A stretch of 64,000 bases of DNA from Bacteroidales bacterium (GCA_017439185.1 JAFRTM010000006.1:7979-71978), one strand, 5' to 3'; positions 1-64,000 are shown, numbered from the stretch's first letter. Notes: generated by a model from the sequence alone, not told the origin. Program-made: numbers and translations.

Positions 1-9812: not shown

Positions 9813-9850
9813 AAACACGAACAAAACACGAATCAAACACGAATCAAACA
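9813..9850. repeat. 11-nt tandem repeat (AAACACGAATC, about 3.4 units)
   Basis: The sequence reads aaacacgaaca aaacacgaatc aaacacgaatc aaaca. The same unit occurs in inverted orientation at 56243-56267. Confidence 0.8.
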
Positions 9851-9920
9851 TTAATGTGATATTAATAATCTTTGAGTCGTTTTTGACCTTGGTCGGAAAA
9901 AACTATTTTCTTTTTTATAG

Positions 9921-10028
9921 GAAACGCCTTTTACGAAGTAAAAAACATATCAACGTTTCCGAAAAGCGAATACAGAAGAGTTTACTCTTATGTTGAGTCA
10001 AGGAAACGTCTTTCGCAAAGCGAAAAAC
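9921..10028. repeat. Structured intergenic repeat element: one full copy of about 77 nt (9952-10028) plus a partial upstream copy (9921-9956)
   Basis: 9952-10028 aligns at roughly 88 percent identity with 44824-44899. The shared 3' part is GGAAACGTCTTTCGCAAAGCGAAAAAC, which contains the hairpin TTTCGC-AAA-GCGAAA. An outer stem pairs CGTTTCC with GGAAACG. The element lies just downstream of a minus-strand stop codon. Confidence 0.75.
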
Positions 10029-10060
10029 ATATCAACGTATCAACATATCAACATATCAAC
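10029..10060. repeat. 8-nt tandem repeat (ATATCAAC, 4 units) overlapping the stop codon of the aat-folK fusion gene
   Basis: The sequence reads atatcaac gtatcaac atatcaac atatcaac. The TGA stop of the minus-strand gene is at 10056-10058. Confidence 0.8.
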
Positions 10061-11300
10061 ATTCAGGAAGCACCTCTTTCACCTGGCTGTGGTCGGGGCA
10101 TTCCTTGAGGAGCTGAGCCACCGTCTTGCCGGTTCCTGGACACTCGTAGTGGGGGCAGAGCCGAGCCAGGGGCTCGAGGACGAACCTCCGCTGGGAGAGC
10201 CGTGGATGGGGGATCTGGAGGTCGGGGTCGTCGAGTTGGAGGGAGTCGTAGAAGAGGATGTCGATGTCAATGGGACGTGACTCGTAGTGCCTCTTCCCGT
10301 CGGACGAAGGGACCTCGTGACGTTCCCTGCCGAGGGAGTTTTCGACATCGTGCAGAGCCTCTAGGACCTCGTGGGGCGAAAGCTTGGTGTGGAACACGGC
10401 ACAACAGTTATAGAAGCCCTCCACCGGCTCGTCAAAACCCCAGGGGTCGCTCTCGTAGAACGGGGAACTCCAGGAGCCGAAGCCTCCGAGACACTCCTTT
10501 ACCCTGACTGCCGCTTCCCTGATGGTCCGTTCCCTGTCGCCCATATTGCTGCCGAAGGAGAGGACCACGGTGTGGTAGTCCCACTTCTCGGCCTGAATCC
10601 TGACCTTCAAAGCCTCCTTGAGGCGTTCGAGGAAGATGGTTCGTGGGATAGGCTTGGCACCAAGAGATGCGAGATGGGGAGTGGGCTGCTGGGCGTCGAT
10701 GAAGTGGAAACCGTTGATACGGCAGAATTCCACCAGTTTCGCGAACGCCACCTTCGAGGCATCGGGGACGGTGTGGAACATAGACTCGCCAGAGAAGAAC
10801 ATGCCCGTGGAGACGCCGTAGAGTCCACCCACAAGTGAGCCGTCGAGGAAAGTCTCGAAGGAGTGGGCTAGACCCGCCTCGTGAAGGCGGATGTAGGCCT
10901 CTATCATATCCTCCACAATCCATGTGCCGTCCTGTCCGTAAGCGGTGCGGTCCACCGTGGCACAGGAACGAATGACCTGCTCGAAACAGGTGTCCACCCT
11001 GACCTCGAAACGTCCCGATTTGACGGTACGGCGGAGGCTTTTGGAGAAGCGGAAACCGTCCAGGTCCATCACCATCCTGGGGTCGAGAGACCACCAGAAG
11101 ATAGGAGTCCCTTCGGAATACCACGGGAAGATACCTTGCGAGTAGGCCGCGATGAGGCGGTTGACCGAGAGGTCGCCACCGATGGCGAGGAGACCGGCAA
11201 AACCGTCCGCATCCTCGTCGGTGAGAGCCTCCGACGGTTTGGGAAACCAGAGACTGTCGGGGTCGAGGAAGTAGGGATATTTAGGCTTGCGGCGTGCCAT
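10056..11300 (-). CDS. Fusion protein: leucyl/phenylalanyl-tRNA-protein transferase (Aat) N-terminal half plus 6-hydroxymethyldihydropterin pyrophosphokinase (FolK) C-terminal half
   Basis: Single 414-aa ORF. The Aat-like region contains QGIFPWYSEG...FEVRVDTCFEQVIRSCA...GGLYGVSTGMFFSGESMFH. The FolK-like region contains VVLSFGSNMGDR...RPIDIDILFYD...IPHPRLSQRRFVLEPL. Confidence 0.8.
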   Translation of the reverse strand: MARRKPKYPYFLDPDSLWFPKPSEALTDEDADGFAGLLAIGGDLSVNRLIAAYSQGIFPWYSEGTPIFWWSLDPRMVMDLDGFRFSKSLRRTVKSGRFEVRVDTCFEQVIRSCATVDRTAYGQDGTWIVEDMIEAYIRLHEAGLAHSFETFLDGSLVGGLYGVSTGMFFSGESMFHTVPDASKVAFAKLVEFCRINGFHFIDAQQPTPHLASLGAKPIPRTIFLERLKEALKVRIQAEKWDYHTVVLSFGSNMGDRERTIREAAVRVKECLGGFGSWSSPFYESDPWGFDEPVEGFYNCCAVFHTKLSPHEVLEALHDVENSLGRERHEVPSSDGKRHYESRPIDIDILFYDSLQLDDPDLQIPHPRLSQRRFVLEPLARLCPHYECPGTGKTVAQLLKECPDHSQVKEVLPEC

Positions 11301-12805
11301 CAGCCGCAGTGGATGAAGCGCTGCACAAGCTCGAGAATCTTATCGGGGTCGTTGCCGATTTCGGCACGGAGAGTACGGTCGTTATAGGAGCGGAGATCCT
11401 TGATGATGCCGTCGATGAGAGCCGGGGCGAAGACCCCTTTCTCCTCGTAGATTTTGCGGTCTCGCTCGAGGATGTCGGCACTGGCAGCGCAGCTGTCGGG
11501 GAGCACGGCGAGTCGTTTGAGGACCTCTTCGTGCTCGAAGATATTGACGCTGACATAGCGGTCTTTGGCATACTGCACAGCGTTCTCCATCTCGAAGCCG
11601 TGGCGAGCCGCTACAGTCATACCCGCGAGGAGGAGATAGACGTTGGCGGAGCCGTCGGGAGTGCGGAGCTCGATGGTCTGCTTGTGACTGAAGTCCACCT
11701 CCGAGTTTTTCTCGAGAGGGTTGCAGTGAGCCATCATGTTGCCGCTGCCCTTGGTCCAGCCCAGTGGGACGCGAACCATGGCCGAACGGTTGCGGTCGCC
11801 CCAGCAGATGTTGGTGGGAGCCTCCTGATGGGGCACCAGGCGGAAGTAAGAAGTGGGGTTGGTGTCGCCGAAGGCAGTCAGTGAACCAGCGAGGTCGAGA
11901 ATACCTGCTATCGCCTTCATGGCTGTGTCGGTGAGGCCGTCAGGGCCTATGTACATATTCTTGCCGTCCTTGGAGATGCGGGTGTGTATGTGCATACCGC
12001 TGCCCGCCTTGCCGACGGTGATCTTGGGTGCGAAAGTGACGGTCATACCGTACTCATAGGCGAGGGCACGCATGATCCATTTGGCGATGACGAGCTGGTC
12101 GGCTGCATCCTCGAGGGTGGTGGGGAGGAACTCGATCTCGTTTTGCTCGTACATGGTGTCGCCCACGGTGAAGTTACCCACCTCGGAGTGGCCGTATTTG
12201 ATGAGTCCGCCTGATTCTGCGATAAGTTTCATAGCTTCTATGCGGTAGTCCTCGAACTTGCAGAAGGGTCTTGATGCGTGGTAGCCGCGCTGGTCGGCCG
12301 GGAGGAATAGATCTTCTTTTTCATCGATTACGTAGTATTCCAGTTCGCCCATGACCTCGAACTCCATGCCGCCGGTGGCTTCACGGAAGGCTTTGCCAGC
12401 CTTGGCAAGGGTGTATTCGGGAGCCATCTCGAAGGGTTCGCCGTCCTTGGTGTAGAAGTTGCAGAGGATGTCGAGAGTTGGAATTTCGGCAAAGGGGTTG
12501 ATAAAGGCAGTGCGGAAACGTGGTATGACGTAGAGGTCGGAACTTCCGGCTTCGAGGAAGGGGAAGAGGCTGGAGCCATCGACACGCTCGCCGGAGGTGA
12601 GAATTTCGTCGGCGTGGGCGAGGGAGTTAATGACGAAGTTGAGAGTTTTGAGACGTCCGTCGTTGGCCATGTAGCGGAAGTTGATCATCTTGATATCGAA
12701 CTCGTCGATGACCTTGAGGATGTCTGCCTTGGTGAATTCCGCCATGGGTTTTTGGAGGAACTGCACGAGGCGGTTGGGGTTGTGTTTCAGGCTATCTTTA
12801 TTCAT
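11300..12805 (-). CDS. glnA: Glutamine synthetase (about 500-aa GlnA family)
   Basis: 501-aa ORF with the GS ATP-binding signature region KITVGKAGSGMHIHTRIS. Its TGA stop overlaps the ATG of the downstream gene by 1 nt (TGATG). Confidence 0.85.
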   Translation of the reverse strand: MNKDSLKHNPNRLVQFLQKPMAEFTKADILKVIDEFDIKMINFRYMANDGRLKTLNFVINSLAHADEILTSGERVDGSSLFPFLEAGSSDLYVIPRFRTAFINPFAEIPTLDILCNFYTKDGEPFEMAPEYTLAKAGKAFREATGGMEFEVMGELEYYVIDEKEDLFLPADQRGYHASRPFCKFEDYRIEAMKLIAESGGLIKYGHSEVGNFTVGDTMYEQNEIEFLPTTLEDAADQLVIAKWIMRALAYEYGMTVTFAPKITVGKAGSGMHIHTRISKDGKNMYIGPDGLTDTAMKAIAGILDLAGSLTAFGDTNPTSYFRLVPHQEAPTNICWGDRNRSAMVRVPLGWTKGSGNMMAHCNPLEKNSEVDFSHKQTIELRTPDGSANVYLLLAGMTVAARHGFEMENAVQYAKDRYVSVNIFEHEEVLKRLAVLPDSCAASADILERDRKIYEEKGVFAPALIDGIIKDLRSYNDRTLRAEIGNDPDKILELVQRFIHCG

Positions 12806-12857
12806 AACTATTGATACAAAGTAATTTAGGTGAAAATATATGTTTTGAATTGTGGGG

Positions 12858-12865
12858 CAAAGATA
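12858..12865 (-). promoter_or_regulatory. -7 promoter box (TATCTTTG) for glnA
   Basis: The plus strand reads CAAAGATA, about 55 nt upstream of ATG 12805. Confidence 0.5.
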
Positions 12866-12998
12866 CGAAATGTTTTTATATTTGCAAGTTTTGTCGGGAG
12901 AATTTCTTTGGAATTTCTTTTGCTAATGACAAAAAAGGGTGGTTCTGGACAGAAAAGAAGATTTTGGAGAAGAAAAAACGGAGAAGGGATAAATGTGG

Positions 12999-13523
12999 TC
13001 AGAGGATGAAGTCGAGGAGGATAGAGACGACCTGGTGTTCGTCGGAGGAGGTGAGGGTGATGTGGGCTTGGGAGTAGAAGGGCAGACGTTCAGAGAGTTG
13101 CGAACGGAGAAAGGCAGGACGGTCGGCCGGAGGGAGTGAGGTGAAGAGCGGACGAGGCTTGTGCGTATTGGCTAGACGGGATAGGAGTGTCTCTTCGGGA
13201 GGGTTTAGGAAGGCAACCTTGCCGTGGTCTAGCATGAAAGCGAGGTTGCCTTTGTGGCAGGGAGTACCGCCGCCGGTGGAGACGATGGAGAATGTGTCGG
13301 GGGAGTCTTCGATGGAGCGAAGGACGGCAGCTTCGAGGGTTCGGAACATCGGCTCGTCGTAGCGTGCAAAGCAGTCGGCCACAGAGAGGCGGTAACGCTG
13401 CTCGAAGAGTGCGTCGGTATCGATGGCCTCGGCTTTGAGGTTCATGCCCCTGAGTCGACGTGCAAGGGCCCGTGCGACAGAGGACTTGCCGCTGTACATA
13501 TAGCCTATGAGGTAGAGGATCAT
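12999..13523 (-). CDS. aroK: Shikimate kinase
   Basis: 174 aa with P-loop GYMYSGKSS and the STGGGTP motif. Confidence 0.85.
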   Translation of the reverse strand: MILYLIGYMYSGKSSVARALARRLRGMNLKAEAIDTDALFEQRYRLSVADCFARYDEPMFRTLEAAVLRSIEDSPDTFSIVSTGGGTPCHKGNLAFMLDHGKVAFLNPPEETLLSRLANTHKPRPLFTSLPPADRPAFLRSQLSERLPFYSQAHITLTSSDEHQVVSILLDFIL

Positions 13524-13532
13524 GGGAGAACG

Positions 13533-15359
13533 TCAGCGGATGATGGAGAACGAAGATTCGTGGGAGTTTCCAGCGGCATCGGAGAGGCGGAAGACGACAG
13601 AGTTGGGGCCTGGCTGGAGGATGCCGCGCACGGGAACCATAAGAGAGGCCGTCTTGGGGTCGTATTCGGCGAGGTGCCAGGAGTCGTTGATGAAGCAGGC
13701 ATAGGTGGCGATCCCAGAGAGGTCGTCGGAGATCTTAACGAGGAGCTCGTTGCCGGCGAAGCGGCGGTTGTCGGCGAAGTTGGAGGGTTTGAGAGAAGGC
13801 GGGACAGTGTCGAGGGCGACGGAGTAGGAGCCGAAAGACTTGATGTCGGTTACGAGGCGGTTGCCCTGGAGCCTGGTGGACTGAGCCGAGAGTCGACTTC
13901 CGTCAACCGAGACGATGACGAGGTGAGAGGCGAGCGAAGAGTAGCCCTCGGGGACCGGGAGCGAGAGAGTCATGGCGAAATGAGGAGGAATGTCGTTGAC
14001 GAGTGGGACGAAGTGGTGGACCGTGGAGAGGAGCGAGCCAGAGGGCTGGAGACGGTTGTGGACGATGGTGTCGTGGTCGTAGAGCGAGTAGGGAGGAATG
14101 AGGAGCGAGACGTCTGAACGGCGGAAACGGAGAGGACGACGGTAGTCGAGAGGTTCCGATTCGCCGCGGGCGACGGCCGGGAGAGGCTCGACAGCAGGAG
14201 GTGCAGAGAACGAACGGACCTTCAGGAGACGTTTGGTGACGTTGCCCTTGAGGTCATAGACGCGATATTCGAGGGAGTGGAGACTGTTGTCAGAGAAAGA
14301 GATGACGCCGTTGCCCGCGACGGGACGAGATGGACTGTTGGGAACTCCCGGGAGAGTGCGGGTGAGGATGTAGTAGTCCTTGGTGGCGGCATACTGGGGA
14401 TAGTCGATAAGAGCGTTGACTGCACGGGTCTCTTCGAAGAGGAAAGTGGGCGAGTTGTAGGACCAGAAGAGGTTGCCGTCGACATAGAGCTCGATGCGCT
14501 CGACCCCGTTGCGGCCAGTGGAAGGCTCAGAGACGTCGTAGCAGAAGATTCCGGCATAGAAGGGGCCGAAGACCTGGAGCGAGTCGGTACGTTTAGTGTA
14601 GGAGCCCTTGCGTCCTTTCTTGGTGACCACGTTGAACCAGGGGAGGCGCGAGCCGTCGAGGACCGAAGAGGGAGAAGCCGGGTAGAGCTTGACATTGGCG
14701 ATGGTGGGCTTGACCGGATCGGTGTAACGTATGCCGAAATAGAGAGGGTTTATAGGCTGGTCGTTGTCGGCGAAACGAATCTCGTAGTGGAGATGCGGGC
14801 CACCCGAGCCACCGGTGTTGCCGGCATGGGCGAGGAGCTGGCCTTTGGTGACGGTGATAGAATCGGGAGGGAGGTCAACGTCGAAGGCAAAAGTCTGGTG
14901 GGCATACTGGTAGTCGCGGACGAACGAGGCGAGCGGCTCACAGTAGTCGTTGAGGTGCATATATACCGAGCGGAGGCCGTTGGGATGGGTGATGTAGATG
15001 TGCTTGCCACCGCCCCAGGGAGAGACACGGATGCGACTGATGTAGCCGTCGGCATCGGCATAGACATTCTCGCCCACCTTGCCGCCCACACGGAGGTCGA
15101 TGCCGCTGTGGTAGTGGTTGGGACGTATCTCGGCGAACGCCGCAGAGAGCGAGACTGGGATATGGAGGGGGTGGTCGAAATAGTCCTTAGAGACGCTGTC
15201 GGGAACCACGGAGTGGAGCGGCAGCGGAGTGGCAACCGGAGGCTCGGGAAGGATGGAGTCGGCAGAAGTTTGAGAACCGCCCTGAGGCTGCTGGCAAGCC
15301 GCCAGCGAGACATGGGAAAGGAAGAGTAGGGAAAGGAGAAAATAACGGTAAAAATGCAT
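13533..15359 (-). CDS. M23 family metallopeptidase (secreted)
   Basis: 608 aa with a signal peptide, HYHSGIDLRV (HxxxD) and GGPHLHYEIR (HxH). Confidence 0.85.
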   Translation of the reverse strand: MHFYRYFLLSLLFLSHVSLAACQQPQGGSQTSADSILPEPPVATPLPLHSVVPDSVSKDYFDHPLHIPVSLSAAFAEIRPNHYHSGIDLRVGGKVGENVYADADGYISRIRVSPWGGGKHIYITHPNGLRSVYMHLNDYCEPLASFVRDYQYAHQTFAFDVDLPPDSITVTKGQLLAHAGNTGGSGGPHLHYEIRFADNDQPINPLYFGIRYTDPVKPTIANVKLYPASPSSVLDGSRLPWFNVVTKKGRKGSYTKRTDSLQVFGPFYAGIFCYDVSEPSTGRNGVERIELYVDGNLFWSYNSPTFLFEETRAVNALIDYPQYAATKDYYILTRTLPGVPNSPSRPVAGNGVISFSDNSLHSLEYRVYDLKGNVTKRLLKVRSFSAPPAVEPLPAVARGESEPLDYRRPLRFRRSDVSLLIPPYSLYDHDTIVHNRLQPSGSLLSTVHHFVPLVNDIPPHFAMTLSLPVPEGYSSLASHLVIVSVDGSRLSAQSTRLQGNRLVTDIKSFGSYSVALDTVPPSLKPSNFADNRRFAGNELLVKISDDLSGIATYACFINDSWHLAEYDPKTASLMVPVRGILQPGPNSVVFRLSDAAGNSHESSFSIIR

Positions 15360-15365
15360 ATACTA

Positions 15366-17036
15366 TTATTTAATATTATCAGACATAAGCTCGCTGGCCG
15401 TTTGGAGAGCCGACGGCGAGGGAGGCTCGGAAGAGAGCATGACTGCCACCTCGTGGATACGCTCGTCGGTGGCGAGAGGCTTGATGCGCGAGACCGTCTT
15501 CAGGCCCGACTCGTCGACCTGCTTGAAGACCTTGAGGTGAGCCGAGGCACGAGCCGCAATCTGAGGAAGATGAGTGATGGCGATGACCTGAAGATGAGAA
15601 GCCATGGAATGGAGGATATTGCCCACGCAGACAGAGATGTCGCCCGAGACACCGGTGTCGATCTCGTCGAAGATGATGGTAGGGAGCAGCGACTGCTGAG
15701 TGACGAGCGACTTGATGGCAAGCATCAGGCGCGAGAGTTCGCCACCCGAAGCTACCTTGGAGAGTTCGCGCAACTCCCCTCCCCTATTGGCATTGAAGAG
15801 GAACGAGACGATGTCGCCACCGAGAGGTCCGAGCTCCTTGGCAGGAGATACCACTACCGAGAGACGAGCCTCCTTCATGCCCAGCTGGGCGAGAGTGGGA
15901 AGGAGCTGCTGCTCGACATACTGGGCCGAGAGGCGGCGTATTGCGGAGAGTTTCTCGGCTTTGTCCTGGACAGCGGCATAGGCCTTGTCCACCTCTTCCA
16001 TGGCATGGCGCACCTGGGAGTCCATCCCTTCCGCCTGCTGAATCTTACCTTCAAGCTCTTGCTGGATGGCGAGGAGTTCGGCGACCGACTGGACCGAGTG
16101 CTTCTTCTGAAGGCGGTAGATGAGGTCAAGACGGGTGTTGACGAATTCCTGGCGGTCGGGCGAGAAATTGAGGTTAGAGTCGATGGAAGAGAGCGAAGCG
16201 AGGATGTCGCCCAACTCGATGATGTTGGACTCGAGGCGAGAGTATAGCTCGTCGAGGTCCTTATGAAACGAGGCGACCTTGGAGAGCTGAGAGCGAGCCG
16301 CATTGAGGAGCGAGAGAGCCGACCCCTCCTCGGAATCGCAAGAGAGGAGGACCGCCGAGAGCGACTGCTTGATAGACTCGGTGTTGGCGAGGAGCGAAGC
16401 CTCCTGCTCGAGATCCTCCTGCTCGCCGTCGGAGAGAGCCGCATTGGAGAGCTCGTCGAAGAGGAACTGGTTGTAGTCGAGGTCACGCTTGGCCTGGGCG
16501 TCGGCAGCAGAGAGCTGCTCAAGGTGACGTTTGAGAGCCATATAATTGGCGTAAGCGGCGCTGTAATCAGAGAAAGCCTCCTTGCCACCGTTGAAAGTGT
16601 CGAGGAGACGGGTCTGGAACGCCGAGCCGACAAGAGTGAGAGTCTCGTGCTGGGAGTGGATGTCGATGAGTTGCTGGGCTATAGAGCGGAGGAGAGGGAG
16701 GGTGACCGGAGTATCGTTGACGAAAGCGCGAGACTTGCCCGCAGGAGAGAGCTCGCGACGAAGGATGAGGTGGTCGTCGTAGTCGAGGTCATTGTCGGCA
16801 AAGGTCTGTTGCAAAGAGAGTTTAGAAATGTTGAAAGTAGCTTCGACGACACATTTGCGCTGAGGGTCGAAAAGGACGTGGGAGTCGGCCCGCTGGCCCA
16901 AAACGAGAGCCAAAGCACCCAGAAGGATGGACTTACCGGCACCTGTCTCGCCAGTGATGACCGTAAAGCCGCTGTCGAAAGAGATGTCGGAAGCGGCAAT
17001 GAGCGCATAGTTCTCGATATGTAAATTTTCTAGCAT
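15366..17036 (-). CDS. recN: DNA repair protein RecN
   Basis: 556 aa with Walker A GETGAGKS, the coiled-coil middle region, the ABC signature ASGGELSRLMLAIK, and Walker B TIIFDEIDTG. Confidence 0.92.
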   Translation of the reverse strand: MLENLHIENYALIAASDISFDSGFTVITGETGAGKSILLGALALVLGQRADSHVLFDPQRKCVVEATFNISKLSLQQTFADNDLDYDDHLILRRELSPAGKSRAFVNDTPVTLPLLRSIAQQLIDIHSQHETLTLVGSAFQTRLLDTFNGGKEAFSDYSAAYANYMALKRHLEQLSAADAQAKRDLDYNQFLFDELSNAALSDGEQEDLEQEASLLANTESIKQSLSAVLLSCDSEEGSALSLLNAARSQLSKVASFHKDLDELYSRLESNIIELGDILASLSSIDSNLNFSPDRQEFVNTRLDLIYRLQKKHSVQSVAELLAIQQELEGKIQQAEGMDSQVRHAMEEVDKAYAAVQDKAEKLSAIRRLSAQYVEQQLLPTLAQLGMKEARLSVVVSPAKELGPLGGDIVSFLFNANRGGELRELSKVASGGELSRLMLAIKSLVTQQSLLPTIIFDEIDTGVSGDISVCVGNILHSMASHLQVIAITHLPQIAARASAHLKVFKQVDESGLKTVSRIKPLATDERIHEVAVMLSSEPPSPSALQTASELMSDNIK

Positions 17037-17041
17037 GGGTA

Positions 17042-17365
17042 TTACTTTTTAGATTTAGAAGGTTTGGGAGCCGGGAGTTCAGAGCAAGTAGCTCTCACAA
17101 GGGCGGCCAAATAATCCGAATTGTCGAGGTCCTCAATGAGAAAATGAGGTTTTGCGCCCGGATAAGGAGGGCGCAAGACTTCGGAACGGAGGAGAGGGTG
17201 GCCCGCCTCGGTAGGTTTCAGGTAGAGAGCATTGTCGCAGATGAGGCCGAAAATCTTGCCGTCGCAATAGATGCCATAGTCTCCGAACATCTTGCGGGCA
17301 GAGATATCGCCAGCGCCACTGCACTGGTCAACGATAAACTGTACGAGGTCGGGATTACTTGCCAT
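17042..17365 (-). CDS. TfoX/Sxy N-terminal domain protein
   Basis: 107 aa. KMFGDYGIYCDGKIFGLICDNALYLK is typical of the TfoX_N domain. Confidence 0.7.
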   Translation of the reverse strand: MASNPDLVQFIVDQCSGAGDISARKMFGDYGIYCDGKIFGLICDNALYLKPTEAGHPLLRSEVLRPPYPGAKPHFLIEDLDNSDYLAALVRATCSELPAPKPSKSKK

Positions 17366-17376
17366 AGGAATCAGGG

Positions 17377-18582
17377 TTAGAGGAGCATAGGTGCTATACG
17401 TTTGAGAGCCGTGGCCAAGGCGTCGATTTCCTCAAAAGATGTATATGTCGCAAAAGAAGCTCGCACTGTACCAGGTATGCCGTAACGGTCCATGATGGGC
17501 TGGGTACAGTGGTGTCCCGAACGGACGGCAATGCCGAGCTTGTCGAGGAGAGTGGCCGTGTCGTAGGGGTGAGCGTCGCCTATGAGGAAGGAGACGACAC
17601 CGGTGCGGTGAGGGGCAGTGCCGAAGAAGCGGATGCTGTCAATGGCAGAAAGCTGCTGGACGACATAGTTCATAATCTGCTGCTCGTGGGCTGCAATATT
17701 CTCGATGCCGAGAGAAAGCATAAAGTCGATAGCCGCGCCAAGACCCAGCACATCGCCCACCGAAGGAGTGCCCGCCTCGAAACGGAAGGGGAGGTCGTTA
17801 TAGGTGGTGCCTTCGAGCTTGACATCCTTGATCATCTCGCCGCCACCCTGATAGGGAGGGAGCTGGTCGAGGAGGTCGCGACGACCATACATCACGCCGA
17901 CACCCATAGGGGCATACATCTTGTGGCCCGAGAAACAGTAGAAGTCGCAACCGAGAGCCTGGACATCGATGGGAAGATGGGCCACAGCCTGGGCCCCGTC
18001 GACGAGGACCGGCACACCGTGGGAATGGGCCATAGAGACAACCTCGGATATGGGATTGACGGTGCCGAGCGTATTGGAGACATGGTTCAGCGCCACCAGA
18101 CGAGTACGATCGGAGAAGAGCGAGCGAAGAGCCTCGAGGTCGAGGACACCCTCGTCGCTGAAAGGGATAAAGCGCAGAGTGGCCTTCTTGCGAAGACACG
18201 CCATCTGCCACGGCACCAGATTGGAATGGTGCTCCATAGCAGAGACGATGACCTCGTCGCCCTCGGAGAGGAAGCGCTCGGCGAAAGAGAAGGCCACGAG
18301 GTTGATGGCCTCGGTGGTGCCGCGGGTAAAAACGATCTCGTCGGAGGAAGCGGCATTGATAAAAGAGGCTACCTTGCGACGGACCTCCTCATAGCGCTCG
18401 GTGGCGAGAGAGGCGAGGTGATGGGTGCCGCGGTGGATGTTGCTGTTGAGTGATGTGTAGTAGTTGCAGAGAGTGTCGATGACACACTGGGGTTTCTGAG
18501 TGGTGGCCGCATTATCGAGATAGACGAGAGGGCGGTCATAGACAGTGGTACCGAGTATTGGAAACTGGTCGCGAATATTCAT
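17377..18582 (-). CDS. sufS: Cysteine desulfurase, SufS-type class V aminotransferase
   Basis: 401 aa with the PLP-lysine region FSGHKMYAPMGVG and the catalytic Cys region RSGHHCTQP. Confidence 0.85.
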   Translation of the reverse strand: MNIRDQFPILGTTVYDRPLVYLDNAATTQKPQCVIDTLCNYYTSLNSNIHRGTHHLASLATERYEEVRRKVASFINAASSDEIVFTRGTTEAINLVAFSFAERFLSEGDEVIVSAMEHHSNLVPWQMACLRKKATLRFIPFSDEGVLDLEALRSLFSDRTRLVALNHVSNTLGTVNPISEVVSMAHSHGVPVLVDGAQAVAHLPIDVQALGCDFYCFSGHKMYAPMGVGVMYGRRDLLDQLPPYQGGGEMIKDVKLEGTTYNDLPFRFEAGTPSVGDVLGLGAAIDFMLSLGIENIAAHEQQIMNYVVQQLSAIDSIRFFGTAPHRTGVVSFLIGDAHPYDTATLLDKLGIAVRSGHHCTQPIMDRYGIPGTVRASFATYTSFEEIDALATALKRIAPMLL

Positions 18583-18588
18583 GATATA

Positions 18589-18777
18589 TCAATTAATGCT
18601 ATTCTTATACAAAATGTAGGAAACTATGAGGAGTGCGAACAGGAGCAAAAGAAAAATGTAGAAAGCGACACTACAACCCCGAGGGGGAAGCGGACGGTCT
18701 TTGCGACGGAAGAGGGAGCCCCAGTCGAAAGGTTCGCGTTGTTCGCGGTCGTGTTTTTGGTGGTCGTTATTTTCCAT
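18589..18777 (-). CDS. Small hypothetical membrane protein
   Basis: 62-aa ORF with a C-terminal hydrophobic helix (VAFYIFLLLLFALLIVSYILY), wedged between dedA and sufS. No homology recognised. Confidence 0.3.
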   Translation of the reverse strand: MENNDHQKHDREQREPFDWGSLFRRKDRPLPPRGCSVAFYIFLLLLFALLIVSYILYKNSIN

Positions 18778-19573
18778 TTTTACGATGCTTGATTATTATC
18801 TTCAAAACGAAATACACTACGCCGACGGCGACCAAGGCCAGCAGGGCGATGGAGAGCTGATGGCTGTAGCGCTCGATGATAGAGGGGTCAGCCGCCCTAT
18901 AGGCCAGATAGCCGATAAGGGCCAGGATGCAGTTCCACACAGTGGCACCCACGAAAGTGAAGAGAGCGAAATAGCCGACATTCATCTTGGAAAGGCCTGC
19001 CGGTATGGATATAAGCTGACGGATGACCGGCACAAGACGACCTATGAGAGTGGAGATGTTGCCGTGCCGATTGAAATAGCGTTCGGCCCGCTCGAGCTTC
19101 TCGCGGTTGAGGAGGAGCAGATGACCAAAGCGACTGTCCACAAACTTGTATATTATAGGACGCCCCAGCCAACGGGAGAGATAATAGTTGATGAAGGCAC
19201 CTGCCATGGCTCCTGCCGAAGCCACCAGGACAATAAGCCAGATGCGCATGCCACCTTCGCTGTCGGGGTTGGACGCCACATAGACAGCCGGCGGAACCAC
19301 CACCTCGGAGGGGAACGGAACAAAAGAGCTTTCGACAGTCATCAGGGCAAACACCGCTCCATAGTTCATATTGGCATCATACCAGCGGAGCGCCTTGGCC
19401 ACAAAGCCACGCGACGAAGAGTCGTCGCCATGGACCGTTTCGGCGAGGCCCGCCGCGGGAGCCGGGGAAGACTGTTCGCCGGGCGATGCAGACAGCGGAG
19501 TGTTGCGCTGGGAGCATGCCGACAGGAAGAGCGTCAGCGTCAAAAAGAGCAATATAAGAAACCGTACTTTCAT
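18767..19573 (-). CDS. DedA/SNARE-associated family membrane protein
   Basis: 268 aa. The motif region ESSFVPFPSEVVVPPA and multiple TM segments are present. Confidence 0.75.
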   Translation of the reverse strand: MKVRFLILLFLTLTLFLSACSQRNTPLSASPGEQSSPAPAAGLAETVHGDDSSSRGFVAKALRWYDANMNYGAVFALMTVESSFVPFPSEVVVPPAVYVASNPDSEGGMRIWLIVLVASAGAMAGAFINYYLSRWLGRPIIYKFVDSRFGHLLLLNREKLERAERYFNRHGNISTLIGRLVPVIRQLISIPAGLSKMNVGYFALFTFVGATVWNCILALIGYLAYRAADPSIIERYSHQLSIALLALVAVGVVYFVLKIIIKHRKNGK

Positions 19574-19587
19574 CGTGGTAAGAATGT

Positions 19588-20997
19588 TTAACTACTTTTG
19601 ATTATAGCCGCCACTTCGGGGTCGTTGAACATCTCGGGACAGAGTTCCATCATCTCCAAAGGGTCGCAGTCGGAGTCGTCGATACAGGAGCGCAACACAT
19701 TGTAAAGGAAATTGCGACGACCCGTTTTGAAATAGCACACCGCCAAGCGGAGGTTGAAACTCGCCTGGTTGGAAGCATTGATGATTCCCTTGTTGAGGAC
19801 TTCGATTGCGTCGTTGTAGCGGCCACAGTCCATGAGGAAATCGGCATAGACCAGATGGTTCTCATCCTGTTCCCCATCGATATGGAGCAGACACTGGAAA
19901 AGGTTGTCGGCAACCTCGTTGTTGCCCAACTTGGAATAGAGCGAAGCTGCCTGCATCATATAGGCCGACGAGCGAGGATTGATGGAGATGGCCCGCTCAG
20001 TCATCTCGATGGCCGAATGATAGTCGCCCTGCTCGGCATAGCAGCTGCCGAGTGCCCACCAGGCGTCACCAAAATAGGGATCTTCGTCGGCAGCCTTCTT
20101 GAGATAGACGATAGCCGAGGCAAAGTTGCCCGCACCGCCGTAGATCATGCCCATGGAATAATAGACCCAGGAACGGTCTTCGGCATAGTCGAGACTCTCG
20201 TGGAGCGCAGATACGGCCTTGGCGGGATTGTTGGACTTGCGGTAGCAGTCTGAAAGCAGCACATAGGTCTGGAAGTGGGTCTTGTCGATAATCAAGGCGT
20301 ATTCGAACGCATCGATGGCCTTTTCGAGAAGGCCCAACTCGGAATAGGCTGCGCCGAGACAAATCCACATGTTGAGGTTATAGGGATGGTCCTGCACTTT
20401 GGCGAGGAAATAGGACACAGCCTCGTCGGTAGCGCCGGTATCCTCCAGCACGCTGAGCAGGTTGTACTGCGAGCGCTCCTCCTCGGGGTCGGCATTGATG
20501 GCTTTCTTGAAATATTTGATAGCCATGGGGAAGTTCTCGAGTTTACAATATTCGTCACCGATATTGCCATAGACCATACCCAGTTCACAGCAATCGGCCG
20601 AAGCGAGCTGAAAATACTGGATGGACTTCTGCGGCTGGTCGAGCTGGCTGTAGACGATACCAAGGGCATACATCACATCGGTATTGCCCGGCTCGAGCTT
20701 ATCGATTTCCTTCAACATGTCCAACGCCTTGTTGGGCTGATCCATCACACAGCAGTAATGTGCCCTGCGCAACTTTATCACGTTGGATGACGGATAGAGC
20801 TGCTCGCCATAGCGGATAGCCGAATCGAGCTGCTCCAGATCGTCGGAATCGAAATAGAAATCGATCACCATCTCCATATCGCTGACATCGATATAGCCCA
20901 TGTTGCCGGTGCGCTGCATCTTTTCGAACCGCAGCACCGCCTCGCGCACATCGTTGTCATATTTCTTGAACCTGTCTGTCTGCATATATTCTTTCAA
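19588..20997 (-). CDS. Tetratricopeptide repeat protein
   Basis: 469 aa with repeated A..Y/A..A..P TPR-like 34-mers throughout. Confidence 0.7.
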   Translation of the reverse strand: MKEYMQTDRFKKYDNDVREAVLRFEKMQRTGNMGYIDVSDMEMVIDFYFDSDDLEQLDSAIRYGEQLYPSSNVIKLRRAHYCCVMDQPNKALDMLKEIDKLEPGNTDVMYALGIVYSQLDQPQKSIQYFQLASADCCELGMVYGNIGDEYCKLENFPMAIKYFKKAINADPEEERSQYNLLSVLEDTGATDEAVSYFLAKVQDHPYNLNMWICLGAAYSELGLLEKAIDAFEYALIIDKTHFQTYVLLSDCYRKSNNPAKAVSALHESLDYAEDRSWVYYSMGMIYGGAGNFASAIVYLKKAADEDPYFGDAWWALGSCYAEQGDYHSAIEMTERAISINPRSSAYMMQAASLYSKLGNNEVADNLFQCLLHIDGEQDENHLVYADFLMDCGRYNDAIEVLNKGIINASNQASFNLRLAVCYFKTGRRNFLYNVLRSCIDDSDCDPLEMMELCPEMFNDPEVAAIIKSS

Positions 20998-21003
20998 TTG
21001 TCA

Positions 21004-24000
21004 TCAGAACGAGAACCGCACCGTCAAACCGCCCTTGGTGGTAGAGTTGGGATAGGCGTTGGAGATAAAGGGAGTGTTGATGTTGGTCTGGAAGAAGGCA
21101 CGGAGAGTAAGCGTCGTAGAGAGCGCATACTCCGCCGAGAGTTCCGCCATCCACACCTGACTACCCGACGATATCTGGTTGACATTCTGATTTATCTTTC
21201 GTATTTCTGTTTTGTTGCTGTTATAAGTGAGGTTGAACTGAAGTACCACGTCGCTCTTGATATCGTGGCGCAGACGTCCAACCTTGAGATGGAGCTCAAC
21301 ATCCTTGAAACGGTAGCCTGCCCCAACGGTTATTCCGTCACGGGAAGTCTCGGTCAGCTGGTTGTTGGCGAAGCTCAACGCCAACGTGCGGTTCTTCTGG
21401 TAGGAGAAACTGAACTGGAAGCTGTTGACCATATTCACAGCCACCTTGATGAGAGGATTGAACTGCTCGCTTATCTGCACCCCTTCCATGCTGAGAGGCG
21501 ACACATAGTCACCGGTAGAGTTGAGCACCGTCTCGGCGCCATAGTCGTAGTCTTCGAGTCCCGAGATGGCCGCATCGGTATAGAAGCCACCGATGCTATA
21601 GGTGGACATGTACTTGTGGGTGATAGAGATGTTGGAGAACCACTTCTTCATAAACGGAAGCTTCCCAAGTCCCGAATAAGAAATGCTCCAGTTGGGCAAC
21701 GGCATCTTGATAAAAGGAGTGAACTTGTGAGTGCTGACATCCTTGCCCATGTATGTAGCCAGGAAACTGGTGAGCAAGACGGTCTGCTGGTTGCCGCTGT
21801 AGCCCGCCGGATAATATTCGCCAGTGATGCTGTCCTGTACCATCTGCTGACTGTAGGCACCGCCATTCATCTCTGCCAGACGGGCTGCCACAATACTGCG
21901 GTTGTCGAGGAACTCCTTGTACAGTTCGTCCTTGTTACGGAATGCCGTAGCCAGCGACCACGCCGTAGTGGTATAACTTCCGCTTAACATCGGAGAGAGC
22001 GGTCCCATTACCTGGTCGTAGTCACTAAGGTACTTGTAATAGTATTCCTCACGTGTAGAATAGTTCTGCGTACAGTTGATGTCGACCTTCATGTTACGGA
22101 TGGGCTCCAACGTGGCCTGCATCGAGAGTATCCTGTTGCCGGTGACCCAATGGGGCTGGTTGAGGAGGGTGTCGCTACTTAACAGGTCGTTCTTCACGAG
22201 TTCCTCCGCCACATTGTCCGATATGCCCAAAATGAACACTCCCGGAGCTCCATAGTTACGCGGGTCGAGTCCAACTATCGTCGCATTGCCCATATATCCC
22301 GGTATATGGCCGCCGCCCGACTGGCTATACTGCGCATTGAAAGTACGCAAGCCTGTTATAAAACGCAGGGCGAAATATCCCACCTCACGCCAACGCTCAG
22401 CCACCTCGGCTTTGTGGATTGAATCTTCTATAGCTTTCGACAGCGAGTCGTTCTGCTGCATCCCTCGCTTGGCGTCAAGTTTGTTTTTATTCTTGTCCTT
22501 ATCTTTACTACCGGTCTTCTTGTCGTTTGTCTTAGGCGTCGGCGGGGCTTGGGCTTTCTTTATAAGTTTGAACTTGTTGTAGAACGTCTGCATATTGGCC
22601 GAAGCGGTGGCGGTGAAGGTCGAAGAGCTTTCAATAACGCTTCCCATATTCTTCAAAGCCTCTGACGCTCCTTGGTAGATGTAGTTGGCACGATAAGAGA
22701 GCGGCAGCCGCAGGAAGTCCATATAGGGGAGCTTGGTAATGGGGATATCGTAGGTCACCTGGATATTCTGCTGGAAGTTCTGCATTGTTCCGCCATGGAG
22801 GAACGAATGCCAGATGGAGTCGGATCCGGTGCGGGTCTCTATCTTTCCTATAGGCTCGTCAATTCGGGCATTGGCATTGGCGTTATACTGGAGTTTCAGG
22901 TTGGTGGATATATCGTATTGCAAACCATAGTCGCGCCGCCAGGTGAACTGCTTGAAATAGGTCGGCTTCATTATTATAAGGGCAGCACTCTTGTTTCGCA
23001 GCATCGTCTCTTCGAAGTCACGATAAACCTCGGTCGAGAAGGAGAGGTTGCGCGGCTGGTACATCAGGTTGAATTCTTTTAGGATCTTCCAGTTCTTGTT
23101 GTTGAACGCCTTGTATTTTGCGAAAGGCCTGTATTGCTTAGGCTGTTGGACCGAATAGTTGTATGAGAAACCGCCTCGGTGCTGGTCTTTGTTGTAGTGT
23201 TCTATATCTTCGTCGGAAGAGCGTTCTCCGCTGTAGGCATAACTGAACGAGAAGTTTTCGAAATCATAGAAATGTGGTTTCAGCGCTGCTTTGCCTGTGC
23301 GTTCTTTGCGCACGTTGGTGAGGGTGATGTTGGTAGTCTGCTTGCGTTGCTGCGTCATACGCTTCACCGAGTCGCGCTCGGCAGCGGTCTGATAGGTAGC
23401 CAGGTCCCGCTTCAGATACACGTCGGGATCCAGCGGGTTATACTGAGGACTGCCGATTTCTTTTGCCCAGTCAACATACAACGGGATGTGCATGCCCCAT
23501 TTCTCCGGCAACATCCTGCCGATTTCGAAGTCAAGGGTCGCCTGCATGTTTAGACGGTTTATGAGTTCGGGGTCGGTGAGTTTGTCTTCCAGGTTACCGA
23601 ATCCTGCCGACGTATAGGCTCCATATAACGAGAGGTTACCCACATCGGCAAGGTTGGTCCTCGCCAACGCCATGGCCGACCAGCCTCCTTTGTTGTTGTA
23701 GTCGCTCAGACGCAGCTCGTTGATCCACACTATGGCACTTCTCGCCACCATGTCCTGCTCGGTGCCGTTGCCTTTAGGATTCCTCACTCCTATCATTATC
23801 ACGTTGACCTTGCCGAGGTTCGGACGCCCGAGTACCGAATACTTCTTGCCGTCAACATATTCCGAGTACAGCATCGTGGGAGTGTAATCGGACGAGCCGC
23901 TGCGTATGCTCTTGTTTCGGTTGGTCTTGATCTCGGCCATCGCCTGCAGGTCTATTTCCACGTTGTTCTCGGTAGGCCATATTGCATAGGGGTCGTCCAT

Positions 24001-27000
24001 CGATGTTCCCCACTCGGTGAGTTTCAGCGGTATCTCGTATTCGTAGTAGTTCTTCGTATAGTCGCTTCCCAACCTCACAAAGAGCGTCAGGTCGTCGTCG
24101 TTCAGCATGTCGGCGGCAAACTTCTTCTCGGCGTGGACGTACATCTTCATCTTGCCATAGTAGCGGAGGTCGTATGAGGTGTTGCGGTAAATTGCACGGG
24201 CGTCGCCGGCGGCAAGGTTGGTAATGTCGAGACTTACTGCCTGCTCGTTGAGCTGGGTGTAGCTACTGCTGCTGTTGTACCACTCCTCACGCTCAATTCC
24301 GGGAGGCAACACATACGGCACCGGGTCGCGGCTGCCGTTCTCCTCTATGTTCACCGTCCCGAGGTTCAGCGATGTGTTTTCGCCATAGCCTGTCGGATAA
24401 TCGCCGGGCTGCAACAGGTCCTCGGTATATTTTCTCCACGTGCCGTAAACGAGTTCCAGGGTCGCGAAACGCAAGATTATAGGCTCTTCAAAATCTCGCA
24501 TAAACATCCTCATGAAACGGATGGACTGGTAGCCGTTTATCTTGCCTACCTTGCGGAGGGGCTCCCTTATCGGTATTCTGAACTGGTACCAGCGGCACGA
24601 CGTGGTGGTGCCGTTTGCCAGTTCCACGTTCTGCGCATCCTGGATATCTACGATGTAATTCTCTCCGATATTCATGTGGGCGGGGTCGAGCTCCACCAGA
24701 TATTCGTAGTAGTTCTCGCCTTCGCTGAGGGTGTTGTCTTTATTGATGTCTTCGACGTTGGGTATTGTGGTGGCCGCTGTCTGGTAACTCTCGGGGCTGT
24801 CTTGCTCCACCGACGAGTTGCCCTCGGGGTTGTTGTAGTACTTGTAACGGTCGTTGATTTTTACGTCGTTGTCGTCATAATACGACGAGCGGTAATAACG
24901 GAAGTCGTCGCTACTGGGGTCGGCGGCCGCTTGCTGGTAGGCCAACGATCCGGTGCCGAACAGTTCTCCCACTCGTGTGATATATTCGCTGAAGAAGCTC
25001 TGCTCGTCGTTCATATCATGTGTGCTCGACAGTCCGTCGTATCCGATATCCTGGTATTTACGGGCATTGGCGTCGTTGTCGAATGCGTTGACCACCGGCT
25101 GGGTGTTTGGCACTCGGCCCCAGATGGTGGTATCCACGCCTGTCACCACTGTACTCGTCGGCAGTCCGTTCTCGAACGACTTGCGTCCGTCGCGGAGTAT
25201 GTCTTCGCTGATGTCACCGAGGTTTATGTAGAGTTTTCCTCCTGTATGCTCGGGGTTGTCGATGAACGGGTCCATCATCCAGAACTCTATGGTCTGTATG
25301 TTCTGTGTCTCGAAGTCGGTATAGTCCAACTCACGCATTATTCCTCCCCAACGGCTCTTCGGGTCTTCCAACTTGCCTTCGGCGTTCATACCGGCACTGT
25401 AGGCCGTGGCGTCGGTCTCGTAGTTGTATGGGCCTTTCTCCTCTGGATAGAACGCCATGTTCAACTCATAGACTTTGGAAATCTCGTTGGCTGCAATCTC
25501 TTTGTTGGGGAACACCTCCTGCTCTGCTATCCGGCGTGCGTATGGCATGGAACGGTCGTCGGCAGTGATGTTGCGGGGCGAGTTGCTGTAGAAGATATCG
25601 TCGATCCTGTACCAGGCGAATTTTGCTCTGTTGAAGCCGTAGGCGAGTCCTGTGCCGTTGGCTGTCTCGCGGAACATGGGATTCTCTGACTCGGCATCCT
25701 GCGGCGTACTCGCCAGGTGCCAATAGCTCACTCCTTTGAGGTCTATCGAGCTTTCTGCTCCTTCGAAGTCGTCGATATAGGATGTCTTTCCGTCTTCGCT
25801 TCCTGTGTTGGTCATGCCGGGTATGAAATGGGCAAATTCGGCGGTCAACGTCAGGTTGGACGGGGCTTTGGTGCTTATGCCGGGGAGGAAGTCCACCACT
25901 TTGGTAATCCACGGCACCTCGGTCTTCCAGTTGAAGTCGATACCCCAGATTGTATTGCTCGTCGGCTCTTCGCCGAAGTTGTTCTTCTGTGTGAGGGGCT
26001 TCTCGTAGAGGTTCATCACCGTGGCGCCGAGGTTCAGATCGGGCTTGAACTCATAGTTCAGGTGCAGGCCGAGCATTCGCTTGGTCATCATCGAGAACGA
26101 GTTGTTCTCGCTGCTCACGCTGATGGGCGTGCCGCTGCTCAAGATGCTCTCGTTGATGATTCGCACCGTTCCCATTGTATAGTCCACGGTATAGTCCACG
26201 TTCTCTATCAGCGGAACTCCGCCTGCCGTCACGGTCACACTTCCGGGCGCCACGCTGTAGCCCAGCGATATTTCTCCGCTCACCGCCGAGGTGTAGTAGC
26301 CTTCCAGGTAGAACTTGTTTTTGTCGGCATATTGCTGCGCCAGTGTCTTGGTCATCGTGTAAAGGGAGTCGTAGCAGTATTTGTCGGCATATTCGCCATC
26401 GCCCAGTATGGCTCGCAGGTCTTTACCGAATGGCTCCACCATCGGGAAAAATACTCGTCCGGTGGTCGATTGGATTATACCTCCTTTGAACGCGGCCGAG
26501 TCGAACCAGTCCATCACTCCGTCGGCATAATAATACTGCTTTGAGGCATCCATTCGGTCGAGCCCCATCACTTCTATCAGCGGTATTCCTTCCTTGGGTC
26601 CGTCGGTGAAATAGCCAGTCCCAACGCCTCCCTCGGCTCCTTCGTAGAGCACGTTCAGGCGGAAGTTGTCACGACTGATCTGTGTGTTCTTCAAGAAATA
26701 GACGTTCTTCATCATCAGCCGCCACATCGGATTCTTAGTGTCTATGGCCGTTCCTTTCAGCAGTTTCACCACCAGCGTGTTCGGGTCGTTGATACCGTCG
26801 GTGGTCAGTTCTCCTACCTGATAGACTGTGGTGTCTCCGATCACCTGATACTGGAACGCTACTGCCAACATCTGGTCGTTGGCCAGCGGCTGACTCAGCG
26901 AGATGAATCCTAATTCGGTATTTACTGTGTATTCGCTACTATTCAGCAGTCGTGCACTCTCTATCTTCTCGTAGTCCGACGCCGCGTTGAGTCCCACTCC

Positions 27001-28173
27001 CTGCATATAGCTCGAGATGTTGTTCACACTTCTTATCGCCGAGAGGTTTATCAGCTGCATCAGGTTGTTGGTGCTGTTGCGAGGCAGTTGCGAGGCTGGG
27101 CTGTTGGGGTCGCCCCATCTTCCGGAACCCACGACGGGCAGTGCACTCGGATTCGATTCTCCCAGGTCTGTCAACGCCAGCAGGTTCCTGTTCTGCGTCA
27201 CCGCGGCTCCTATGTTGGTGCGCCACACTTCCACTCGCAGTATCTTCACGTTGGAGTTCACCACCGGCAGCGACTCCAGCGACTTGTTGTACCTCTCGTA
27301 GAAGTATTGCGAAAGGAAATAGTGCCGGTTCTCTTCGTATTCGTCGGCTCTTATCTCGAATTCTCTACTGCTTGCACCTCCTTTCACCTGCATATTCTCG
27401 GTGCTGGTCTCTTTCTCGCTCACCACGGCGTCCACCGTCAGCTTTCCGAATTTCAGCTTGGTGTGGAATCCGAAAAGTTGCTGCGAGCCTTTTATCAACG
27501 TGGTGTTCAGCGGGAAGGAGATGTCGGCCGCCTCGAGGAGCTGTATGATGTCGTCTTCCTTGCCTTCGTATTTCAGCTTTATCTTGTTCTCGAAATCGAA
27601 GGTCGCCTTGGTGTTCCAGTTGATGTCGAAGTTTATGAGGTCGCCTATCTTGGCATTGAGGCTTATCTGTATGTTCTCGTCGAAGTCAAAGTTTGTGACG
27701 CTTCGCTTGTTGGCGTCGATCTGCGGGTCTTTGCGGTAGTTGTTGACCACCTGGAAGGTCAGCTCGGCGCTTCCGCTCGGCGTTATCTTTATCTCTGGCT
27801 TTCCGATGAGGCTCTCCAGCTTGCGGCTGATTTCGGCAAAGCCGGGAATCTTGCTCAGGAGGCCTCCGCTTTTCTCTCCGGGACCTTCGGTCTTGTTGGC
27901 GCCTCGCCAGTAGTCGTCCATCAGCTGGTCCATCTTCCAGTCCTGATATTCCTCGAAGGTCATATATTCGCGACTGAGCTCTACACTTCCCAAGCGTTTC
28001 ACCCTAACATAGTCGCCGCTTTCGGCGTCATACTCCACTGTCGTGGTAATACTCGACGGGGTATAGGCATCGCCCATAGGCCGCCAAGTCGAGCCCGTAC
28101 TGTCCGTCTGGGCAAACATATAGCCACCCGTCAGCAGCACCAACACTAACAATATGGAGTACCTCAGCCGCAT
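21004..28173 (-). CDS. sprA: T9SS outer-membrane translocon SprA/Sov
   Basis: 2389-aa ORF with a signal peptide and a C-terminal beta-barrel ending in F. The size, and the position immediately downstream of ruvA, match the conserved ruvA-sprA arrangement of Bacteroidota as I recall it. Confidence 0.85.
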   Translation of the reverse strand: MRLRYSILLVLVLLTGGYMFAQTDSTGSTWRPMGDAYTPSSITTTVEYDAESGDYVRVKRLGSVELSREYMTFEEYQDWKMDQLMDDYWRGANKTEGPGEKSGGLLSKIPGFAEISRKLESLIGKPEIKITPSGSAELTFQVVNNYRKDPQIDANKRSVTNFDFDENIQISLNAKIGDLINFDINWNTKATFDFENKIKLKYEGKEDDIIQLLEAADISFPLNTTLIKGSQQLFGFHTKLKFGKLTVDAVVSEKETSTENMQVKGGASSREFEIRADEYEENRHYFLSQYFYERYNKSLESLPVVNSNVKILRVEVWRTNIGAAVTQNRNLLALTDLGESNPSALPVVGSGRWGDPNSPASQLPRNSTNNLMQLINLSAIRSVNNISSYMQGVGLNAASDYEKIESARLLNSSEYTVNTELGFISLSQPLANDQMLAVAFQYQVIGDTTVYQVGELTTDGINDPNTLVVKLLKGTAIDTKNPMWRLMMKNVYFLKNTQISRDNFRLNVLYEGAEGGVGTGYFTDGPKEGIPLIEVMGLDRMDASKQYYYADGVMDWFDSAAFKGGIIQSTTGRVFFPMVEPFGKDLRAILGDGEYADKYCYDSLYTMTKTLAQQYADKNKFYLEGYYTSAVSGEISLGYSVAPGSVTVTAGGVPLIENVDYTVDYTMGTVRIINESILSSGTPISVSSENNSFSMMTKRMLGLHLNYEFKPDLNLGATVMNLYEKPLTQKNNFGEEPTSNTIWGIDFNWKTEVPWITKVVDFLPGISTKAPSNLTLTAEFAHFIPGMTNTGSEDGKTSYIDDFEGAESSIDLKGVSYWHLASTPQDAESENPMFRETANGTGLAYGFNRAKFAWYRIDDIFYSNSPRNITADDRSMPYARRIAEQEVFPNKEIAANEISKVYELNMAFYPEEKGPYNYETDATAYSAGMNAEGKLEDPKSRWGGIMRELDYTDFETQNIQTIEFWMMDPFIDNPEHTGGKLYINLGDISEDILRDGRKSFENGLPTSTVVTGVDTTIWGRVPNTQPVVNAFDNDANARKYQDIGYDGLSSTHDMNDEQSFFSEYITRVGELFGTGSLAYQQAAADPSSDDFRYYRSSYYDDNDVKINDRYKYYNNPEGNSSVEQDSPESYQTAATTIPNVEDINKDNTLSEGENYYEYLVELDPAHMNIGENYIVDIQDAQNVELANGTTTSCRWYQFRIPIREPLRKVGKINGYQSIRFMRMFMRDFEEPIILRFATLELVYGTWRKYTEDLLQPGDYPTGYGENTSLNLGTVNIEENGSRDPVPYVLPPGIEREEWYNSSSSYTQLNEQAVSLDITNLAAGDARAIYRNTSYDLRYYGKMKMYVHAEKKFAADMLNDDDLTLFVRLGSDYTKNYYEYEIPLKLTEWGTSMDDPYAIWPTENNVEIDLQAMAEIKTNRNKSIRSGSSDYTPTMLYSEYVDGKKYSVLGRPNLGKVNVIMIGVRNPKGNGTEQDMVARSAIVWINELRLSDYNNKGGWSAMALARTNLADVGNLSLYGAYTSAGFGNLEDKLTDPELINRLNMQATLDFEIGRMLPEKWGMHIPLYVDWAKEIGSPQYNPLDPDVYLKRDLATYQTAAERDSVKRMTQQRKQTTNITLTNVRKERTGKAALKPHFYDFENFSFSYAYSGERSSDEDIEHYNKDQHRGGFSYNYSVQQPKQYRPFAKYKAFNNKNWKILKEFNLMYQPRNLSFSTEVYRDFEETMLRNKSAALIIMKPTYFKQFTWRRDYGLQYDISTNLKLQYNANANARIDEPIGKIETRTGSDSIWHSFLHGGTMQNFQQNIQVTYDIPITKLPYMDFLRLPLSYRANYIYQGASEALKNMGSVIESSSTFTATASANMQTFYNKFKLIKKAQAPPTPKTNDKKTGSKDKDKNKNKLDAKRGMQQNDSLSKAIEDSIHKAEVAERWREVGYFALRFITGLRTFNAQYSQSGGGHIPGYMGNATIVGLDPRNYGAPGVFILGISDNVAEELVKNDLLSSDTLLNQPHWVTGNRILSMQATLEPIRNMKVDINCTQNYSTREEYYYKYLSDYDQVMGPLSPMLSGSYTTTAWSLATAFRNKDELYKEFLDNRSIVAARLAEMNGGAYSQQMVQDSITGEYYPAGYSGNQQTVLLTSFLATYMGKDVSTHKFTPFIKMPLPNWSISYSGLGKLPFMKKWFSNISITHKYMSTYSIGGFYTDAAISGLEDYDYGAETVLNSTGDYVSPLSMEGVQISEQFNPLIKVAVNMVNSFQFSFSYQKNRTLALSFANNQLTETSRDGITVGAGYRFKDVELHLKVGRLRHDIKSDVVLQFNLTYNSNKTEIRKINQNVNQISSGSQVWMAELSAEYALSTTLTLRAFFQTNINTPFISNAYPNSTTKGGLTVRFSF

Positions 28174-28176
28174 CCC

Positions 28177-28761
28177 TTACATTCTCTGCATCGCCTGTTT
28201 TATGAGTTCTTCCACGGTGAGGCTGTTGTCCAGCTGTCCCAAGGCTTTCTCCACTGCCGGCTTGGGAAAGCCGAGCATGATGAGTGCGGCCTGGGCGTCG
28301 CTTTTGTTGGCCGTCATTGCCACTGGCGCCGCCACTCCTGCCGAAACACCGGCTCCGGCATATTCCACCACCTTGTCGGCCAGCTCTATGGTCACCCTCT
28401 GGGCGGTCTTCCCTCCTATGCCTTTTATCTTCTGTATGGCTTTGGCGTTGCCTTCCACTATGGCCCTCGACAGTTCGCCCACCGTCATCGACGACAGCAT
28501 CACTCTCGCCGTACCGGCTCCTATGCCGCTCACTCCTATCAGCAGCTCGAACATCTCTCGTTCGCTCTTCTCGGCAAAGCCGTAGAGGGTGAAGGCGTCT
28601 TCTCTCACCACCTCGTAAACCCACAGCAGCGCCTCTTCCGTGTCTTTCAGCTGGGCATAAGTGTTCAGCGTCACTTCCAGCAAGTATCCTACGCCGCCGC
28701 AGTCTATCACCACCTGGGTGGCATTGGCCGACGCAATCTTTCCTTTGATGTATTCGTACAT
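28177..28761 (-). CDS. ruvA: Holliday junction branch migration complex subunit RuvA
   Basis: 194 aa. The N-terminus is MYEYIKGKI...VVIDCGGVGYLLEV. The helix-hairpin-helix motifs are GVSGIGAGTARVMLS and IKGIGGKTAQRV. Confidence 0.92.
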   Translation of the reverse strand: MYEYIKGKIASANATQVVIDCGGVGYLLEVTLNTYAQLKDTEEALLWVYEVVREDAFTLYGFAEKSEREMFELLIGVSGIGAGTARVMLSSMTVGELSRAIVEGNAKAIQKIKGIGGKTAQRVTIELADKVVEYAGAGVSAGVAAPVAMTANKSDAQAALIMLGFPKPAVEKALGQLDNSLTVEELIKQAMQRM

Positions 28762-28785
28762 TTCTTTTCTGTTTCTGTTTATCTC

Positions 28786-30126
28786 TTAGTTTGCTATATA
28801 GCCCCATCCGGCTGCCGGCGAACTCTCTTCAAGGCTGTAGTCGTGTTTGCTCACGTCCTTGAACGCCGGGTCCTCGTCGAGGCACCTTTCTGCATCTATC
28901 CCGGTCAGGCCTCCGAGCCCCTTCACCAGGCAGTTGGTCATCGTCACGTTGAAATCGGCTCCCTCGTGACGGTCGAGGAACACCTCGCCGGCAGAATAGT
29001 TTCCGTAGATTATGCTGTTCTCGAACCTCGCCTCGGTAAGCCCCCTCAGTATCACCTGGCCGTCCACACTGCTGTACCAGTTGTTCAGCACCAGCCCCTG
29101 CAGCTTCCTTGCCGAATATTTCCAGTAGTTGGCAATCGTGGCATGGCTGAAACTGTAACGCCCGCCATACTGCAGCGCCATCACCGCAGTCCCGCAGTCG
29201 GCCATCAGCACGTTCTCGCCTTCCACCCACGCCCCCTGGGCCACCAGCGCCGCCGACGAGTGGTGCAGCACCCTCGCGTTGCTCAGTCGCAGCGTCGGCT
29301 CGGCGGTCACGTTGGAATCCACCAACAGCCCCACCACCGCGTCTTCTATCACAGCATGCGCTATCTCGTTGTTCTTGCTCCCGGCACTCAGCCAGATCCC
29401 CTGCCACTGCCCGGGCAGATCTCTGTACCACTCCTCCCCTCGCCTCAGCGCGGTGAAGAGCACAGGCTGCTCGCTGCTCCCGTTCACCTTCAGGCAGCCG
29501 TCGTTATAAACCCACAGCATCGCGTCTGCGGCAAAGTAAAGCTCGTCACCAGCCGTAAGGGTCAGCATCGTCGCCGAGTCCACCACTGCCCACCCCACTA
29601 TCACGTGCGGCCTGCTGTGGTCCCAACCCTCGCAGTCTATCACCGAATAGGGCTTCCCCTCCGCCGGCAGGTGATACACAGCGTTCCTTCCGAACGCCCT
29701 CAGCACCACGCTCTGCATCTCGCCTCCCTCCACGGCCACGTCTATAAAGTCCTCCACCAGGAACGGCTCCGTCGCCGAGTTGGGATTCACGTTGACCCTC
29801 ACAAACACGAAACTGCTGTCACCCTTCGCTATCTCCAATCCCCTTACCGCCATCGACGTGTCGCCGTCCACGTTCAGCCGGTACCTCGAAGCCCTACCAC
29901 CCCTCAGCGTCACGTCAACACTCAGGTCCTCGCCCGACCGGTTGTATATCATCACAGCCTTCGTGACCGACCCCATCGTCGTAAACACCGTGTCGAAAGT
30001 CAGCGTGTCCGTCGAGAACGCCAGCGGCCTGTCTCCGACCAGCTCCCCCTCCTTCCGGCACGACACCGTCGCCAGCGCCACGGCAGCCACTATCACCATT
30101 CCATATATCAGTCGCGTTATACGCAT
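28786..30126 (-). CDS. Hypothetical lipoprotein (Ig-like N-terminal region plus beta-helix-like C-terminal region)
   Basis: 446 aa with lipobox LATVSC. No specific family recognised. Confidence 0.6.
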   Translation of the reverse strand: MRITRLIYGMVIVAAVALATVSCRKEGELVGDRPLAFSTDTLTFDTVFTTMGSVTKAVMIYNRSGEDLSVDVTLRGGRASRYRLNVDGDTSMAVRGLEIAKGDSSFVFVRVNVNPNSATEPFLVEDFIDVAVEGGEMQSVVLRAFGRNAVYHLPAEGKPYSVIDCEGWDHSRPHVIVGWAVVDSATMLTLTAGDELYFAADAMLWVYNDGCLKVNGSSEQPVLFTALRRGEEWYRDLPGQWQGIWLSAGSKNNEIAHAVIEDAVVGLLVDSNVTAEPTLRLSNARVLHHSSAALVAQGAWVEGENVLMADCGTAVMALQYGGRYSFSHATIANYWKYSARKLQGLVLNNWYSSVDGQVILRGLTEARFENSIIYGNYSAGEVFLDRHEGADFNVTMTNCLVKGLGGLTGIDAERCLDEDPAFKDVSKHDYSLEESSPAAGWGYIAN

Positions 30127-30249
30127 TATACTATATTATATATAAAAAAAACACTATATATAAACGCAACATTTCACGTTTTATTATATAAGAATACATA
30201 AAATTTATTAAAACTCCTCCTTACCTCCCCCCAAATTCCCTCTTTCCCC

Positions 30250-30930
30250 TCAGCGTATCGTGATAGTCGTTTTGCCCGGCTCCTGCTCATATTCCTCCTG
30301 CCCAGGCCTCTTATATTCTTTTATCCCCTCTCTCGGCGACGTGCCTACTATATACATCATCACATCCGTCTCGCTCCTCGCCAGCCTTATCTCCCCCAAG
30401 TCCAAATCACCCTCGATCTCCATATTCCGCCTCGTATATTCCACATATCCAGGATGAGTCACAAACATATTATACTCCCCCTTCGGCACCTTGAGCGCGA
30501 AACTCCCGTCCATACTCTCCTCAAGCACCGTGTCCAGAACAATACTCCTGGCAACAAAATACACCCTGCAAAACGGAATCGGCTCCCCCGTTACGCTGTC
30601 CCTCACCACCCCCCTCACCGTCACTCTGTCCACCCCTATCGCAATCTCCTTCCCCTCCGCCGGCTTCATTTCCGGCTCCTCCGCCTCGACCTGCAACGCC
30701 GTCGTGGCAAGCCCCAACGCCAAGCCTGCCACCGTCGCCACCTTCCCCAGCCTCACACGTTCCGCAAGCGCCCTCTCCAAGTAGCGCACCTCAGCCTCAC
30801 AGTAAGGGCAAGTACCGTCACACTCCCCCTCAAAACCACACTCCTTCGGCTCCAACGGAATACCGTTCTCCTCCGCAATCCGCCGCCGCACCTCCTTCAA
30901 ATGCCCGCAAACATCTTTCCCGTGACTCAT
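30250..30930 (-). CDS. Membrane-anchored protein: Cys-rich cytoplasmic N-terminus, one TM helix, carboxypeptidase-regulatory-like (CarboxypepD_reg) domain
   Basis: The track ORF 30250..31014 is trimmed here to ATG 30930 (MSHGKDVCGHL...). The Cys cluster is ECGFEGECDGTCPYCEAE and the TM helix is VATVAGLALGLATTAL. The CarboxypepD_reg-like part reads VRGVVRDSVTGEPIPFCRVYF...GEYNMFVTHPGY. Confidence 0.6.
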   Translation of the reverse strand: MSHGKDVCGHLKEVRRRIAEENGIPLEPKECGFEGECDGTCPYCEAEVRYLERALAERVRLGKVATVAGLALGLATTALQVEAEEPEMKPAEGKEIAIGVDRVTVRGVVRDSVTGEPIPFCRVYFVARSIVLDTVLEESMDGSFALKVPKGEYNMFVTHPGYVEYTRRNMEIEGDLDLGEIRLARSETDVMMYIVGTSPREGIKEYKRPGQEEYEQEPGKTTITIR

Positions 30931-31008
30931 AAAATTTACATTTCTACAACAATAATAACGCCACACTCCAAATTTTATTGCCCACCCCCTAAAATCACCC
31001 CAGAAACT

Positions 31009-31070
31009 GTCCACAAAAAGTCAAAATTCCATCATAGACTTACCATAGACTTGATACCTACATGATACCT
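31009..31070. repeat. ~60-nt intergenic repeat, copy 1; its inverted partner is at 43711-43770
   Basis: The sequence is GTCCACAAAAAGTCAAAATTCCATCATAGACTTACCATAGACTTGATACCTACATGATACCT. It aligns to the reverse complement of 43711-43770 with a conserved CATAGACTTA.CATAGA.TTGATACCTAC core. Internally it is built of 11-nt doublets. Confidence 0.75.
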
Positions 31071-31142
31071 AGTTACCAGCAACTTACAAAAAGCAATAAA
31101 AATAATTTTCCCAAAAAAACTTGCAAATTAAAAACAATTTAG

Positions 31143-31150
31143 TACCTTTG
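31143..31150 (+). promoter_or_regulatory. -7 promoter box (TACCTTTG) for the 31210 gene
   Basis: Matches TAnnTTTG, 60 nt upstream of ATG 31210. A TTG lies about 20 nt further upstream. Confidence 0.5.
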
Positions 31151-31166
31151 CCCCATCATTTCACCA

Positions 31167-31208
31167 CTTAGAACTTAGAACTTAGAACTCATAACTCAAA
31201 ACTCCATT
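31167..31208 (+). repeat. Heptad tandem repeat filling the 5' UTR (CTTAGAA x3, then CTCATAA, CTCAAAA, CTCCATT)
   Basis: Read directly from the sequence. Six 7-nt units end 1 nt before ATG 31210. Confidence 0.8.
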
Positions 31209-31209
31209 T

Positions 31210-31968
31210 ATGGCTCTCAACGCATCCCTAACCCACTGGCACGGCGCCCTCGGCCCCGTCATCGGCTACACCGTCCGCGGCCACCGCTACCTCCGCTCCA
31301 TGCCCTCACACATGACCAACCCCCGCACCCCCGCCCAGCAGGCCCACCGCTCCCACTTCTCCCTCGTCTCCACCTTCATCCACACCCTCGGCCCCATCTA
31401 CAAACTCGGCTACCGCTACCACAACCCCGACCTCTCACCACGCGCCAACCTCTTCCACCACATCTTCTACGACGCCGTAAATCCCCAGACCCTCACCCTC
31501 GACCCCGCCCGAGTCCTCATCTCCCGCGGCACCCTCCCCACCTTCCAGCCCACAGCCGTAAACCACACTCAATCAAATATTTCCCTCCGCTGGCACCTAA
31601 CCCAAGGCACACCCCAAGACCAGCTCCACCTCCTCCTCTACAACGTCTCCCAAGCCACTTCACGCCCCTACTACAACGCCGCCTCCCGCGCCACCGCCCA
31701 CCTAACCCTTACCCTCCCCGTCACCTGGGACCCAACAGACCATATCATCCTCTACGCCTTCTGGCACAACCCCAACACCCACGCCAACTCCGACTCCACC
31801 ATACCCCTTCAGATAAATAGCCCCAACAATCAAGACAAATACAATCAACAACTTACCCACCTCTCCCAAACCCTAACCCACTCCCACCGCCACCCAATAA
31901 CCCCCAAACTCCTCACCAAAATCCACAAACACCTGCTCCCCACTCCCGACTCCCCTCCACCACAATAA
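31210..31968 (+). CDS. DUF6266-like hypothetical protein with extreme composition (His-rich, no Glu, no Cys)
   Basis: 252-aa ORF. The N-terminus GALGPVIGYTVRGHRYLRSMPSHMTNPRTPAQQAHRSHFSLVSTF matches my memory of the DUF6266 pattern (G.vG.vvgy.wRG....Rs.P....k..T.aQ...R.kF.lv..F). The C-rich sequence disfavours stop codons, so ORF length alone is weak evidence. Confidence 0.5.
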   Translation: MALNASLTHWHGALGPVIGYTVRGHRYLRSMPSHMTNPRTPAQQAHRSHFSLVSTFIHTLGPIYKLGYRYHNPDLSPRANLFHHIFYDAVNPQTLTLDPARVLISRGTLPTFQPTAVNHTQSNISLRWHLTQGTPQDQLHLLLYNVSQATSRPYYNAASRATAHLTLTLPVTWDPTDHIILYAFWHNPNTHANSDSTIPLQINSPNNQDKYNQQLTHLSQTLTHSHRHPITPKLLTKIHKHLLPTPDSPPPQ

Positions 31969-32008
31969 ATAAATATAAATACACCATATATTATTATAGC
32001 TTCTGACT

Positions 32009-32497
32009 ATGACGAAGAAAAAACTATTGGCATTTTTCATACCCGTCTCCCTGCTGTTGTGCAGTTGCGACCCGTCATGTTCTATGGATCCGTACGACTA
32101 CAACGCCTGCACTGTCGCCAACAAAACCTCCGACAGCCTATGGGTGGTGTGGTACAGCGCCGACCGATACGACAAGAACTGCGACACAGTGAAATTAGCC
32201 CCGAAGGAAGAAGCCCCTGTTTACACCTTCGGATGTGGCCGGTATTCTTATGAAAGCAAACCAGGCTGCCTATATTTCATCGGGCAGGGAGCCTACAATA
32301 TGGACAAGCCGATTTTTGACTCCATCGCCTTTTATGTCCGCGACTCCCTGATGAGCATCTACTACCCACCCATGCGCGATATGGGCGACACCAACAGTTT
32401 CTTCAACCGCTACTCCTGGACTGAACAAGAAATCGACGAGAGAAACGGAAAATCGACATTCACATATACCGAGGCCGATTTCGGCCATAGATTCTAA
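32009..32497 (+). CDS. Hypothetical lipoprotein, paralog 1
   Basis: 162 aa with lipobox LLLCSC. Shares the motif YYPPMRDMGDTNSFFNRYSW with the next gene. Confidence 0.7.
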   Translation: MTKKKLLAFFIPVSLLLCSCDPSCSMDPYDYNACTVANKTSDSLWVVWYSADRYDKNCDTVKLAPKEEAPVYTFGCGRYSYESKPGCLYFIGQGAYNMDKPIFDSIAFYVRDSLMSIYYPPMRDMGDTNSFFNRYSWTEQEIDERNGKSTFTYTEADFGHRF

Positions 32498-32507
32498 ACA
32501 GAATATT

Positions 32508-33017
32508 ATGAAAAACGCCATTCCACTTGTAATCGCCAATATCATGATTGCTGCGTGCCTATGCAGCTGCATCTCTTCCACCTGCAACACCGACGAGGAA
32601 AACGGAAATGCGGCATACATAAAAAACGCATCCAACGACTCCATTCTCGTCCACATATATCGCGGCATCGATTCGGTCCCAGCCTCTATCTACGACCTGC
32701 GTATCGCCCCTGGCGAAAGCAAGATGTCATACTACATCGGATGCTCAAAACCACTTGGCATATTCTCCACAGGCAAACGCATAAGCTTTCCCGATTATTG
32801 CATCCAAGAAGACCTGGCCTATTACCTGGTGCGCGTCTATGTAAACGACATGCTGAAAACCGAATACTGGGGCCCAATGCGCGATATGGACGACACCAAC
32901 AGCTTCTTCAATGTCCACTCCTGGGAAGAGTCGCGCCGCGGCAAAGCCCACCACTTCACCCAATCCACTTTTACCATCTCCGACGCCGACCTCCGACAAC
33001 GGCACCACAGCGACTAA
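32508..33017 (+). CDS. Hypothetical lipoprotein, paralog 2
   Basis: 169 aa with lipobox ACLCSC. Shares the motif YWGPMRDMDDTNSFFNVHSW with the previous gene. Confidence 0.7.
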   Translation: MKNAIPLVIANIMIAACLCSCISSTCNTDEENGNAAYIKNASNDSILVHIYRGIDSVPASIYDLRIAPGESKMSYYIGCSKPLGIFSTGKRISFPDYCIQEDLAYYLVRVYVNDMLKTEYWGPMRDMDDTNSFFNVHSWEESRRGKAHHFTQSTFTISDADLRQRHHSD

Positions 33018-33109
33018 AATTCCTCCAATCTCCTACTGATTATTAGGAGATTAGAAAAAAATTATAGTTTTTTTGCAATAAAATTGCTTCTTATGTTACT
33101 AAAAAGTAG

Positions 33110-33117
33110 TAAATTTG
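33110..33117 (+). promoter_or_regulatory. -7 promoter box (TAAATTTG) for the DUF1573 gene
   Basis: Matches TAnnTTTG, 43 nt upstream of ATG 33160. Confidence 0.5.
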
Positions 33118-33159
33118 CAAACGCAATCTAAAGTTATAAAAACATTAAACATTCCTATT

Positions 33160-33588
33160 ATGAAGAAGTTATTCTTATTAAGCCTTATCGCAGTTCTTAC
33201 TTTTGGCACTGCAAAAGCTCAGGACAACCAGACGACTCCCGCCAACGGCGCTAAGATCCAGTTCACCGAGATGGAACATAACTACGGCACCATACAGAAA
33301 GGCGGCAACGGCGAGTGCAAGTTCGTCTTCCAGAACACCGGCAACGAGCCCCTCATCCTTTCCAACGTGAAAGCTTCCTGCGGCTGCACCGTCCCCACGT
33401 GGCCCAAAGAACCCATCATGCCTGGCAAGTCAAATGAAATCACCGTGAAGTACAACACCAACAACGTCGGCGGATTCAACAAGACCATCACCGTCACCTC
33501 CAACGCTGTGGACAACCCACGCCTGGTTCTCAAGATTAAAGGTACTGTGGAAGCCGGTGCAACTACAACACCTCAACCGGAGAAATAA
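33160..33588 (+). CDS. DUF1573 domain-containing secreted protein
   Basis: The track ORF is trimmed to ATG 33160 (MKKLFLLSLIAVLTFGTAKAQ). FQNTGNEPLILSNVKASCGCTVPTWPKEPIMPGK is the classic DUF1573 core. Confidence 0.85.
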   Translation: MKKLFLLSLIAVLTFGTAKAQDNQTTPANGAKIQFTEMEHNYGTIQKGGNGECKFVFQNTGNEPLILSNVKASCGCTVPTWPKEPIMPGKSNEITVKYNTNNVGGFNKTITVTSNAVDNPRLVLKIKGTVEAGATTTPQPEK

Positions 33589-33625
33589 GACAAGTGTTCC
33601 CATATAGGAAAAAATGACAATGGAC

Positions 33626-33665
33626 AATTGTGGCTATGCTGAACGCATAGCCACAATTTCTGAAT
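33626..33665 (+). terminator. Intrinsic terminator hairpin after the DUF1573 gene
   Basis: A perfect 14-bp stem AATTGTGGCTATGC / GCATAGCCACAATT with loop TGAAC, followed by a T-rich stretch. Confidence 0.7.
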
Positions 33666-33693
33666 TTAATAATATTCAATAACTTAAAGCATT

Positions 33694-34893
33694 ATGCCAC
33701 AAATATCAAATAAAGGTTACGATCTGCCGCAGTCGGCAATCCGCAAACTGGTTCCGTTCGCCGACGAGGCGAAGAGCCGCGGAATACACGTCTATCATCT
33801 GAATATCGGCCAGCCCGACATCGAGACCCCCAAAGGTGCTCTGAAGACTCTCGCCGAGACCAAGATCGGCGTCCTCGCCTACAGCCACAGCGCCGGCAAC
33901 CTCTCCTACCGCAAGAAACTCTGTGAGTACTACGCCAAGCACGACATCCACGTCACCCCGGAGCAGATTATCGTCACCACCGGCGGCTCGGAGGCTCTTC
34001 AGTTCGCCTTCACCGTGTGCCTCAACCCTGGCGACGAGATCATCATCCCTGAACCCTACTACACCAACTACAACACCTTCGCCAAGCTCTGCGACGCCAC
34101 CATCAAGACCATCCCGAGCGACATCCATAGCGGCTTCGCACTGCCTCCCATCGAGGCCTTCGAAAAGGCTATCACTCCGCGCACCCGCGCCATCATGATA
34201 TGCAACCCCAACAACCCAACCGGTTACCTCTACACCAAAGAGGAACTCCTCAAAGTCGCCGAGATAGTGAAGAAGCACGACCTCTTCCTCTTCGCCGACG
34301 AGGTCTATCGTGAGTTCTGCTACGACGGTCACGAGCATTTCAGCGTCATGCAGCTCGAAGGCCTTGAGAAGAACGTGGTCCTCTTCGACTCTGTGTCGAA
34401 ACGCTACAGCGCCTGCGGTGCACGCGTGGGTTGCATGGTCACCAAGAACGAGGAGGTCTATTCCATCGCCATGCGTCTTGCTCAGGCCCGTCTCTCCCCT
34501 CCCAGCTTCGGTCAGATCTTCGGCGAGGCAGCCGTCGACACCCCGCAGGACTATTTCGACGCCGTCGCCAAGGAGTATGTGGCTCGCCGCAACGTCATCG
34601 TCGAGGGCATCAACAAGATCCCCGGCTGCTTCTGCCCCAACCCCAAGGGTGCTTTCTACACCGTCGTGGAGTTGCCCGTTGACGACAGCGACAAGTTCTG
34701 CAAATGGCTCCTCACCGACTTCAACTACAACAACGAGACCGTGATGATGGCCCCGGCCACCGGCTTCTACGTCAATCCCGAAGACGGCCGCCATCAAGCC
34801 CGCATCACCTATTGCCTCTGCATCGAAGACCTGAAGCACGCTGTGAAATGCCTCGAAGAGGCACTGAAGGTTTATCCGGGAAGGACAAAATAG
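33694..34893 (+). CDS. Class I/II PLP-dependent aminotransferase (aspartate aminotransferase-like)
   Basis: 399 aa with the PLP-lysine region FDSVSKRYSACGARVG and NPNNPTG. Confidence 0.85.
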   Translation: MPQISNKGYDLPQSAIRKLVPFADEAKSRGIHVYHLNIGQPDIETPKGALKTLAETKIGVLAYSHSAGNLSYRKKLCEYYAKHDIHVTPEQIIVTTGGSEALQFAFTVCLNPGDEIIIPEPYYTNYNTFAKLCDATIKTIPSDIHSGFALPPIEAFEKAITPRTRAIMICNPNNPTGYLYTKEELLKVAEIVKKHDLFLFADEVYREFCYDGHEHFSVMQLEGLEKNVVLFDSVSKRYSACGARVGCMVTKNEEVYSIAMRLAQARLSPPSFGQIFGEAAVDTPQDYFDAVAKEYVARRNVIVEGINKIPGCFCPNPKGAFYTVVELPVDDSDKFCKWLLTDFNYNNETVMMAPATGFYVNPEDGRHQARITYCLCIEDLKHAVKCLEEALKVYPGRTK

Positions 34894-35358
34894 ATGACCC
34901 GCGAAGAAAAACGCCATAACGTGATATGCTCCTGCATCCAACAGCAGGAGCATATTGCTATTGTGGCCAAGCAGGAGATGGACTCGGCCCAGCAGCAGAG
35001 CAACGATTACGGCGCCAACGTGGACCGCTACGACAGCTACCGCACCAAGATGATGCGTGCCCGCGACATGTATGCCAAGCAGCTCTCCAATGCCAACGCT
35101 GGCCTGCGTGTGCTCGGCGACCTGCAAAAGCTGCCTCCTTTCGACACCGCCGACCACGGCGCCATCGTCATCACCGACCGCCAGCGCTTCTTCCTGAGCA
35201 TCGGATTAGGAAAATTCCAGGTGGAAACTGACGACAGCAAGGAAGACTTCTACGCCATCTCCGCCCAAACGCCAGTCTACATGGCCCTCAAAGGCAAAAA
35301 AACCGGCGAATCCATCACCATCAACGGCCTAACCCAGACCATCAAGGAAATATTCTAA
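34894..35358 (+). CDS. GreA/GreB-family C-terminal-domain protein
   Basis: 154 aa. The C-terminus ISAQTPVYMALKGKKTGESITING resembles the GreA C-terminal motif. The ATG directly abuts the upstream TAG (TAGATG). Confidence 0.6.
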   Translation: MTREEKRHNVICSCIQQQEHIAIVAKQEMDSAQQQSNDYGANVDRYDSYRTKMMRARDMYAKQLSNANAGLRVLGDLQKLPPFDTADHGAIVITDRQRFFLSIGLGKFQVETDDSKEDFYAISAQTPVYMALKGKKTGESITINGLTQTIKEIF

Positions 35359-35361
35359 GCC

Positions 35362-38304
35362 CTAAAGTCGTTTTAGTTTGACTGTTCCAAGACTTCGTGA
35401 CATGGCCTTCTCTGCCGCGAAGTCGTTTTTATCAGGTGCTTCCCTTTTTCTGACTATCGGTTCTATCTGGTACCATAGGTTCCATCCGGTAAGCGGTATC
35501 GACTGATACTCCCTCTGCCTGTCCTGAAGCGGCAGGTTCGTCGGGAAGAGTTTTGCCTTGTCGAACTTCACCCTGCTGTATCCCGGAGCCGACACCTCGA
35601 AATGGGTGCAGATGTCGTTGCTCACCAGCCGGAAACGCCCTTTACTGTCGCTGTAGGTGTTCACACCCACGCTCCAGTCGTCGTTCCAACCGCGTATCAC
35701 CGCCCCTTCTATAGGATGGCCCTTTCCATCCACCACCGTTCCCGTGGTGGCGAGATTGCGGTAGGCGAGCATGTTGTAGTAGTTCACGGGCATAGTGCGT
35801 CCGGCTTGTCCTAGACAGAGGTTTTGCAGCGACTCAGCCATATCAGCAGCCGGCTTGCGGCGACCCTGCGCATCTCGCAAGCCCGTATATTGCGCTTCGA
35901 AGTTGACCCCGGAAGGACAATCCTGAAACTCCCACCAGCCATAGCCTATGGCGCCGTTAGCCCTCGCATAGAGGTATGACTCTTTCATAAAACGTTCCTG
36001 CTCGTTGTAGCTTACGCTGTCGCCGTCGGCAGGCAGGCCCGTCTCGCCCACCATCCAAGGCTTGCCGCAATAGTGGCTGTACCACCACATCTCGGCTTGC
36101 ACCCTCAGCGGATGATATGTGTGCATCTCGATGAAATCAACAGGCAGCATCGAGGGGTCCCACACAAAGACTTCTATAGGTTCGGCTGTGGCCACGGTGA
36201 AGAGCTGGTGAGGGGCATAACGGCGTGCCATATCACGCCATTCTCGCACTATTTTTACCGCATCCTCCTTTGGTCGGTCGGCAACAGGGTCGAAATAGAG
36301 CGGCTCGTTCATAAAGTCGTAAGCCCAGAGTGCCGGCAGGTCGGCAAGTCGTTTCATCAGCCCGATAGTGTAAGACCTCCAATAGTCATCTAACGGAGGC
36401 TTTATTAGCAGCATGACCCTCAGCCCGGCATCGCCAGCCTGCTGTACCATACGGCGTGTGGCGGTGTATGCCTCTGCCGTGTCGAGAGTTTCATCCACCA
36501 CATCGAGACAAATCCTCACAGCATTGAAGCCCCATGAGGCGATAGTGTCGAAATGAGATGTGATATAGTCGCCTCCATAGTATTTCATCGGAACGACACT
36601 TAGGCGTCCTTCCTTCTCACGGAACTCGGCACGATAGTTCAGCATCAGAGGGAACCACTCCGAGCGGTTTATGGCAAAATGTCCGTTGTAGAGCTGTACA
36701 TAGTCTGGTTCAAAGAAGAAGTCATCGACAGTGCTGTTGACCACGGTATCTTCCATGACAGCCAGCGAGATTCGCCCGTTGCCGGAGATACGTCGCATAT
36801 ATTTCATAAAGCCGTACTCCTTGATATTGAACAGTTCCCGCACCTTGCAGTCTTCGACCACGATATAGTCGTACGGGAAGCTTACAGCCTGCTGGACAAT
36901 ATCATCATCCAACCACATCATGCTGTACCCCTTGCGGCCCATCTGTATGAAAGGGGTGTTTTGAGGATAGGAGAAGAGCGACAGTATACGAGCATCACGA
37001 GGAACCCCCTGTTCGTCGAGCCAGACGTCCGATTCATCATAGTTGGCGAAGCACTCCACACTGCGGTCTTTTTCAGCCTTAGACTTTATCAGCTCATGCT
37101 TTGCGTTGTTGTACATCGTGCCAGCGAGCAGAATCAGCGCAACCCAACCGACCGGAGCCAGCAGTCTTCGCAGTTGCGGCAGTTGCCGCAAGGCGAGGAA
37201 CATAAGAAACAGGACAGGCAGGAAGAGGCTGTCGAGGAAATAATAGTCGTGGTCGACGAACTGACGCATCATAGCCACACAGAAAGCCACTTCACCTACA
37301 AACCATATAAGCAGCAGAAATCCAATGTTCAGTTTATTAGTCTGTCTCGCCATCCGACCTCTCCGCCACAATGGTATTCCGATTAACGCCAGGCCGACAA
37401 TGCATGCCATGATAATCTGTTGCAGCTTGCTGAAATAGCGGTACATCCAACGCTCACGCACATTGTTGTGTACGTTGACCACATCGTCCCACCCGCGAGG
37501 CAGCTCCAGTTCGTTAAGGAACAGCGAACCGTTGAGACTCCGCAGATGGGCGTTCCATAACATATATCCGATGATAAGAAGCAGCGACACCACCACCGCA
37601 GGCAGACGTTTAAGGAAAGGACTCTCTTTCCGGAACACCCGCAGCAATTCAAACGAAAAGACCGCTATGAGGACCACCGCATGTGATGTGCGCATCATGG
37701 TGGCGAGCGTAAGGAACGCTATGGACAGGTTCCAGCATCTGCCTTTGTCGGTCTGGTAGTACTTCACGTATGCCCAGAGACCGGCCGACACCAACGCCAG
37801 CGCAGGTGCCGAGACGAGGTAGTTGTTGAAGTAGTAGACGAAGAGAGGCGATGTGGCCGCCAACGTAACCACCAGCAGCGACTTCACCGTCCTCGAAGTG
37901 AGCCTCCGCCCCAGAAGGAAGAGAAACCAGAGCCCCACAACGCTGCAGAGCAGAGTCCACCCACGATAGACCCACGGAGCCGTCGTGCCAAAGAGTTTCA
38001 TCAGCAGAGCTATGATATAACCGTGAATTGGAAAATCGACAGAGGTTACAGTATTGCCGTAATCGACCTTCCACCAACCGGGAAACTGCTTGTTGTATAT
38101 ATTCGTCTCTGGATGGAACAAATCGAATCCGTTGTTCTGGAACCCTAACGAGATGGCATACCAGTCGCCCTGGGCCCAAGCATGTATATGGGCAGGATAG
38201 TCGTTTATGGTACGCAATCCGAGCAGAAGAGAAAGCACAATAATAGCAACGGCAGCTAAGATGCTGCCGTTGCATTCTGTCTTATTGAGCTTGCTATGGT
38301 TCAA
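35362..38304 (-). CDS. Fusion of a polytopic GT-C/GT39-like (ArnT/PMT-type) glycosyltransferase domain with a GH5-like (beta/alpha)8 glycoside hydrolase domain and a CarboxypepD_reg-like domain
   Basis: 980 aa. The first ~400 aa contain about 10 or more hydrophobic segments. The C-terminal soluble part carries FNAVRICLDV, the acid/base-type motif FMNEPLY, HTYHP, and the nucleophile-type motif MVGETGLP. A TGTVVDGKGHPIEGAVIRGW...GRFRLVS region follows. Confidence 0.65.
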   Translation of the reverse strand: MNHSKLNKTECNGSILAAVAIIVLSLLLGLRTINDYPAHIHAWAQGDWYAISLGFQNNGFDLFHPETNIYNKQFPGWWKVDYGNTVTSVDFPIHGYIIALLMKLFGTTAPWVYRGWTLLCSVVGLWFLFLLGRRLTSRTVKSLLVVTLAATSPLFVYYFNNYLVSAPALALVSAGLWAYVKYYQTDKGRCWNLSIAFLTLATMMRTSHAVVLIAVFSFELLRVFRKESPFLKRLPAVVVSLLLIIGYMLWNAHLRSLNGSLFLNELELPRGWDDVVNVHNNVRERWMYRYFSKLQQIIMACIVGLALIGIPLWRRGRMARQTNKLNIGFLLLIWFVGEVAFCVAMMRQFVDHDYYFLDSLFLPVLFLMFLALRQLPQLRRLLAPVGWVALILLAGTMYNNAKHELIKSKAEKDRSVECFANYDESDVWLDEQGVPRDARILSLFSYPQNTPFIQMGRKGYSMMWLDDDIVQQAVSFPYDYIVVEDCKVRELFNIKEYGFMKYMRRISGNGRISLAVMEDTVVNSTVDDFFFEPDYVQLYNGHFAINRSEWFPLMLNYRAEFREKEGRLSVVPMKYYGGDYITSHFDTIASWGFNAVRICLDVVDETLDTAEAYTATRRMVQQAGDAGLRVMLLIKPPLDDYWRSYTIGLMKRLADLPALWAYDFMNEPLYFDPVADRPKEDAVKIVREWRDMARRYAPHQLFTVATAEPIEVFVWDPSMLPVDFIEMHTYHPLRVQAEMWWYSHYCGKPWMVGETGLPADGDSVSYNEQERFMKESYLYARANGAIGYGWWEFQDCPSGVNFEAQYTGLRDAQGRRKPAADMAESLQNLCLGQAGRTMPVNYYNMLAYRNLATTGTVVDGKGHPIEGAVIRGWNDDWSVGVNTYSDSKGRFRLVSNDICTHFEVSAPGYSRVKFDKAKLFPTNLPLQDRQREYQSIPLTGWNLWYQIEPIVRKREAPDKNDFAAEKAMSRSLGTVKLKRL

Positions 38305-38316
38305 TCTCGTGACGAC

Positions 38317-41244
38317 TTAGTATCCGAAGATATCTTCCAGCTTCAGTTTCTTCACCTTGCCGAACTTGCCGAGGGCGTTGAAGTCCATGTCGGCTTCCTT
38401 GCCGAGGCACATATAGACTTTCTTCTGGCCCTTGATGTACTTCTTGTTGAAGTCTATGACGTTCTGCATGGTCACTTTCGGATAAGCCTCGAAGAGTATC
38501 TTGGCGCGAGGTTTCTTGGGATCCAATCCCATCTTCTCGTAGTAGAGGTAATTGTTGATGATGCCCATCTTGGTGGTTCTGGCAGTACGAATGCCGCTTA
38601 TTTCTGCATCTTTAGCCATCTTGAAGTTGGCTTCAGCCACAGGCATATTGTCAAACAGCTCGTTGAAGGCGTTCATGGCGTCGATGAGTTTGTCGTTCTG
38701 TGTAGCGATGATGGCAGCGTTGGTGAAATAGCCGTCTTTGTCGCCAGGTGTGGCATAGTAGCTCTGTGCACTGTAGGCGAGCGAACGTTTCTCACGCATC
38801 TCCTGGAACACTATGGCGTTCATCGAACCGCCGAAGTACTCGTTGAAGATGTCCATGACAGCCTCGTTCTTGGTGTTGAACTTCTCGCCGCGGAAATGCT
38901 CGCGCATATAGGTCTGGTTGGCATTGTAGTCAACGAAATATACGGTGTTCTCGGATACGGCCTTCGGAGTGATTTTCTTGTTGGCGGGAGCCTTCTGCAG
39001 CTTGGCAGGAGTCTTGTGTATGCTGGCGATGGTCTTGGCGATGATGTCGTCAGGCTCCGGACCGTAGAAGAGCACCCTGTGCTGATAGCCGCAGAGTGAG
39101 TGCAGCGCATCGGTGAGCTGACTGCATTTCATAGCTTTCAGCTGGTCGGCGCTGAGCATATCCAGGCTCGGCGAGTCTTCACCGTAGATTCCGTAGTTGC
39201 CCAAAGCGCGGAAGCAGCTCTGCTGGTTGTGCTTGGCGTTCTCACGAGATTTGAGGATACGGGCCACAAGCATCTGCAGGGCCTGGTCGTTGGGCTGTGC
39301 GTCGGAGAGAATCTCTTCCACAAGCTTCATGGCGGCTTCCATGTTCTCGCTCAAACCGCTGATGCTGATGTTTATATTCTCGGCTCCCACGCTCACGCTG
39401 TAGTTACAGGCGAGTTTGTAGAATTCTTCCTGCAGTTGATCGGAAGTATGTTTCGATGTGCCGAGGTAGTCGAGCACGTCGGCTGCCAAGTCGAGAGTTT
39501 TACCCAACTGTCCGGCTCTCTCGCCGAAGTCGAAGCGATAAATGAGGTTGAACGTCTTGTTCTCCTTGTTCTGCACATAGAGCATCTCGCTGCCGTTGGC
39601 CAGTTTGCGTTTGGTGAGGTCTTTCGAGAAATCTACAAAGACAGGCTCTATAGGCGTCACCTGACGGGCTTTGATCTCTTTCAGGAAGGCGCTCTCGTTG
39701 TCACGACCCACCTCGATGGGAGTGATGGGGGGCTTGGAGACTTTGAGGATAGGCTCTGGCTCTCCCTGCAGTTTGTTGATGACTACATAGTTGTTGTCCT
39801 TGAACAGACGGTTGGCGAAATCGACAATCTCTTTCTTTGTAATCTTGGAAAGCTCGTTGACTTCGTTGCAGACGTCGCCCCAGTTGCGGTGCTCTACGAA
39901 GGCGTAGGCCATCTGGCTAGCGCGGCTGTTGTTGCTCTCGGCGCGTTTCATGATGCTCAGTTTCATGTTGTTGATGGCGGCTTCCAGCATCCAGTCGTCG
40001 AACTTGCCTTGTTTCACGAGGGCAATCTGCTCGTCGAAGAGGGCCTGCACCTGCTCGAGGGTCTGTCCCTGCAAGGGCTGGCCGCCGAACACGAATGCAC
40101 CGTAGTCGTTGAGTGTATAGGTGCCGGCGTATGCGCCCATGCATTTCTGCTGCTGGTTGATGTTGAGGTCGAGGAGACCGCATTTGCCGTTGTTCAGCAC
40201 ACTTTCCAACAGGTCGGCCAACATGGCGTCGTGGCTGCCGTTGCCGCTGTCGAGGCGGTAGGCGCGCACGGTGCTTTCGGCATCGAGGCCAGACACGGTC
40301 TTGGTGATAACGCTGGTGATAGGCTGCTCACGCTCGAATTTCAGTTCGGGCACAGGGCTGGGTTTCATGTTGCTCCAGTATTTGTCGATAATCTTTATTG
40401 CCTCATCGGGGTCAAAGTCACCGGCCATGCTGATGCAGATGTTGTTGGGCACATAGTAGGTGGAGACGAAGTTGCGGATGTTGCGCATCGAGGGGTTTTT
40501 CAGGTGTTCCTGGCTTCCGAGAGTGGTCTGGTTGCCGTAGGGGTGATGGGGGAAGAGTGCTGCAAACATGGCGTCGTTCACCTTGCGGTTGTCTTTGGTG
40601 AGGCTCATGTTCTTCTCTTCGTAGATGGTCTCCAGCTCGGTGTGGAAGAGGCGGAGAACGAGGTTCTGGAAGCGGTCGGCCTGTATTTCGCACCAGGTCT
40701 CTATCTGGTTGTTGGGGATATTCTCCACGTACATCGTGTAATCGTTGGAGGTGAAGGCATTGGTGCCTGTCGAGCCGATGGCGGTCATGGCCTTGTCGTA
40801 CTCGTTGGCTACGGCAATCTTCGAAGCCTCATAGCTCAGGCTGTCGATCTTGTGGTAGATGGCGGCACGGGTGGCCTGGTCGTCGAACATGCGGTAAGCC
40901 TCGAACAGGTCTTCAATTTTCTGAATCAGGACTTTCTCTTTCTCCCAGTCGGTGGTGCCGAGTTTCTGGGTACCTTTGAACATCATGTGCTCGAGATAGT
41001 GGGCCAGTCCTGTGGTCTCGTGCGGGTCGTTGCGCGAGCCGGCACGGACTGCGATATAAGTCTGCACCTTGGGTGCGTCCTTATAGACGCTCATAAACAC
41101 TTTCAGACCGTTGTCGAGGGTGTACTCACGCACGCCCAGCGGGTCGTTGGGATAGGTCTTGTAACTGTACTTCTGGGCCATCGCTGTTGTTCCGGCTATC
41201 AGCACGGCGAACAACAAACCCATTGCCATTGAGATTTTTTTCAT
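38317..41244 (-). CDS. M16 (pitrilysin/insulinase) family zinc peptidase, double-length
   Basis: 975 aa with a signal peptide and the inverted zinc motif GLAHYLEHMMFKGT (HxxEH). Confidence 0.88.
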   Translation of the reverse strand: MKKISMAMGLLFAVLIAGTTAMAQKYSYKTYPNDPLGVREYTLDNGLKVFMSVYKDAPKVQTYIAVRAGSRNDPHETTGLAHYLEHMMFKGTQKLGTTDWEKEKVLIQKIEDLFEAYRMFDDQATRAAIYHKIDSLSYEASKIAVANEYDKAMTAIGSTGTNAFTSNDYTMYVENIPNNQIETWCEIQADRFQNLVLRLFHTELETIYEEKNMSLTKDNRKVNDAMFAALFPHHPYGNQTTLGSQEHLKNPSMRNIRNFVSTYYVPNNICISMAGDFDPDEAIKIIDKYWSNMKPSPVPELKFEREQPITSVITKTVSGLDAESTVRAYRLDSGNGSHDAMLADLLESVLNNGKCGLLDLNINQQQKCMGAYAGTYTLNDYGAFVFGGQPLQGQTLEQVQALFDEQIALVKQGKFDDWMLEAAINNMKLSIMKRAESNNSRASQMAYAFVEHRNWGDVCNEVNELSKITKKEIVDFANRLFKDNNYVVINKLQGEPEPILKVSKPPITPIEVGRDNESAFLKEIKARQVTPIEPVFVDFSKDLTKRKLANGSEMLYVQNKENKTFNLIYRFDFGERAGQLGKTLDLAADVLDYLGTSKHTSDQLQEEFYKLACNYSVSVGAENINISISGLSENMEAAMKLVEEILSDAQPNDQALQMLVARILKSRENAKHNQQSCFRALGNYGIYGEDSPSLDMLSADQLKAMKCSQLTDALHSLCGYQHRVLFYGPEPDDIIAKTIASIHKTPAKLQKAPANKKITPKAVSENTVYFVDYNANQTYMREHFRGEKFNTKNEAVMDIFNEYFGGSMNAIVFQEMREKRSLAYSAQSYYATPGDKDGYFTNAAIIATQNDKLIDAMNAFNELFDNMPVAEANFKMAKDAEISGIRTARTTKMGIINNYLYYEKMGLDPKKPRAKILFEAYPKVTMQNVIDFNKKYIKGQKKVYMCLGKEADMDFNALGKFGKVKKLKLEDIFGY

Positions 41245-41279
41245 ATTATTGTGTTTTGATTATTAATATTCATTTTTTG

Positions 41280-43415
41280 TCATTCTCCGAGTGTTTCCAC
41301 CGTTTTCACCTTCATCTGCCCTCCTTCGTTCACTATCGTCACTTTGTAGTTCAGGTAAGGGCTTGTGACGTACAGGTCTCGTTGCTGCCCTTCGGCTATA
41401 GAGGTCTCAAACGCCAGATGTATATAACTGCCTTTCAAATAATTCTCTTTCGGTGCAACTCCTTCGCCCATTGTAAATGTCGGGTTGATGAGTATCAATT
41501 CCCTCGGCATCTCTATGTTCAGCAGGGGTTTGGCTTTCCTCAGCAGTTTGCCGCCACTCGTCGCCGCACTCACTCTCGTGTTCGTCTGTATCGCCTGCTT
41601 GTACACTTTGTCGCTCTTGCTTATCGCCTTCAGGTAGGCGTCTCTCGAATGCCGCGCACTGCTGTCCAGCGCCTTCGACAGCTGCTCGTAGTTCACCGCG
41701 TGGGACTTGTTGTAGTCCACGTTGTCCGACTCGTTATAGACGTTGTCTATCCAGCAGATGCTCTTGTCGGTCATCGCTATTGCCCTCACGTCGGCTATCT
41801 CGTTGAAGTCTTTGCCCATGTAGTTCAACTCCACTCCTTCGGCTTTAGCGCTCCCACGCACTGGCACACGGTTGAACGTCGGCAGCTTCATCACGTAATA
41901 GTCTTCGGCATACATGTCGGTGAAATGGATGCACAGGAACACTCTCAGGTTCTCCAGGTCGTGGTCCGAGCGGTTGGTCACCTCCACGTCTATCGCGCTC
42001 GCATCCGACGCCAGTCCCAGGAATTTCCCTTTCTTCGCTATCTCTATGTCAATATAGTTCCGTTCCGGCAGCAGGCGGTTGAAGCTCGCCGGCATCGTCT
42101 CTTCGCACATCCGCATATCGGTCAGCAGCCCGTCGTACGACGTCTGGTTGCTTCTCCTGAAGAAGTGGTTGTATATCTCTTTCGAACAGTTCTCGAAATC
42201 GCCTTTACCGTCGTAGATTGTCGCCTTTATCAGGTTCGGCGAGAAGAAACCGATGCCCTCCATCGTCGAGCGGTACAGGTTCAGCAGGTACAGTCCTTCC
42301 CTGCTCCCGTTCAGGTAAGTCCTCGCGCGGTAGCTGTTCAGCATGTCGGTCAGCTGCTCCGACTGCCGCGGATACTCTATCGCCGCCTGGTCATAGCAGG
42401 TCAGCGCCTTGCCGTGCTGACCCTGGTAGTCATACAGGATTCCCTGAACCACCAGCGCCGGAGCGGCCTGGCCCGGATAGAGGTCCATATATTTGTCCAG
42501 CGTCCCCTGGGCCTCGGCCAGCTGACGGTCTTTCTCCGTCATCATCACGCTGTCCGTTACCTCCAGTTCCCGCTTGCCGTCGGCCTTGTTCGCACACAGC
42601 GTGTGGCCGTAGGCCTTCAGCAGCAGCGCTTCACGGTTGGTCGGGTAGTTGCTCAGTATCTTGTCGCAGTCTTTTATCACCTCCTCGGGCTGCCCGTTAT
42701 AAAGATTTATATATGCCCTGTCCTTGTCTATACACAGCTTGTCCCACTCCGTCATATATTTTGTATACACCGGCGTAAACTCCTCCAGATAGCCCAGGTA
42801 GTCTTTCTGTATCTTCTGTATCTTCTTCTTCAGTTTACCCTTCAGCTTCTGCTCCTCTTTGTATTGCTTAAACACATACTTCGCCACATTCTTGAACTCC
42901 ATGATCGCCATCATGCCCGTCACTCCTCCTTCCATTATCCCTTCCGACACCCCGGGCGCCATCTCCCCCATAGCCTGCACCGGGTCGGCACTCAGTTTCT
43001 GCACCAGCGTCGTCCACAGATTCAGGTCGTCATGCTCTTTCTGCAGCTCATATATCTCCTGTAGCACAGGCATCATCCTCTTCTTCGCGTCCAGCACCTC
43101 CGGCGCCACTCCTTCATAGTCCTGTTTCGCCAGATATTCCAGAAACGCGTCGAAATCCTTCACCTCGTGCTGCGCCACCTCCAGCGAGTTTATCACCTTT
43201 ATCGTCTTCTCCAGGTCATACTCCGGCTTCTTCTCCTCAGCCTTCTTGTCGCCGCCCAGCGACTCAAACGCTGCCTTGAACTCCTGTATCGGCTGGTAAC
43301 CCTCCGTCGAAGGCTTCTTGCTGTTCATAATCAACAACGCAGCAACCACCACCGTGGCCACCGCCAGCAGCACTCCCACTATGGTCCACCCCACTCTTTT
43401 TCCGTTTTTTGCCAT
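41280..43415 (-). CDS. Hypothetical membrane-anchored protein with TPR-like region
   Basis: 711 aa with an N-terminal TM anchor (WTIVGVLLAVATVVVAALLI) and a lysine-rich coiled region. No family recognised. Confidence 0.6.
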   Translation of the reverse strand: MAKNGKRVGWTIVGVLLAVATVVVAALLIMNSKKPSTEGYQPIQEFKAAFESLGGDKKAEEKKPEYDLEKTIKVINSLEVAQHEVKDFDAFLEYLAKQDYEGVAPEVLDAKKRMMPVLQEIYELQKEHDDLNLWTTLVQKLSADPVQAMGEMAPGVSEGIMEGGVTGMMAIMEFKNVAKYVFKQYKEEQKLKGKLKKKIQKIQKDYLGYLEEFTPVYTKYMTEWDKLCIDKDRAYINLYNGQPEEVIKDCDKILSNYPTNREALLLKAYGHTLCANKADGKRELEVTDSVMMTEKDRQLAEAQGTLDKYMDLYPGQAAPALVVQGILYDYQGQHGKALTCYDQAAIEYPRQSEQLTDMLNSYRARTYLNGSREGLYLLNLYRSTMEGIGFFSPNLIKATIYDGKGDFENCSKEIYNHFFRRSNQTSYDGLLTDMRMCEETMPASFNRLLPERNYIDIEIAKKGKFLGLASDASAIDVEVTNRSDHDLENLRVFLCIHFTDMYAEDYYVMKLPTFNRVPVRGSAKAEGVELNYMGKDFNEIADVRAIAMTDKSICWIDNVYNESDNVDYNKSHAVNYEQLSKALDSSARHSRDAYLKAISKSDKVYKQAIQTNTRVSAATSGGKLLRKAKPLLNIEMPRELILINPTFTMGEGVAPKENYLKGSYIHLAFETSIAEGQQRDLYVTSPYLNYKVTIVNEGGQMKVKTVETLGE

Positions 43416-43710
43416 ATCGTTATATTAAATACTACCAATCATAATAACGCAAATCCTCCCCCTTTATTGCCCCACCCCAAAACTTTTTTCCAAAATGCCG
43501 GTGGCCTGTAACCCCGTGTTCCGAAGGTACACTACCTTGTTAATAGTACCAATAATTACTCGGTTACTGGAAGATGTGTCTTTTTAGTTAAAAATTGTTA
43601 AAATTAGTGATTAATACACTAATAGACAACAAAGTAGTGAAAGATGACTAAAAAGTTGCAAAAAGGTTAGGTTGGGGCGATTTTAAGTAAATGCTAACTT
43701 ACTGACAACT

Positions 43711-43770
43711 AGGACTCAAGTAGGTATCAACTCTATGATAAGTCTATGGTTTATTTTTGACAAAATGGAC
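43711..43770. repeat. ~60-nt intergenic repeat, copy 2; inverted relative to 31009-31070
   Basis: The reverse complement reads GTCCATTTTGTCAAAAATAAACCATAGACTTATCATAGAGTTGATACCTACTTGAGTCCT. Confidence 0.75.
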
Positions 43771-43796
43771 ATTGGTTTCAGTGACAGTGAGGACAC

Positions 43797-43829
43797 AAAA
43801 AAATACCCCTTCCGACTCCTCAGAAGGGT
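43797..43829 (-). terminator. Intrinsic terminator after queE
   Basis: On the minus strand, ACCCTTC...GAAGGGGT forms a hairpin followed by ATTTTTTTG. It lies 25 nt downstream of the queE stop. Confidence 0.7.
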
Positions 43830-43853
43830 CCATTTTTCCCCTAGGAAATTTCC

Positions 43854-44438
43854 CTATCTTATACCCAAAAGTTTATGAACCTGCAATCCCAACCGCCACT
43901 CCGGATGTTCCAGGCAGTACCTCACCGTCTTCTCCACTATCTCCCTGTTTCTCTGCTCGTTACCCGTGTCGCACGGCTGCAGTATCCACTCTCCCACCTC
44001 CATCTCTCCGTAACTCCCCGGCTCCCGCTCCCCGTCGTACACCACCTTCAGCTCGTCTGCCTTCCTCACCACCGGCTTCCCCTCTTCACCCACGTAACCG
44101 TCTTTGGGCGAGACCGTTACCCAGTCTATTCCACTCGGCAGTTCCACCGTCCCGTTGGTCTCTATCGCCACCCGCTTCCCTGCCCGGTGCAGCAGCTCCA
44201 CCAGCTCCTCCGTCACCTGCAGCCCCGGCTCCCCTCCCGTCAGCACCGTCAGTTCCGTCTCTCCACTCCTAACCACCTCTCCCACAATCTCTTCCGCCGT
44301 CATTTCTTGCCCTCTCCCGTGGTCAGTGTCGCAAAACGGACATCGCAGGTTGCAGCCTGCGAACCTCACAAACACGGCCACCTTTCCCGCGTTCACCCCC
44401 TCGCCCTGCAGCGACCTGAATATCTCGTTTACCAACAT
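43854..44438 (-). CDS. queE: 7-carboxy-7-deazaguanine synthase (radical SAM)
   Basis: 194 aa beginning MLVNEIFRSLQGEGVNAGKVAVFVRFAGCNLRCPFCDTDH. Confidence 0.9.
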   Translation of the reverse strand: MLVNEIFRSLQGEGVNAGKVAVFVRFAGCNLRCPFCDTDHGRGQEMTAEEIVGEVVRSGETELTVLTGGEPGLQVTEELVELLHRAGKRVAIETNGTVELPSGIDWVTVSPKDGYVGEEGKPVVRKADELKVVYDGEREPGSYGEMEVGEWILQPCDTGNEQRNREIVEKTVRYCLEHPEWRLGLQVHKLLGIR

Positions 44439-44444
44439 ACCTCT

Positions 44445-44780
44445 TTAATCTTCAACCACATACGATGCCACATTCCCCTCGCTCTCCTGCACGTCAACCC
44501 GGTAGCAGCCCTTTATCCTCTCGCAGCACCACCGCGCCAAGTTCTCCGCCGTCGGGTTGCACGGCAGCACGTCGTTCAGCACCTTGTGGTCCAGCTCGTC
44601 GCCAATTAGCCGCTTGATGTCGGCAAAGTCCACAATCATGCCGTTCCGGTCCAGCTCCTTCGCCCTGCAGTAAACCGTTATCTTCCAGTTGTGTCCGTGC
44701 ACTGCCGTGCACTTGCTCGGGTAGTCCAGCTCCAGCCGGTGCGCACCCGATATCTCAATAGTCTTCGTCAGATAATACAT
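44445..44780 (-). CDS. queD: 6-carboxy-5,6,7,8-tetrahydropterin synthase
   Basis: 111 aa with SGAHRL...CTAVHGHNWKITVY. Confidence 0.88.
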   Translation of the reverse strand: MYYLTKTIEISGAHRLELDYPSKCTAVHGHNWKITVYCRAKELDRNGMIVDFADIKRLIGDELDHKVLNDVLPCNPTAENLARWCCERIKGCYRVDVQESEGNVASYVVED

Positions 44781-44823
44781 TATATTATATATTAAAATTC
44801 AAAACATGAAACTCTTAACTTAG

Positions 44824-44899
44824 AACGTTTCTAAAAGCGAGAGCAGAAAAGTTTACTTTTATGCCGAGCAAAGGAAACGTCTTTCGCAAAGCGAAAAAC
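44824..44899. repeat. Structured ~77-nt intergenic repeat element, second copy, inside the queC-queD spacer
   Basis: Aligns with 9952-10028 and ends exactly at the queC stop codon (44900-44902). Contains GGAAACGTCTTTCGCAAAGCGAAAAAC. Confidence 0.75.
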
Positions 44900-45574
44900 T
44901 CAAAGTTCATACTCCGTCGGGTCCTCCACTCCCGCCTCCTTGAAAGCTCCCTTCCGCTCCTCGCATGTGCCGCACTTCCCGCAGTGTTTCTCCCCGCCCT
45001 TGTAGCACGAGTAAGTCCTCCCGTAGTCCACCCCCAGCGCCGTCCCACGCTTCACTATCTCGCTCTTGCTCAGCTTAGTATAAGGTGCCACCAACCTCAC
45101 CCCCTCATAAGTCCCCTCCCTCATCGCCGCGTCCATCGCCTCCACAAATCCCGGCCGGCAGTCGGGGTAAATCGCGTGGTCCCCTCCGTGGTTGGCTATC
45201 AGCACACGCTTCAGTCCACGGCTCTCCGCCATGCCGCACGCTATGCTCAGCATTATGCCGTTCCTGAACGGCACCACCGTGCTCTTCATGTTCTCCTCCC
45301 CGTACTCCCCCGTAGGGATAGCCTCCGCACCCGCCGTCAGCGACGAGCCGAAATACCTTTTCATAAAGTCCACCCCGATCACCAGATGCTCCACCCCCAA
45401 CCGCTCGCAGTGCCACCGCGCACAGCCCATCTCCCGCTCCGCATGGTTGCTCCCATAGTCGAACGTCAACGCCAGCGCTATCCGCTCCCTCTCCTCATAC
45501 AATAATGTGGTGGAATCCAGTCCTCCCGAATAAATAATCACCGAATCCTTCTCCGGCAAATCCTTCTGTTTCAT
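44900..45574 (-). CDS. queC: 7-cyano-7-deazaguanine synthase
   Basis: Contains VIIYSGGLDSTTLL (PP-loop) and the C-terminal zinc cluster CYKGGEKHCGKCGTCEER. I prefer ATG 45574 over the track's TTG start at 45580. Confidence 0.9.
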   Translation of the reverse strand: MKQKDLPEKDSVIIYSGGLDSTTLLYEERERIALALTFDYGSNHAEREMGCARWHCERLGVEHLVIGVDFMKRYFGSSLTAGAEAIPTGEYGEENMKSTVVPFRNGIMLSIACGMAESRGLKRVLIANHGGDHAIYPDCRPGFVEAMDAAMREGTYEGVRLVAPYTKLSKSEIVKRGTALGVDYGRTYSCYKGGEKHCGKCGTCEERKGAFKEAGVEDPTEYEL

Positions 45575-45577
45575 CTT

Positions 45578-45620
45578 CAACTTGTTTTGTTATAGGGGGT
45601 TAGCAAGTTTACCCCTGCAA
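45578..45620 (-). promoter_or_regulatory. preQ1-I riboswitch
   Basis: The minus strand reads AGGGGUAAACUUGCUAACCCCCUAUAACAAAACAAGUUGAAGAUG. It has a 5-bp P1 (AGGGG/CCCCU), a loop ending UAAC, and an A-rich tail UAACAAAACAAG. That tail is identical to the one I recall for the Thermoanaerobacter preQ1-I aptamer (CUGGGUCGCAGUAACCCCAGUUAACAAAACAAGG). It sits directly upstream of queC. Confidence 0.8.
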
Positions 45621-45632
45621 TCCATTGCACTG

Positions 45633-45640
45633 CAAATATA
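45633..45640 (-). promoter_or_regulatory. -7 promoter box (TATATTTG) for the queCDE operon
   Basis: The plus strand reads CAAATATA, about 15 nt upstream of the riboswitch P1. Confidence 0.55.
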
Positions 45641-45855
45641 CAACTTTTTTCTTCCCCCACAACATTCCCCCCAAAATAATCACAAAAAGCTGCATCCTCT
45701 TCTACCCTCACAGCAGCTGTGTGAGTGGGATTTTGTGGAGCCCAAAATGTGCATTTATCGTGATACATAAAATATATCTTATTGATTATATACAACTTAA
45801 CACAGTTGCGAAAAAATTTCATAAAAATATTCTCAATTATTACAAATAATATTCG

Positions 45856-45863
45856 TATTTTTG
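45856..45863 (+). promoter_or_regulatory. -7 promoter box (TATTTTTG) driving the island leader RNA
   Basis: Matches TAnnTTTG and lies about 300 nt upstream of the first island gene. Confidence 0.5.
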
Positions 45864-45869
45864 CAAAAT

Positions 45870-46110
45870 CTTTCAATAGACAGAAAGAGCAAGAGAAAGT
45901 GCGTTTCTCTATTCCGCAGACGTGAACTTGGACACTTCACGAAGGCATTAAGTCGGAATAAGGATGATGCCAACTTGGTGTGTATTTGTACCTAGCGACA
46001 TACAGCCAAGTGGAGTCATATCAAGAACCTTATCTACTTAATGCCACTTAAAGGGAGTCCAAGCCCTACGTCTGAGATGGGGAACGGGATGGCTCCACTT
46101 TCTTTTTGTA
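45870..46110 (+). ncRNA. Candidate structured leader or small RNA (~240 nt), unknown class
   Basis: No ORF is present. Two small hairpins: AGAGAAA/TTTCTCT (45892-45910) and CGTGAA/TTCACG (45921-45941). A long composite hairpin is closed by a perfect 10-bp helix, GGCATTAAGT (45944-45953) with ACTTAATGCC (46036-46045), with about four further helical segments inside. A terminator-like hairpin (46050-46101) is followed by CTTTTTGT. Confidence 0.5.
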
Positions 46111-46164
46111 TTGTGAAAAATCCGTCGAGCCAGCGGCAAAAAACAACTAAAACAAACAAGTACA

Positions 46165-46818
46165 ATGAGAACAAAACTTTTCAAACAAATCACGCTGGCG
46201 GCTATTATGATAGCCTTTGCATCAACCACGTTCGCCGAAGAGCCTGTAGGCAAAAATGCACTGCAACTCGGTACCTCAATTGAAGAATCCTCCGAGGCCA
46301 CCTTACCATCCGTGCCTCCAAGATACGGAAAGAGTTACCGTAGCGGGGGAGAGAATTCGCTGAGCATTGTGGCGGGCGTGGATTTCGGATGCTACAAGAC
46401 GTTTCCGTACAACGGAGTGTATGTTGGTGCGCTGTATAACTTCATGCTGAGCGACGCTTTCGGCATTGAACCGGGCTTGGAGCTGAGATGGCTGATGAAC
46501 GACAATTATGGCACGTACCATGAGGTGGGCTGGTTTGTGCCGGTGATGGCGAACTACTCGTTTGAGGTGGGCGACGACTTCTATCTCAGTTTCTTTGCCG
46601 GTCCGACATTGGACCTCACAATGGTGAGTGTGGTAGAGTTTTGGGGGACGAAGAACAGCACATGGTTCGGTGACGGATGCTGCGACCTGCTGTTGGGAGC
46701 CGGCGTTGGAGCGAAGTACCGCAACTTCGGCCTGCGCGTAGCATACAACTACGGAGTGGTCTCGCACGCAAAGGCACTGTCGGGTCATTTTAACATCGGG
46801 CTTACCTATAGTTTCTAA
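46165..46818 (+). CDS. Outer-membrane beta-barrel protein (OMP_b-brl/porin-like)
   Basis: 217 aa with a signal peptide, alternating beta-strand pattern, and C-terminal GLTYSF. Confidence 0.75.
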   Translation: MRTKLFKQITLAAIMIAFASTTFAEEPVGKNALQLGTSIEESSEATLPSVPPRYGKSYRSGGENSLSIVAGVDFGCYKTFPYNGVYVGALYNFMLSDAFGIEPGLELRWLMNDNYGTYHEVGWFVPVMANYSFEVGDDFYLSFFAGPTLDLTMVSVVEFWGTKNSTWFGDGCCDLLLGAGVGAKYRNFGLRVAYNYGVVSHAKALSGHFNIGLTYSF

Positions 46819-46836
46819 AATACAAGAATTATAAAC

Positions 46837-46877
46837 AATCAGAAGTTGCGCACGACACGAAATTAGTGCTTATTTTC
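46837..46877 (+). promoter_or_regulatory. Conserved intercistronic motif, copy A (core 46844-46871)
   Basis: AATCAGAAGTTGCGCACGACACGAAATTAGTGCTTATTTTC followed by ATG. The core has 2 mismatches to copies B and C. Confidence 0.85.
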
Positions 46878-47279
46878 ATGAAAAAGACTATGAAATTTAT
46901 GGCAATGCTGATTTGTGCAGCCGCAATGACGGTGTTCACATCTTGTACCGTTGAACCTGAAGAAGGAATCGTTGGACGGTGGGAGTGTACTCATCTTGAT
47001 TTTGGAGATGGGGAAACTTTCATGCAAGCCCTCATCGGAGAGAATAGTGAGTCGCTATATCAGGACGGTATGATTTGGGAATTCTTTGCCGATGGTACAC
47101 ACGTAATCACACGACCTGATGGGAGTCAGGACACTACAAGATATAGAGTATCAGGAAACCAAATTTATATGGACAATATGGATGGGCTTCCATGGGAAAT
47201 AGAAAAGATAACTAACCGTAAATTGCGATTAACCTATACGTATCTGTTTAAGACGACCATGGATTTTAAACGGATATAA
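46878..47279 (+). CDS. Lipocalin-like (Lipocalin_4-type) small lipoprotein
   Basis: ATG 46878 (MKKTMKFMAMLICAAAMTVFTSC lipobox) is preferred over the track's GTG at 46866. Contains GRWECTH...WEFFADGT...YRVSGNQIYM...ITNRKLRLTY. Confidence 0.7.
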   Translation: MKKTMKFMAMLICAAAMTVFTSCTVEPEEGIVGRWECTHLDFGDGETFMQALIGENSESLYQDGMIWEFFADGTHVITRPDGSQDTTRYRVSGNQIYMDNMDGLPWEIEKITNRKLRLTYTYLFKTTMDFKRI

Positions 47280-47285
47280 CCTGAT

Positions 47286-47325
47286 AATCAAAAGTTGCGC
47301 ACGACACGGATTTAGTGCTTTTATT
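47286..47325 (+). promoter_or_regulatory. Conserved intercistronic motif, copy B (core 47293-47320)
   Basis: AATCAAAAGTTGCGCACGACACGGATTTAGTGCTTTTATT followed by ATG. Confidence 0.85.
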
Positions 47326-48273
47326 ATGAAAAAGTCTATAAAAATGATAGGCGTGCTACTATCTCTGGTTATGGTGGCAATGCTCTGCTCGTGCGAGCCT
47401 GAGGTTGACGGTCCTGATAGTCCGACGAATCCAACAAATCCGACAGATCCAACAAATCCTGATACTGTCGTATTTGATGAGAACGGGGCTTCGAATGCCG
47501 TTTTTTCTGTGGCGGAAGGACGTACCGTCCATTTCTCCAGAGGAAACCTGCAGTATCAGGCTTCGACCGACACATGGCGTTTTGCTGAACACCAGTATGA
47601 CTGCATCGGTGATGACAATGCCAACATTTCATCAACCTACAGCGGTTGGATCGACCTCTTCGGATGGGGTACGTCGGGTTGGAACTCCGGAACCACCGCT
47701 TATCAGCCGTGGTCAACAAGCATGACATCCAGCGACTATTGCCCTGGCGGCAGTTACAGCAACAACCTTATGGGCAGTTGCGCCAATGCCGACTGGGGTG
47801 TGTATAACCGCATCAGCAACGGTGGCAACCAGGCCGGCATGTGGAGAACGCTGACAAAGGACGAATGGAATTATCTGCTGGAAGAAAGGAATGCCTCGAC
47901 GGTAAGTGGCACAGAAAACGCCCGTTTCGTAAAGGCTACAATAGGCAGCGTCACTGGTCTGATAGTGTTTCCAGACAGATTCACGTTGCCGACAGGCATA
48001 TCTGTGATGGCCAGCTGCATCAACAGCGCAAGTGCCGCATTTGCAGGCATTACCTACACCACAGAGCAGTGGTCGCAGCTTGAGGGCAACGGCGCGCTCT
48101 TCTTGCCTGCTGCAGGCTACCGCTGCGGCTCGGGAGTGTACAGCGTTGGCTCGCACGGCATCTATTGGTCTAGTACATACAGTGGAGAGAACTTCGCGTG
48201 GTGCCTGTCCTTCGTGCACTCGAGTAGCGATTACCGAAGCCGCGGGCTCTCTGTCCGCTTGGTTCGGGATTAA
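47326..48273 (+). CDS. Lipoprotein with one FISUMP/DUF1566-like (C-type-lectin-fold-like) domain
   Basis: 315 aa with lipobox AMLCSC and a PTNPTNPTDPTNP linker. Contains FSRGNLQYQASTDTWRFAEHQYD...IDLFGWGTSGWN...WRTLTKDEWNYL...LFLPAAGYR...YWSST...GLSVRLVRD. Confidence 0.75.
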   Translation: MKKSIKMIGVLLSLVMVAMLCSCEPEVDGPDSPTNPTNPTDPTNPDTVVFDENGASNAVFSVAEGRTVHFSRGNLQYQASTDTWRFAEHQYDCIGDDNANISSTYSGWIDLFGWGTSGWNSGTTAYQPWSTSMTSSDYCPGGSYSNNLMGSCANADWGVYNRISNGGNQAGMWRTLTKDEWNYLLEERNASTVSGTENARFVKATIGSVTGLIVFPDRFTLPTGISVMASCINSASAAFAGITYTTEQWSQLEGNGALFLPAAGYRCGSGVYSVGSHGIYWSSTYSGENFAWCLSFVHSSSDYRSRGLSVRLVRD

Positions 48274-48306
48274 TTCAATTAATAGATTAAAATAATGAAG
48301 TAACCT

Positions 48307-48705
48307 ATGGAATGTACAGAAATAATATCTACCATTATCGCGGCGGTGGCTTTGGTAGTTTCCATTGTGAGTCTTGTCTGCTCAAAACAGGCAGCGAAGA
48401 AAAGTCTGCAAATGAACATCTTCAATGAGTTTACCCGTCGCTATCAGGAGATAACTATGGGGCTTATGAGTGACCATCAAAATGAGGTAAAATACCAGCG
48501 GTTGTATATTGACCTATGCAGCGAGGAGTATTATCTGAACAAGAAAGACTGTTTGCCCAAGGAGGTGTGGAAAATGTGGCTTGAGGGGATGATTATTGCC
48601 GTGAAAGTGGATTCACTGAAAACTGCTTGGACACAATATCGAGGTTTATACGATCCTGGGTTTCAGGGTTTCTTCGACAATTTGATAAAGGAAAGCAATA
48701 AATAA
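48307..48705 (+). CDS. Small hypothetical protein with an N-terminal TM helix
   Basis: 132 aa with the TM helix IISTIIAAVALVVSIVSLV followed by a helical soluble part. No family recognised and no conserved motif upstream. Confidence 0.55.
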   Translation: MECTEIISTIIAAVALVVSIVSLVCSKQAAKKSLQMNIFNEFTRRYQEITMGLMSDHQNEVKYQRLYIDLCSEEYYLNKKDCLPKEVWKMWLEGMIIAVKVDSLKTAWTQYRGLYDPGFQGFFDNLIKESNK

Positions 48706-48706
48706 G

Positions 48707-48747
48707 AACTCAGAAGTTGCGCACGACACGGATTTAGTGCTTCTATC
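48707..48747 (+). promoter_or_regulatory. Conserved intercistronic motif, copy C (core 48715-48742)
   Basis: AACTCAGAAGTTGCGCACGACACGGATTTAGTGCTTCTATC followed by ATG. The core is identical to copy B. Confidence 0.85.
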
Positions 48748-50526
48748 ATGAAAAAGGTATATTTGATTTTGGCAGCATTTGCTCTGCTGACCTTAGGGAT
48801 GGTGTCGTGCGACCGCAACGATGACACCACGGATAACCAAACAGGTCCAAGTGTTGGTGGATTTGACCAGAACGGTGCTTCAAATGCATTATTCTCAGTT
48901 GCGCCCGGGCGTACAGTGCGTTTCTCAAAGGGGAACCTACAGTATCAGGCTTCTACCGGCACCTGGCGTTTCGCGGAGCATCAGTATGACATTATCGGTG
49001 AGGACAACGAGAACATATCATCGACATACACTGGATGGATAGATCTTTTCGGATTTGGCACTAGTGGATGGAACAGCGGTGTCAACTGTTATCAGCCGTG
49101 GTCGTCCAGTGAAATATCTAATGATTATTCGTTGGAAGGACGTTTTGCTAGCATGCAGGGCGACTATGCAAGAAGCGATTGGGGCATATACAACGCTATT
49201 AGTAACGGAGGTAATCAGGCTGGTCTGTGGAGGACATTAACATGTGACGAATGGGAGTATCTTTTCCATAGGCGACCCAATGCAAAATCCAAATGTGGAC
49301 TGGCGAAAGTCGCTGGTAAAAAGGGATTTGTTATATTGCCTGACTCATGGTCTATACCCTCTGGCTTGACATTTAACAGTGGAGATGCCTATGACGAGCA
49401 ATTTAGCGCCAATACCTATACCTGTTCAGAGTGGGCACAGATGGAATCTGCTGGAGCGATCTTTTTGCCAGATGCGGGCCAACGTTATGGGAGAATCTAT
49501 GAGGATAATTATAACAATGTCTGTTATTGGACGAGCACGTGCACTGGTACGGGATATAACGATAATTTTTCAACAAGTTTCGCCTTGGTCCACACACGTA
49601 GTTATACGTGTTTTGACTTCAGTGAAGAGGATCCTTCTAATGGACTTTCTGTTCGTCTGGTTCAAGTGGCATCATCGTCAGCGGTTGGAGGGTTCGACCA
49701 AAACGGAGCCTCGAAAGCCGTTTTCTCTGTTGATGTAAATAAAACTGTACGCTTTTCGAAAGGCAACCTTCAGTATAATACTACCGGTAGCCATACTGTG
49801 GCAAACGGTGGTACGGCGACAGGCACTTGGCGGTTCGCCGAAAACCAGTATGATATCATAGGCAGCGATAATGAGAACATCTGTCCCACATACACAGGAT
49901 GGATAGATCTTTTTGGATCAGGCACTAGTGGGTGGAATAGCGGTGCTCAATGTTATCAGCCATGGTCGTCCAGCTCTAATGATGACGATTATCTTTCAGT
50001 TCATATAGATCAAAACGCATATGTTGACTGGGGTATATACAATGCCATCAGCAACGGAGGGAATCAAGCCGGTCTGTGGCGGGTGTTAACAGACGATGAG
50101 GCAGATTACCTTTTAAGGAGTAGGTTTAATTGTGAATATAAATTTGGAGGAGCAATTGTTAATGGACAAGCTGGAATTGTAGTTCTTCCCGATGATTGGA
50201 CCCATCCTTCGGGAATCGCTACTGGTTTTATTCCTGCCAGGTCGCTTATTGACGATTGTGTGAACATTTATAATAGTTCGGAGTGGTCGATAATGGAATC
50301 CGCGGGAGCCATATTTTTGCCTTACCCTGGATATCGGTATCGTGGTTTATATTATTACAATGGAACGATAGGTTGGTATTATCTTAAGGGGACGAAATGG
50401 TATAATCCCGGTGCGGTGTTGCAACTTTACCCAGAATACTTCTCATCTCAATATTCCCCACTGGGGGGGCCTGGTAGTGGTAATCATACTGGTTTAGCAG
50501 TCCGTTTAGTTAAAGATACAGAATAA
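48748..50526 (+). CDS. Lipoprotein with two tandem FISUMP/DUF1566-like domains (paralog of 47326..48273)
   Basis: 592 aa with lipobox LGMVSC. The domains span about 48850-49660 and 49690-50520. Each starts NGAS.A.FSV...V.FSKGNLQY and ends GL.VRLV. Confidence 0.75.
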   Translation: MKKVYLILAAFALLTLGMVSCDRNDDTTDNQTGPSVGGFDQNGASNALFSVAPGRTVRFSKGNLQYQASTGTWRFAEHQYDIIGEDNENISSTYTGWIDLFGFGTSGWNSGVNCYQPWSSSEISNDYSLEGRFASMQGDYARSDWGIYNAISNGGNQAGLWRTLTCDEWEYLFHRRPNAKSKCGLAKVAGKKGFVILPDSWSIPSGLTFNSGDAYDEQFSANTYTCSEWAQMESAGAIFLPDAGQRYGRIYEDNYNNVCYWTSTCTGTGYNDNFSTSFALVHTRSYTCFDFSEEDPSNGLSVRLVQVASSSAVGGFDQNGASKAVFSVDVNKTVRFSKGNLQYNTTGSHTVANGGTATGTWRFAENQYDIIGSDNENICPTYTGWIDLFGSGTSGWNSGAQCYQPWSSSSNDDDYLSVHIDQNAYVDWGIYNAISNGGNQAGLWRVLTDDEADYLLRSRFNCEYKFGGAIVNGQAGIVVLPDDWTHPSGIATGFIPARSLIDDCVNIYNSSEWSIMESAGAIFLPYPGYRYRGLYYYNGTIGWYYLKGTKWYNPGAVLQLYPEYFSSQYSPLGGPGSGNHTGLAVRLVKDTE

Positions 50527-50586
50527 AATAGATTTGAAAATGTCCAATCATTGAATAAATAATTGTTTAACCTAAAATTTTAAGAA

Positions 50587-50748
50587 ATGAGACAGTCTAT
50601 CAAACAAGCATCGTTGATGCATCATTATGCGGAAGAATCCGTTTATGACAAACAAAATGTTGAACCGACAAAACCAGAAAAGCCCCTAATTGATGAACGA
50701 CCGAAAAAGCCAAAAGAAGGTCAGAAAATTCTGAATGACGGTAAATAA
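50587..50748 (+). CDS. Possible 53-codon ORF (Lys/Pro/Glu-rich)
   Basis: ATG 50587 to TAA 50746-50748, read by hand: MRQSIKQASLMHHYAEESVYDKQNVEPTKPEKPLIDERPKKPKEGQKILNDGK. Below the track threshold. There is no support beyond the open frame. Confidence 0.2.
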   Translation: MRQSIKQASLMHHYAEESVYDKQNVEPTKPEKPLIDERPKKPKEGQKILNDGK

Positions 50749-50762
50749 CAAAAAACATTTAT

Positions 50763-50804
50763 GCATAAAAGGTTGCGCCCGACACGGATTTAGGGTTTTG
50801 AAAT
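50763..50804 (+). promoter_or_regulatory. Conserved intercistronic motif, copy D (core 50771-50798)
   Basis: GCATAAAAGGTTGCGCCCGACACGGATTTAGGGTTTTGAAAT followed by ATG. The core has 4 mismatches to copies B and C. Confidence 0.75.
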
Positions 50805-50969
50805 ATGGTCAAAATACAAATCAAGGCAGACAGATTGATAGAGCTGATCAACCAACTGTGCAAAACAGAATATGACGCATCGGCCGGTACCGGAAAGTAT
50901 TTGGTGGTTTCCGACAACGGCGATGTGGAGATAAAAGATCAACCAGAAAAAAGAGTACTTACCGACTAA
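50805..50969 (+). CDS. Possible 54-codon ORF placed behind motif copy D
   Basis: Read by hand: MVKIQIKADRLIELINQLCKTEYDASAGTGKYLVVSDNGDVEIKDQPEKRVLTD. Below the track threshold. Its ATG sits 6 nt after the motif, the same spacing as at the three larger genes. Confidence 0.4.
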   Translation: MVKIQIKADRLIELINQLCKTEYDASAGTGKYLVVSDNGDVEIKDQPEKRVLTD

Positions 50970-50977
50970 AAAACATT

Positions 50978-51169
50978 ATGAAAAAAATGTATTGTTCAGT
51001 TGCCGAATATGTTGACGTGGCAACAACGGGATGCGTCAAGACAGTGGATGAATATGTGGACAACTTGTTCATTGACGAGAATGTCATAGTGCATTGCAAG
51101 GACAACGACATGGACTACAAGAAGCAGGAAGTGGGGGAACTTGTGGCATTCATCGAATCGAGGCTTTAA
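50978..51169 (+). CDS. Possible small acidic hypothetical protein (63 aa)
   Basis: Track ORF MKKMYCSVAEYVDVATTGC... lies 8 nt after the previous mini-ORF. No homology recognised. Confidence 0.3.
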   Translation: MKKMYCSVAEYVDVATTGCVKTVDEYVDNLFIDENVIVHCKDNDMDYKKQEVGELVAFIESRL

Positions 51170-51430
51170 TATCATCCAATCAACGATAAAATAATAATAA
51201 TGTTTAACTAAAAAATTCAGAACAATGGAGAACAAATTAAACACATGATTAAATCTCTCGTAGGGTTGAATAGCTAATGAAAGGCCCCGGAGAAAGCAAA
51301 TGAAATTAGGAACAAAGCAAAGACTAAGGAAATCGAGGATAAAATTCTAAATAAAGAATTTCTGTCAACAATGACTATCATCGAAAACATCCTAAATAAA
51401 GAGGATTAGGAATGGAAGTCATTTAAATAG

Positions 51431-51460
51431 CAGGCAGTCAAGTGACTGCCTGTTTTCGTT
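51431..51460 (+). terminator. Intrinsic terminator closing the island transcription unit
   Basis: Perfect 10-bp inverted repeat CAGGCAGTCA / TGACTGCCTG (51431-51440 and 51443-51452), followed by TTTTCGTT. Confidence 0.7.
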
Positions 51461-52423
51461 ATATATTAAATCATTCTCCGCCGTGTCGGATTTGTAATTT
51501 GGCATTTTTGCGGTTGCAGATTATTCGGAATTTTCAGATTTTGCAGATATTACTGGGGGATGGTGTTGGATTACAGGAAGTCTTAAGTCTGAATCCTGAT
51601 GACCTCCGAGAGTTTTTCGACTATTATTTCGACCGTTTCGAGAAGCAAACGATATTAGCACCTGACGGGGAAATTGCAAATACACAAAAAGTATTCTATA
51701 TAGCAGAATAAAAATGAAGATATTTATTCTATAGCTCATAATAATTTATGCTTAGATGCATCCCATAAATGTATTTTATGCAGCCCAAAAATGAGGTAAT
51801 TTTTAATAAAAGAAAGACAAAAAATGATGCCAAATCTGATAAAACACAGAGCAAAGCGGCAAAAAGTTTCTTTCTAAAGAAAAAAAATAGCGCAAAAAGT
51901 TTCTTTGAAAAGAAAGTTTTACCCTTGTTCATTGTGTCCTAAGAAATATTTTGCCCTTCGGAAATGTTAAAAATGGGGAAAGTGTGTCCGAAAACTGCCC
52001 TTAATAGGTTCTATTAGCAAAACATCAGGAGTCTGGTGAAATCCAACCTTTAGCGACAAGCAATAAAAGATATAAAGTTTTGGCATAAAAGGTTATCTGA
52101 TTGAAAAAAGTGCAAATATTTGCAGAAATTTTCAATAGAAATTCTGACGATTGAGAATTAGCATGTAACAATCATTCCAACGGAAGGAAAACCTTTATTA
52201 GATATTAGAATGGAGGACAAGAGACGCGGTGTTTTATGCGACTTGTGGAATAGAAAATTATATTTTTCACATTTTGCGATATACATTTTGTATAAAATTC
52301 ATAACTCTCCTATTCCAAATCAGAATTCCTACTATGGCACCATCCCATATAGAAATATGGGACTAAAAATCTGGTGACAGAAAAAAGTGTGGTTATTTTT
52401 GTTGTTATTTTCAATTTTATATG

Positions 52424-52431
52424 TATCTTTG
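52424..52431 (+). promoter_or_regulatory. -7 promoter box (TATCTTTG) for the TraB/GumN-hutU unit
   Basis: Matches TAnnTTTG, 50 nt upstream of ATG 52481. Confidence 0.5.
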
Positions 52432-52480
52432 CAGTCGCTATATAATATATAATGTATAACGCAAAATATTGTAAGACACT

Positions 52481-53386
52481 ATGAAACGGATTGGAACGAC
52501 GATTGCTCTCGTGGTGCTGGCGGCAAGTGTGGCCCACGGACAGATATTGTACAAGATTAGCGGCAAGGGGCTGAAAGAGGCCTCCTATATCATCGGAACC
52601 TACCATCTGGCTCCTGCCAGCTATGCCGACAGTGTGCCTGGACTTCGCCAGGCGATGGCTGACTGCCGTCAGGTTTACGGCGAAGTGGACATTATGGACG
52701 CCATAAAGCCGGAGAACAAGGCCAAGGTGGAGGCGATGCAATACCTGCCCGAAGGCAAGACCCTCGCCTCGGTGCTGACGTCGGAGCAGCTGGGCAAACT
52801 CAACGGACTCCTCCGCGAGGTGGTCGGCAAGGACCTCAACAACGAGGCCGTCGCAGCCCAGATGGGGCGGCTGACGCCGGCAGCCCTGTCTTCCTCCCTG
52901 ACCCTGATTGCCTATATGAAAGAGACTCCCAACCTGGACCCCACCAAACTGTTGGACGGATACTTCCAGCAGGAGGCACTCGCCCAAGGCAAGAAGGTGG
53001 GCGGTTTCGAGACTCTTGAATTCCAGATGGACGTGCTCTACGGCGCTCCACTCGAGGACCAGATAAAGGCTCTTATGTGCCTGGTGGAGAACTTCCAAGA
53101 GACGGTGGACATGTCGGAACTGGTGGCTGCCGCCTATTTCGGACAAAGCCTCGAGGACCTCGAAGACCTGACCGCCGAAGAGAGCGACGGAGCCTGTGGC
53201 TCTTCGCCCGAAGAGGAGGACAAGCTGATATACAACCGCAACGCCAACTGGGCCAAAGCCATGCCCAAGATTATGGCTGCCGACCCCACCCTGTTTGCCG
53301 TGGGCGCCGCCCACCTCTGTGGCGAGAAGGGGGTGCTGGCTCTCCTGAAAGAACAGGGCTACACCGTGGAACCGGTGAAGAAATGA
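52481..53386 (+). CDS. TraB/GumN family protein (secreted)
   Basis: 301 aa with a signal peptide. LYKISGKGLKEASYIIGTYHLAP is typical of the GumN/TraB family. Confidence 0.75.
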   Translation: MKRIGTTIALVVLAASVAHGQILYKISGKGLKEASYIIGTYHLAPASYADSVPGLRQAMADCRQVYGEVDIMDAIKPENKAKVEAMQYLPEGKTLASVLTSEQLGKLNGLLREVVGKDLNNEAVAAQMGRLTPAALSSSLTLIAYMKETPNLDPTKLLDGYFQQEALAQGKKVGGFETLEFQMDVLYGAPLEDQIKALMCLVENFQETVDMSELVAAAYFGQSLEDLEDLTAEESDGACGSSPEEEDKLIYNRNANWAKAMPKIMAADPTLFAVGAAHLCGEKGVLALLKEQGYTVEPVKK

Positions 53387-53427
53387 GACAAAGGACAGAA
53401 TATAATAATCAATAAAGAATATAGACT

Positions 53428-55428
53428 ATGACACTCGAAGAATTCCAGAACGAATTGCGCCTCGGAATCCCCGACCCGCTACCCGAACCGCAGCCGTACG
53501 ACAAGACCGTAAACCACGCACCCAAACGCAAGGACATACTGACCCCTGCCGAGAAGAAGCTGGCTATACGCAACGCCCTGCGCTACTTCCCGGCCAAATA
53601 CCACAAGATGCTGGCTCCCGAATTTGCCGAAGAACTGAAGAAATACGGCCGCATATATATGTACCGCCTGAGGCCCACTTATCCTATGTATGCCCGTCCG
53701 ATAGACGCCTACCCAGCCAAGTGCCGTCAGGCGGCAGCCATCATGTTGATGATTCAGAACAACCTCGACCCCGCTGTTGCCCAACACCCACACGAACTGA
53801 TAACCTACGGCGGCAACGGTGCCGTGTTCCAGAACTGGGCCCAATACCGCCTCGTGATGAAATACCTCTCCGAGATGACCGAAGAACAAACCCTGGCGAT
53901 GTACAGCGGTCATCCGATGGGGCTGTTCCCGTCGCACAAAGACGCTCCCCGTGTGGTGGTCACCAACGGTATGATGATTCCCAACTATAGCAAACCCGAC
54001 GACTGGGAACGCTATAACGCACTTGGCGTTACACAGTATGGCCAGATGACTGCTGGCTCCTATATGTACATAGGACCTCAAGGCATTGTGCACGGAACAA
54101 CCATCACCGTTCTCAACGCTGCAAGGAAACTTGGCGGCGGCACAGCTGGCAAGCTCTTCATCACAGCAGGACTGGGTGGCATGAGCGGTGCGCAGCCCAA
54201 GGCTGGTGACATCGCCGGCGTGGTATCCATCACCGCCGAAATCAATCCGGCTGCGACACAGAAACGCTTCACCCAGGGCTGGGTTGACGAGGTACACGAG
54301 AACCTCGACGAGCTCTTCGTGGCCGTAAACAAAGCCCGCAAAGAGAAAATCGCCCGCTCCTTCGCCTACCAAGGCAACGTGGTGGACCTGTGGGAATACT
54401 GCGCCGAGAAAGGAATCCAGGTTGACCTCGGCAGCGACCAAACCTCTCTCCACAACCCGTGGGCTGGCGGCTACTATCCTGTCGGAGTCTCGTTCGAGGA
54501 TTCCAAGACTATGATGGCTGAACAGCCTGAGTTGTTCAAAGAAAAAGTCCAAGAAAGCCTGCGCCGCCACGTGGCTGCAGTCAACAAGCTTACCGCCAAA
54601 GGCATGTATTTCTTCGACTATGGCAACGCCTTCCTGCTGGAGAGCAGCCGCGCCGGTGCCGACATCTGGAACGACGACCACACCGCTTTCCGCTATCCCT
54701 CATACGTGCAGGACATCATGGGACCCATGTGCTTCGACTACGGCTTCGGCCCCTTCCGTTGGGTCTGCACTTCAGGCAAGCCTGAGGACCTGGACAAGAG
54801 CGACCACATCGCCATGGACGTCCTCGCCGAGATAGCAGCCACGGCTCCCGCCGAGATCCAGCAGCAGATGCACGACAACATACAGTGGATTAAAGGTGCA
54901 AAGGAGAACCACCTCGTCGTAGGCTCCCAGGCCCGCATCCTCTACGCCGACTGCGAAGGCCGCACCAAGATTGCCGCACGCTTCAACGAGGCAATCCGTA
55001 AAGGCGAGATATCCGCTCCCATAGTGCTCGGCCGCGACCATCACGACGTCTCGGGTACCGACAGCCCATTCCGCGAGACCTCCAACATCTACGACGGTTC
55101 CAACCGCTGCGCCGACATGGCTGTACAGAACGTCATCGGCGACAGTTTCCGCGGCGCCACATGGGTTTCCATCCACAATGGTGGCGGCGTTGGCTGGGGC
55201 GAGGTGATGAACGGTGGCTTCGGCATGGTGCTCGACGGTTCTGCCGACTGCGACCGCCGTCTCCGTATGATGCTCCACTGGGACGTGAACAACGGCATCA
55301 GCCGCCGCAGCTGGGCCCGCAACGACGGTGCCATGTTTGCCATCAAGAGAGCCATGGACATCTGTCCCGAACTGAAGGTGACGATGCCTAATCTCGTGGA
55401 AGACTCAGTATTGGAAGGTCTTTTCTAA
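53428..55428 (+). CDS. hutU: Urocanate hydratase
   Basis: 666 aa. Long-form urocanase as in Bacteroidota, with conserved stretches ITYGGNGAVFQNW, GLGGMSGAQPKA and VSIHNGGGVGWG. Confidence 0.9.
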   Translation: MTLEEFQNELRLGIPDPLPEPQPYDKTVNHAPKRKDILTPAEKKLAIRNALRYFPAKYHKMLAPEFAEELKKYGRIYMYRLRPTYPMYARPIDAYPAKCRQAAAIMLMIQNNLDPAVAQHPHELITYGGNGAVFQNWAQYRLVMKYLSEMTEEQTLAMYSGHPMGLFPSHKDAPRVVVTNGMMIPNYSKPDDWERYNALGVTQYGQMTAGSYMYIGPQGIVHGTTITVLNAARKLGGGTAGKLFITAGLGGMSGAQPKAGDIAGVVSITAEINPAATQKRFTQGWVDEVHENLDELFVAVNKARKEKIARSFAYQGNVVDLWEYCAEKGIQVDLGSDQTSLHNPWAGGYYPVGVSFEDSKTMMAEQPELFKEKVQESLRRHVAAVNKLTAKGMYFFDYGNAFLLESSRAGADIWNDDHTAFRYPSYVQDIMGPMCFDYGFGPFRWVCTSGKPEDLDKSDHIAMDVLAEIAATAPAEIQQQMHDNIQWIKGAKENHLVVGSQARILYADCEGRTKIAARFNEAIRKGEISAPIVLGRDHHDVSGTDSPFRETSNIYDGSNRCADMAVQNVIGDSFRGATWVSIHNGGGVGWGEVMNGGFGMVLDGSADCDRRLRMMLHWDVNNGISRRSWARNDGAMFAIKRAMDICPELKVTMPNLVEDSVLEGLF

Positions 55429-55434
55429 CATATC

Positions 55435-55474
55435 AAGGCAGGCGGCCAGTGATGGCTTCCTGCCTTCTATTTTC
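55435..55474 (+). terminator. Intrinsic terminator after hutU
   Basis: 8-bp stem AAGGCAGG / CCTGCCTT followed by CTATTTTC. Confidence 0.65.
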
Positions 55475-55491
55475 AAAATAAAGCAATCATT

Positions 55492-56193
55492 ATGAAGACA
55501 AGAATTCTTACATCCTTACTGGCCATCGCCTGCATCGCGGCGTTGGTGTCGTGCAAACACAAGATGAAACCGGACACGCCGCTTGAGTGTAACGTTAACG
55601 CTGCCGAAGTCCTCGGTGGCGAGTATTCCGCTGCCGACCTCCGGTTCTTCGAGGTGATAAACGAAAACTCCGAAGAAGGAATAAAATATCAGGCATGGTT
55701 CAACTCTTTGCCCGACAAGCCCGAAGGGATGAACCGTCTTGCCGTCCCGGCTTCAGACACCGCGACATTCTCGCCACAGATAAGAGAGCTCTGCCTGCAG
55801 CTGTGCAACGATGCCAACGAATACGACTTTGCCTGGCAACCCTCCGTTTATTGGGATGACACCATCTACGAACTCCTCATATACAACCGCACGCCGTTGC
55901 AGGTCAGTGGCAATGATGTAGTAGAGGCTTCTGCTGTGAAATCGGCATATAACGGTGAGCCCGTGCTGAATTTCACCTTCAGCGAAAAAGCGATACCGGT
56001 ATGGAAACAACTTACCGACGAACAGATTGGCAACCGCATAGCCATTATGCTCGGCAAATGTGTTCTCTCCTCGCCGATGATTTTAAGCGTTATAGAAAAT
56101 GGCCAGTGCAGCGTATCGGGTCTTTCCGAGGAGAGGACCTGCGCTCTTGCGAAGGTTCTCAACAGGAACGCACCGGCTCAGCCTGAAAAGTAA
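55492..56193 (+). CDS. Hypothetical lipoprotein with a SecD/SecF P1-head-like C-terminal region
   Basis: 233 aa with lipobox AALVSC. GEPVLNFTFSEKAIPVWKQLTDEQIGNRIAIMLGKCVLSSPMILSVIENGQCSVSGLSEE resembles the SecD periplasmic head motif (..laIvLD..viSaP.i...I.gG...IsG). Confidence 0.55.
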   Translation: MKTRILTSLLAIACIAALVSCKHKMKPDTPLECNVNAAEVLGGEYSAADLRFFEVINENSEEGIKYQAWFNSLPDKPEGMNRLAVPASDTATFSPQIRELCLQLCNDANEYDFAWQPSVYWDDTIYELLIYNRTPLQVSGNDVVEASAVKSAYNGEPVLNFTFSEKAIPVWKQLTDEQIGNRIAIMLGKCVLSSPMILSVIENGQCSVSGLSEERTCALAKVLNRNAPAQPEK

Positions 56194-56209
56194 ACTCTTC
56201 TATAGTTGG

Positions 56210-56270
56210 TCCATAGTTCCTCCATGGTTGAGCAATGGTTGATTCGTGTTTGATTCGTGTTTGATTCGAC
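56210..56270. repeat. 11-nt phased tandem array (about 5.5 units)
   Basis: The units read TCCATAGTTCC TCCATGGTTGA GCAATGGTTGA TTCGTGTTTGA TTCGTGTTTGA TTCGAC. The last units are the reverse complement of the repeat at 9813-9850. Confidence 0.8.
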
Positions 56271-56368
56271 TGAAAATTGTCAGTCATTTTATGCCATTCA
56301 CTATGGTTAGTGAGTGGGGTTGCTATAAATAGCCAATTATTGTTAGTTGCCGTTATATTTTATGGTAG

Positions 56369-56376
56369 TATTTTTG
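56369..56376 (+). promoter_or_regulatory. -7 promoter box (TATTTTTG) for an ORF-less transcript
   Basis: Matches TAnnTTTG, with no coding potential downstream before the terminator at 56461. Confidence 0.45.
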
Positions 56377-56382
56377 CAATCA

Positions 56383-56497
56383 GAAACCGGGACAAAGTGA
56401 TACGACGTAAGTTTTTGCCCGTCAAGCTTTTACGTTTTGGTTTTGTGGATTAATAACGGGAAGCGGCAATTCATTGGATTGGGTTGCCGCTTTTTTA
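56383..56497 (+). ncRNA. Candidate small RNA (~115 nt) bounded by a promoter box and an intrinsic terminator
   Basis: No ORF is present. The internal pairing CGGGACAAA / TTTTTGCCCG is possible. The terminator stem AAGCGGCAA (56461-56469) / TTGCCGCTT (56484-56492) is followed by TTTTTTATT. Confidence 0.45.
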
Positions 56498-56525
56498 TTA
56501 TATGTTTCTGTACATTATATATAAA

Positions 56526-56555
56526 GTAGAGGCCTCCCAAAGGGGAAGCCTCTAC
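56526..56555 (-). terminator. Hairpin downstream of the rubrerythrin gene
   Basis: GTAGAGGCCTCCC-AAA-GGGGAAGCCTCTAC lies 21 nt after the stop at 56576. Only a weak U-tract follows (TTTATATAT on the minus strand). Confidence 0.5.
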
Positions 56556-56575
56556 GAATATAAGCGTATAATTTC

Positions 56576-57118
56576 TTATTTCTTGAAATAGCGCTCGTAG
56601 AGACCCTGCAAGGCTTTGCCGTGACGAGCCTCGTCGCGAGCCATTTCGTGGACGGTGTCGTGGATAGCGTCGAGGTTGAGGGCCTTGGCACGCTTGGCCA
56701 GGTCGGTCTTGCCGGCGGTGGCACCGTACTCGGCATCGATACGCATCTTCAGGTTCTCGGCTGTGCTGTCGGTGAGTACTTCGCCCAGGAGCTCTGCGAA
56801 TTTGGCTGCATGCTCAGCCTCTTCAAAAGCAGCTTTCTCCCAGTAGAGACCTACCTCAGGGTAACCCTCGCGGTGAGCCACACGGGCCATAGCCAGGTAC
56901 ATTCCAACCTCTTTGCACTCGCCTTCAAAGTTGGCACGGAGGTCCATCATGATATCTTCGGGAGCTCCCTTGGCAACGCCTACTATGTGTTCGGCAGCCC
57001 AGGTCTTGGTCTCTTCTTTTACTTCCTGCATCGGTTTGCCGCAGATGGGGCATTTCTCGGGCATCTCGTCGCCTTCATAGACATAACCGCAAACGGGGCA
57101 TATAAATTTCTTGCTCAT
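56576..57118 (-). CDS. rbr: Reverse rubrerythrin (N-terminal rubredoxin-like domain plus C-terminal ferritin-like diiron domain)
   Basis: 180 aa. [10 protein letters not shown]...CPICG is at the N-terminus. The diiron motifs are [19 protein letters not shown] and ARDEARHG. Confidence 0.85.
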
Positions 57119-57158
57119 AGTATTATTTGTTTTTATGGATTAATAACATGTTTCATTT

Positions 57159-57674
57159 TTAGTCGAGGACAAGGCTCGGTGCGCTGTAGGTGCGGCCAGC
57201 CAGCTCCTGGTTGAGGAGGTAGAGTCCGCGTGCGTCGCCGCCGAAGAGTTCCATCTTGGAGATCATGTCGCGTGCGTTGGTCTCCTCTTCGCCCTGCTCT
57301 TTCACAAACCAGTCGAGGAACTGCATGGTGCGGAAGTCCTTCACCTTGCTGGCTGCGTCGTAGATGGTGTGGATGCTGGCGGTCACATATTCTTCATGTT
57401 CGAGGCCGGCTTTCAGGACGTCCATATCTTTCTTGAACTTCTTGTCGGGCTTGGCGATTGCACCGAGGGTGATGGGGCAGTCGTTGTTCTGCAGGTACTT
57501 GTAGATAAGCATGGCGTGGTCACGCTCTTCCTGGGCCTGGATCATGTACCAGTTGGCGAAGCCGCTGAGTCCGCGCTTGTCGAAATAATTGTTCATGTCC
57601 AGATAAAGATAACCCGAATAGAGTTCTTTGTTAATCTGCTCGTTGAGCAGGTCTGCTACTTTCTTGTTCAGCAT
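57159..57674 (-). CDS. Ferritin (non-heme, FtnA-like)
   Basis: 171 aa with LLNEQINKELYSGYLYL and QAQEERDHAMLIYKYL. Confidence 0.85.
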   Translation of the reverse strand: MLNKKVADLLNEQINKELYSGYLYLDMNNYFDKRGLSGFANWYMIQAQEERDHAMLIYKYLQNNDCPITLGAIAKPDKKFKKDMDVLKAGLEHEEYVTASIHTIYDAASKVKDFRTMQFLDWFVKEQGEEETNARDMISKMELFGGDARGLYLLNQELAGRTYSAPSLVLD

Positions 57675-57704
57675 GGCATTGAATTTTTTATTGTTACACT
57701 TTAT

Positions 57705-58307
57705 TTATTGTACTTTCTCGAAATCGGCTTTGCCGTGTTTGCAGATGGGGCAGATGAAGTCATCGGGGACCTCGTCGCCCTCATAGACGTAACCGCATAT
57801 CTTGCACACCCATTTACCCTTAGGGGCAGCCGGCTTGGGCTTCACGTTGGCGTGGTAATAGGCGTAGGTCATCGACGGGATGTCGGAAAAGGCTTTCCCT
57901 TCGGTCATCTCGGCGATGAAGAGCGTGTGGCTCTTCAGGTCCACGGCATGGCGTAGCTCGCAGCCGATGTAGGCGTTGATATACTTCGGCAGGTAGAGCA
58001 GCCCGTTGTCGCCTCGCATCTCCACCTCGCAGTTCTCGAACTTGTTGACATTTCTGCCGCTCTGGAATCCAAAATGCTGGAACACCTTGAACGGAGCCTC
58101 CTCCGTGAGCATGTTCAGGTTGAAACGTCCTGTACGCAGTATCATGTCGTGTGTGAGGTTGGCCTTGTTGACCGACAACATTATCCTTACCGGATTGTCG
58201 GCCACCTGGGCCACGGCGTTCACTATGCAGCCGTTGTCCTTGTCGCCTTCGCGTGCTGTGAGCACGTAGAGTCCGTAACCAATCTTGAAGAGTGCCGTAT
58301 TGTCCAT
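57705..58307 (-). CDS. Flavin reductase-like domain fused to a C-terminal rubredoxin (high-molecular-weight rubredoxin type)
   Basis: 200 aa. The N-terminus [26 protein letters not shown] is flavin reductase-like. The C-terminus is [13 protein letters not shown]...CPICKHG. Confidence 0.8.
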
Positions 58308-58330
58308 TTTTTATCCTAAATAAGGAACTG

Positions 58331-58338
58331 CAAAGATA
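58331..58338 (-). promoter_or_regulatory. -7 promoter box (TATCTTTG) for the redox gene string
   Basis: The plus strand reads CAAAGATA, about 25 nt upstream of ATG 58307. The same 13-mer GCAAAGATACGAA occurs at the glnA promoter. Confidence 0.5.
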
Positions 58339-58378
58339 CGAAGTTTTTTTATATTTATCTCTAATCGTGCAACTTTTT

Positions 58379-59674
58379 TTAGATTCCTTTACGCAAATCA
58401 ATGAATTTCACCGGCTTGCGACTCTTCGGAGGATATAGTATCTTCTGCAATTCGGCGGAGGAAAGTATCTCTATGCGAGGAGCCACCCTTATGCGCGAAC
58501 GGAAACTGTCTTTCAGCTGTTTTATCACATCGGAATCAGTCTCGTTTTTGAGACTTATCTTCACCAACACATCATCGGTACCGGCGTCATTCGTCGACAC
58601 TTCTATCACGTAATTCTCTATGTATTCACTGTTGTCGAGCACGTCGTTGATGGCTGGAGGATAGAGCGTGGTCCCCTTCAGCTTTATCATGTTGTTCTTC
58701 CTGCCGATGAGCGGCGAGAGCCTATACGACCAGCGGCCGCAGCGGCACTGCTCCACATGCTTACAGGCTATGTCGCCCGTCCTGAACCTCAGCAGCGGCA
58801 TAGCCTCCACTCCCAGCGTGGTGACCACCACCTCACCGGCCTCTCCGTCGGCCACGGGCTTGTTGTCTTCGCCGATTATCTCCACGATTATCAGCTCGGG
58901 ATGCACGTGACCGCCCATGCCGTACTCGCACTCCGAGAAGGTGGCGCCCATCTCGGTGGAGGAATAGGTGGCGAACAGCTGCACGTCCCATTTCTCCTTG
59001 ATCCTGCGCCCCAGCAGGTTGAGTTCGAAGTCCTGACCCCTCAGGCCCTCTCCGATGCCTATGATGCGGCGCACGCTGCTGTTGCGATAGTCGATGCCGT
59101 GTTCCTCGGCATATTCTATGAGCTTCAGTATGAACGACGGCACACACATTATGGTGTCGGGCTGCAGGCGTTTGATGGTGTCCCACTGCAGCTCGGGAAT
59201 TCCGTTGCCGACCCTTATCACCGAAGCCCCCATCTCGCGCAGTCCTAGGAAATAGGCCAGCCCGGCCATGAAGCGCTTGTCCAGCGTGGTCATCAGCTGC
59301 ACTATGTTGCCCGGCTTGAGACCGGCACACTCGAAGCTCTTCTTCTCGTTGAAGGCCAGCCGTTGCAGGTCTTTCTCGGTGCAGCCGAAGGTCACCGGGT
59401 CGCCCAGCGTGCCCGACGTGGTGATGTAGTCCACTATCTTCTCCTTCGGGCAGCAGCGGAAGTCGTCGTTATACAGCTGCAGGTCTTTCTTCTCCGTGAA
59501 CGGCAGCTTCTCCAGGTCTTCGAGGCGCTTTATCTGGGAGATGTCGATGTTGCGCTCGGCAAACACCCGCCGGTAGTAGGGCGAGTGGTCGGCGAGATAC
59601 TGCAAAGCCTCGTGCAGACGCTCCTCCTGGTATCGTTTTATCGTTTCTGGACTCTGAAATTCTATATCGTTCAT
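58379..59674 (-). CDS. Phenylacetate-CoA ligase / coenzyme F390 synthetase-like adenylate-forming enzyme
   Basis: I prefer ATG 59674 (MNDIEFQ...), which avoids overlap with the upstream gene. The AMP-binding motif is YITTSGTLGDPVTF. Confidence 0.8.
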   Translation of the reverse strand: MNDIEFQSPETIKRYQEERLHEALQYLADHSPYYRRVFAERNIDISQIKRLEDLEKLPFTEKKDLQLYNDDFRCCPKEKIVDYITTSGTLGDPVTFGCTEKDLQRLAFNEKKSFECAGLKPGNIVQLMTTLDKRFMAGLAYFLGLREMGASVIRVGNGIPELQWDTIKRLQPDTIMCVPSFILKLIEYAEEHGIDYRNSSVRRIIGIGEGLRGQDFELNLLGRRIKEKWDVQLFATYSSTEMGATFSECEYGMGGHVHPELIIVEIIGEDNKPVADGEAGEVVVTTLGVEAMPLLRFRTGDIACKHVEQCRCGRWSYRLSPLIGRKNNMIKLKGTTLYPPAINDVLDNSEYIENYVIEVSTNDAGTDDVLVKISLKNETDSDVIKQLKDSFRSRIRVAPRIEILSSAELQKILYPPKSRKPVKFIDLRKGI

Positions 59675-59685
59675 CGTAGTGTTGT

Positions 59686-60540
59686 TTATCTCATTCCTAT
59701 TTCTTTCAGCCACCTTAGGAACTCACCCCTCCACTGGCGCGACTCCTCCGTTCCCCGTTTGTCGCTGGCGCCGAAGCCGTGGCCTCCGGTCTTGTATTGT
59801 ATATAGCGGTGCCTCACTCCCTGTGCCGTCAGTGCCGAGTCGAGCAGCTCGCTGTTGTGGTAGTCCACTATCGGGTCATCGACACAGTTCACCAGGAACA
59901 CCGGCGGACAATCCTTCGGCACATGGCGTTCCAGCGACAGCGAGTCCCTCATCTTCTCGTCTTTCTTGCGGTATTCGCCCAATGCTCCCCTGCGGGAACG
60001 TGTGTGGGTGCAGTCTGCCGCCATGCTCACCACCGGATACATCGGAGCCACGAAGGCGGGCCGCTCCAACCCTCGGATGCACACCTGGCTCATCACCAGA
60101 TGTCCGCCGGCCGAGAAGCCTATCATCCCTATCTTTGCCGTGTCTATGCCGTATTCCCCACTGTGCTCCTTCACCCACAGCAGCGCCATCTGCGCGTCGT
60201 TGTACATGTCGGGATACTGATGGCCGCGGAACACCAGCCTGTAGTGCGTAAACCACGCCCACCAGCCGGCCACCCTGTATTTCAGCACGAAGGCGCTGAT
60301 GCCGTTCTTCTGCAGCCATTCGGCCACCTCCTTGCCTTCGCTCTTGTAGGCGAGCCAGCAGTAGCTGCCTCCCGGACACACTATCACCGCCGTCTTCGAG
60401 CCTTCGGCTATATAGGGTGCCACCGTCACCTTGCGCGCTTCCACTCCCGAGCCTTTGGGCCATATACGGTAACGCGACTGGGCCGTGGCAGCCAGCGACG
60501 CCACCGTCAAAAGCACCATTATGATCGCTGTCTTCTTCAT
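59686..60540 (-). CDS. Secreted alpha/beta hydrolase (esterase/lipase-like)
   Basis: The track ORF 59686..61200 is trimmed to ATG 60540 (MKKTAIIMVLLTVASLAATAQ). The nucleophile elbow is GFSAGGH. An ATGA overlap links it to the upstream gene's stop. Confidence 0.8.
   Translation of the reverse strand: MKKTAIIMVLLTVASLAATAQSRYRIWPKGSGVEARKVTVAPYIAEGSKTAVIVCPGGSYCWLAYKSEGKEVAEWLQKNGISAFVLKYRVAGWWAWFTHYRLVFRGHQYPDMYNDAQMALLWVKEHSGEYGIDTAKIGMIGFSAGGHLVMSQVCIRGLERPAFVAPMYPVVSMAADCTHTRSRRGALGEYRKKDEKMRDSLSLERHVPKDCPPVFLVNCVDDPIVDYHNSELLDSALTAQGVRHRYIQYKTGGHGFGASDKRGTEESRQWRGEFLRWLKEIGMR

Positions 60541-64000: not shown

What the first reader, a model, noticed from the sequence alone, without database searches (positions are those of the whole stretch)
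45856..52440. AT-richer accessory island of surface-protein genes between queCDE and the TraB/GumN-hutU unit
By eye the base composition drops sharply compared with both flanks. It is strongest beyond 50.5 kb, and codon usage loses the C-ending bias seen in neighbouring genes.

The island has its own promoter, leader RNA and a strong terminator (51431-51460). The gene order is:
- an OMP beta-barrel gene;
- a lipocalin-like lipoprotein;
- a one-domain lectin-like lipoprotein;
- a small TM protein;
- a two-domain lectin-like lipoprotein;
- two or three mini-ORFs.

All products are predicted to be envelope-associated, and none has an assigned function. No integrase, transposase, tRNA or direct-repeat boundary is visible, so the acquisition mechanism is unknown.

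An OMP plus a set of surface lipoproteins under a shared control element could be a modular surface-recognition or adhesion system, or an interbacterial-competition or immunity array.
Basis: partly seen in the sequence, partly recalled or inferred. Interest (0 to 1): 0.62.

Follow-up and report, generated by a model that had tools for sequence, protein, structure and literature searches.

The report
Strain-variable gene-cassette island with repeated hairpin
This AT-rich stretch is a real accessory island in an uncultured gut Bacteroidales bacterium, absent or differently filled in sister strains, whose genes sit behind a structured leader RNA and a repeated 35-base hairpin placed 8 bases before each start codon; that hairpin occurs upstream of many unrelated secreted-protein genes in gut metagenomes and is not in Rfam.

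Summary
The island has 43.1% GC against 53.8% for the rest of the window, and it shows the strongest tetranucleotide deviation in the window.

Comparison with conspecific contigs sets its limits at 45682-52418. One strain has an empty site: queC abuts TraB and 28 nt replace 6.74 kb. Another strain keeps the same promoter and leader but carries a radical-SAM cargo. Others carry shorter or reshuffled arrays.

- It has a 3-4 bp stem with covarying pairs and a conserved 12-nt loop.
- It lies 7-9 nt before the ATG in 91% of 146 instances.
- It was found in at least 120 metagenome contigs, often in co-oriented arrays, upstream of very diverse and mostly secreted or lipoprotein genes.
- It matches no Rfam family and no paper text.
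- Breakpoints between strains fall in the element or at the start codon.

The ~250-nt leader is also a conserved structured RNA (z = -5.3, 12 compensatory pairs) found in front of different cargos.

Best reading: a cassette-structured, recombination-prone array of surface proteins. The hairpin is an mRNA-level start module that also supplies portable homology. No recombinase is present, so the island does not meet the definition of rAID-1 or of an integron. Protein functions remain unknown, and "lectin-like" was not confirmed.

The parts
45682..52418 (+). Whole island: the stretch replaced by 28 nt in the empty-site allele L155
   Evidence: blastn of the window against L155. Window 44907-45681 matches L155 4256-5030 (98%) and window 52419-53999 matches L155 5059-6638 (96%).. 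No target-site duplication is seen.
45856..45863 (+). Bacteroidetes-type -7 promoter box TATTTTTG (TAnnTTTG)
   Evidence: Read directly from the sequence. The same box sits at the same relative place in the leader homologues L100/L103 (GTATTTTTGCA) and L145 (TATCTTTG). The consensus itself comes from established knowledge (Bayley et al. 2000).
45866..46164 (+). Structured leader RNA (conserved core about 45880-46110), with a possible terminator-like 3' hairpin and U-tract at 46053-46112
   Evidence: RNA fold of -92.3 kcal/mol, z = -5.26, 0 of 200 shuffles as good. Homologues occur in L044, L100/L103, L145, L146, L149 and L151/152. RNAalifold gives 53 pairs, 12 of them with compensatory changes. 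No Rfam match.
46165..46818 (+). Small outer-membrane beta-barrel-like protein (217 aa, SPI signal peptide, C-terminal ...TYSF)
   Evidence: Pfam OMP_b-brl at 23.7 bits, below the GA of 28.7. The AF2 model is all-beta from residue 65 but has pLDDT 51. Only 5 homologue clusters were found, at 69-97% identity.
46834..46877 (+). Hairpin element copy 1 (A/U type)
   Evidence: Repeat families D4/D5. Covariance model R1 scores 57.2 bits, E = 5e-11.
46878..47279 (+). Lipocalin-like lipoprotein (133 aa from the ATG 9 nt after the hairpin; lipobox FTSC)
   Evidence: Pfam Lipocalin_4 at 24.6 bits, above the GA of 22.4. Homologous small lipoproteins follow the element in L031, L047, L050, L059, L063 and L096.
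47283..47325 (+). Hairpin element copy 2 (A/U type)
   Evidence: R1 scores 63 bits.
47326..48273 (+). Lipoprotein lec1 (315 aa), one copy of a large uncharacterised Bacteroidales surface-protein domain
   Evidence: Paralogue of lec2 at 43-51% aa identity. No Pfam, NCBIfam or PDB hit.
48307..48705 (+). Small protein with an N-terminal TM helix (132 aa). No element precedes it. It is absent from the other strains examined.
   Evidence: ORF. Depth is 0 in runs X5, X7, X9 and X13 over 48048-48655. No family hit.
48705..48747 (+). Hairpin element copy 3 (A/U type)
   Evidence: R1 scores 59.5 bits.
48748..50526 (+). Lipoprotein lec2 (592 aa), two copies of the same domain
   Evidence: More than 7,900 homologues in Bacteroidales metagenomes, none closer than 57% except its own strain. 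AF2 pLDDT is 79 with no PDB fold match.
50587..50748 (+). Mini-ORF m1 (53 aa, hydrophilic)
   Evidence: All 5 substitutions against the X5/X7 strains fall on third codon positions (positions listed; inference).
50761..50804 (+). Hairpin element copy 4 (C/G type)
   Evidence: R1 scores 53.1 bits.
50805..51169 (+). Mini-ORFs m2 (50805-50969, 54 aa) and m3 (50978-51169, 63 aa). This terminal cassette is conserved in L149 and in X5/X7/X13.
   Evidence: tblastn gives m2 98% and m3 86% in L149. All 3 m2 substitutions are at third codon positions.
51225..51248 (+). Truncated start (MENKLNT*) of an 80-aa ORF that is intact in L149 and in the X5/X7/X13 strains
   Evidence: Sequences diverge after 51229-51232.
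51429..51464 (+). Intrinsic terminator ending the array
   Evidence: 11-bp stem with 6 GC pairs, followed by a T-rich tail. A related hairpin sits at the same place in L149.
51465..52418 (.). AT-rich (31-35% GC) tail without a convincing gene. Parts are shared with some alleles (52228-52418 with L151/153/154) and it is absent from L155.

Best explanation
**What it is.** The island is a strain-variable, cassette-structured operon of accessory envelope proteins. It occupies a recombination hot spot between queC and the TraB/GumN-hutU unit of an uncultured ruminant-gut Bacteroidales bacterium.

**Layout (shown).**
- One Bacteroidetes-type promoter is followed by a conserved leader of about 250 nt that folds into a long structured RNA.
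- The first gene encodes a small OMP-like protein.
- After it come cassettes, each opened by a conserved 35-nt element.
- The element reads AAAG-UUGCGC(C/A)CG-ACACGRAWUUA-G(G/U)G. It has a 3-4 bp stem and a conserved 12-nt loop, followed by 7-9 A/U-rich nucleotides and then the AUG.
- The array ends at an intrinsic terminator.

**How it works (inferred).**
- The hairpin acts on the mRNA as a portable start module. It would give each horizontally acquired cistron its own initiation or stability context in a phylum that does not use Shine-Dalgarno pairing.
- Because the element is the same in front of unrelated genes, and is often followed by a similar signal-peptide start, it would also serve as the short homology at which cassettes are swapped, lost and gained by recombination. 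No dedicated integrase would be needed.
- The leader would be a regulatory RNA (attenuator or antiterminator type) that can be coupled to different cargos.

**Products.** They are most likely a variable set of surface-exposed lipoproteins plus an OMP. Their ligand or role is not known.
For: **Island status**
- Empty-site allele L155. A different cargo sits behind the same leader in L151/152. A shorter array is in L149. All lie in conserved queE/D/C ... TraB-hutU synteny.
- Further variants occur in L146 and in runs X5/X7/X21 at 96-99% identity.
- Composition is deviant and differs from cassette to cassette.

**Element**
- There are 4 copies in the island and none elsewhere in the 64 kb with the covariance model, filters off. 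Chance expectation is 0.
- It was found in at least 120 metagenome contigs, and the scan was truncated. Arrays reach 5 co-oriented copies.
- It is always on the strand of the downstream ORF. The stem-to-ATG distance is 8 nt in 95, 9 in 32 and 7 in 6 of 146 instances, and the spacer is 86% A/T.
- The stem covaries: pair 19-34 is CG 121, AU 25, UG 2, other 1; pair 17-36 is GU 34, GC 15. The G-U pairs fit the sense strand only. 0 of 500 shuffles reach the observed score, and slid controls collapse.
- It is not itself a promoter. A TAnnTTTG box ends within 60 nt upstream of 22% of copies, against 4.5% background. Half the copies lie within 80 nt of the end of an upstream same-strand ORF.
- It is present in rumen metatranscriptome contigs upstream of several different ORFs.
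- Downstream genes are unrelated to one another. 83 of 136 have signal-peptide-like N-termini. Pfam hits include Lipocalin_4, T9SS tails, WG repeats and BspA LRR.

**Recombination at the element**
- The joint 46877->48748 lies at the ATG.
- The joint 50790->47326 runs through a hybrid element with a C-type 5' arm and an A-type 3' arm.
- Joints also fall at 50772 and 46918-46921.

**Leader**
- Fold z = -5.26.
- Homologues stand in front of four other cargos.
- 12 of 53 pairs show compensatory changes.
Against: - No experiment or read-level RNA data show where transcripts start or are cut, or that the hairpin affects translation. The RNA evidence comes from assembled contigs, which can contain DNA.
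- The stem is only 3-4 bp and folds no better than shuffles on its own.
- The covariation may stem from as few as one or two ancestral events, giving two subfamilies.
- No complementarity to 16S rRNA above chance was found, but only E. coli 16S was tested.
- Logan contigs are de Bruijn assemblies, so some joints at repeats could be assembly artefacts. Against that, the repeats share fewer than 31 identical bases, and the same alleles are seen in independent ENA and JGI scaffolds.
- The leader alignment has only about four independent sequences.
- The OMP gene and two downstream genes (TM, m1) lack the element, and the alternative cargo in L151 has none.
Confidence: 0.6

Rival explanations
1. 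The island is an integron-like or rAID-like acquired array. The hairpin would be a site-specific recombination site, comparable to attC or to the conserved intergenic motifs of rAID-1, used by a recombinase encoded elsewhere. The genes would be orphan immunity or defence factors.
For: - Low and patchy GC, co-oriented short genes and a repeated intergenic motif with a hairpin.
- Breakpoints fall at the motif, including one hybrid element.
- rAID-1 is defined partly by such motifs and is widespread in Bacteroidales (bioRxiv 10.1101/471110; PMC12247911).
- Some arrays carrying the element hold defence-looking genes, for example Hsp70-like plus AAA in L117.
Against: - No tyrosine-recombinase motif is present in the window. 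Among about 125 element-bearing loci, the only tyrosine-recombinase motif found is a divergently oriented xerD-like gene in L060.
- No integrase lies within 10 kb.
- Island GC of 43% is above the rAID cut-off of 41%.
- No immunity-family or PADLOC hit.
- The products are an OMP and lipoproteins.
- A fixed 8-nt distance to the ATG and strict co-orientation with the gene are not needed for a recombination site.
- The element is sequence-conserved and short, unlike attC.
Confidence: 0.15
2. The element is a DNA-level regulatory site. It would be an operator for a transcription factor, or a promoter for an alternative (ECF-type) sigma factor, that co-regulates scattered accessory surface genes. 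The apparent hairpin would be incidental.
For: - It is strand-specific and always close to gene starts.
- Its 20-nt core is highly conserved, more like a protein-binding site than a typical RNA stem.
- The stem is weak.
Against: - Compensatory A-U/C-G changes and G-U wobbles occur at positions 15 nt apart.
- It matches neither the Bacteroidetes -33/-7 consensus nor a sigma-54 layout (read from the sequence).
- It frequently lies 20-30 nt downstream of a -7 box, that is, inside the transcript.
- It is seen inside metatranscriptome contigs together with upstream flanks.
Confidence: 0.15
3. This is an ordinary paralogous lipoprotein operon. The repeats would be leftovers of tandem gene duplication with no function of their own, and the low GC would simply reflect relaxed codon usage of weakly expressed genes.
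For: lec1 and the two halves of lec2 are paralogues at about 70-79% nt identity over parts.
Against: - The element also precedes the unrelated lipocalin and m2 genes.
- It is more conserved (86-91%) than the paralogous coding DNA.
- It recurs upstream of more than 100 unrelated genes in other metagenomes.
- The island is absent from, or replaced in, conspecific strains.
Confidence: 0.05

Closest known systems
rAID-1 (recombinase-associated acquired interbacterial defence) clusters of Bacteroidales (Ross et al. 2019, bioRxiv 10.1101/471110; PMC12247911)
   Same: - Same bacterial order.
- Arrays of co-oriented, mostly short genes of skewed (low) GC.
- Conserved repetitive intergenic motifs.
- Strong strain-to-strain variation and evidence of gene acquisition.
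   Different: - No XerD-like recombinase at the 5' end or anywhere in the window.
- GC is above the 41% cut-off.
- No homologues of immunity genes. The products are an OMP and lipoproteins.
- The array starts with a structured leader RNA.
- Whether the rAID-1 motif is this same element could not be checked, because its logo is only in a figure.
Integron cassette arrays and CALINs (clusters of attC sites lacking an integrase)
   Same: - Promoterless, co-oriented cassettes read from one upstream promoter.
- A repeated hairpin-forming site at cassette borders.
- Cassette content differs between close strains.
   Different: - No IntI integrase.
- The element is 27-35 nt with a 3-4 bp stem and a conserved sequence. 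attC sites are 55-140 nt, conserved in structure but variable in sequence, and lie at the 3' end of a cassette.
- Here the element is locked 8 nt upstream of the start codon of the following gene.
Variable surface-lipoprotein gene families with conserved 5' untranslated and signal-peptide regions (Mycoplasma vsp/vlp, Borrelia vsp/vlp; from my own knowledge)
   Same: - Unrelated or divergent lipoprotein bodies share a nearly identical upstream region and signal-peptide start.
- These shared regions are where recombination exchanges genes.
- The outcome is a variable surface.
   Different: - Different phylum and different sequences.
- Those systems vary within a clone, by site-specific inversion or gene conversion. 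Here only differences between strains are shown.
- The element also precedes non-lipoprotein genes.
Intercistronic and 5'-terminal stem-loops that set mRNA stability or translation of individual cistrons (for example REP/BIME elements and the ompA 5' hairpin in E. coli; from my own knowledge)
   Same: A short repeated hairpin lies in untranslated gaps of operons and in 5' UTRs, on the sense strand.
   Different: - REPs lie after genes and vary in distance to the next start.
- This element has a conserved 12-nt loop and a fixed 8-nt distance to the AUG.
- It marks accessory genes only.

Membership tests
rAID-1 | 5' XerD-like tyrosine recombinase (at least 44% identity to BF9343_RS08045) | tested here: not met
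   No tyrosine-recombinase box II motif in any frame of the window. The Pfam list of all genes within 10 kb on each side shows none. The reference protein itself was not available for a direct comparison.
rAID-1 | Two or more co-directional downstream genes | tested here: met
   Eight co-oriented ORFs, 46165-51169.
rAID-1 | GC content of the array 41% or lower | tested here: not met
   The island is 43.1% GC. Individual genes range from 38% to 53%.
rAID-1 | Conserved intergenic sequence motifs of the rAID-1 type | not testable with these tools
   A conserved intergenic motif exists. The rAID-1 motif is published only as a figure, and no rAID-1 DNA could be fetched.
rAID-1 | Genes homologous to interbacterial immunity genes | tested here: not met
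   No Pfam, NCBIfam or PADLOC hit to an immunity family for the island proteins. None appear among the top families of 132 element-linked proteins.
Integron / CALIN | IntI-type integrase next to attI and Pc | tested here: not met
Integron / CALIN | attC sites: 55-140 nt imperfect palindromes (R''-L''...L'-R') at the 3' end of each cassette, conserved in structure but not in sequence | tested here: not met
   The element is 27-35 nt with a 3-4 bp stem, a 12-nt conserved loop and a mean column identity of 76%. It is fixed 8 nt before the next ATG.
Any Rfam 15 family (leader and hairpin) | Covariance-model match | tested here: not met
   No match with E <= 1 in 43-54 kb. No match at gathering score in the whole window. 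The only hit on the leader alone is a chance one at E = 5.3.
Pfam Lipocalin_4 (PF13648) | Score above the gathering threshold | tested here: met
   ORF 46866/46878-47279 scores 24.6 bits against a cut-off of 22.4.
Pfam OMP_b-brl (PF13505) | Score above the gathering threshold, with a beta-barrel fold | tested here: inconclusive
   23.7 bits against a cut-off of 28.7. The AF2 model is all-beta with about 10 strands but has pLDDT 51. A signal peptide and a C-terminal Phe are read from the sequence.
C-type-lectin-like / Lcl_C (DUF1566) / FISUMP domains | Profile match or fold match for lec1 and lec2 | tested here: inconclusive
   No Pfam or NCBIfam hit for lec1 or lec2. Homologue P0046 scores 33.7 bits on Lcl_C against a cut-off of 34.9. 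Foldseek against the PDB gives a best E of 2.8.

The most novel reading that the evidence does not exclude
The 35-nt start-codon-proximal hairpin, and separately the ~250-nt leader, would be previously uncatalogued Bacteroidales RNA elements. Together they would form a recombinase-free gene-cassette system. The hairpin would be a portable translation or stability module that lets foreign genes be expressed in a phylum without Shine-Dalgarno initiation. It would also provide the homology at which accessory surface and defence genes are shuffled among chromosomes and phages across gut ecosystems.
Probability: 0.35. Interest if true: 0.8.

Novelty: new variant of a known kind. Interest (0 to 1): 0.66.

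Why it matters
- **Expression of acquired genes.** Bacteroidales dominate gut microbiomes, yet how they express and exchange accessory surface genes is poorly understood. Their translation initiation does not rely on Shine-Dalgarno pairing. A short, widely shared element locked 8 nt before the start codon of more than 100 unrelated accessory genes is a concrete, testable handle on how horizontally acquired genes get expressed in this phylum.
- **Strain diversification.** The element marks the points where arrays differ between strains. It therefore offers a model for how surface repertoires diversify without a dedicated integrase.
- **Possible practical uses, if the inferred functions hold.**
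  - A sequence tag for finding variable surface or defence loci in metagenomes.
  - A possible part for expression cassettes in Bacteroides engineering.
- **New riboregulator candidate.** The leader RNA appears in front of interchangeable cargos, which makes it a candidate for a new riboregulator class.

Tried and rejected
- **Rfam.** Scans of the region, the whole window and the leader alone found nothing.
- **Literature.** A string search for the core sequence found nothing relevant. The Weinberg 2010 supplementary alignments have no occurrence of either core. The 2017 supplement is not held, and the Nature version of Ross 2019 is not held.
- **Pairing with 16S rRNA.** The RNAduplex energy of the element against E. 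coli 16S is no better than shuffles. This is rejected as far as it could be tested.
- **Leader pairing with the element.** An 8-10 nt complementarity in the window (46128-46137) is not conserved in L044, so it was dropped.
- **Phage or plasmid origin.**
  - Only 8 hits in IMG/VR and none in INPHARED phages or PLSDB plasmids.
  - Some human-gut copies do follow a terminase-like gene.
- **Leader core in viral contigs.** Only chance 17-mer matches were found.
- **Distant synteny.** TraB relatives in GTDB representative genomes (46% identity or less) are not flanked by queC or hutU, so they were uninformative.
- **DGR target idea for the lectin-like genes.** No template-repeat-like copy of their 3' ends was found in 44.5-54 kb, and no reverse transcriptase lies within 10 kb.
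- **Family and structure searches.**
  - PADLOC and PHROGs gave nothing useful.
  - The fold search of lec2 found nothing.
  - The OMP model was too poor to search.
- **RNA runs.** They gave only assembled contigs, so no 5' ends could be read.

Full report
**1. The observation**

The stretch 45856-52440 has 43.1% G+C against 53.8% for the rest of the window. It is the lowest 6.6-kb stretch in the window. GC drops to 31-38% beyond 50.5 kb. Tetranucleotide composition deviates most from the window average at 49.5-52.5 kb, z = 3.5.

GC3 of the flanking genes (queE, queD, queC, TraB, hutU) is 0.73-0.80. Inside the island it is uneven:
- OMP: 0.64
- lec1: 0.60
- TM protein: 0.50
- lec2: 0.41
- lipocalin: 0.40
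- mini-ORFs: 0.32-0.58

The composition claim is therefore correct. The patchiness already suggests parts of different origin.

- 46165-46818: OMP-like protein with a signal peptide.
- 46878-47279: lipoprotein that passes Pfam Lipocalin_4.
- 47326-48273 (lec1) and 48748-50526 (lec2): lipoproteins that are paralogues.
- 48307-48705: protein with one TM helix.
- m1, m2 and m3: small ORFs.

The terminator at 51429-51454 is real, with an 11-bp stem. The window has no tRNA. No integrase or transposase lies within 10 kb. The organism is an uncultured "Bacteroidales bacterium" from gut metagenomes, mostly ruminant.

**2. Is it an accessory island?**

Yes. Contigs encoding TraB at 99% identity and flanks at 96-98% nt identity show several alleles at the same site:
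- **L155 (empty site).** queC is followed after about 200 nt by TraB. Window 45682-52418 (6.74 kb) is replaced by 28 nt. There is no target-site duplication.
- **L151/L152.** These keep the same promoter and leader (to window 46109, 92% identity). The leader is followed by a lipocalin-like 100-aa ORF, a radical-SAM/SPASM enzyme and a 191-aa ORF instead of the OMP array.
- **L149.** The order is leader, OMP (frameshifted), element, a 244-aa ORF, element, m2, m3, an 80-aa ORF, terminator. Its left flank is 97% identical to the window but its right flank only 86%. A recombination boundary therefore lies at the island.
- **L146 (96% identity).** It matches the window through the lec1 signal peptide and then continues with a different 244-aa body.

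Assembled contigs of other ruminant-gut runs at 96-99% identity add further arrangements:
- Element 1 joined directly to lec2.
- Element 4 joined to a lec1-type start.
- The OMP followed by a different lipoprotein.

The TM gene is missing from all four other runs examined. The outcome that would have refuted the finding, the same gene string everywhere, is not what is seen.

**3.

A 35-nt direct repeat occurs four times: at 46838-46872, 47287-47321, 48709-48743 and 50765-50799. Its consensus is AGAAGTTGCGC(A/C)CGACACGGATTTAG(T/G)GC.
- Each copy lies just upstream of an ATG, namely those of the lipocalin, lec1, lec2 and m2 genes.
- The copies are 86-91% identical. That is more than the paralogous coding DNA, and two of the four downstream genes are unrelated to the others.
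- Chance expectation is zero.
- A covariance model built later finds only these four in the 64 kb with filters off.

The features of these copies are:
- **Coupling to the gene.** Every copy is on the strand of a downstream ORF. The last stem base is 8 nt from the ATG in 95, 9 nt in 32 and 7 nt in 6 of 146 distinct instances. The spacer is 86% A/T.
- **Base pairing.** Position 7 of the core pairs with position 22: C-G 121, A-U 25, U-G 2, other 1. The neighbouring pair is G-U 34 or G-C 15. No shuffle reaches the observed covariation, and sliding the partner abolishes it. G-U pairs fit only the sense strand.
- **Limits of that evidence.** The stem is short (3-4 bp) and not stable by itself. The two pair types may go back to few events. 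The pairing is supported, not proven.
- **Arrays.** The element often occurs in co-oriented arrays of two to five copies.
- **Position in transcripts.** A Bacteroidetes -7 box ends within 60 nt upstream of 22% of copies, against 4.5% background and mostly 20-30 nt away. Half the copies lie within 80 nt of the end of an upstream same-strand ORF. The element therefore sits in 5' UTRs and in intercistronic gaps, not in place of a promoter.
- **Transcription.** Rumen metatranscriptome contigs contain it upstream of several different ORFs.
- **Downstream proteins.** They are highly diverse. Of 136, 83 have signal-peptide-like N-termini and 41 have a lipobox-like motif. Most have no Pfam family. The hits are Lipocalin_4 (7), T9SS sorting domains (6), WG repeats, BspA-type LRR and single cases of many others.
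- **Mobile-element context.**
  - In human-gut contigs the element with its promoter follows a terminase-like gene and precedes different cargo genes.
  - It is rare in viral collections, with 8 hits in IMG/VR and none in INPHARED or PLSDB.
- **Prior description.** It matches no Rfam family. Its core sequence appears in no paper text that I could search.

**4. Breakpoints**

Differences between strains start and stop at the element or at the start codon:
- 46877->48748 lies at the ATG, with 9 shared bases.
- 50790->47326 runs through a hybrid element whose 5' arm is C-type and whose 3' arm is A-type. This breaks the covarying pair.
- 50772 is the start of element 4.
- 46918-46921 lies 40 nt into a shared signal-peptide sequence.

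The repeats share fewer than 31 identical bases, so k-mer assembly artefacts are unlikely. The alleles also recur in independent ENA and JGI scaffolds.

**5. The leader**

The stretch 45866-46164 folds far better than shuffles (-92.3 kcal/mol, z = -5.26).

Homologues, each starting right after a TAnnTTTG box, stand in front of different cargos:
- an element plus a lipoprotein (L044)
- an element plus a small cytoplasmic-looking protein (L100/L103)
- an OMP homologue (L145)
- the radical-SAM set (L151/152)

RNAalifold on four sequences gives 53 pairs, 12 of them with compensatory changes. The 3' part (GGGAGUCC...GGCUCCACUUUCUUUUUGU) looks like a terminator or attenuator hairpin, and a second GUGGAG upstream could pair with the same 3' arm. 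That part is my reading of the sequence, not a test. There is no Rfam match.

**6. The proteins**

- **OMP.** Pfam OMP_b-brl scores below its threshold. The AF2 model is all-beta but of low confidence. Only five homologue clusters exist.
- **lec domain.** It belongs to a very large family, with more than 7,900 hits in Bacteroidales metagenomes, often combined with fn3, Flg_new or T9SS domains. No profile or fold match supports "lectin-like"; one homologue is just under the Lcl_C threshold.
- **Lipoproteins.** All three carry acidic residues just after the lipidated Cys. This fits the surface-export signal described for Bacteroidetes lipoproteins (my own knowledge; not tested).
- **m1 and m2.** They are probably real genes. 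All eight substitutions against other strains fall on third codon positions (positions).
- **Defence or immunity.** Nothing links any product to known defence or immunity families.

**7. Explanation**

Shown:
- A chromosomal hot spot with at least four alleles.
- A promoter, structured leader and terminator frame.
- Cassettes opened by a conserved, strand-specific element at a fixed distance from the start codon.
- The element is widespread and linked to accessory, mostly secreted proteins.
- Exchange points lie at the element.

Inferred:
- The hairpin works on the mRNA as a start or stability module for each cistron.
- It doubles as portable homology for recombination.
- The leader is a regulatory RNA.
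- The products form a variable surface set.

I give this reading 0.6. The rivals are:
- Site-specific recombination site of an rAID-like or integron-like system with a recombinase elsewhere: 0.15.
- DNA-level operator or alternative-sigma promoter: 0.15.
- Leftovers of tandem duplication: 0.05.

**8. Comparison and novelty**

The closest described system is rAID-1. It is found in the same order, has low-GC co-oriented arrays and has conserved intergenic motifs. This locus fails its defining recombinase, GC and immunity-gene criteria. Whether the motifs are the same could not be tested.

The locus also fails the integron criteria, having no IntI and no attC architecture.

In logic it resembles variable lipoprotein families that share 5' regions, and operons with intercistronic hairpins.

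I rate it a new variant of a known kind, meaning cassette arrays of accessory genes. It contains two RNA elements that are, as far as I could check, uncatalogued.

Noticed in passing
window 3-9038 (-) and 21007-28176 (-): Two giant open reading frames. One is at least 3012 aa and runs off the start of the window. The other is 2390 aa. The first explains why 5.3-9 kb shows no ordinary ORFs.
   Followed up: no
L151 5766-9705 (and L152): In a conspecific strain the same promoter and leader RNA are followed by a lipocalin-like 100-aa ORF, a radical-SAM/SPASM enzyme (516 aa) and a 191-aa ORF instead of the OMP and lipoprotein array. None of the hairpin elements is present.
   Followed up: partly
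L121 253-3620; also L019, L027, L048, L054, L062, L072, L120: In human-gut contigs a conserved terminase-like gene is followed by a conserved promoter plus the hairpin element, and then by a different cargo gene in each contig (an OMP-like protein, lipoproteins, cytoplasmic-looking proteins). This looks like a variable moron slot.
   Followed up: partly
L149 4806-7722 against 9644-11512: The left flank (queE-queC, leader, OMP) is 97.4% identical to the window, but the right flank (TraB, hutU) is only 86%. A recombination boundary between lineages therefore coincides with the island.
   Followed up: no
window 45857-45880 and 52116-52139: A 24-nt direct repeat (83% identity) covers the island's promoter and leader start, and recurs near the right end of the island. 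The second copy lacks a proper TAnnTTTG box. It may be a remnant of another leader.
   Followed up: no
L117 100-9650 (-): Hairpin elements precede small multi-TM proteins in a cluster that also encodes an Hsp70-like 840-aa protein and an AAA-type ATPase. The cluster looks defence-like. No recombinase is present.
   Followed up: no
L079 8723-13236 (+): An array of six lipocalin-like lipoproteins with acidic stretches after the lipidated Cys. The last five are each preceded by the hairpin element. It is the longest array seen.
   Followed up: partly
L013 1168-2098 (-): In another metagenome contig the hairpin element directly precedes a TraB/GumN-family gene. This is the same family as the gene that borders the island in the window.
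   Followed up: no
window 43250-43850: An AT-rich (41-43% GC) 440-nt gap lies between the TPR gene and queE. In run X1 several contig joints and loose ends fall here, for example 43757->52439 with only 21 nt on one side. These are probably effects of short repeats.
   Followed up: no

Follow-up and report, generated by a model that had tools for sequence, protein, structure and literature searches.

Organization of the operon

The window (the whole 64-kb stretch of DNA that was analyzed) contains an array of eight co-oriented genes, and all features described here lie on the + strand. The operon starts with a canonical Bacteroidetes −7 promoter box (TATTTTTG, 45856–45863), arranged as in other leader modules, and continues with a structured leader RNA (45870–46110; fold z-score −5.9, with an inverted repeat), at the end of which a long-range helix (46008–46019/46089–46100) is followed by a U tract. 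This leader was 84–88% conserved in two other loci, L030 and L047, and had no match in Rfam. The first gene (46165–46818) showed a weak match to an outer-membrane beta-barrel family; its upstream region is of the ordinary A-rich kind, and it lacks the motif described below. An intrinsic-terminator-like hairpin was found at the operon end (51429–51454). Values of 0.32–0.49 and of 0.37–0.55 were obtained for the G+C content of the array vs. 0.52–0.61 for the flanks; the array is a lower-G+C island of short co-oriented genes.

Four copies of a 28-nt motif stand in the spacers of this operon, at the positions given in the original prediction. Copies 2 (47293–47320; core G1 at 47294, hairpin arms 47300–47302 and 47315–47317) and 3 (48715–48742; core G1 at 48716) are identical, both being A-type (GCGCAC...GUG) with 10 nt from TTAG to ATG. 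Copy 1 (46844–46871; core G1 at 46845, hairpin arms 46851–46853 and 46866–46868) has 2 mismatches in relation to copy 2 and is also A-type. Copy 4 (50771–50798; core G1 at 50772) has 4 mismatches and is C-type (GCGCCC...GGG), the commoner type across the family. The TTAG-to-ATG distance is 11 nt in copies 1 and 4. In 100 dinucleotide-preserving shuffles, the mean number of matches was 0.00 for the 28-mer with ≤3 mismatches and 0.01 for a relaxed core; no fifth copy was found in the 64 kb when core variants and indels were included.

The motif ends 5–6 nt before the respective ATGs (46878, 47326, 48748, and 50805) and, as had been claimed, fills the spacers, with gaps of 25, 13, 9, and 22 nt between the preceding stop codons and the motif. 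The flanks outside the motif did not align, in agreement with the view that the motif is independent of gene duplication. The downstream genes, thought to be non-homologous, are indeed unrelated, to each other and to the rest, for copies 1 and 4, but those of copies 2 and 3 are paralogues with 47% amino acid identity.

Cassette 1 (46878–47279) encodes a lipocalin-like lipoprotein, a label upheld by a match to Pfam Lipocalin_4 (E 4e-5); the part coding for its signal peptide is shared by FISUMP-like genes that occupy this position in L047 and L030 and are unrelated to it. Cassette 2 (47326–48705) consists of genes for a 315-aa lipoprotein (47326–48273) and a 132-aa membrane protein (48307–48705), and cassette 3 (48748–50748) of a gene for a 592-aa lipoprotein (48748–50526), a tandem paralogue of the 315-aa protein, and a 53-aa ORF (50587–50748). 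Neither Pfam nor NCBIfam supported the FISUMP/DUF1566 label previously given to proteins of the window, for which there was only a weak BLAST link to the FISUMP-like proteins of L030. Cassette 4 (50805–51169) contains a 54-aa ORF (50805–50969) and a 63-aa ORF (50978–51169). The motif had been taken as the reason to trust the 54-codon ORF, which appears reasonable, as the spacing of 11 nt is that of the family; short ORFs are also usual behind the motif (37 of 139 motif-associated ORFs were ≤100 aa). In the two-gene units of the window, only the first gene is preceded by the motif, which therefore behaves as a unit boundary and not as a per-gene start signal. Operon genes without the motif start in an ordinary A-rich context, so the motif is dispensable for translation as such.

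An order-wide element family

The four repeats belong to an element of approximately 30 nt that occurs throughout the order Bacteroidales and had not been catalogued before. A search beyond the window, proposed in the original prediction, showed that the motif is not local: the exact 19-base core was present at 118 or more loci in many Bacteroidales families, and Bacteroidales genomes and metagenomes yielded 161 distinct copies altogether. Most copies are solitary, not arrayed, and all true copies read in the sense direction of the ORF that follows. The consensus is TARAA-GUUGCGC-[C/A]-C-GACACG-(4–6 nt, ending in A)-G-[G/U]-G-(7–9 nt)-AUG, with CGACACG in the middle as the most invariant part. 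The upstream ‘AA.CA.AA’ noted earlier holds in the lineage of the window, but the bases conserved there family-wide are T-A-R-A-A. The ATG lies 10–11 nt 3′ of the core in about 85% of the copies, and the distance from TTAG to ATG was 10 nt in 82 and 11 nt in 22 of 128 copies.

The genes behind the motif belong to at least 62 mutually unrelated families. Signal-peptide-like N-termini were found in 85% of the motif-associated proteins of ≥100 aa vs. 24% of neighbouring genes. A Pfam search of 139 motif-associated proteins gave matches to LRR_5 (BspA-type LRR), Lcl_C, DUF6591, Por_Secre_tail (T9SS tails), and similar families; the 25 most frequent of the 38 families matched included no Imm/SUKH immunity family.

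The covariance models of Rfam 15 (cmscan, 4227 families; gathering score or E ≤5) did not match any of the four copies, and the related loci gave only unrelated DUF805b and tRNA matches. DUF805/DUF805b (RF02914) resembles the motif in being a short (~35 nt) conserved element just 5′ of diverse small genes in gut/rumen Bacteroidales. In L047, DUF805b immediately precedes a degenerate motif copy, and sequence resembling DUF805b lies 5′ of the motif in six loci; however, the two differ in sequence and structure, and cmscan assigned no motif copy to DUF805b. JUMPstart/ops, whose Rfam model did not match the motif, is likewise a short, orientation-specific conserved element in transcribed leaders of surface-structure operons. 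A single ops stands in each operon, remote from the start codon, and works via the non-template DNA strand and RfaH, whereas the motif recurs in front of internal cistrons and keeps a fixed distance to the AUG.

Hairpin and covariation

The original prediction had stated that GCAC/GUGC is the only self-complementarity of the motif, thereby overlooking a hairpin in which one pair covaries. The hairpin (−32 to −9 relative to the AUG) has a C-N-C/G-N-G stem closed by G·A. GACACG, which is invariant, makes up the 5′ half of its loop, and GUUGCG, likewise invariant and single-stranded, precedes the stem. Pair 8:23 was C:G in 96 copies and A:U in 23, with no broken pair; it was U·G in two copies of L079. 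None of 500 shuffles reached its covariation score. In a sample of copies chosen on the 5′ half of the motif only, the 3′ part of the loop varied in sequence and length, but C8 was always combined with A + GGG and A8 with A + GUG. Base-pair covariation on an alignment not fitted to the structure, as expected of a structured cis-regulatory RNA, was thus observed, though for only one pair, with two main states. A single-stranded DNA hairpin would give an identical 8:23 pattern. The 3–4-bp stem was the sole consistently predicted structure; it is very weak, with a pairing probability of ~0.36. Both A- and C-type hairpins occur in the one operon of the window, so a single putative factor would have to accept both.

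Transcriptional context

In accordance with the original prediction, the motif is neither a TAnnTTTG promoter nor a terminator nor an attC-like palindrome. The Bacteroidetes sigma-A promoter (TAnnTTTG at −7, TTTG at −33) is absent from it, and canonical boxes were found upstream instead: TAnnTTTG was present 12–70 nt upstream of 22 copies and 200–392 nt upstream of 43 copies. Another position was 2–60 nt 3′ of a co-oriented stop codon (40 copies). These upstream promoters and stop codons suggest that the motif is transcribed from promoters 5′ of it. Many copies stand at the end of leader RNAs of ~250–390 nt containing a terminator, and these leaders constitute a new RNA family.

Start regions in Bacteroidetes are normally A-rich, unstructured, and without Shine-Dalgarno pairing (PMC7797042, PMC3155529), and a G+C-rich element at this place thus points to regulation. 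The motif was rejected as a Shine-Dalgarno element (CCUCC anti-SD, −13 to −6), as UAGGGAU pairs at best by 3 bp and the A-type UAGUGY not at all.

Comparison with cassette arrays

In rAID-1 arrays and integron attC arrays, as in the window, the spacers between short, highly variable genes of one orientation and lower G+C content carry direct repeats; as at the motif loci, related genomes differ in their units, and the breakpoints fall on the repeat. According to Ross et al. (10.1101/471110), a rAID-1 has a 5′ XerD-like recombinase (≥44% identity to BF9343_RS08045) and at least two co-directional downstream genes with G+C ≤41%, and contains orphan immunity genes of the SUKH/Imm families. In contrast, the array of the window has no XerD-like recombinase and opens with a promoter followed by a leader RNA and the gene for an outer-membrane protein. 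As to co-directional genes of low G+C content, the array has eight co-oriented genes with values below those of the flanks and mostly >41%. As judged from the 25 commonest of the 38 matched Pfam families, the motif loci encode surface/secreted proteins rather than members of recognisable immunity families. Unlike attC and rAID-1 repeats, the motif has a fixed spacing to the ATG and no palindrome or GTTRRRY/RYYYAAC pair. These differences are descriptive, and in sequence the motif may still coincide with the rAID-1 repeat, which is published as an image logo only (Fig. S4A); the motif strings did not occur in the rAID-1 texts and supplements searched.

Known site types were also compared. An integron attC site (R''-L''...L'-R', GTTRRRY core and inverse core) was rejected, there being no inverted arms of ≥5 nt and no GCGCAAC upstream, as was a Xer/dif-type site (11-6-11), for which the left arm agreed with the reverse-complemented right arm in 3 of 11 bases, with no dyad symmetry. 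A phmmer search with XerD of all ORFs revealed no tyrosine recombinase in the 64-kb window, and only two housekeeping XerD genes when 130 loci were added. An integron array or CALIN was rejected, as none of these was an IntI-type tyrosine recombinase.

Function of the element

Among the three roles originally proposed, an intercistronic site for translation control is best supported, the motif being tied to start codons. We tentatively favour, as plausible though short of probable, the reading that the motif is a portable 5′-UTR/intercistronic RNA operator, bound by a conserved trans factor and gating translation. Starting from the observed family, anatomy, fixed spacing, covariation, gene associations, and breakpoints, we infer the RNA level of action, the existence of the factor, and the direction of control. 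The element would be transcribed within 5′ UTRs and intercistronic spacers, fold into a minimal hairpin, and serve as an operator for the factor, a sequence-specific RNA-binding protein being the likeliest candidate, ahead of an sRNA; no RNA complementary to the motif was found when rRNA and leader RNA were compared. The factor might gate translation initiation of the next cistron, and possibly also affect 5′-end stability, which would lead to co-regulation of a large, changeable set of accessory genes, mainly for exported/surface proteins. These genes are often also under an upstream terminator-type leader RNA.

It is quite improbable that the motif is instead an alternative sigma promoter producing leaderless or near-leaderless mRNAs, with GTTGCG as the upstream and TTAGGG as the downstream element and the start at or near the A of the ATG. 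The strict orientation, the fixed ATG spacing, the single copy per unit, and two better-conserved blocks at about −29 and −11 from the ATG agree with a promoter, and one class of non-canonical promoters in B. thetaiotaomicron is built of −30 and −10 elements (PMC7366714). However, the most invariant part, CGACACG, falls where the spacer of a promoter is expected, the ‘downstream element’ changes in both sequence and length without loss of pair 8:23, and the element spacing of ~13–14 nt is too short for the sigma-70 family; moreover, canonical promoters lie 5′ of the motif more often than by chance, copies follow leader terminators or stop codons by 2–25 nt within a tight operon, and 5′ UTRs of <10 nt are rare in Bacteroides (~3.7%; PMC7366714). 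Still less credible is a seven-codon uORF, UUG CGC CCG ACA CGN ANU UAG, with reinitiation at the AUG 10 nt after its stop, even if UUG (positions 2–4) and UAG (20–22) are in frame in all canonical copies, the A-rich TARAA precedes UUG, position 16, a variable one, falls on a synonymous third codon position (CGN), and T19C and T19A are synonymous. Reinitiation is how ORF-11 in attI1 delivers ribosomes to integron cassettes. Yet the third-codon positions 7, 10, and 13 of the motif are invariant while the second/first positions 18, 5, and 6 vary, position 8 covaries with a base past the stop codon, loop-length variants shift the frame, and degenerate copies often lack the stop or have a frame that enters the main ORF. 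Base pairing of the motif with the leader RNA of the operon, or with rRNA, has the smallest likelihood and is already largely refuted: the leader tail AAAUCCGU (46118–46125) offers eight contiguous complementary bases in the window, as the original prediction pointed out, but the orthologous leaders of L030 and L047 have not kept this octamer, the motif-leader duplex energies of 18 loci and the window equalled those of shuffles, and the complementarity to rRNA (E. coli 16S, 23S, and 5S; 5′ half of a Bacteroidales 16S) did not exceed that of shuffles.

The main rival to an RNA operator, although unlikely, is an integron-like or rAID-like cassette junction, the motif being a DNA site for a dedicated recombinase encoded elsewhere. 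Units of the motif and one or two genes would be excised or inserted at the copies, and the fixed ATG distance would secure expression of promoterless cassettes. This idea, also put forward originally, found real support in that the motif is a synteny breakpoint, on both sides (51 copy pairs shared the upstream flank only, 34 the downstream flank only, and 26 both), and in that L075 corresponds to L005 without the 696-bp unit lying precisely between two copies. In addition, one unit (motif, 56-aa gene, and hairpin) recurs in different contexts, the low G+C of the window array and the motif before only the first gene of its units agree with cassettes, and rAID-1 arrays in Bacteroidales are likewise reported to have repetitive intergenic sequences (10.1101/471110, PMC12247911). 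On the other hand, neither dyad symmetry nor inverted arms of ≥5 nt turned up in the motif (scan of −6 to +41), and there is no recombinase near 116 of 118 loci, both XerD-like neighbours being housekeeping XerD in a conserved neighbourhood, which argues against a classical recombination site. Nor does such a site explain the 10–11-nt ATG spacing across 62 families. Most copies are solitary, and the gene content noted above (BspA-type LRR, Lcl_C, and T9SS tails) has no Imm/SUKH among the 25 commonest of 38 Pfam families. The pattern of the same upstream and different downstream flanks is also produced by any paralogous regulatory leader family, and the single-cassette difference could come from RecA recombination between repeats of ~35 bp.

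If the motif is an RNA operator, cassette exchange may be a consequence: with dozens of near-identical copies per genome, recombination between them would add, delete, and swap the genes behind them, making the motif resemble a cassette junction. We regard as doubtful the wider possibility of a dedicated, transferable ‘start module’ in Bacteroidales, combining an RNA operator and a conserved factor that switches translation, an exchangeable cassette unit, and a riboswitch-like leader family. Such a module would switch translation of a fluid pool of exported-protein genes on or off, define the unit of a recombinase-independent (or trans-recombinase) cassette system, and act jointly with the new riboswitch-like leader RNA family.

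As an RNA operator, the motif would resemble the MS2/PP7 coat-protein and ribosomal-protein operators and CsrA sites, which are small hairpins with a sequence-specific loop over the initiation region; pairing is kept in translational operators while base-pair identity is free. It differs from operators of the MS2/PP7/CsrA type in standing before dozens of unrelated genes per genome, order-wide, and in that its partner is putative. CsrA is not known in Bacteroidetes. The ACAnGGAU of the motif resembles the CsrA SELEX core if N16 is G, GGA being present in only ~53% of the copies.

The motif in its operon

The four plus-strand copies on which the original prediction was built were all recovered. 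The copies at 47293 and 48715 are identical, and those at 46844 and 50771 have 2 and 4 mismatches, respectively. Dinucleotide-preserving shuffles gave a chance expectation of none for the 28-mer in the window, and relaxed scans, in which mismatches and loop-length changes were allowed, revealed no fifth copy in the 64 kb; MAFFT alignment misplaces the loop-length variants of the motif. The spacing was also as claimed: in all four cases the motif fills the spacer, beginning 9–25 nt after the preceding stop codon and ending 5–6 nt before the ATG (46878, 47326, 48748, and 50805). We checked the possibility that the spacers are parts of a common duplicated segment, and their flanks did not align beyond the motif. 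The downstream genes had been described as non-homologous; this holds for the genes after copies 1 and 4 (46844 and 50771), which are unrelated to all the others, but not for copies 2 and 3 (47293 and 48715), which precede paralogues with 47% amino acid identity.

The operon consists of a canonical promoter box TATTTTTG (45856–45863), a strongly structured leader RNA of ~240 nt (45870–46110; fold z = -5.9) with a long-range helix at its end (46008–46019/46089–46100) followed by a U tract, eight co-oriented genes, and a closing terminator-like hairpin (51429–51454). The motif is absent before four further genes of the operon (starts 46165, 48307, 50587, and 50978), the upstream regions of which are of the ordinary A-rich kind. 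Baez et al. reportedly described the start regions of Bacteroidetes in 2019 as A-rich and unstructured, with the anti-SD sequestered. No inverted repeats were found around the window promoter, and an invertible promoter was therefore dropped.

The region 45.6–52.4 kb is an island of lower G+C content (0.32–0.49 versus 0.52–0.61 in the flanks), bordered by queC/queD/queE on one side and by a TraB/GumN-like gene and then hutU on the other. The stretch 51.2–52.3 kb is A+T-rich and without a convincing ORF. Right after the operon terminator, CCGCCGTGTCGGATTTGTAA at 51478–51500 resembles the motif core except that TGT stands in place of its complement ACA; on the minus strand, a 9-mer match there is no more than expected by chance. 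We saw no strain-level cassette polymorphism, as every contig with an identical outer-membrane protein carries the same array. The contigs of five independent assemblies (L299–L301, L303, and L304) start at ~46053, exactly 112 nt before the outer-membrane-protein ATG and at the point where homology to L047, a related locus, starts, which suggests that the 5' half of the leader is strain-variable or repeated.

Distribution of the motif family

With one genome per prokaryotic species, exact GTTGCGCNCGACACGNANTTAG was found at a minimum of 118 loci, nearly all in Bacteroidales, and the addition of degenerate and metagenomic copies gave at least 161 distinct sequences. The motif predicted from the window is thus real and belongs to an order-wide family, on a scale far beyond what a single stretch could reveal. 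The carriers among the matches listed included Prevotellaceae, Muribaculaceae, Paludibacteraceae, Marinilabiliaceae, Dysgonomonadaceae, Tannerella, and Ca. Aphodosoma, with one isolate (Porphyromonadaceae bacterium H1); the few matches in other phyla were in-frame coding coincidences. Since PLSDB plasmids and cultured phages gave no match and IMG/VR only 15 contigs, the motif belongs to neither phages nor plasmids. When the window and 14 related loci were scanned with Rfam 15, both at the gathering threshold and by E-value, the motif and the leaders were not assigned to any family, and neither the motif sequence nor its complement or RNA form was found in the searchable literature. A motif-linked 58-aa gene was not found in cultured Bacteroides; its matches were confined to MAGs or short contigs. 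The motif is an order-wide, uncatalogued, start-codon-proximal element with a supported hairpin. Five metagenome contigs (L202, L226, L252, L254, and L257) carry an unrelated tandem element of ~146-nt period that contains GTTGCGCGCGACACGTCGTCTCAATATGGTGATCATTTCTGTGAAA and has a 15-mer in common with the motif by chance.

Conserved bases and the hairpin

All true copies read in the same direction as the ORF downstream of them. The distance from TTAG to the ATG is 10 nt in 82 and 11 nt in 22 of 128 copies, most of the remainder having a second ATG at 10–11 nt. Conservation extends to bases outside the search pattern, namely T-A-R-A-A before the core G1 and G24 (120/121 copies). Position 8 and the base after TTAG (position 23) form C:G in 96 copies and A:U in 23, the pair is never broken, and the observed covariation score was reached by none of 500 column shuffles; two copies in a further locus, L079, have U8 and G23. 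Because both motif halves had been fixed by the search pattern in this sample, the covariation test was repeated on a metagenome scan with the 5' half only, in which ~22 true members were recognized by an A-rich upstream region and a downstream ATG. In these, the 3' part of the loop is variable both in sequence and in length (NAUUUA, NAUUA, AACCCA, AAGCA, AAUGAA, AAUAUA, AAUCA, and others), yet it always ends in A and is followed by GGG, or by GUG in two cases with A8. In the corresponding 3'-half-only scan, 4 of 41 matches contained the motif, all with exact GTTGCGCC. When 155 copies with flanks were folded by partition function, the 8:23 stem was the only recurrent structure (probability ~0.36). 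Based on the conserved bases, the 8:23 covariation, the loop variation, and the folding, the element is UARAA-GUUGCGC-N-C-GACACG-(N4-6, ending in A)-G-N'-G-(N7-9)-AUG, i.e. a hairpin of minimal size with invariant single-stranded parts. Both the A8/GUG and the C8/GGG types occur in the single operon of the window.

Genes downstream of the motif

The downstream ORFs fall into at least 62 unrelated clusters, most without a Pfam family; BspA-type LRR (9), Lcl_C/DUF1566 (6), DUF6591 (6), and T9SS sorting tails (5) recur, and no recognizable immunity family is among their 25 most frequent Pfam families. The ORFs have a median length of 163 aa, with 100 aa or less in 37 of 139. By a single simple hydrophobicity rule, N-termini were signal-like in 87/102 motif-associated proteins of at least 100 aa, as against 127/531 neighbouring ORFs of the same loci. 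A co-oriented stop codon lies within 60 nt upstream, mostly at 2–12 nt, in 40 of 153 copies, and in ~10 cases it is formed by the TAR of TARAA. A TAnnTTTG box was found 12–70 nt upstream in 22 and 200–392 nt upstream in 43 of the 153. The motif is associated with exported accessory proteins, and also with a new leader RNA family and gene-cassette turnover.

Leader RNAs upstream of the motif

Loci of Ca. Aphodosoma and of several further lineages are homologous to each other only over the motif and ~250–390 nt upstream of it, each block having a TAnnTTTG box at its start. These leaders are promoter-proximal and precede unrelated exported-protein genes. Nineteen could be aligned to a common 3' domain (L007, L010, L012, L013, L018, L031, L034, L036, L038, L063, L064, L067, L080, L086, L089, L098, L099, L113, and L117). 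The domain contains GCGUGG/CCACGC, a long-range helix that is invariant and has a U tract after it, as well as an internal helix with compensatory changes at 7 pairs. The leader of the window has the same layout (AGUGGAG/CUCCACU and U tract) and may be a distant member. The family looks like an unclassified terminator-type attenuator or a riboswitch candidate, which would place many motif-bearing genes under two layers of putative RNA control.

Rearrangements at the motif

All pairs of copies were compared over 150 nt on each side. The upstream flank only was shared by 51 pairs, the downstream flank only by 34, and both by 26. The signal of a shared upstream and a different downstream flank comes in part simply from the paralogous leader family. 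Locus L075 is identical to L005 upstream of the L005 copy at 603 and downstream of that at 1299; what L075 lacks is thus precisely the 696-bp unit that two motif copies enclose. A unit of motif, 56-aa gene, and hairpin was found in three different contexts, with homology beginning 4 nt ahead of the motif. Both the unit transfers and the difference by one cassette represent real rearrangements that took place at the motif. At the locus of the window itself, the related genomes L047 and L030 have in common with it the motif with its leader and 45 nt of coding sequence for the signal peptide (window 46878–46921, signal peptide MKKTMKFMAMLLCAA...), beyond which L047 and L030 encode an unrelated FISUMP-like protein and the window a lipocalin-like one. 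Since ~45 nt of coding sequence are common to unrelated genes, the recombination breakpoint lies within the signal peptide.

Possible function

We tentatively favour the reading that the motif is an RNA operator in the initiation region, and infer a mechanism in which a conserved trans-acting factor would read the hairpin near the start codon. This reading rests on the constant distance to the AUG, the strand rule, transcription through operons and from promoters further upstream, the preserved base pair, and the invariance of the unpaired bases; moreover, other cistrons of the same operon do without the element. Since it is G+C-rich at -32 to -9, where the start regions of Bacteroidetes normally are rich in A and lack structure, with a sequestered anti-SD (PMC7797042, PMC3155529), a role as a gate on initiation is likelier than one as a plain enhancer. 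Cassette-like turnover would be a consequence of many identical ~35-bp repeats per genome. A dedicated recombination system with its site at the motif is a serious rival, if on balance an unlikely one. It is favoured by the rAID-1 arrays of Bacteroidales, described with 'repetitive intergenic sequences reminiscent of integrons' (10.1101/471110; PMC12247911); the window departs from the rAID-1 definition in lacking the recombinase and in its gene content, and agrees with the G+C criterion only partly. The supplements of the rAID papers do not contain the motif sequence. Association with XerD-like recombinases was rejected, as the only tyrosine recombinases in the fetched flanks were two XerD genes of the housekeeping type, set in the conserved gene neighbourhood DUF1015-XerD-KdsA, and no neighbour gene recurred near the copies. 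Dyad symmetry reaching 5 nt is absent from the motif, which thus looks unlike attC, dif, core-type, or REP sites.

Explanations based on a promoter, a mini-ORF, or RNA pairing are improbable even when taken together. The motif is without the Bacteroidetes promoter consensus, as originally stated, and in a bipartite promoter its most invariant part would fall on the spacer. The pattern of variation gives no support to an in-frame UUG...UAG mini-ORF. Pairing with rRNA (E. coli 16S, 23S, and 5S, and the 5' half of a Bacteroidales 16S) was no better than with shuffles. The reverse complement of the motif resembles the 3' end of tRNA-Leu(UAG) in fetched loci (-24.5 kcal/mol); tRNA pairing or mimicry was dropped as coincidence, there being no T-arm partner and no link to integration. 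The proposed pairing of the motif with the leader-tail octamer AAAUCCGU (46118–46125) had to be abandoned, since the octamer is not conserved in orthologous leaders, and motif-leader complementarity in general did not exceed that of shuffles. CsrA-like, boxB-like, K-turn, and preQ1-I-like elements were dropped on sequence, their defining bases being variable or absent.

The motif bears on start-codon choice and control without Shine-Dalgarno pairing in Bacteroidetes, and on the turnover and control of the very large surface-lipoprotein repertoires of gut and rumen Bacteroidales. Nearly invariant, set at a fixed spacing to more than 160 start codons, and containing a base pair that can be tested, it gives experiments a concrete handle. 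In annotation, the motif validates small ORFs such as the 54-codon gene of the window, fixes true starts, and flags accessory cassettes. If it were the rAID-1 repeat, the rAID-1 system would reach well past immunity genes and recombinase-linked arrays. The leader RNA is itself a candidate for an unclassified attenuator.

Other elements near the motif

A subgroup of leaders (L007, L012, L013, L031, L089, L098, and L117) has an extra conserved hairpin, CCUUUG-M-GGUGCUG-R-AAAGG, between the leader terminator and the motif, ~10–35 nt upstream of the latter. The Rfam DUF805b RNA (RF02914) matched L047:623–657 (minus strand) and L098:5172–5204 and 5506–5538 (plus strand), one match in L047 lying 12 nt upstream of a degenerate motif copy, and DUF805b-like sequence (CCGAAAAGC...AGAGUAGG) immediately precedes the motif in L019, L020, L044, L050, L107, and L116. 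This suggests that small 5'-UTR elements are combined modularly. In an IMG/VR 'viral' contig, a FopS sRNA (RF04319; L134:5689–5761, minus strand) adjoins two integrase genes and a 16S rRNA gene fragment.
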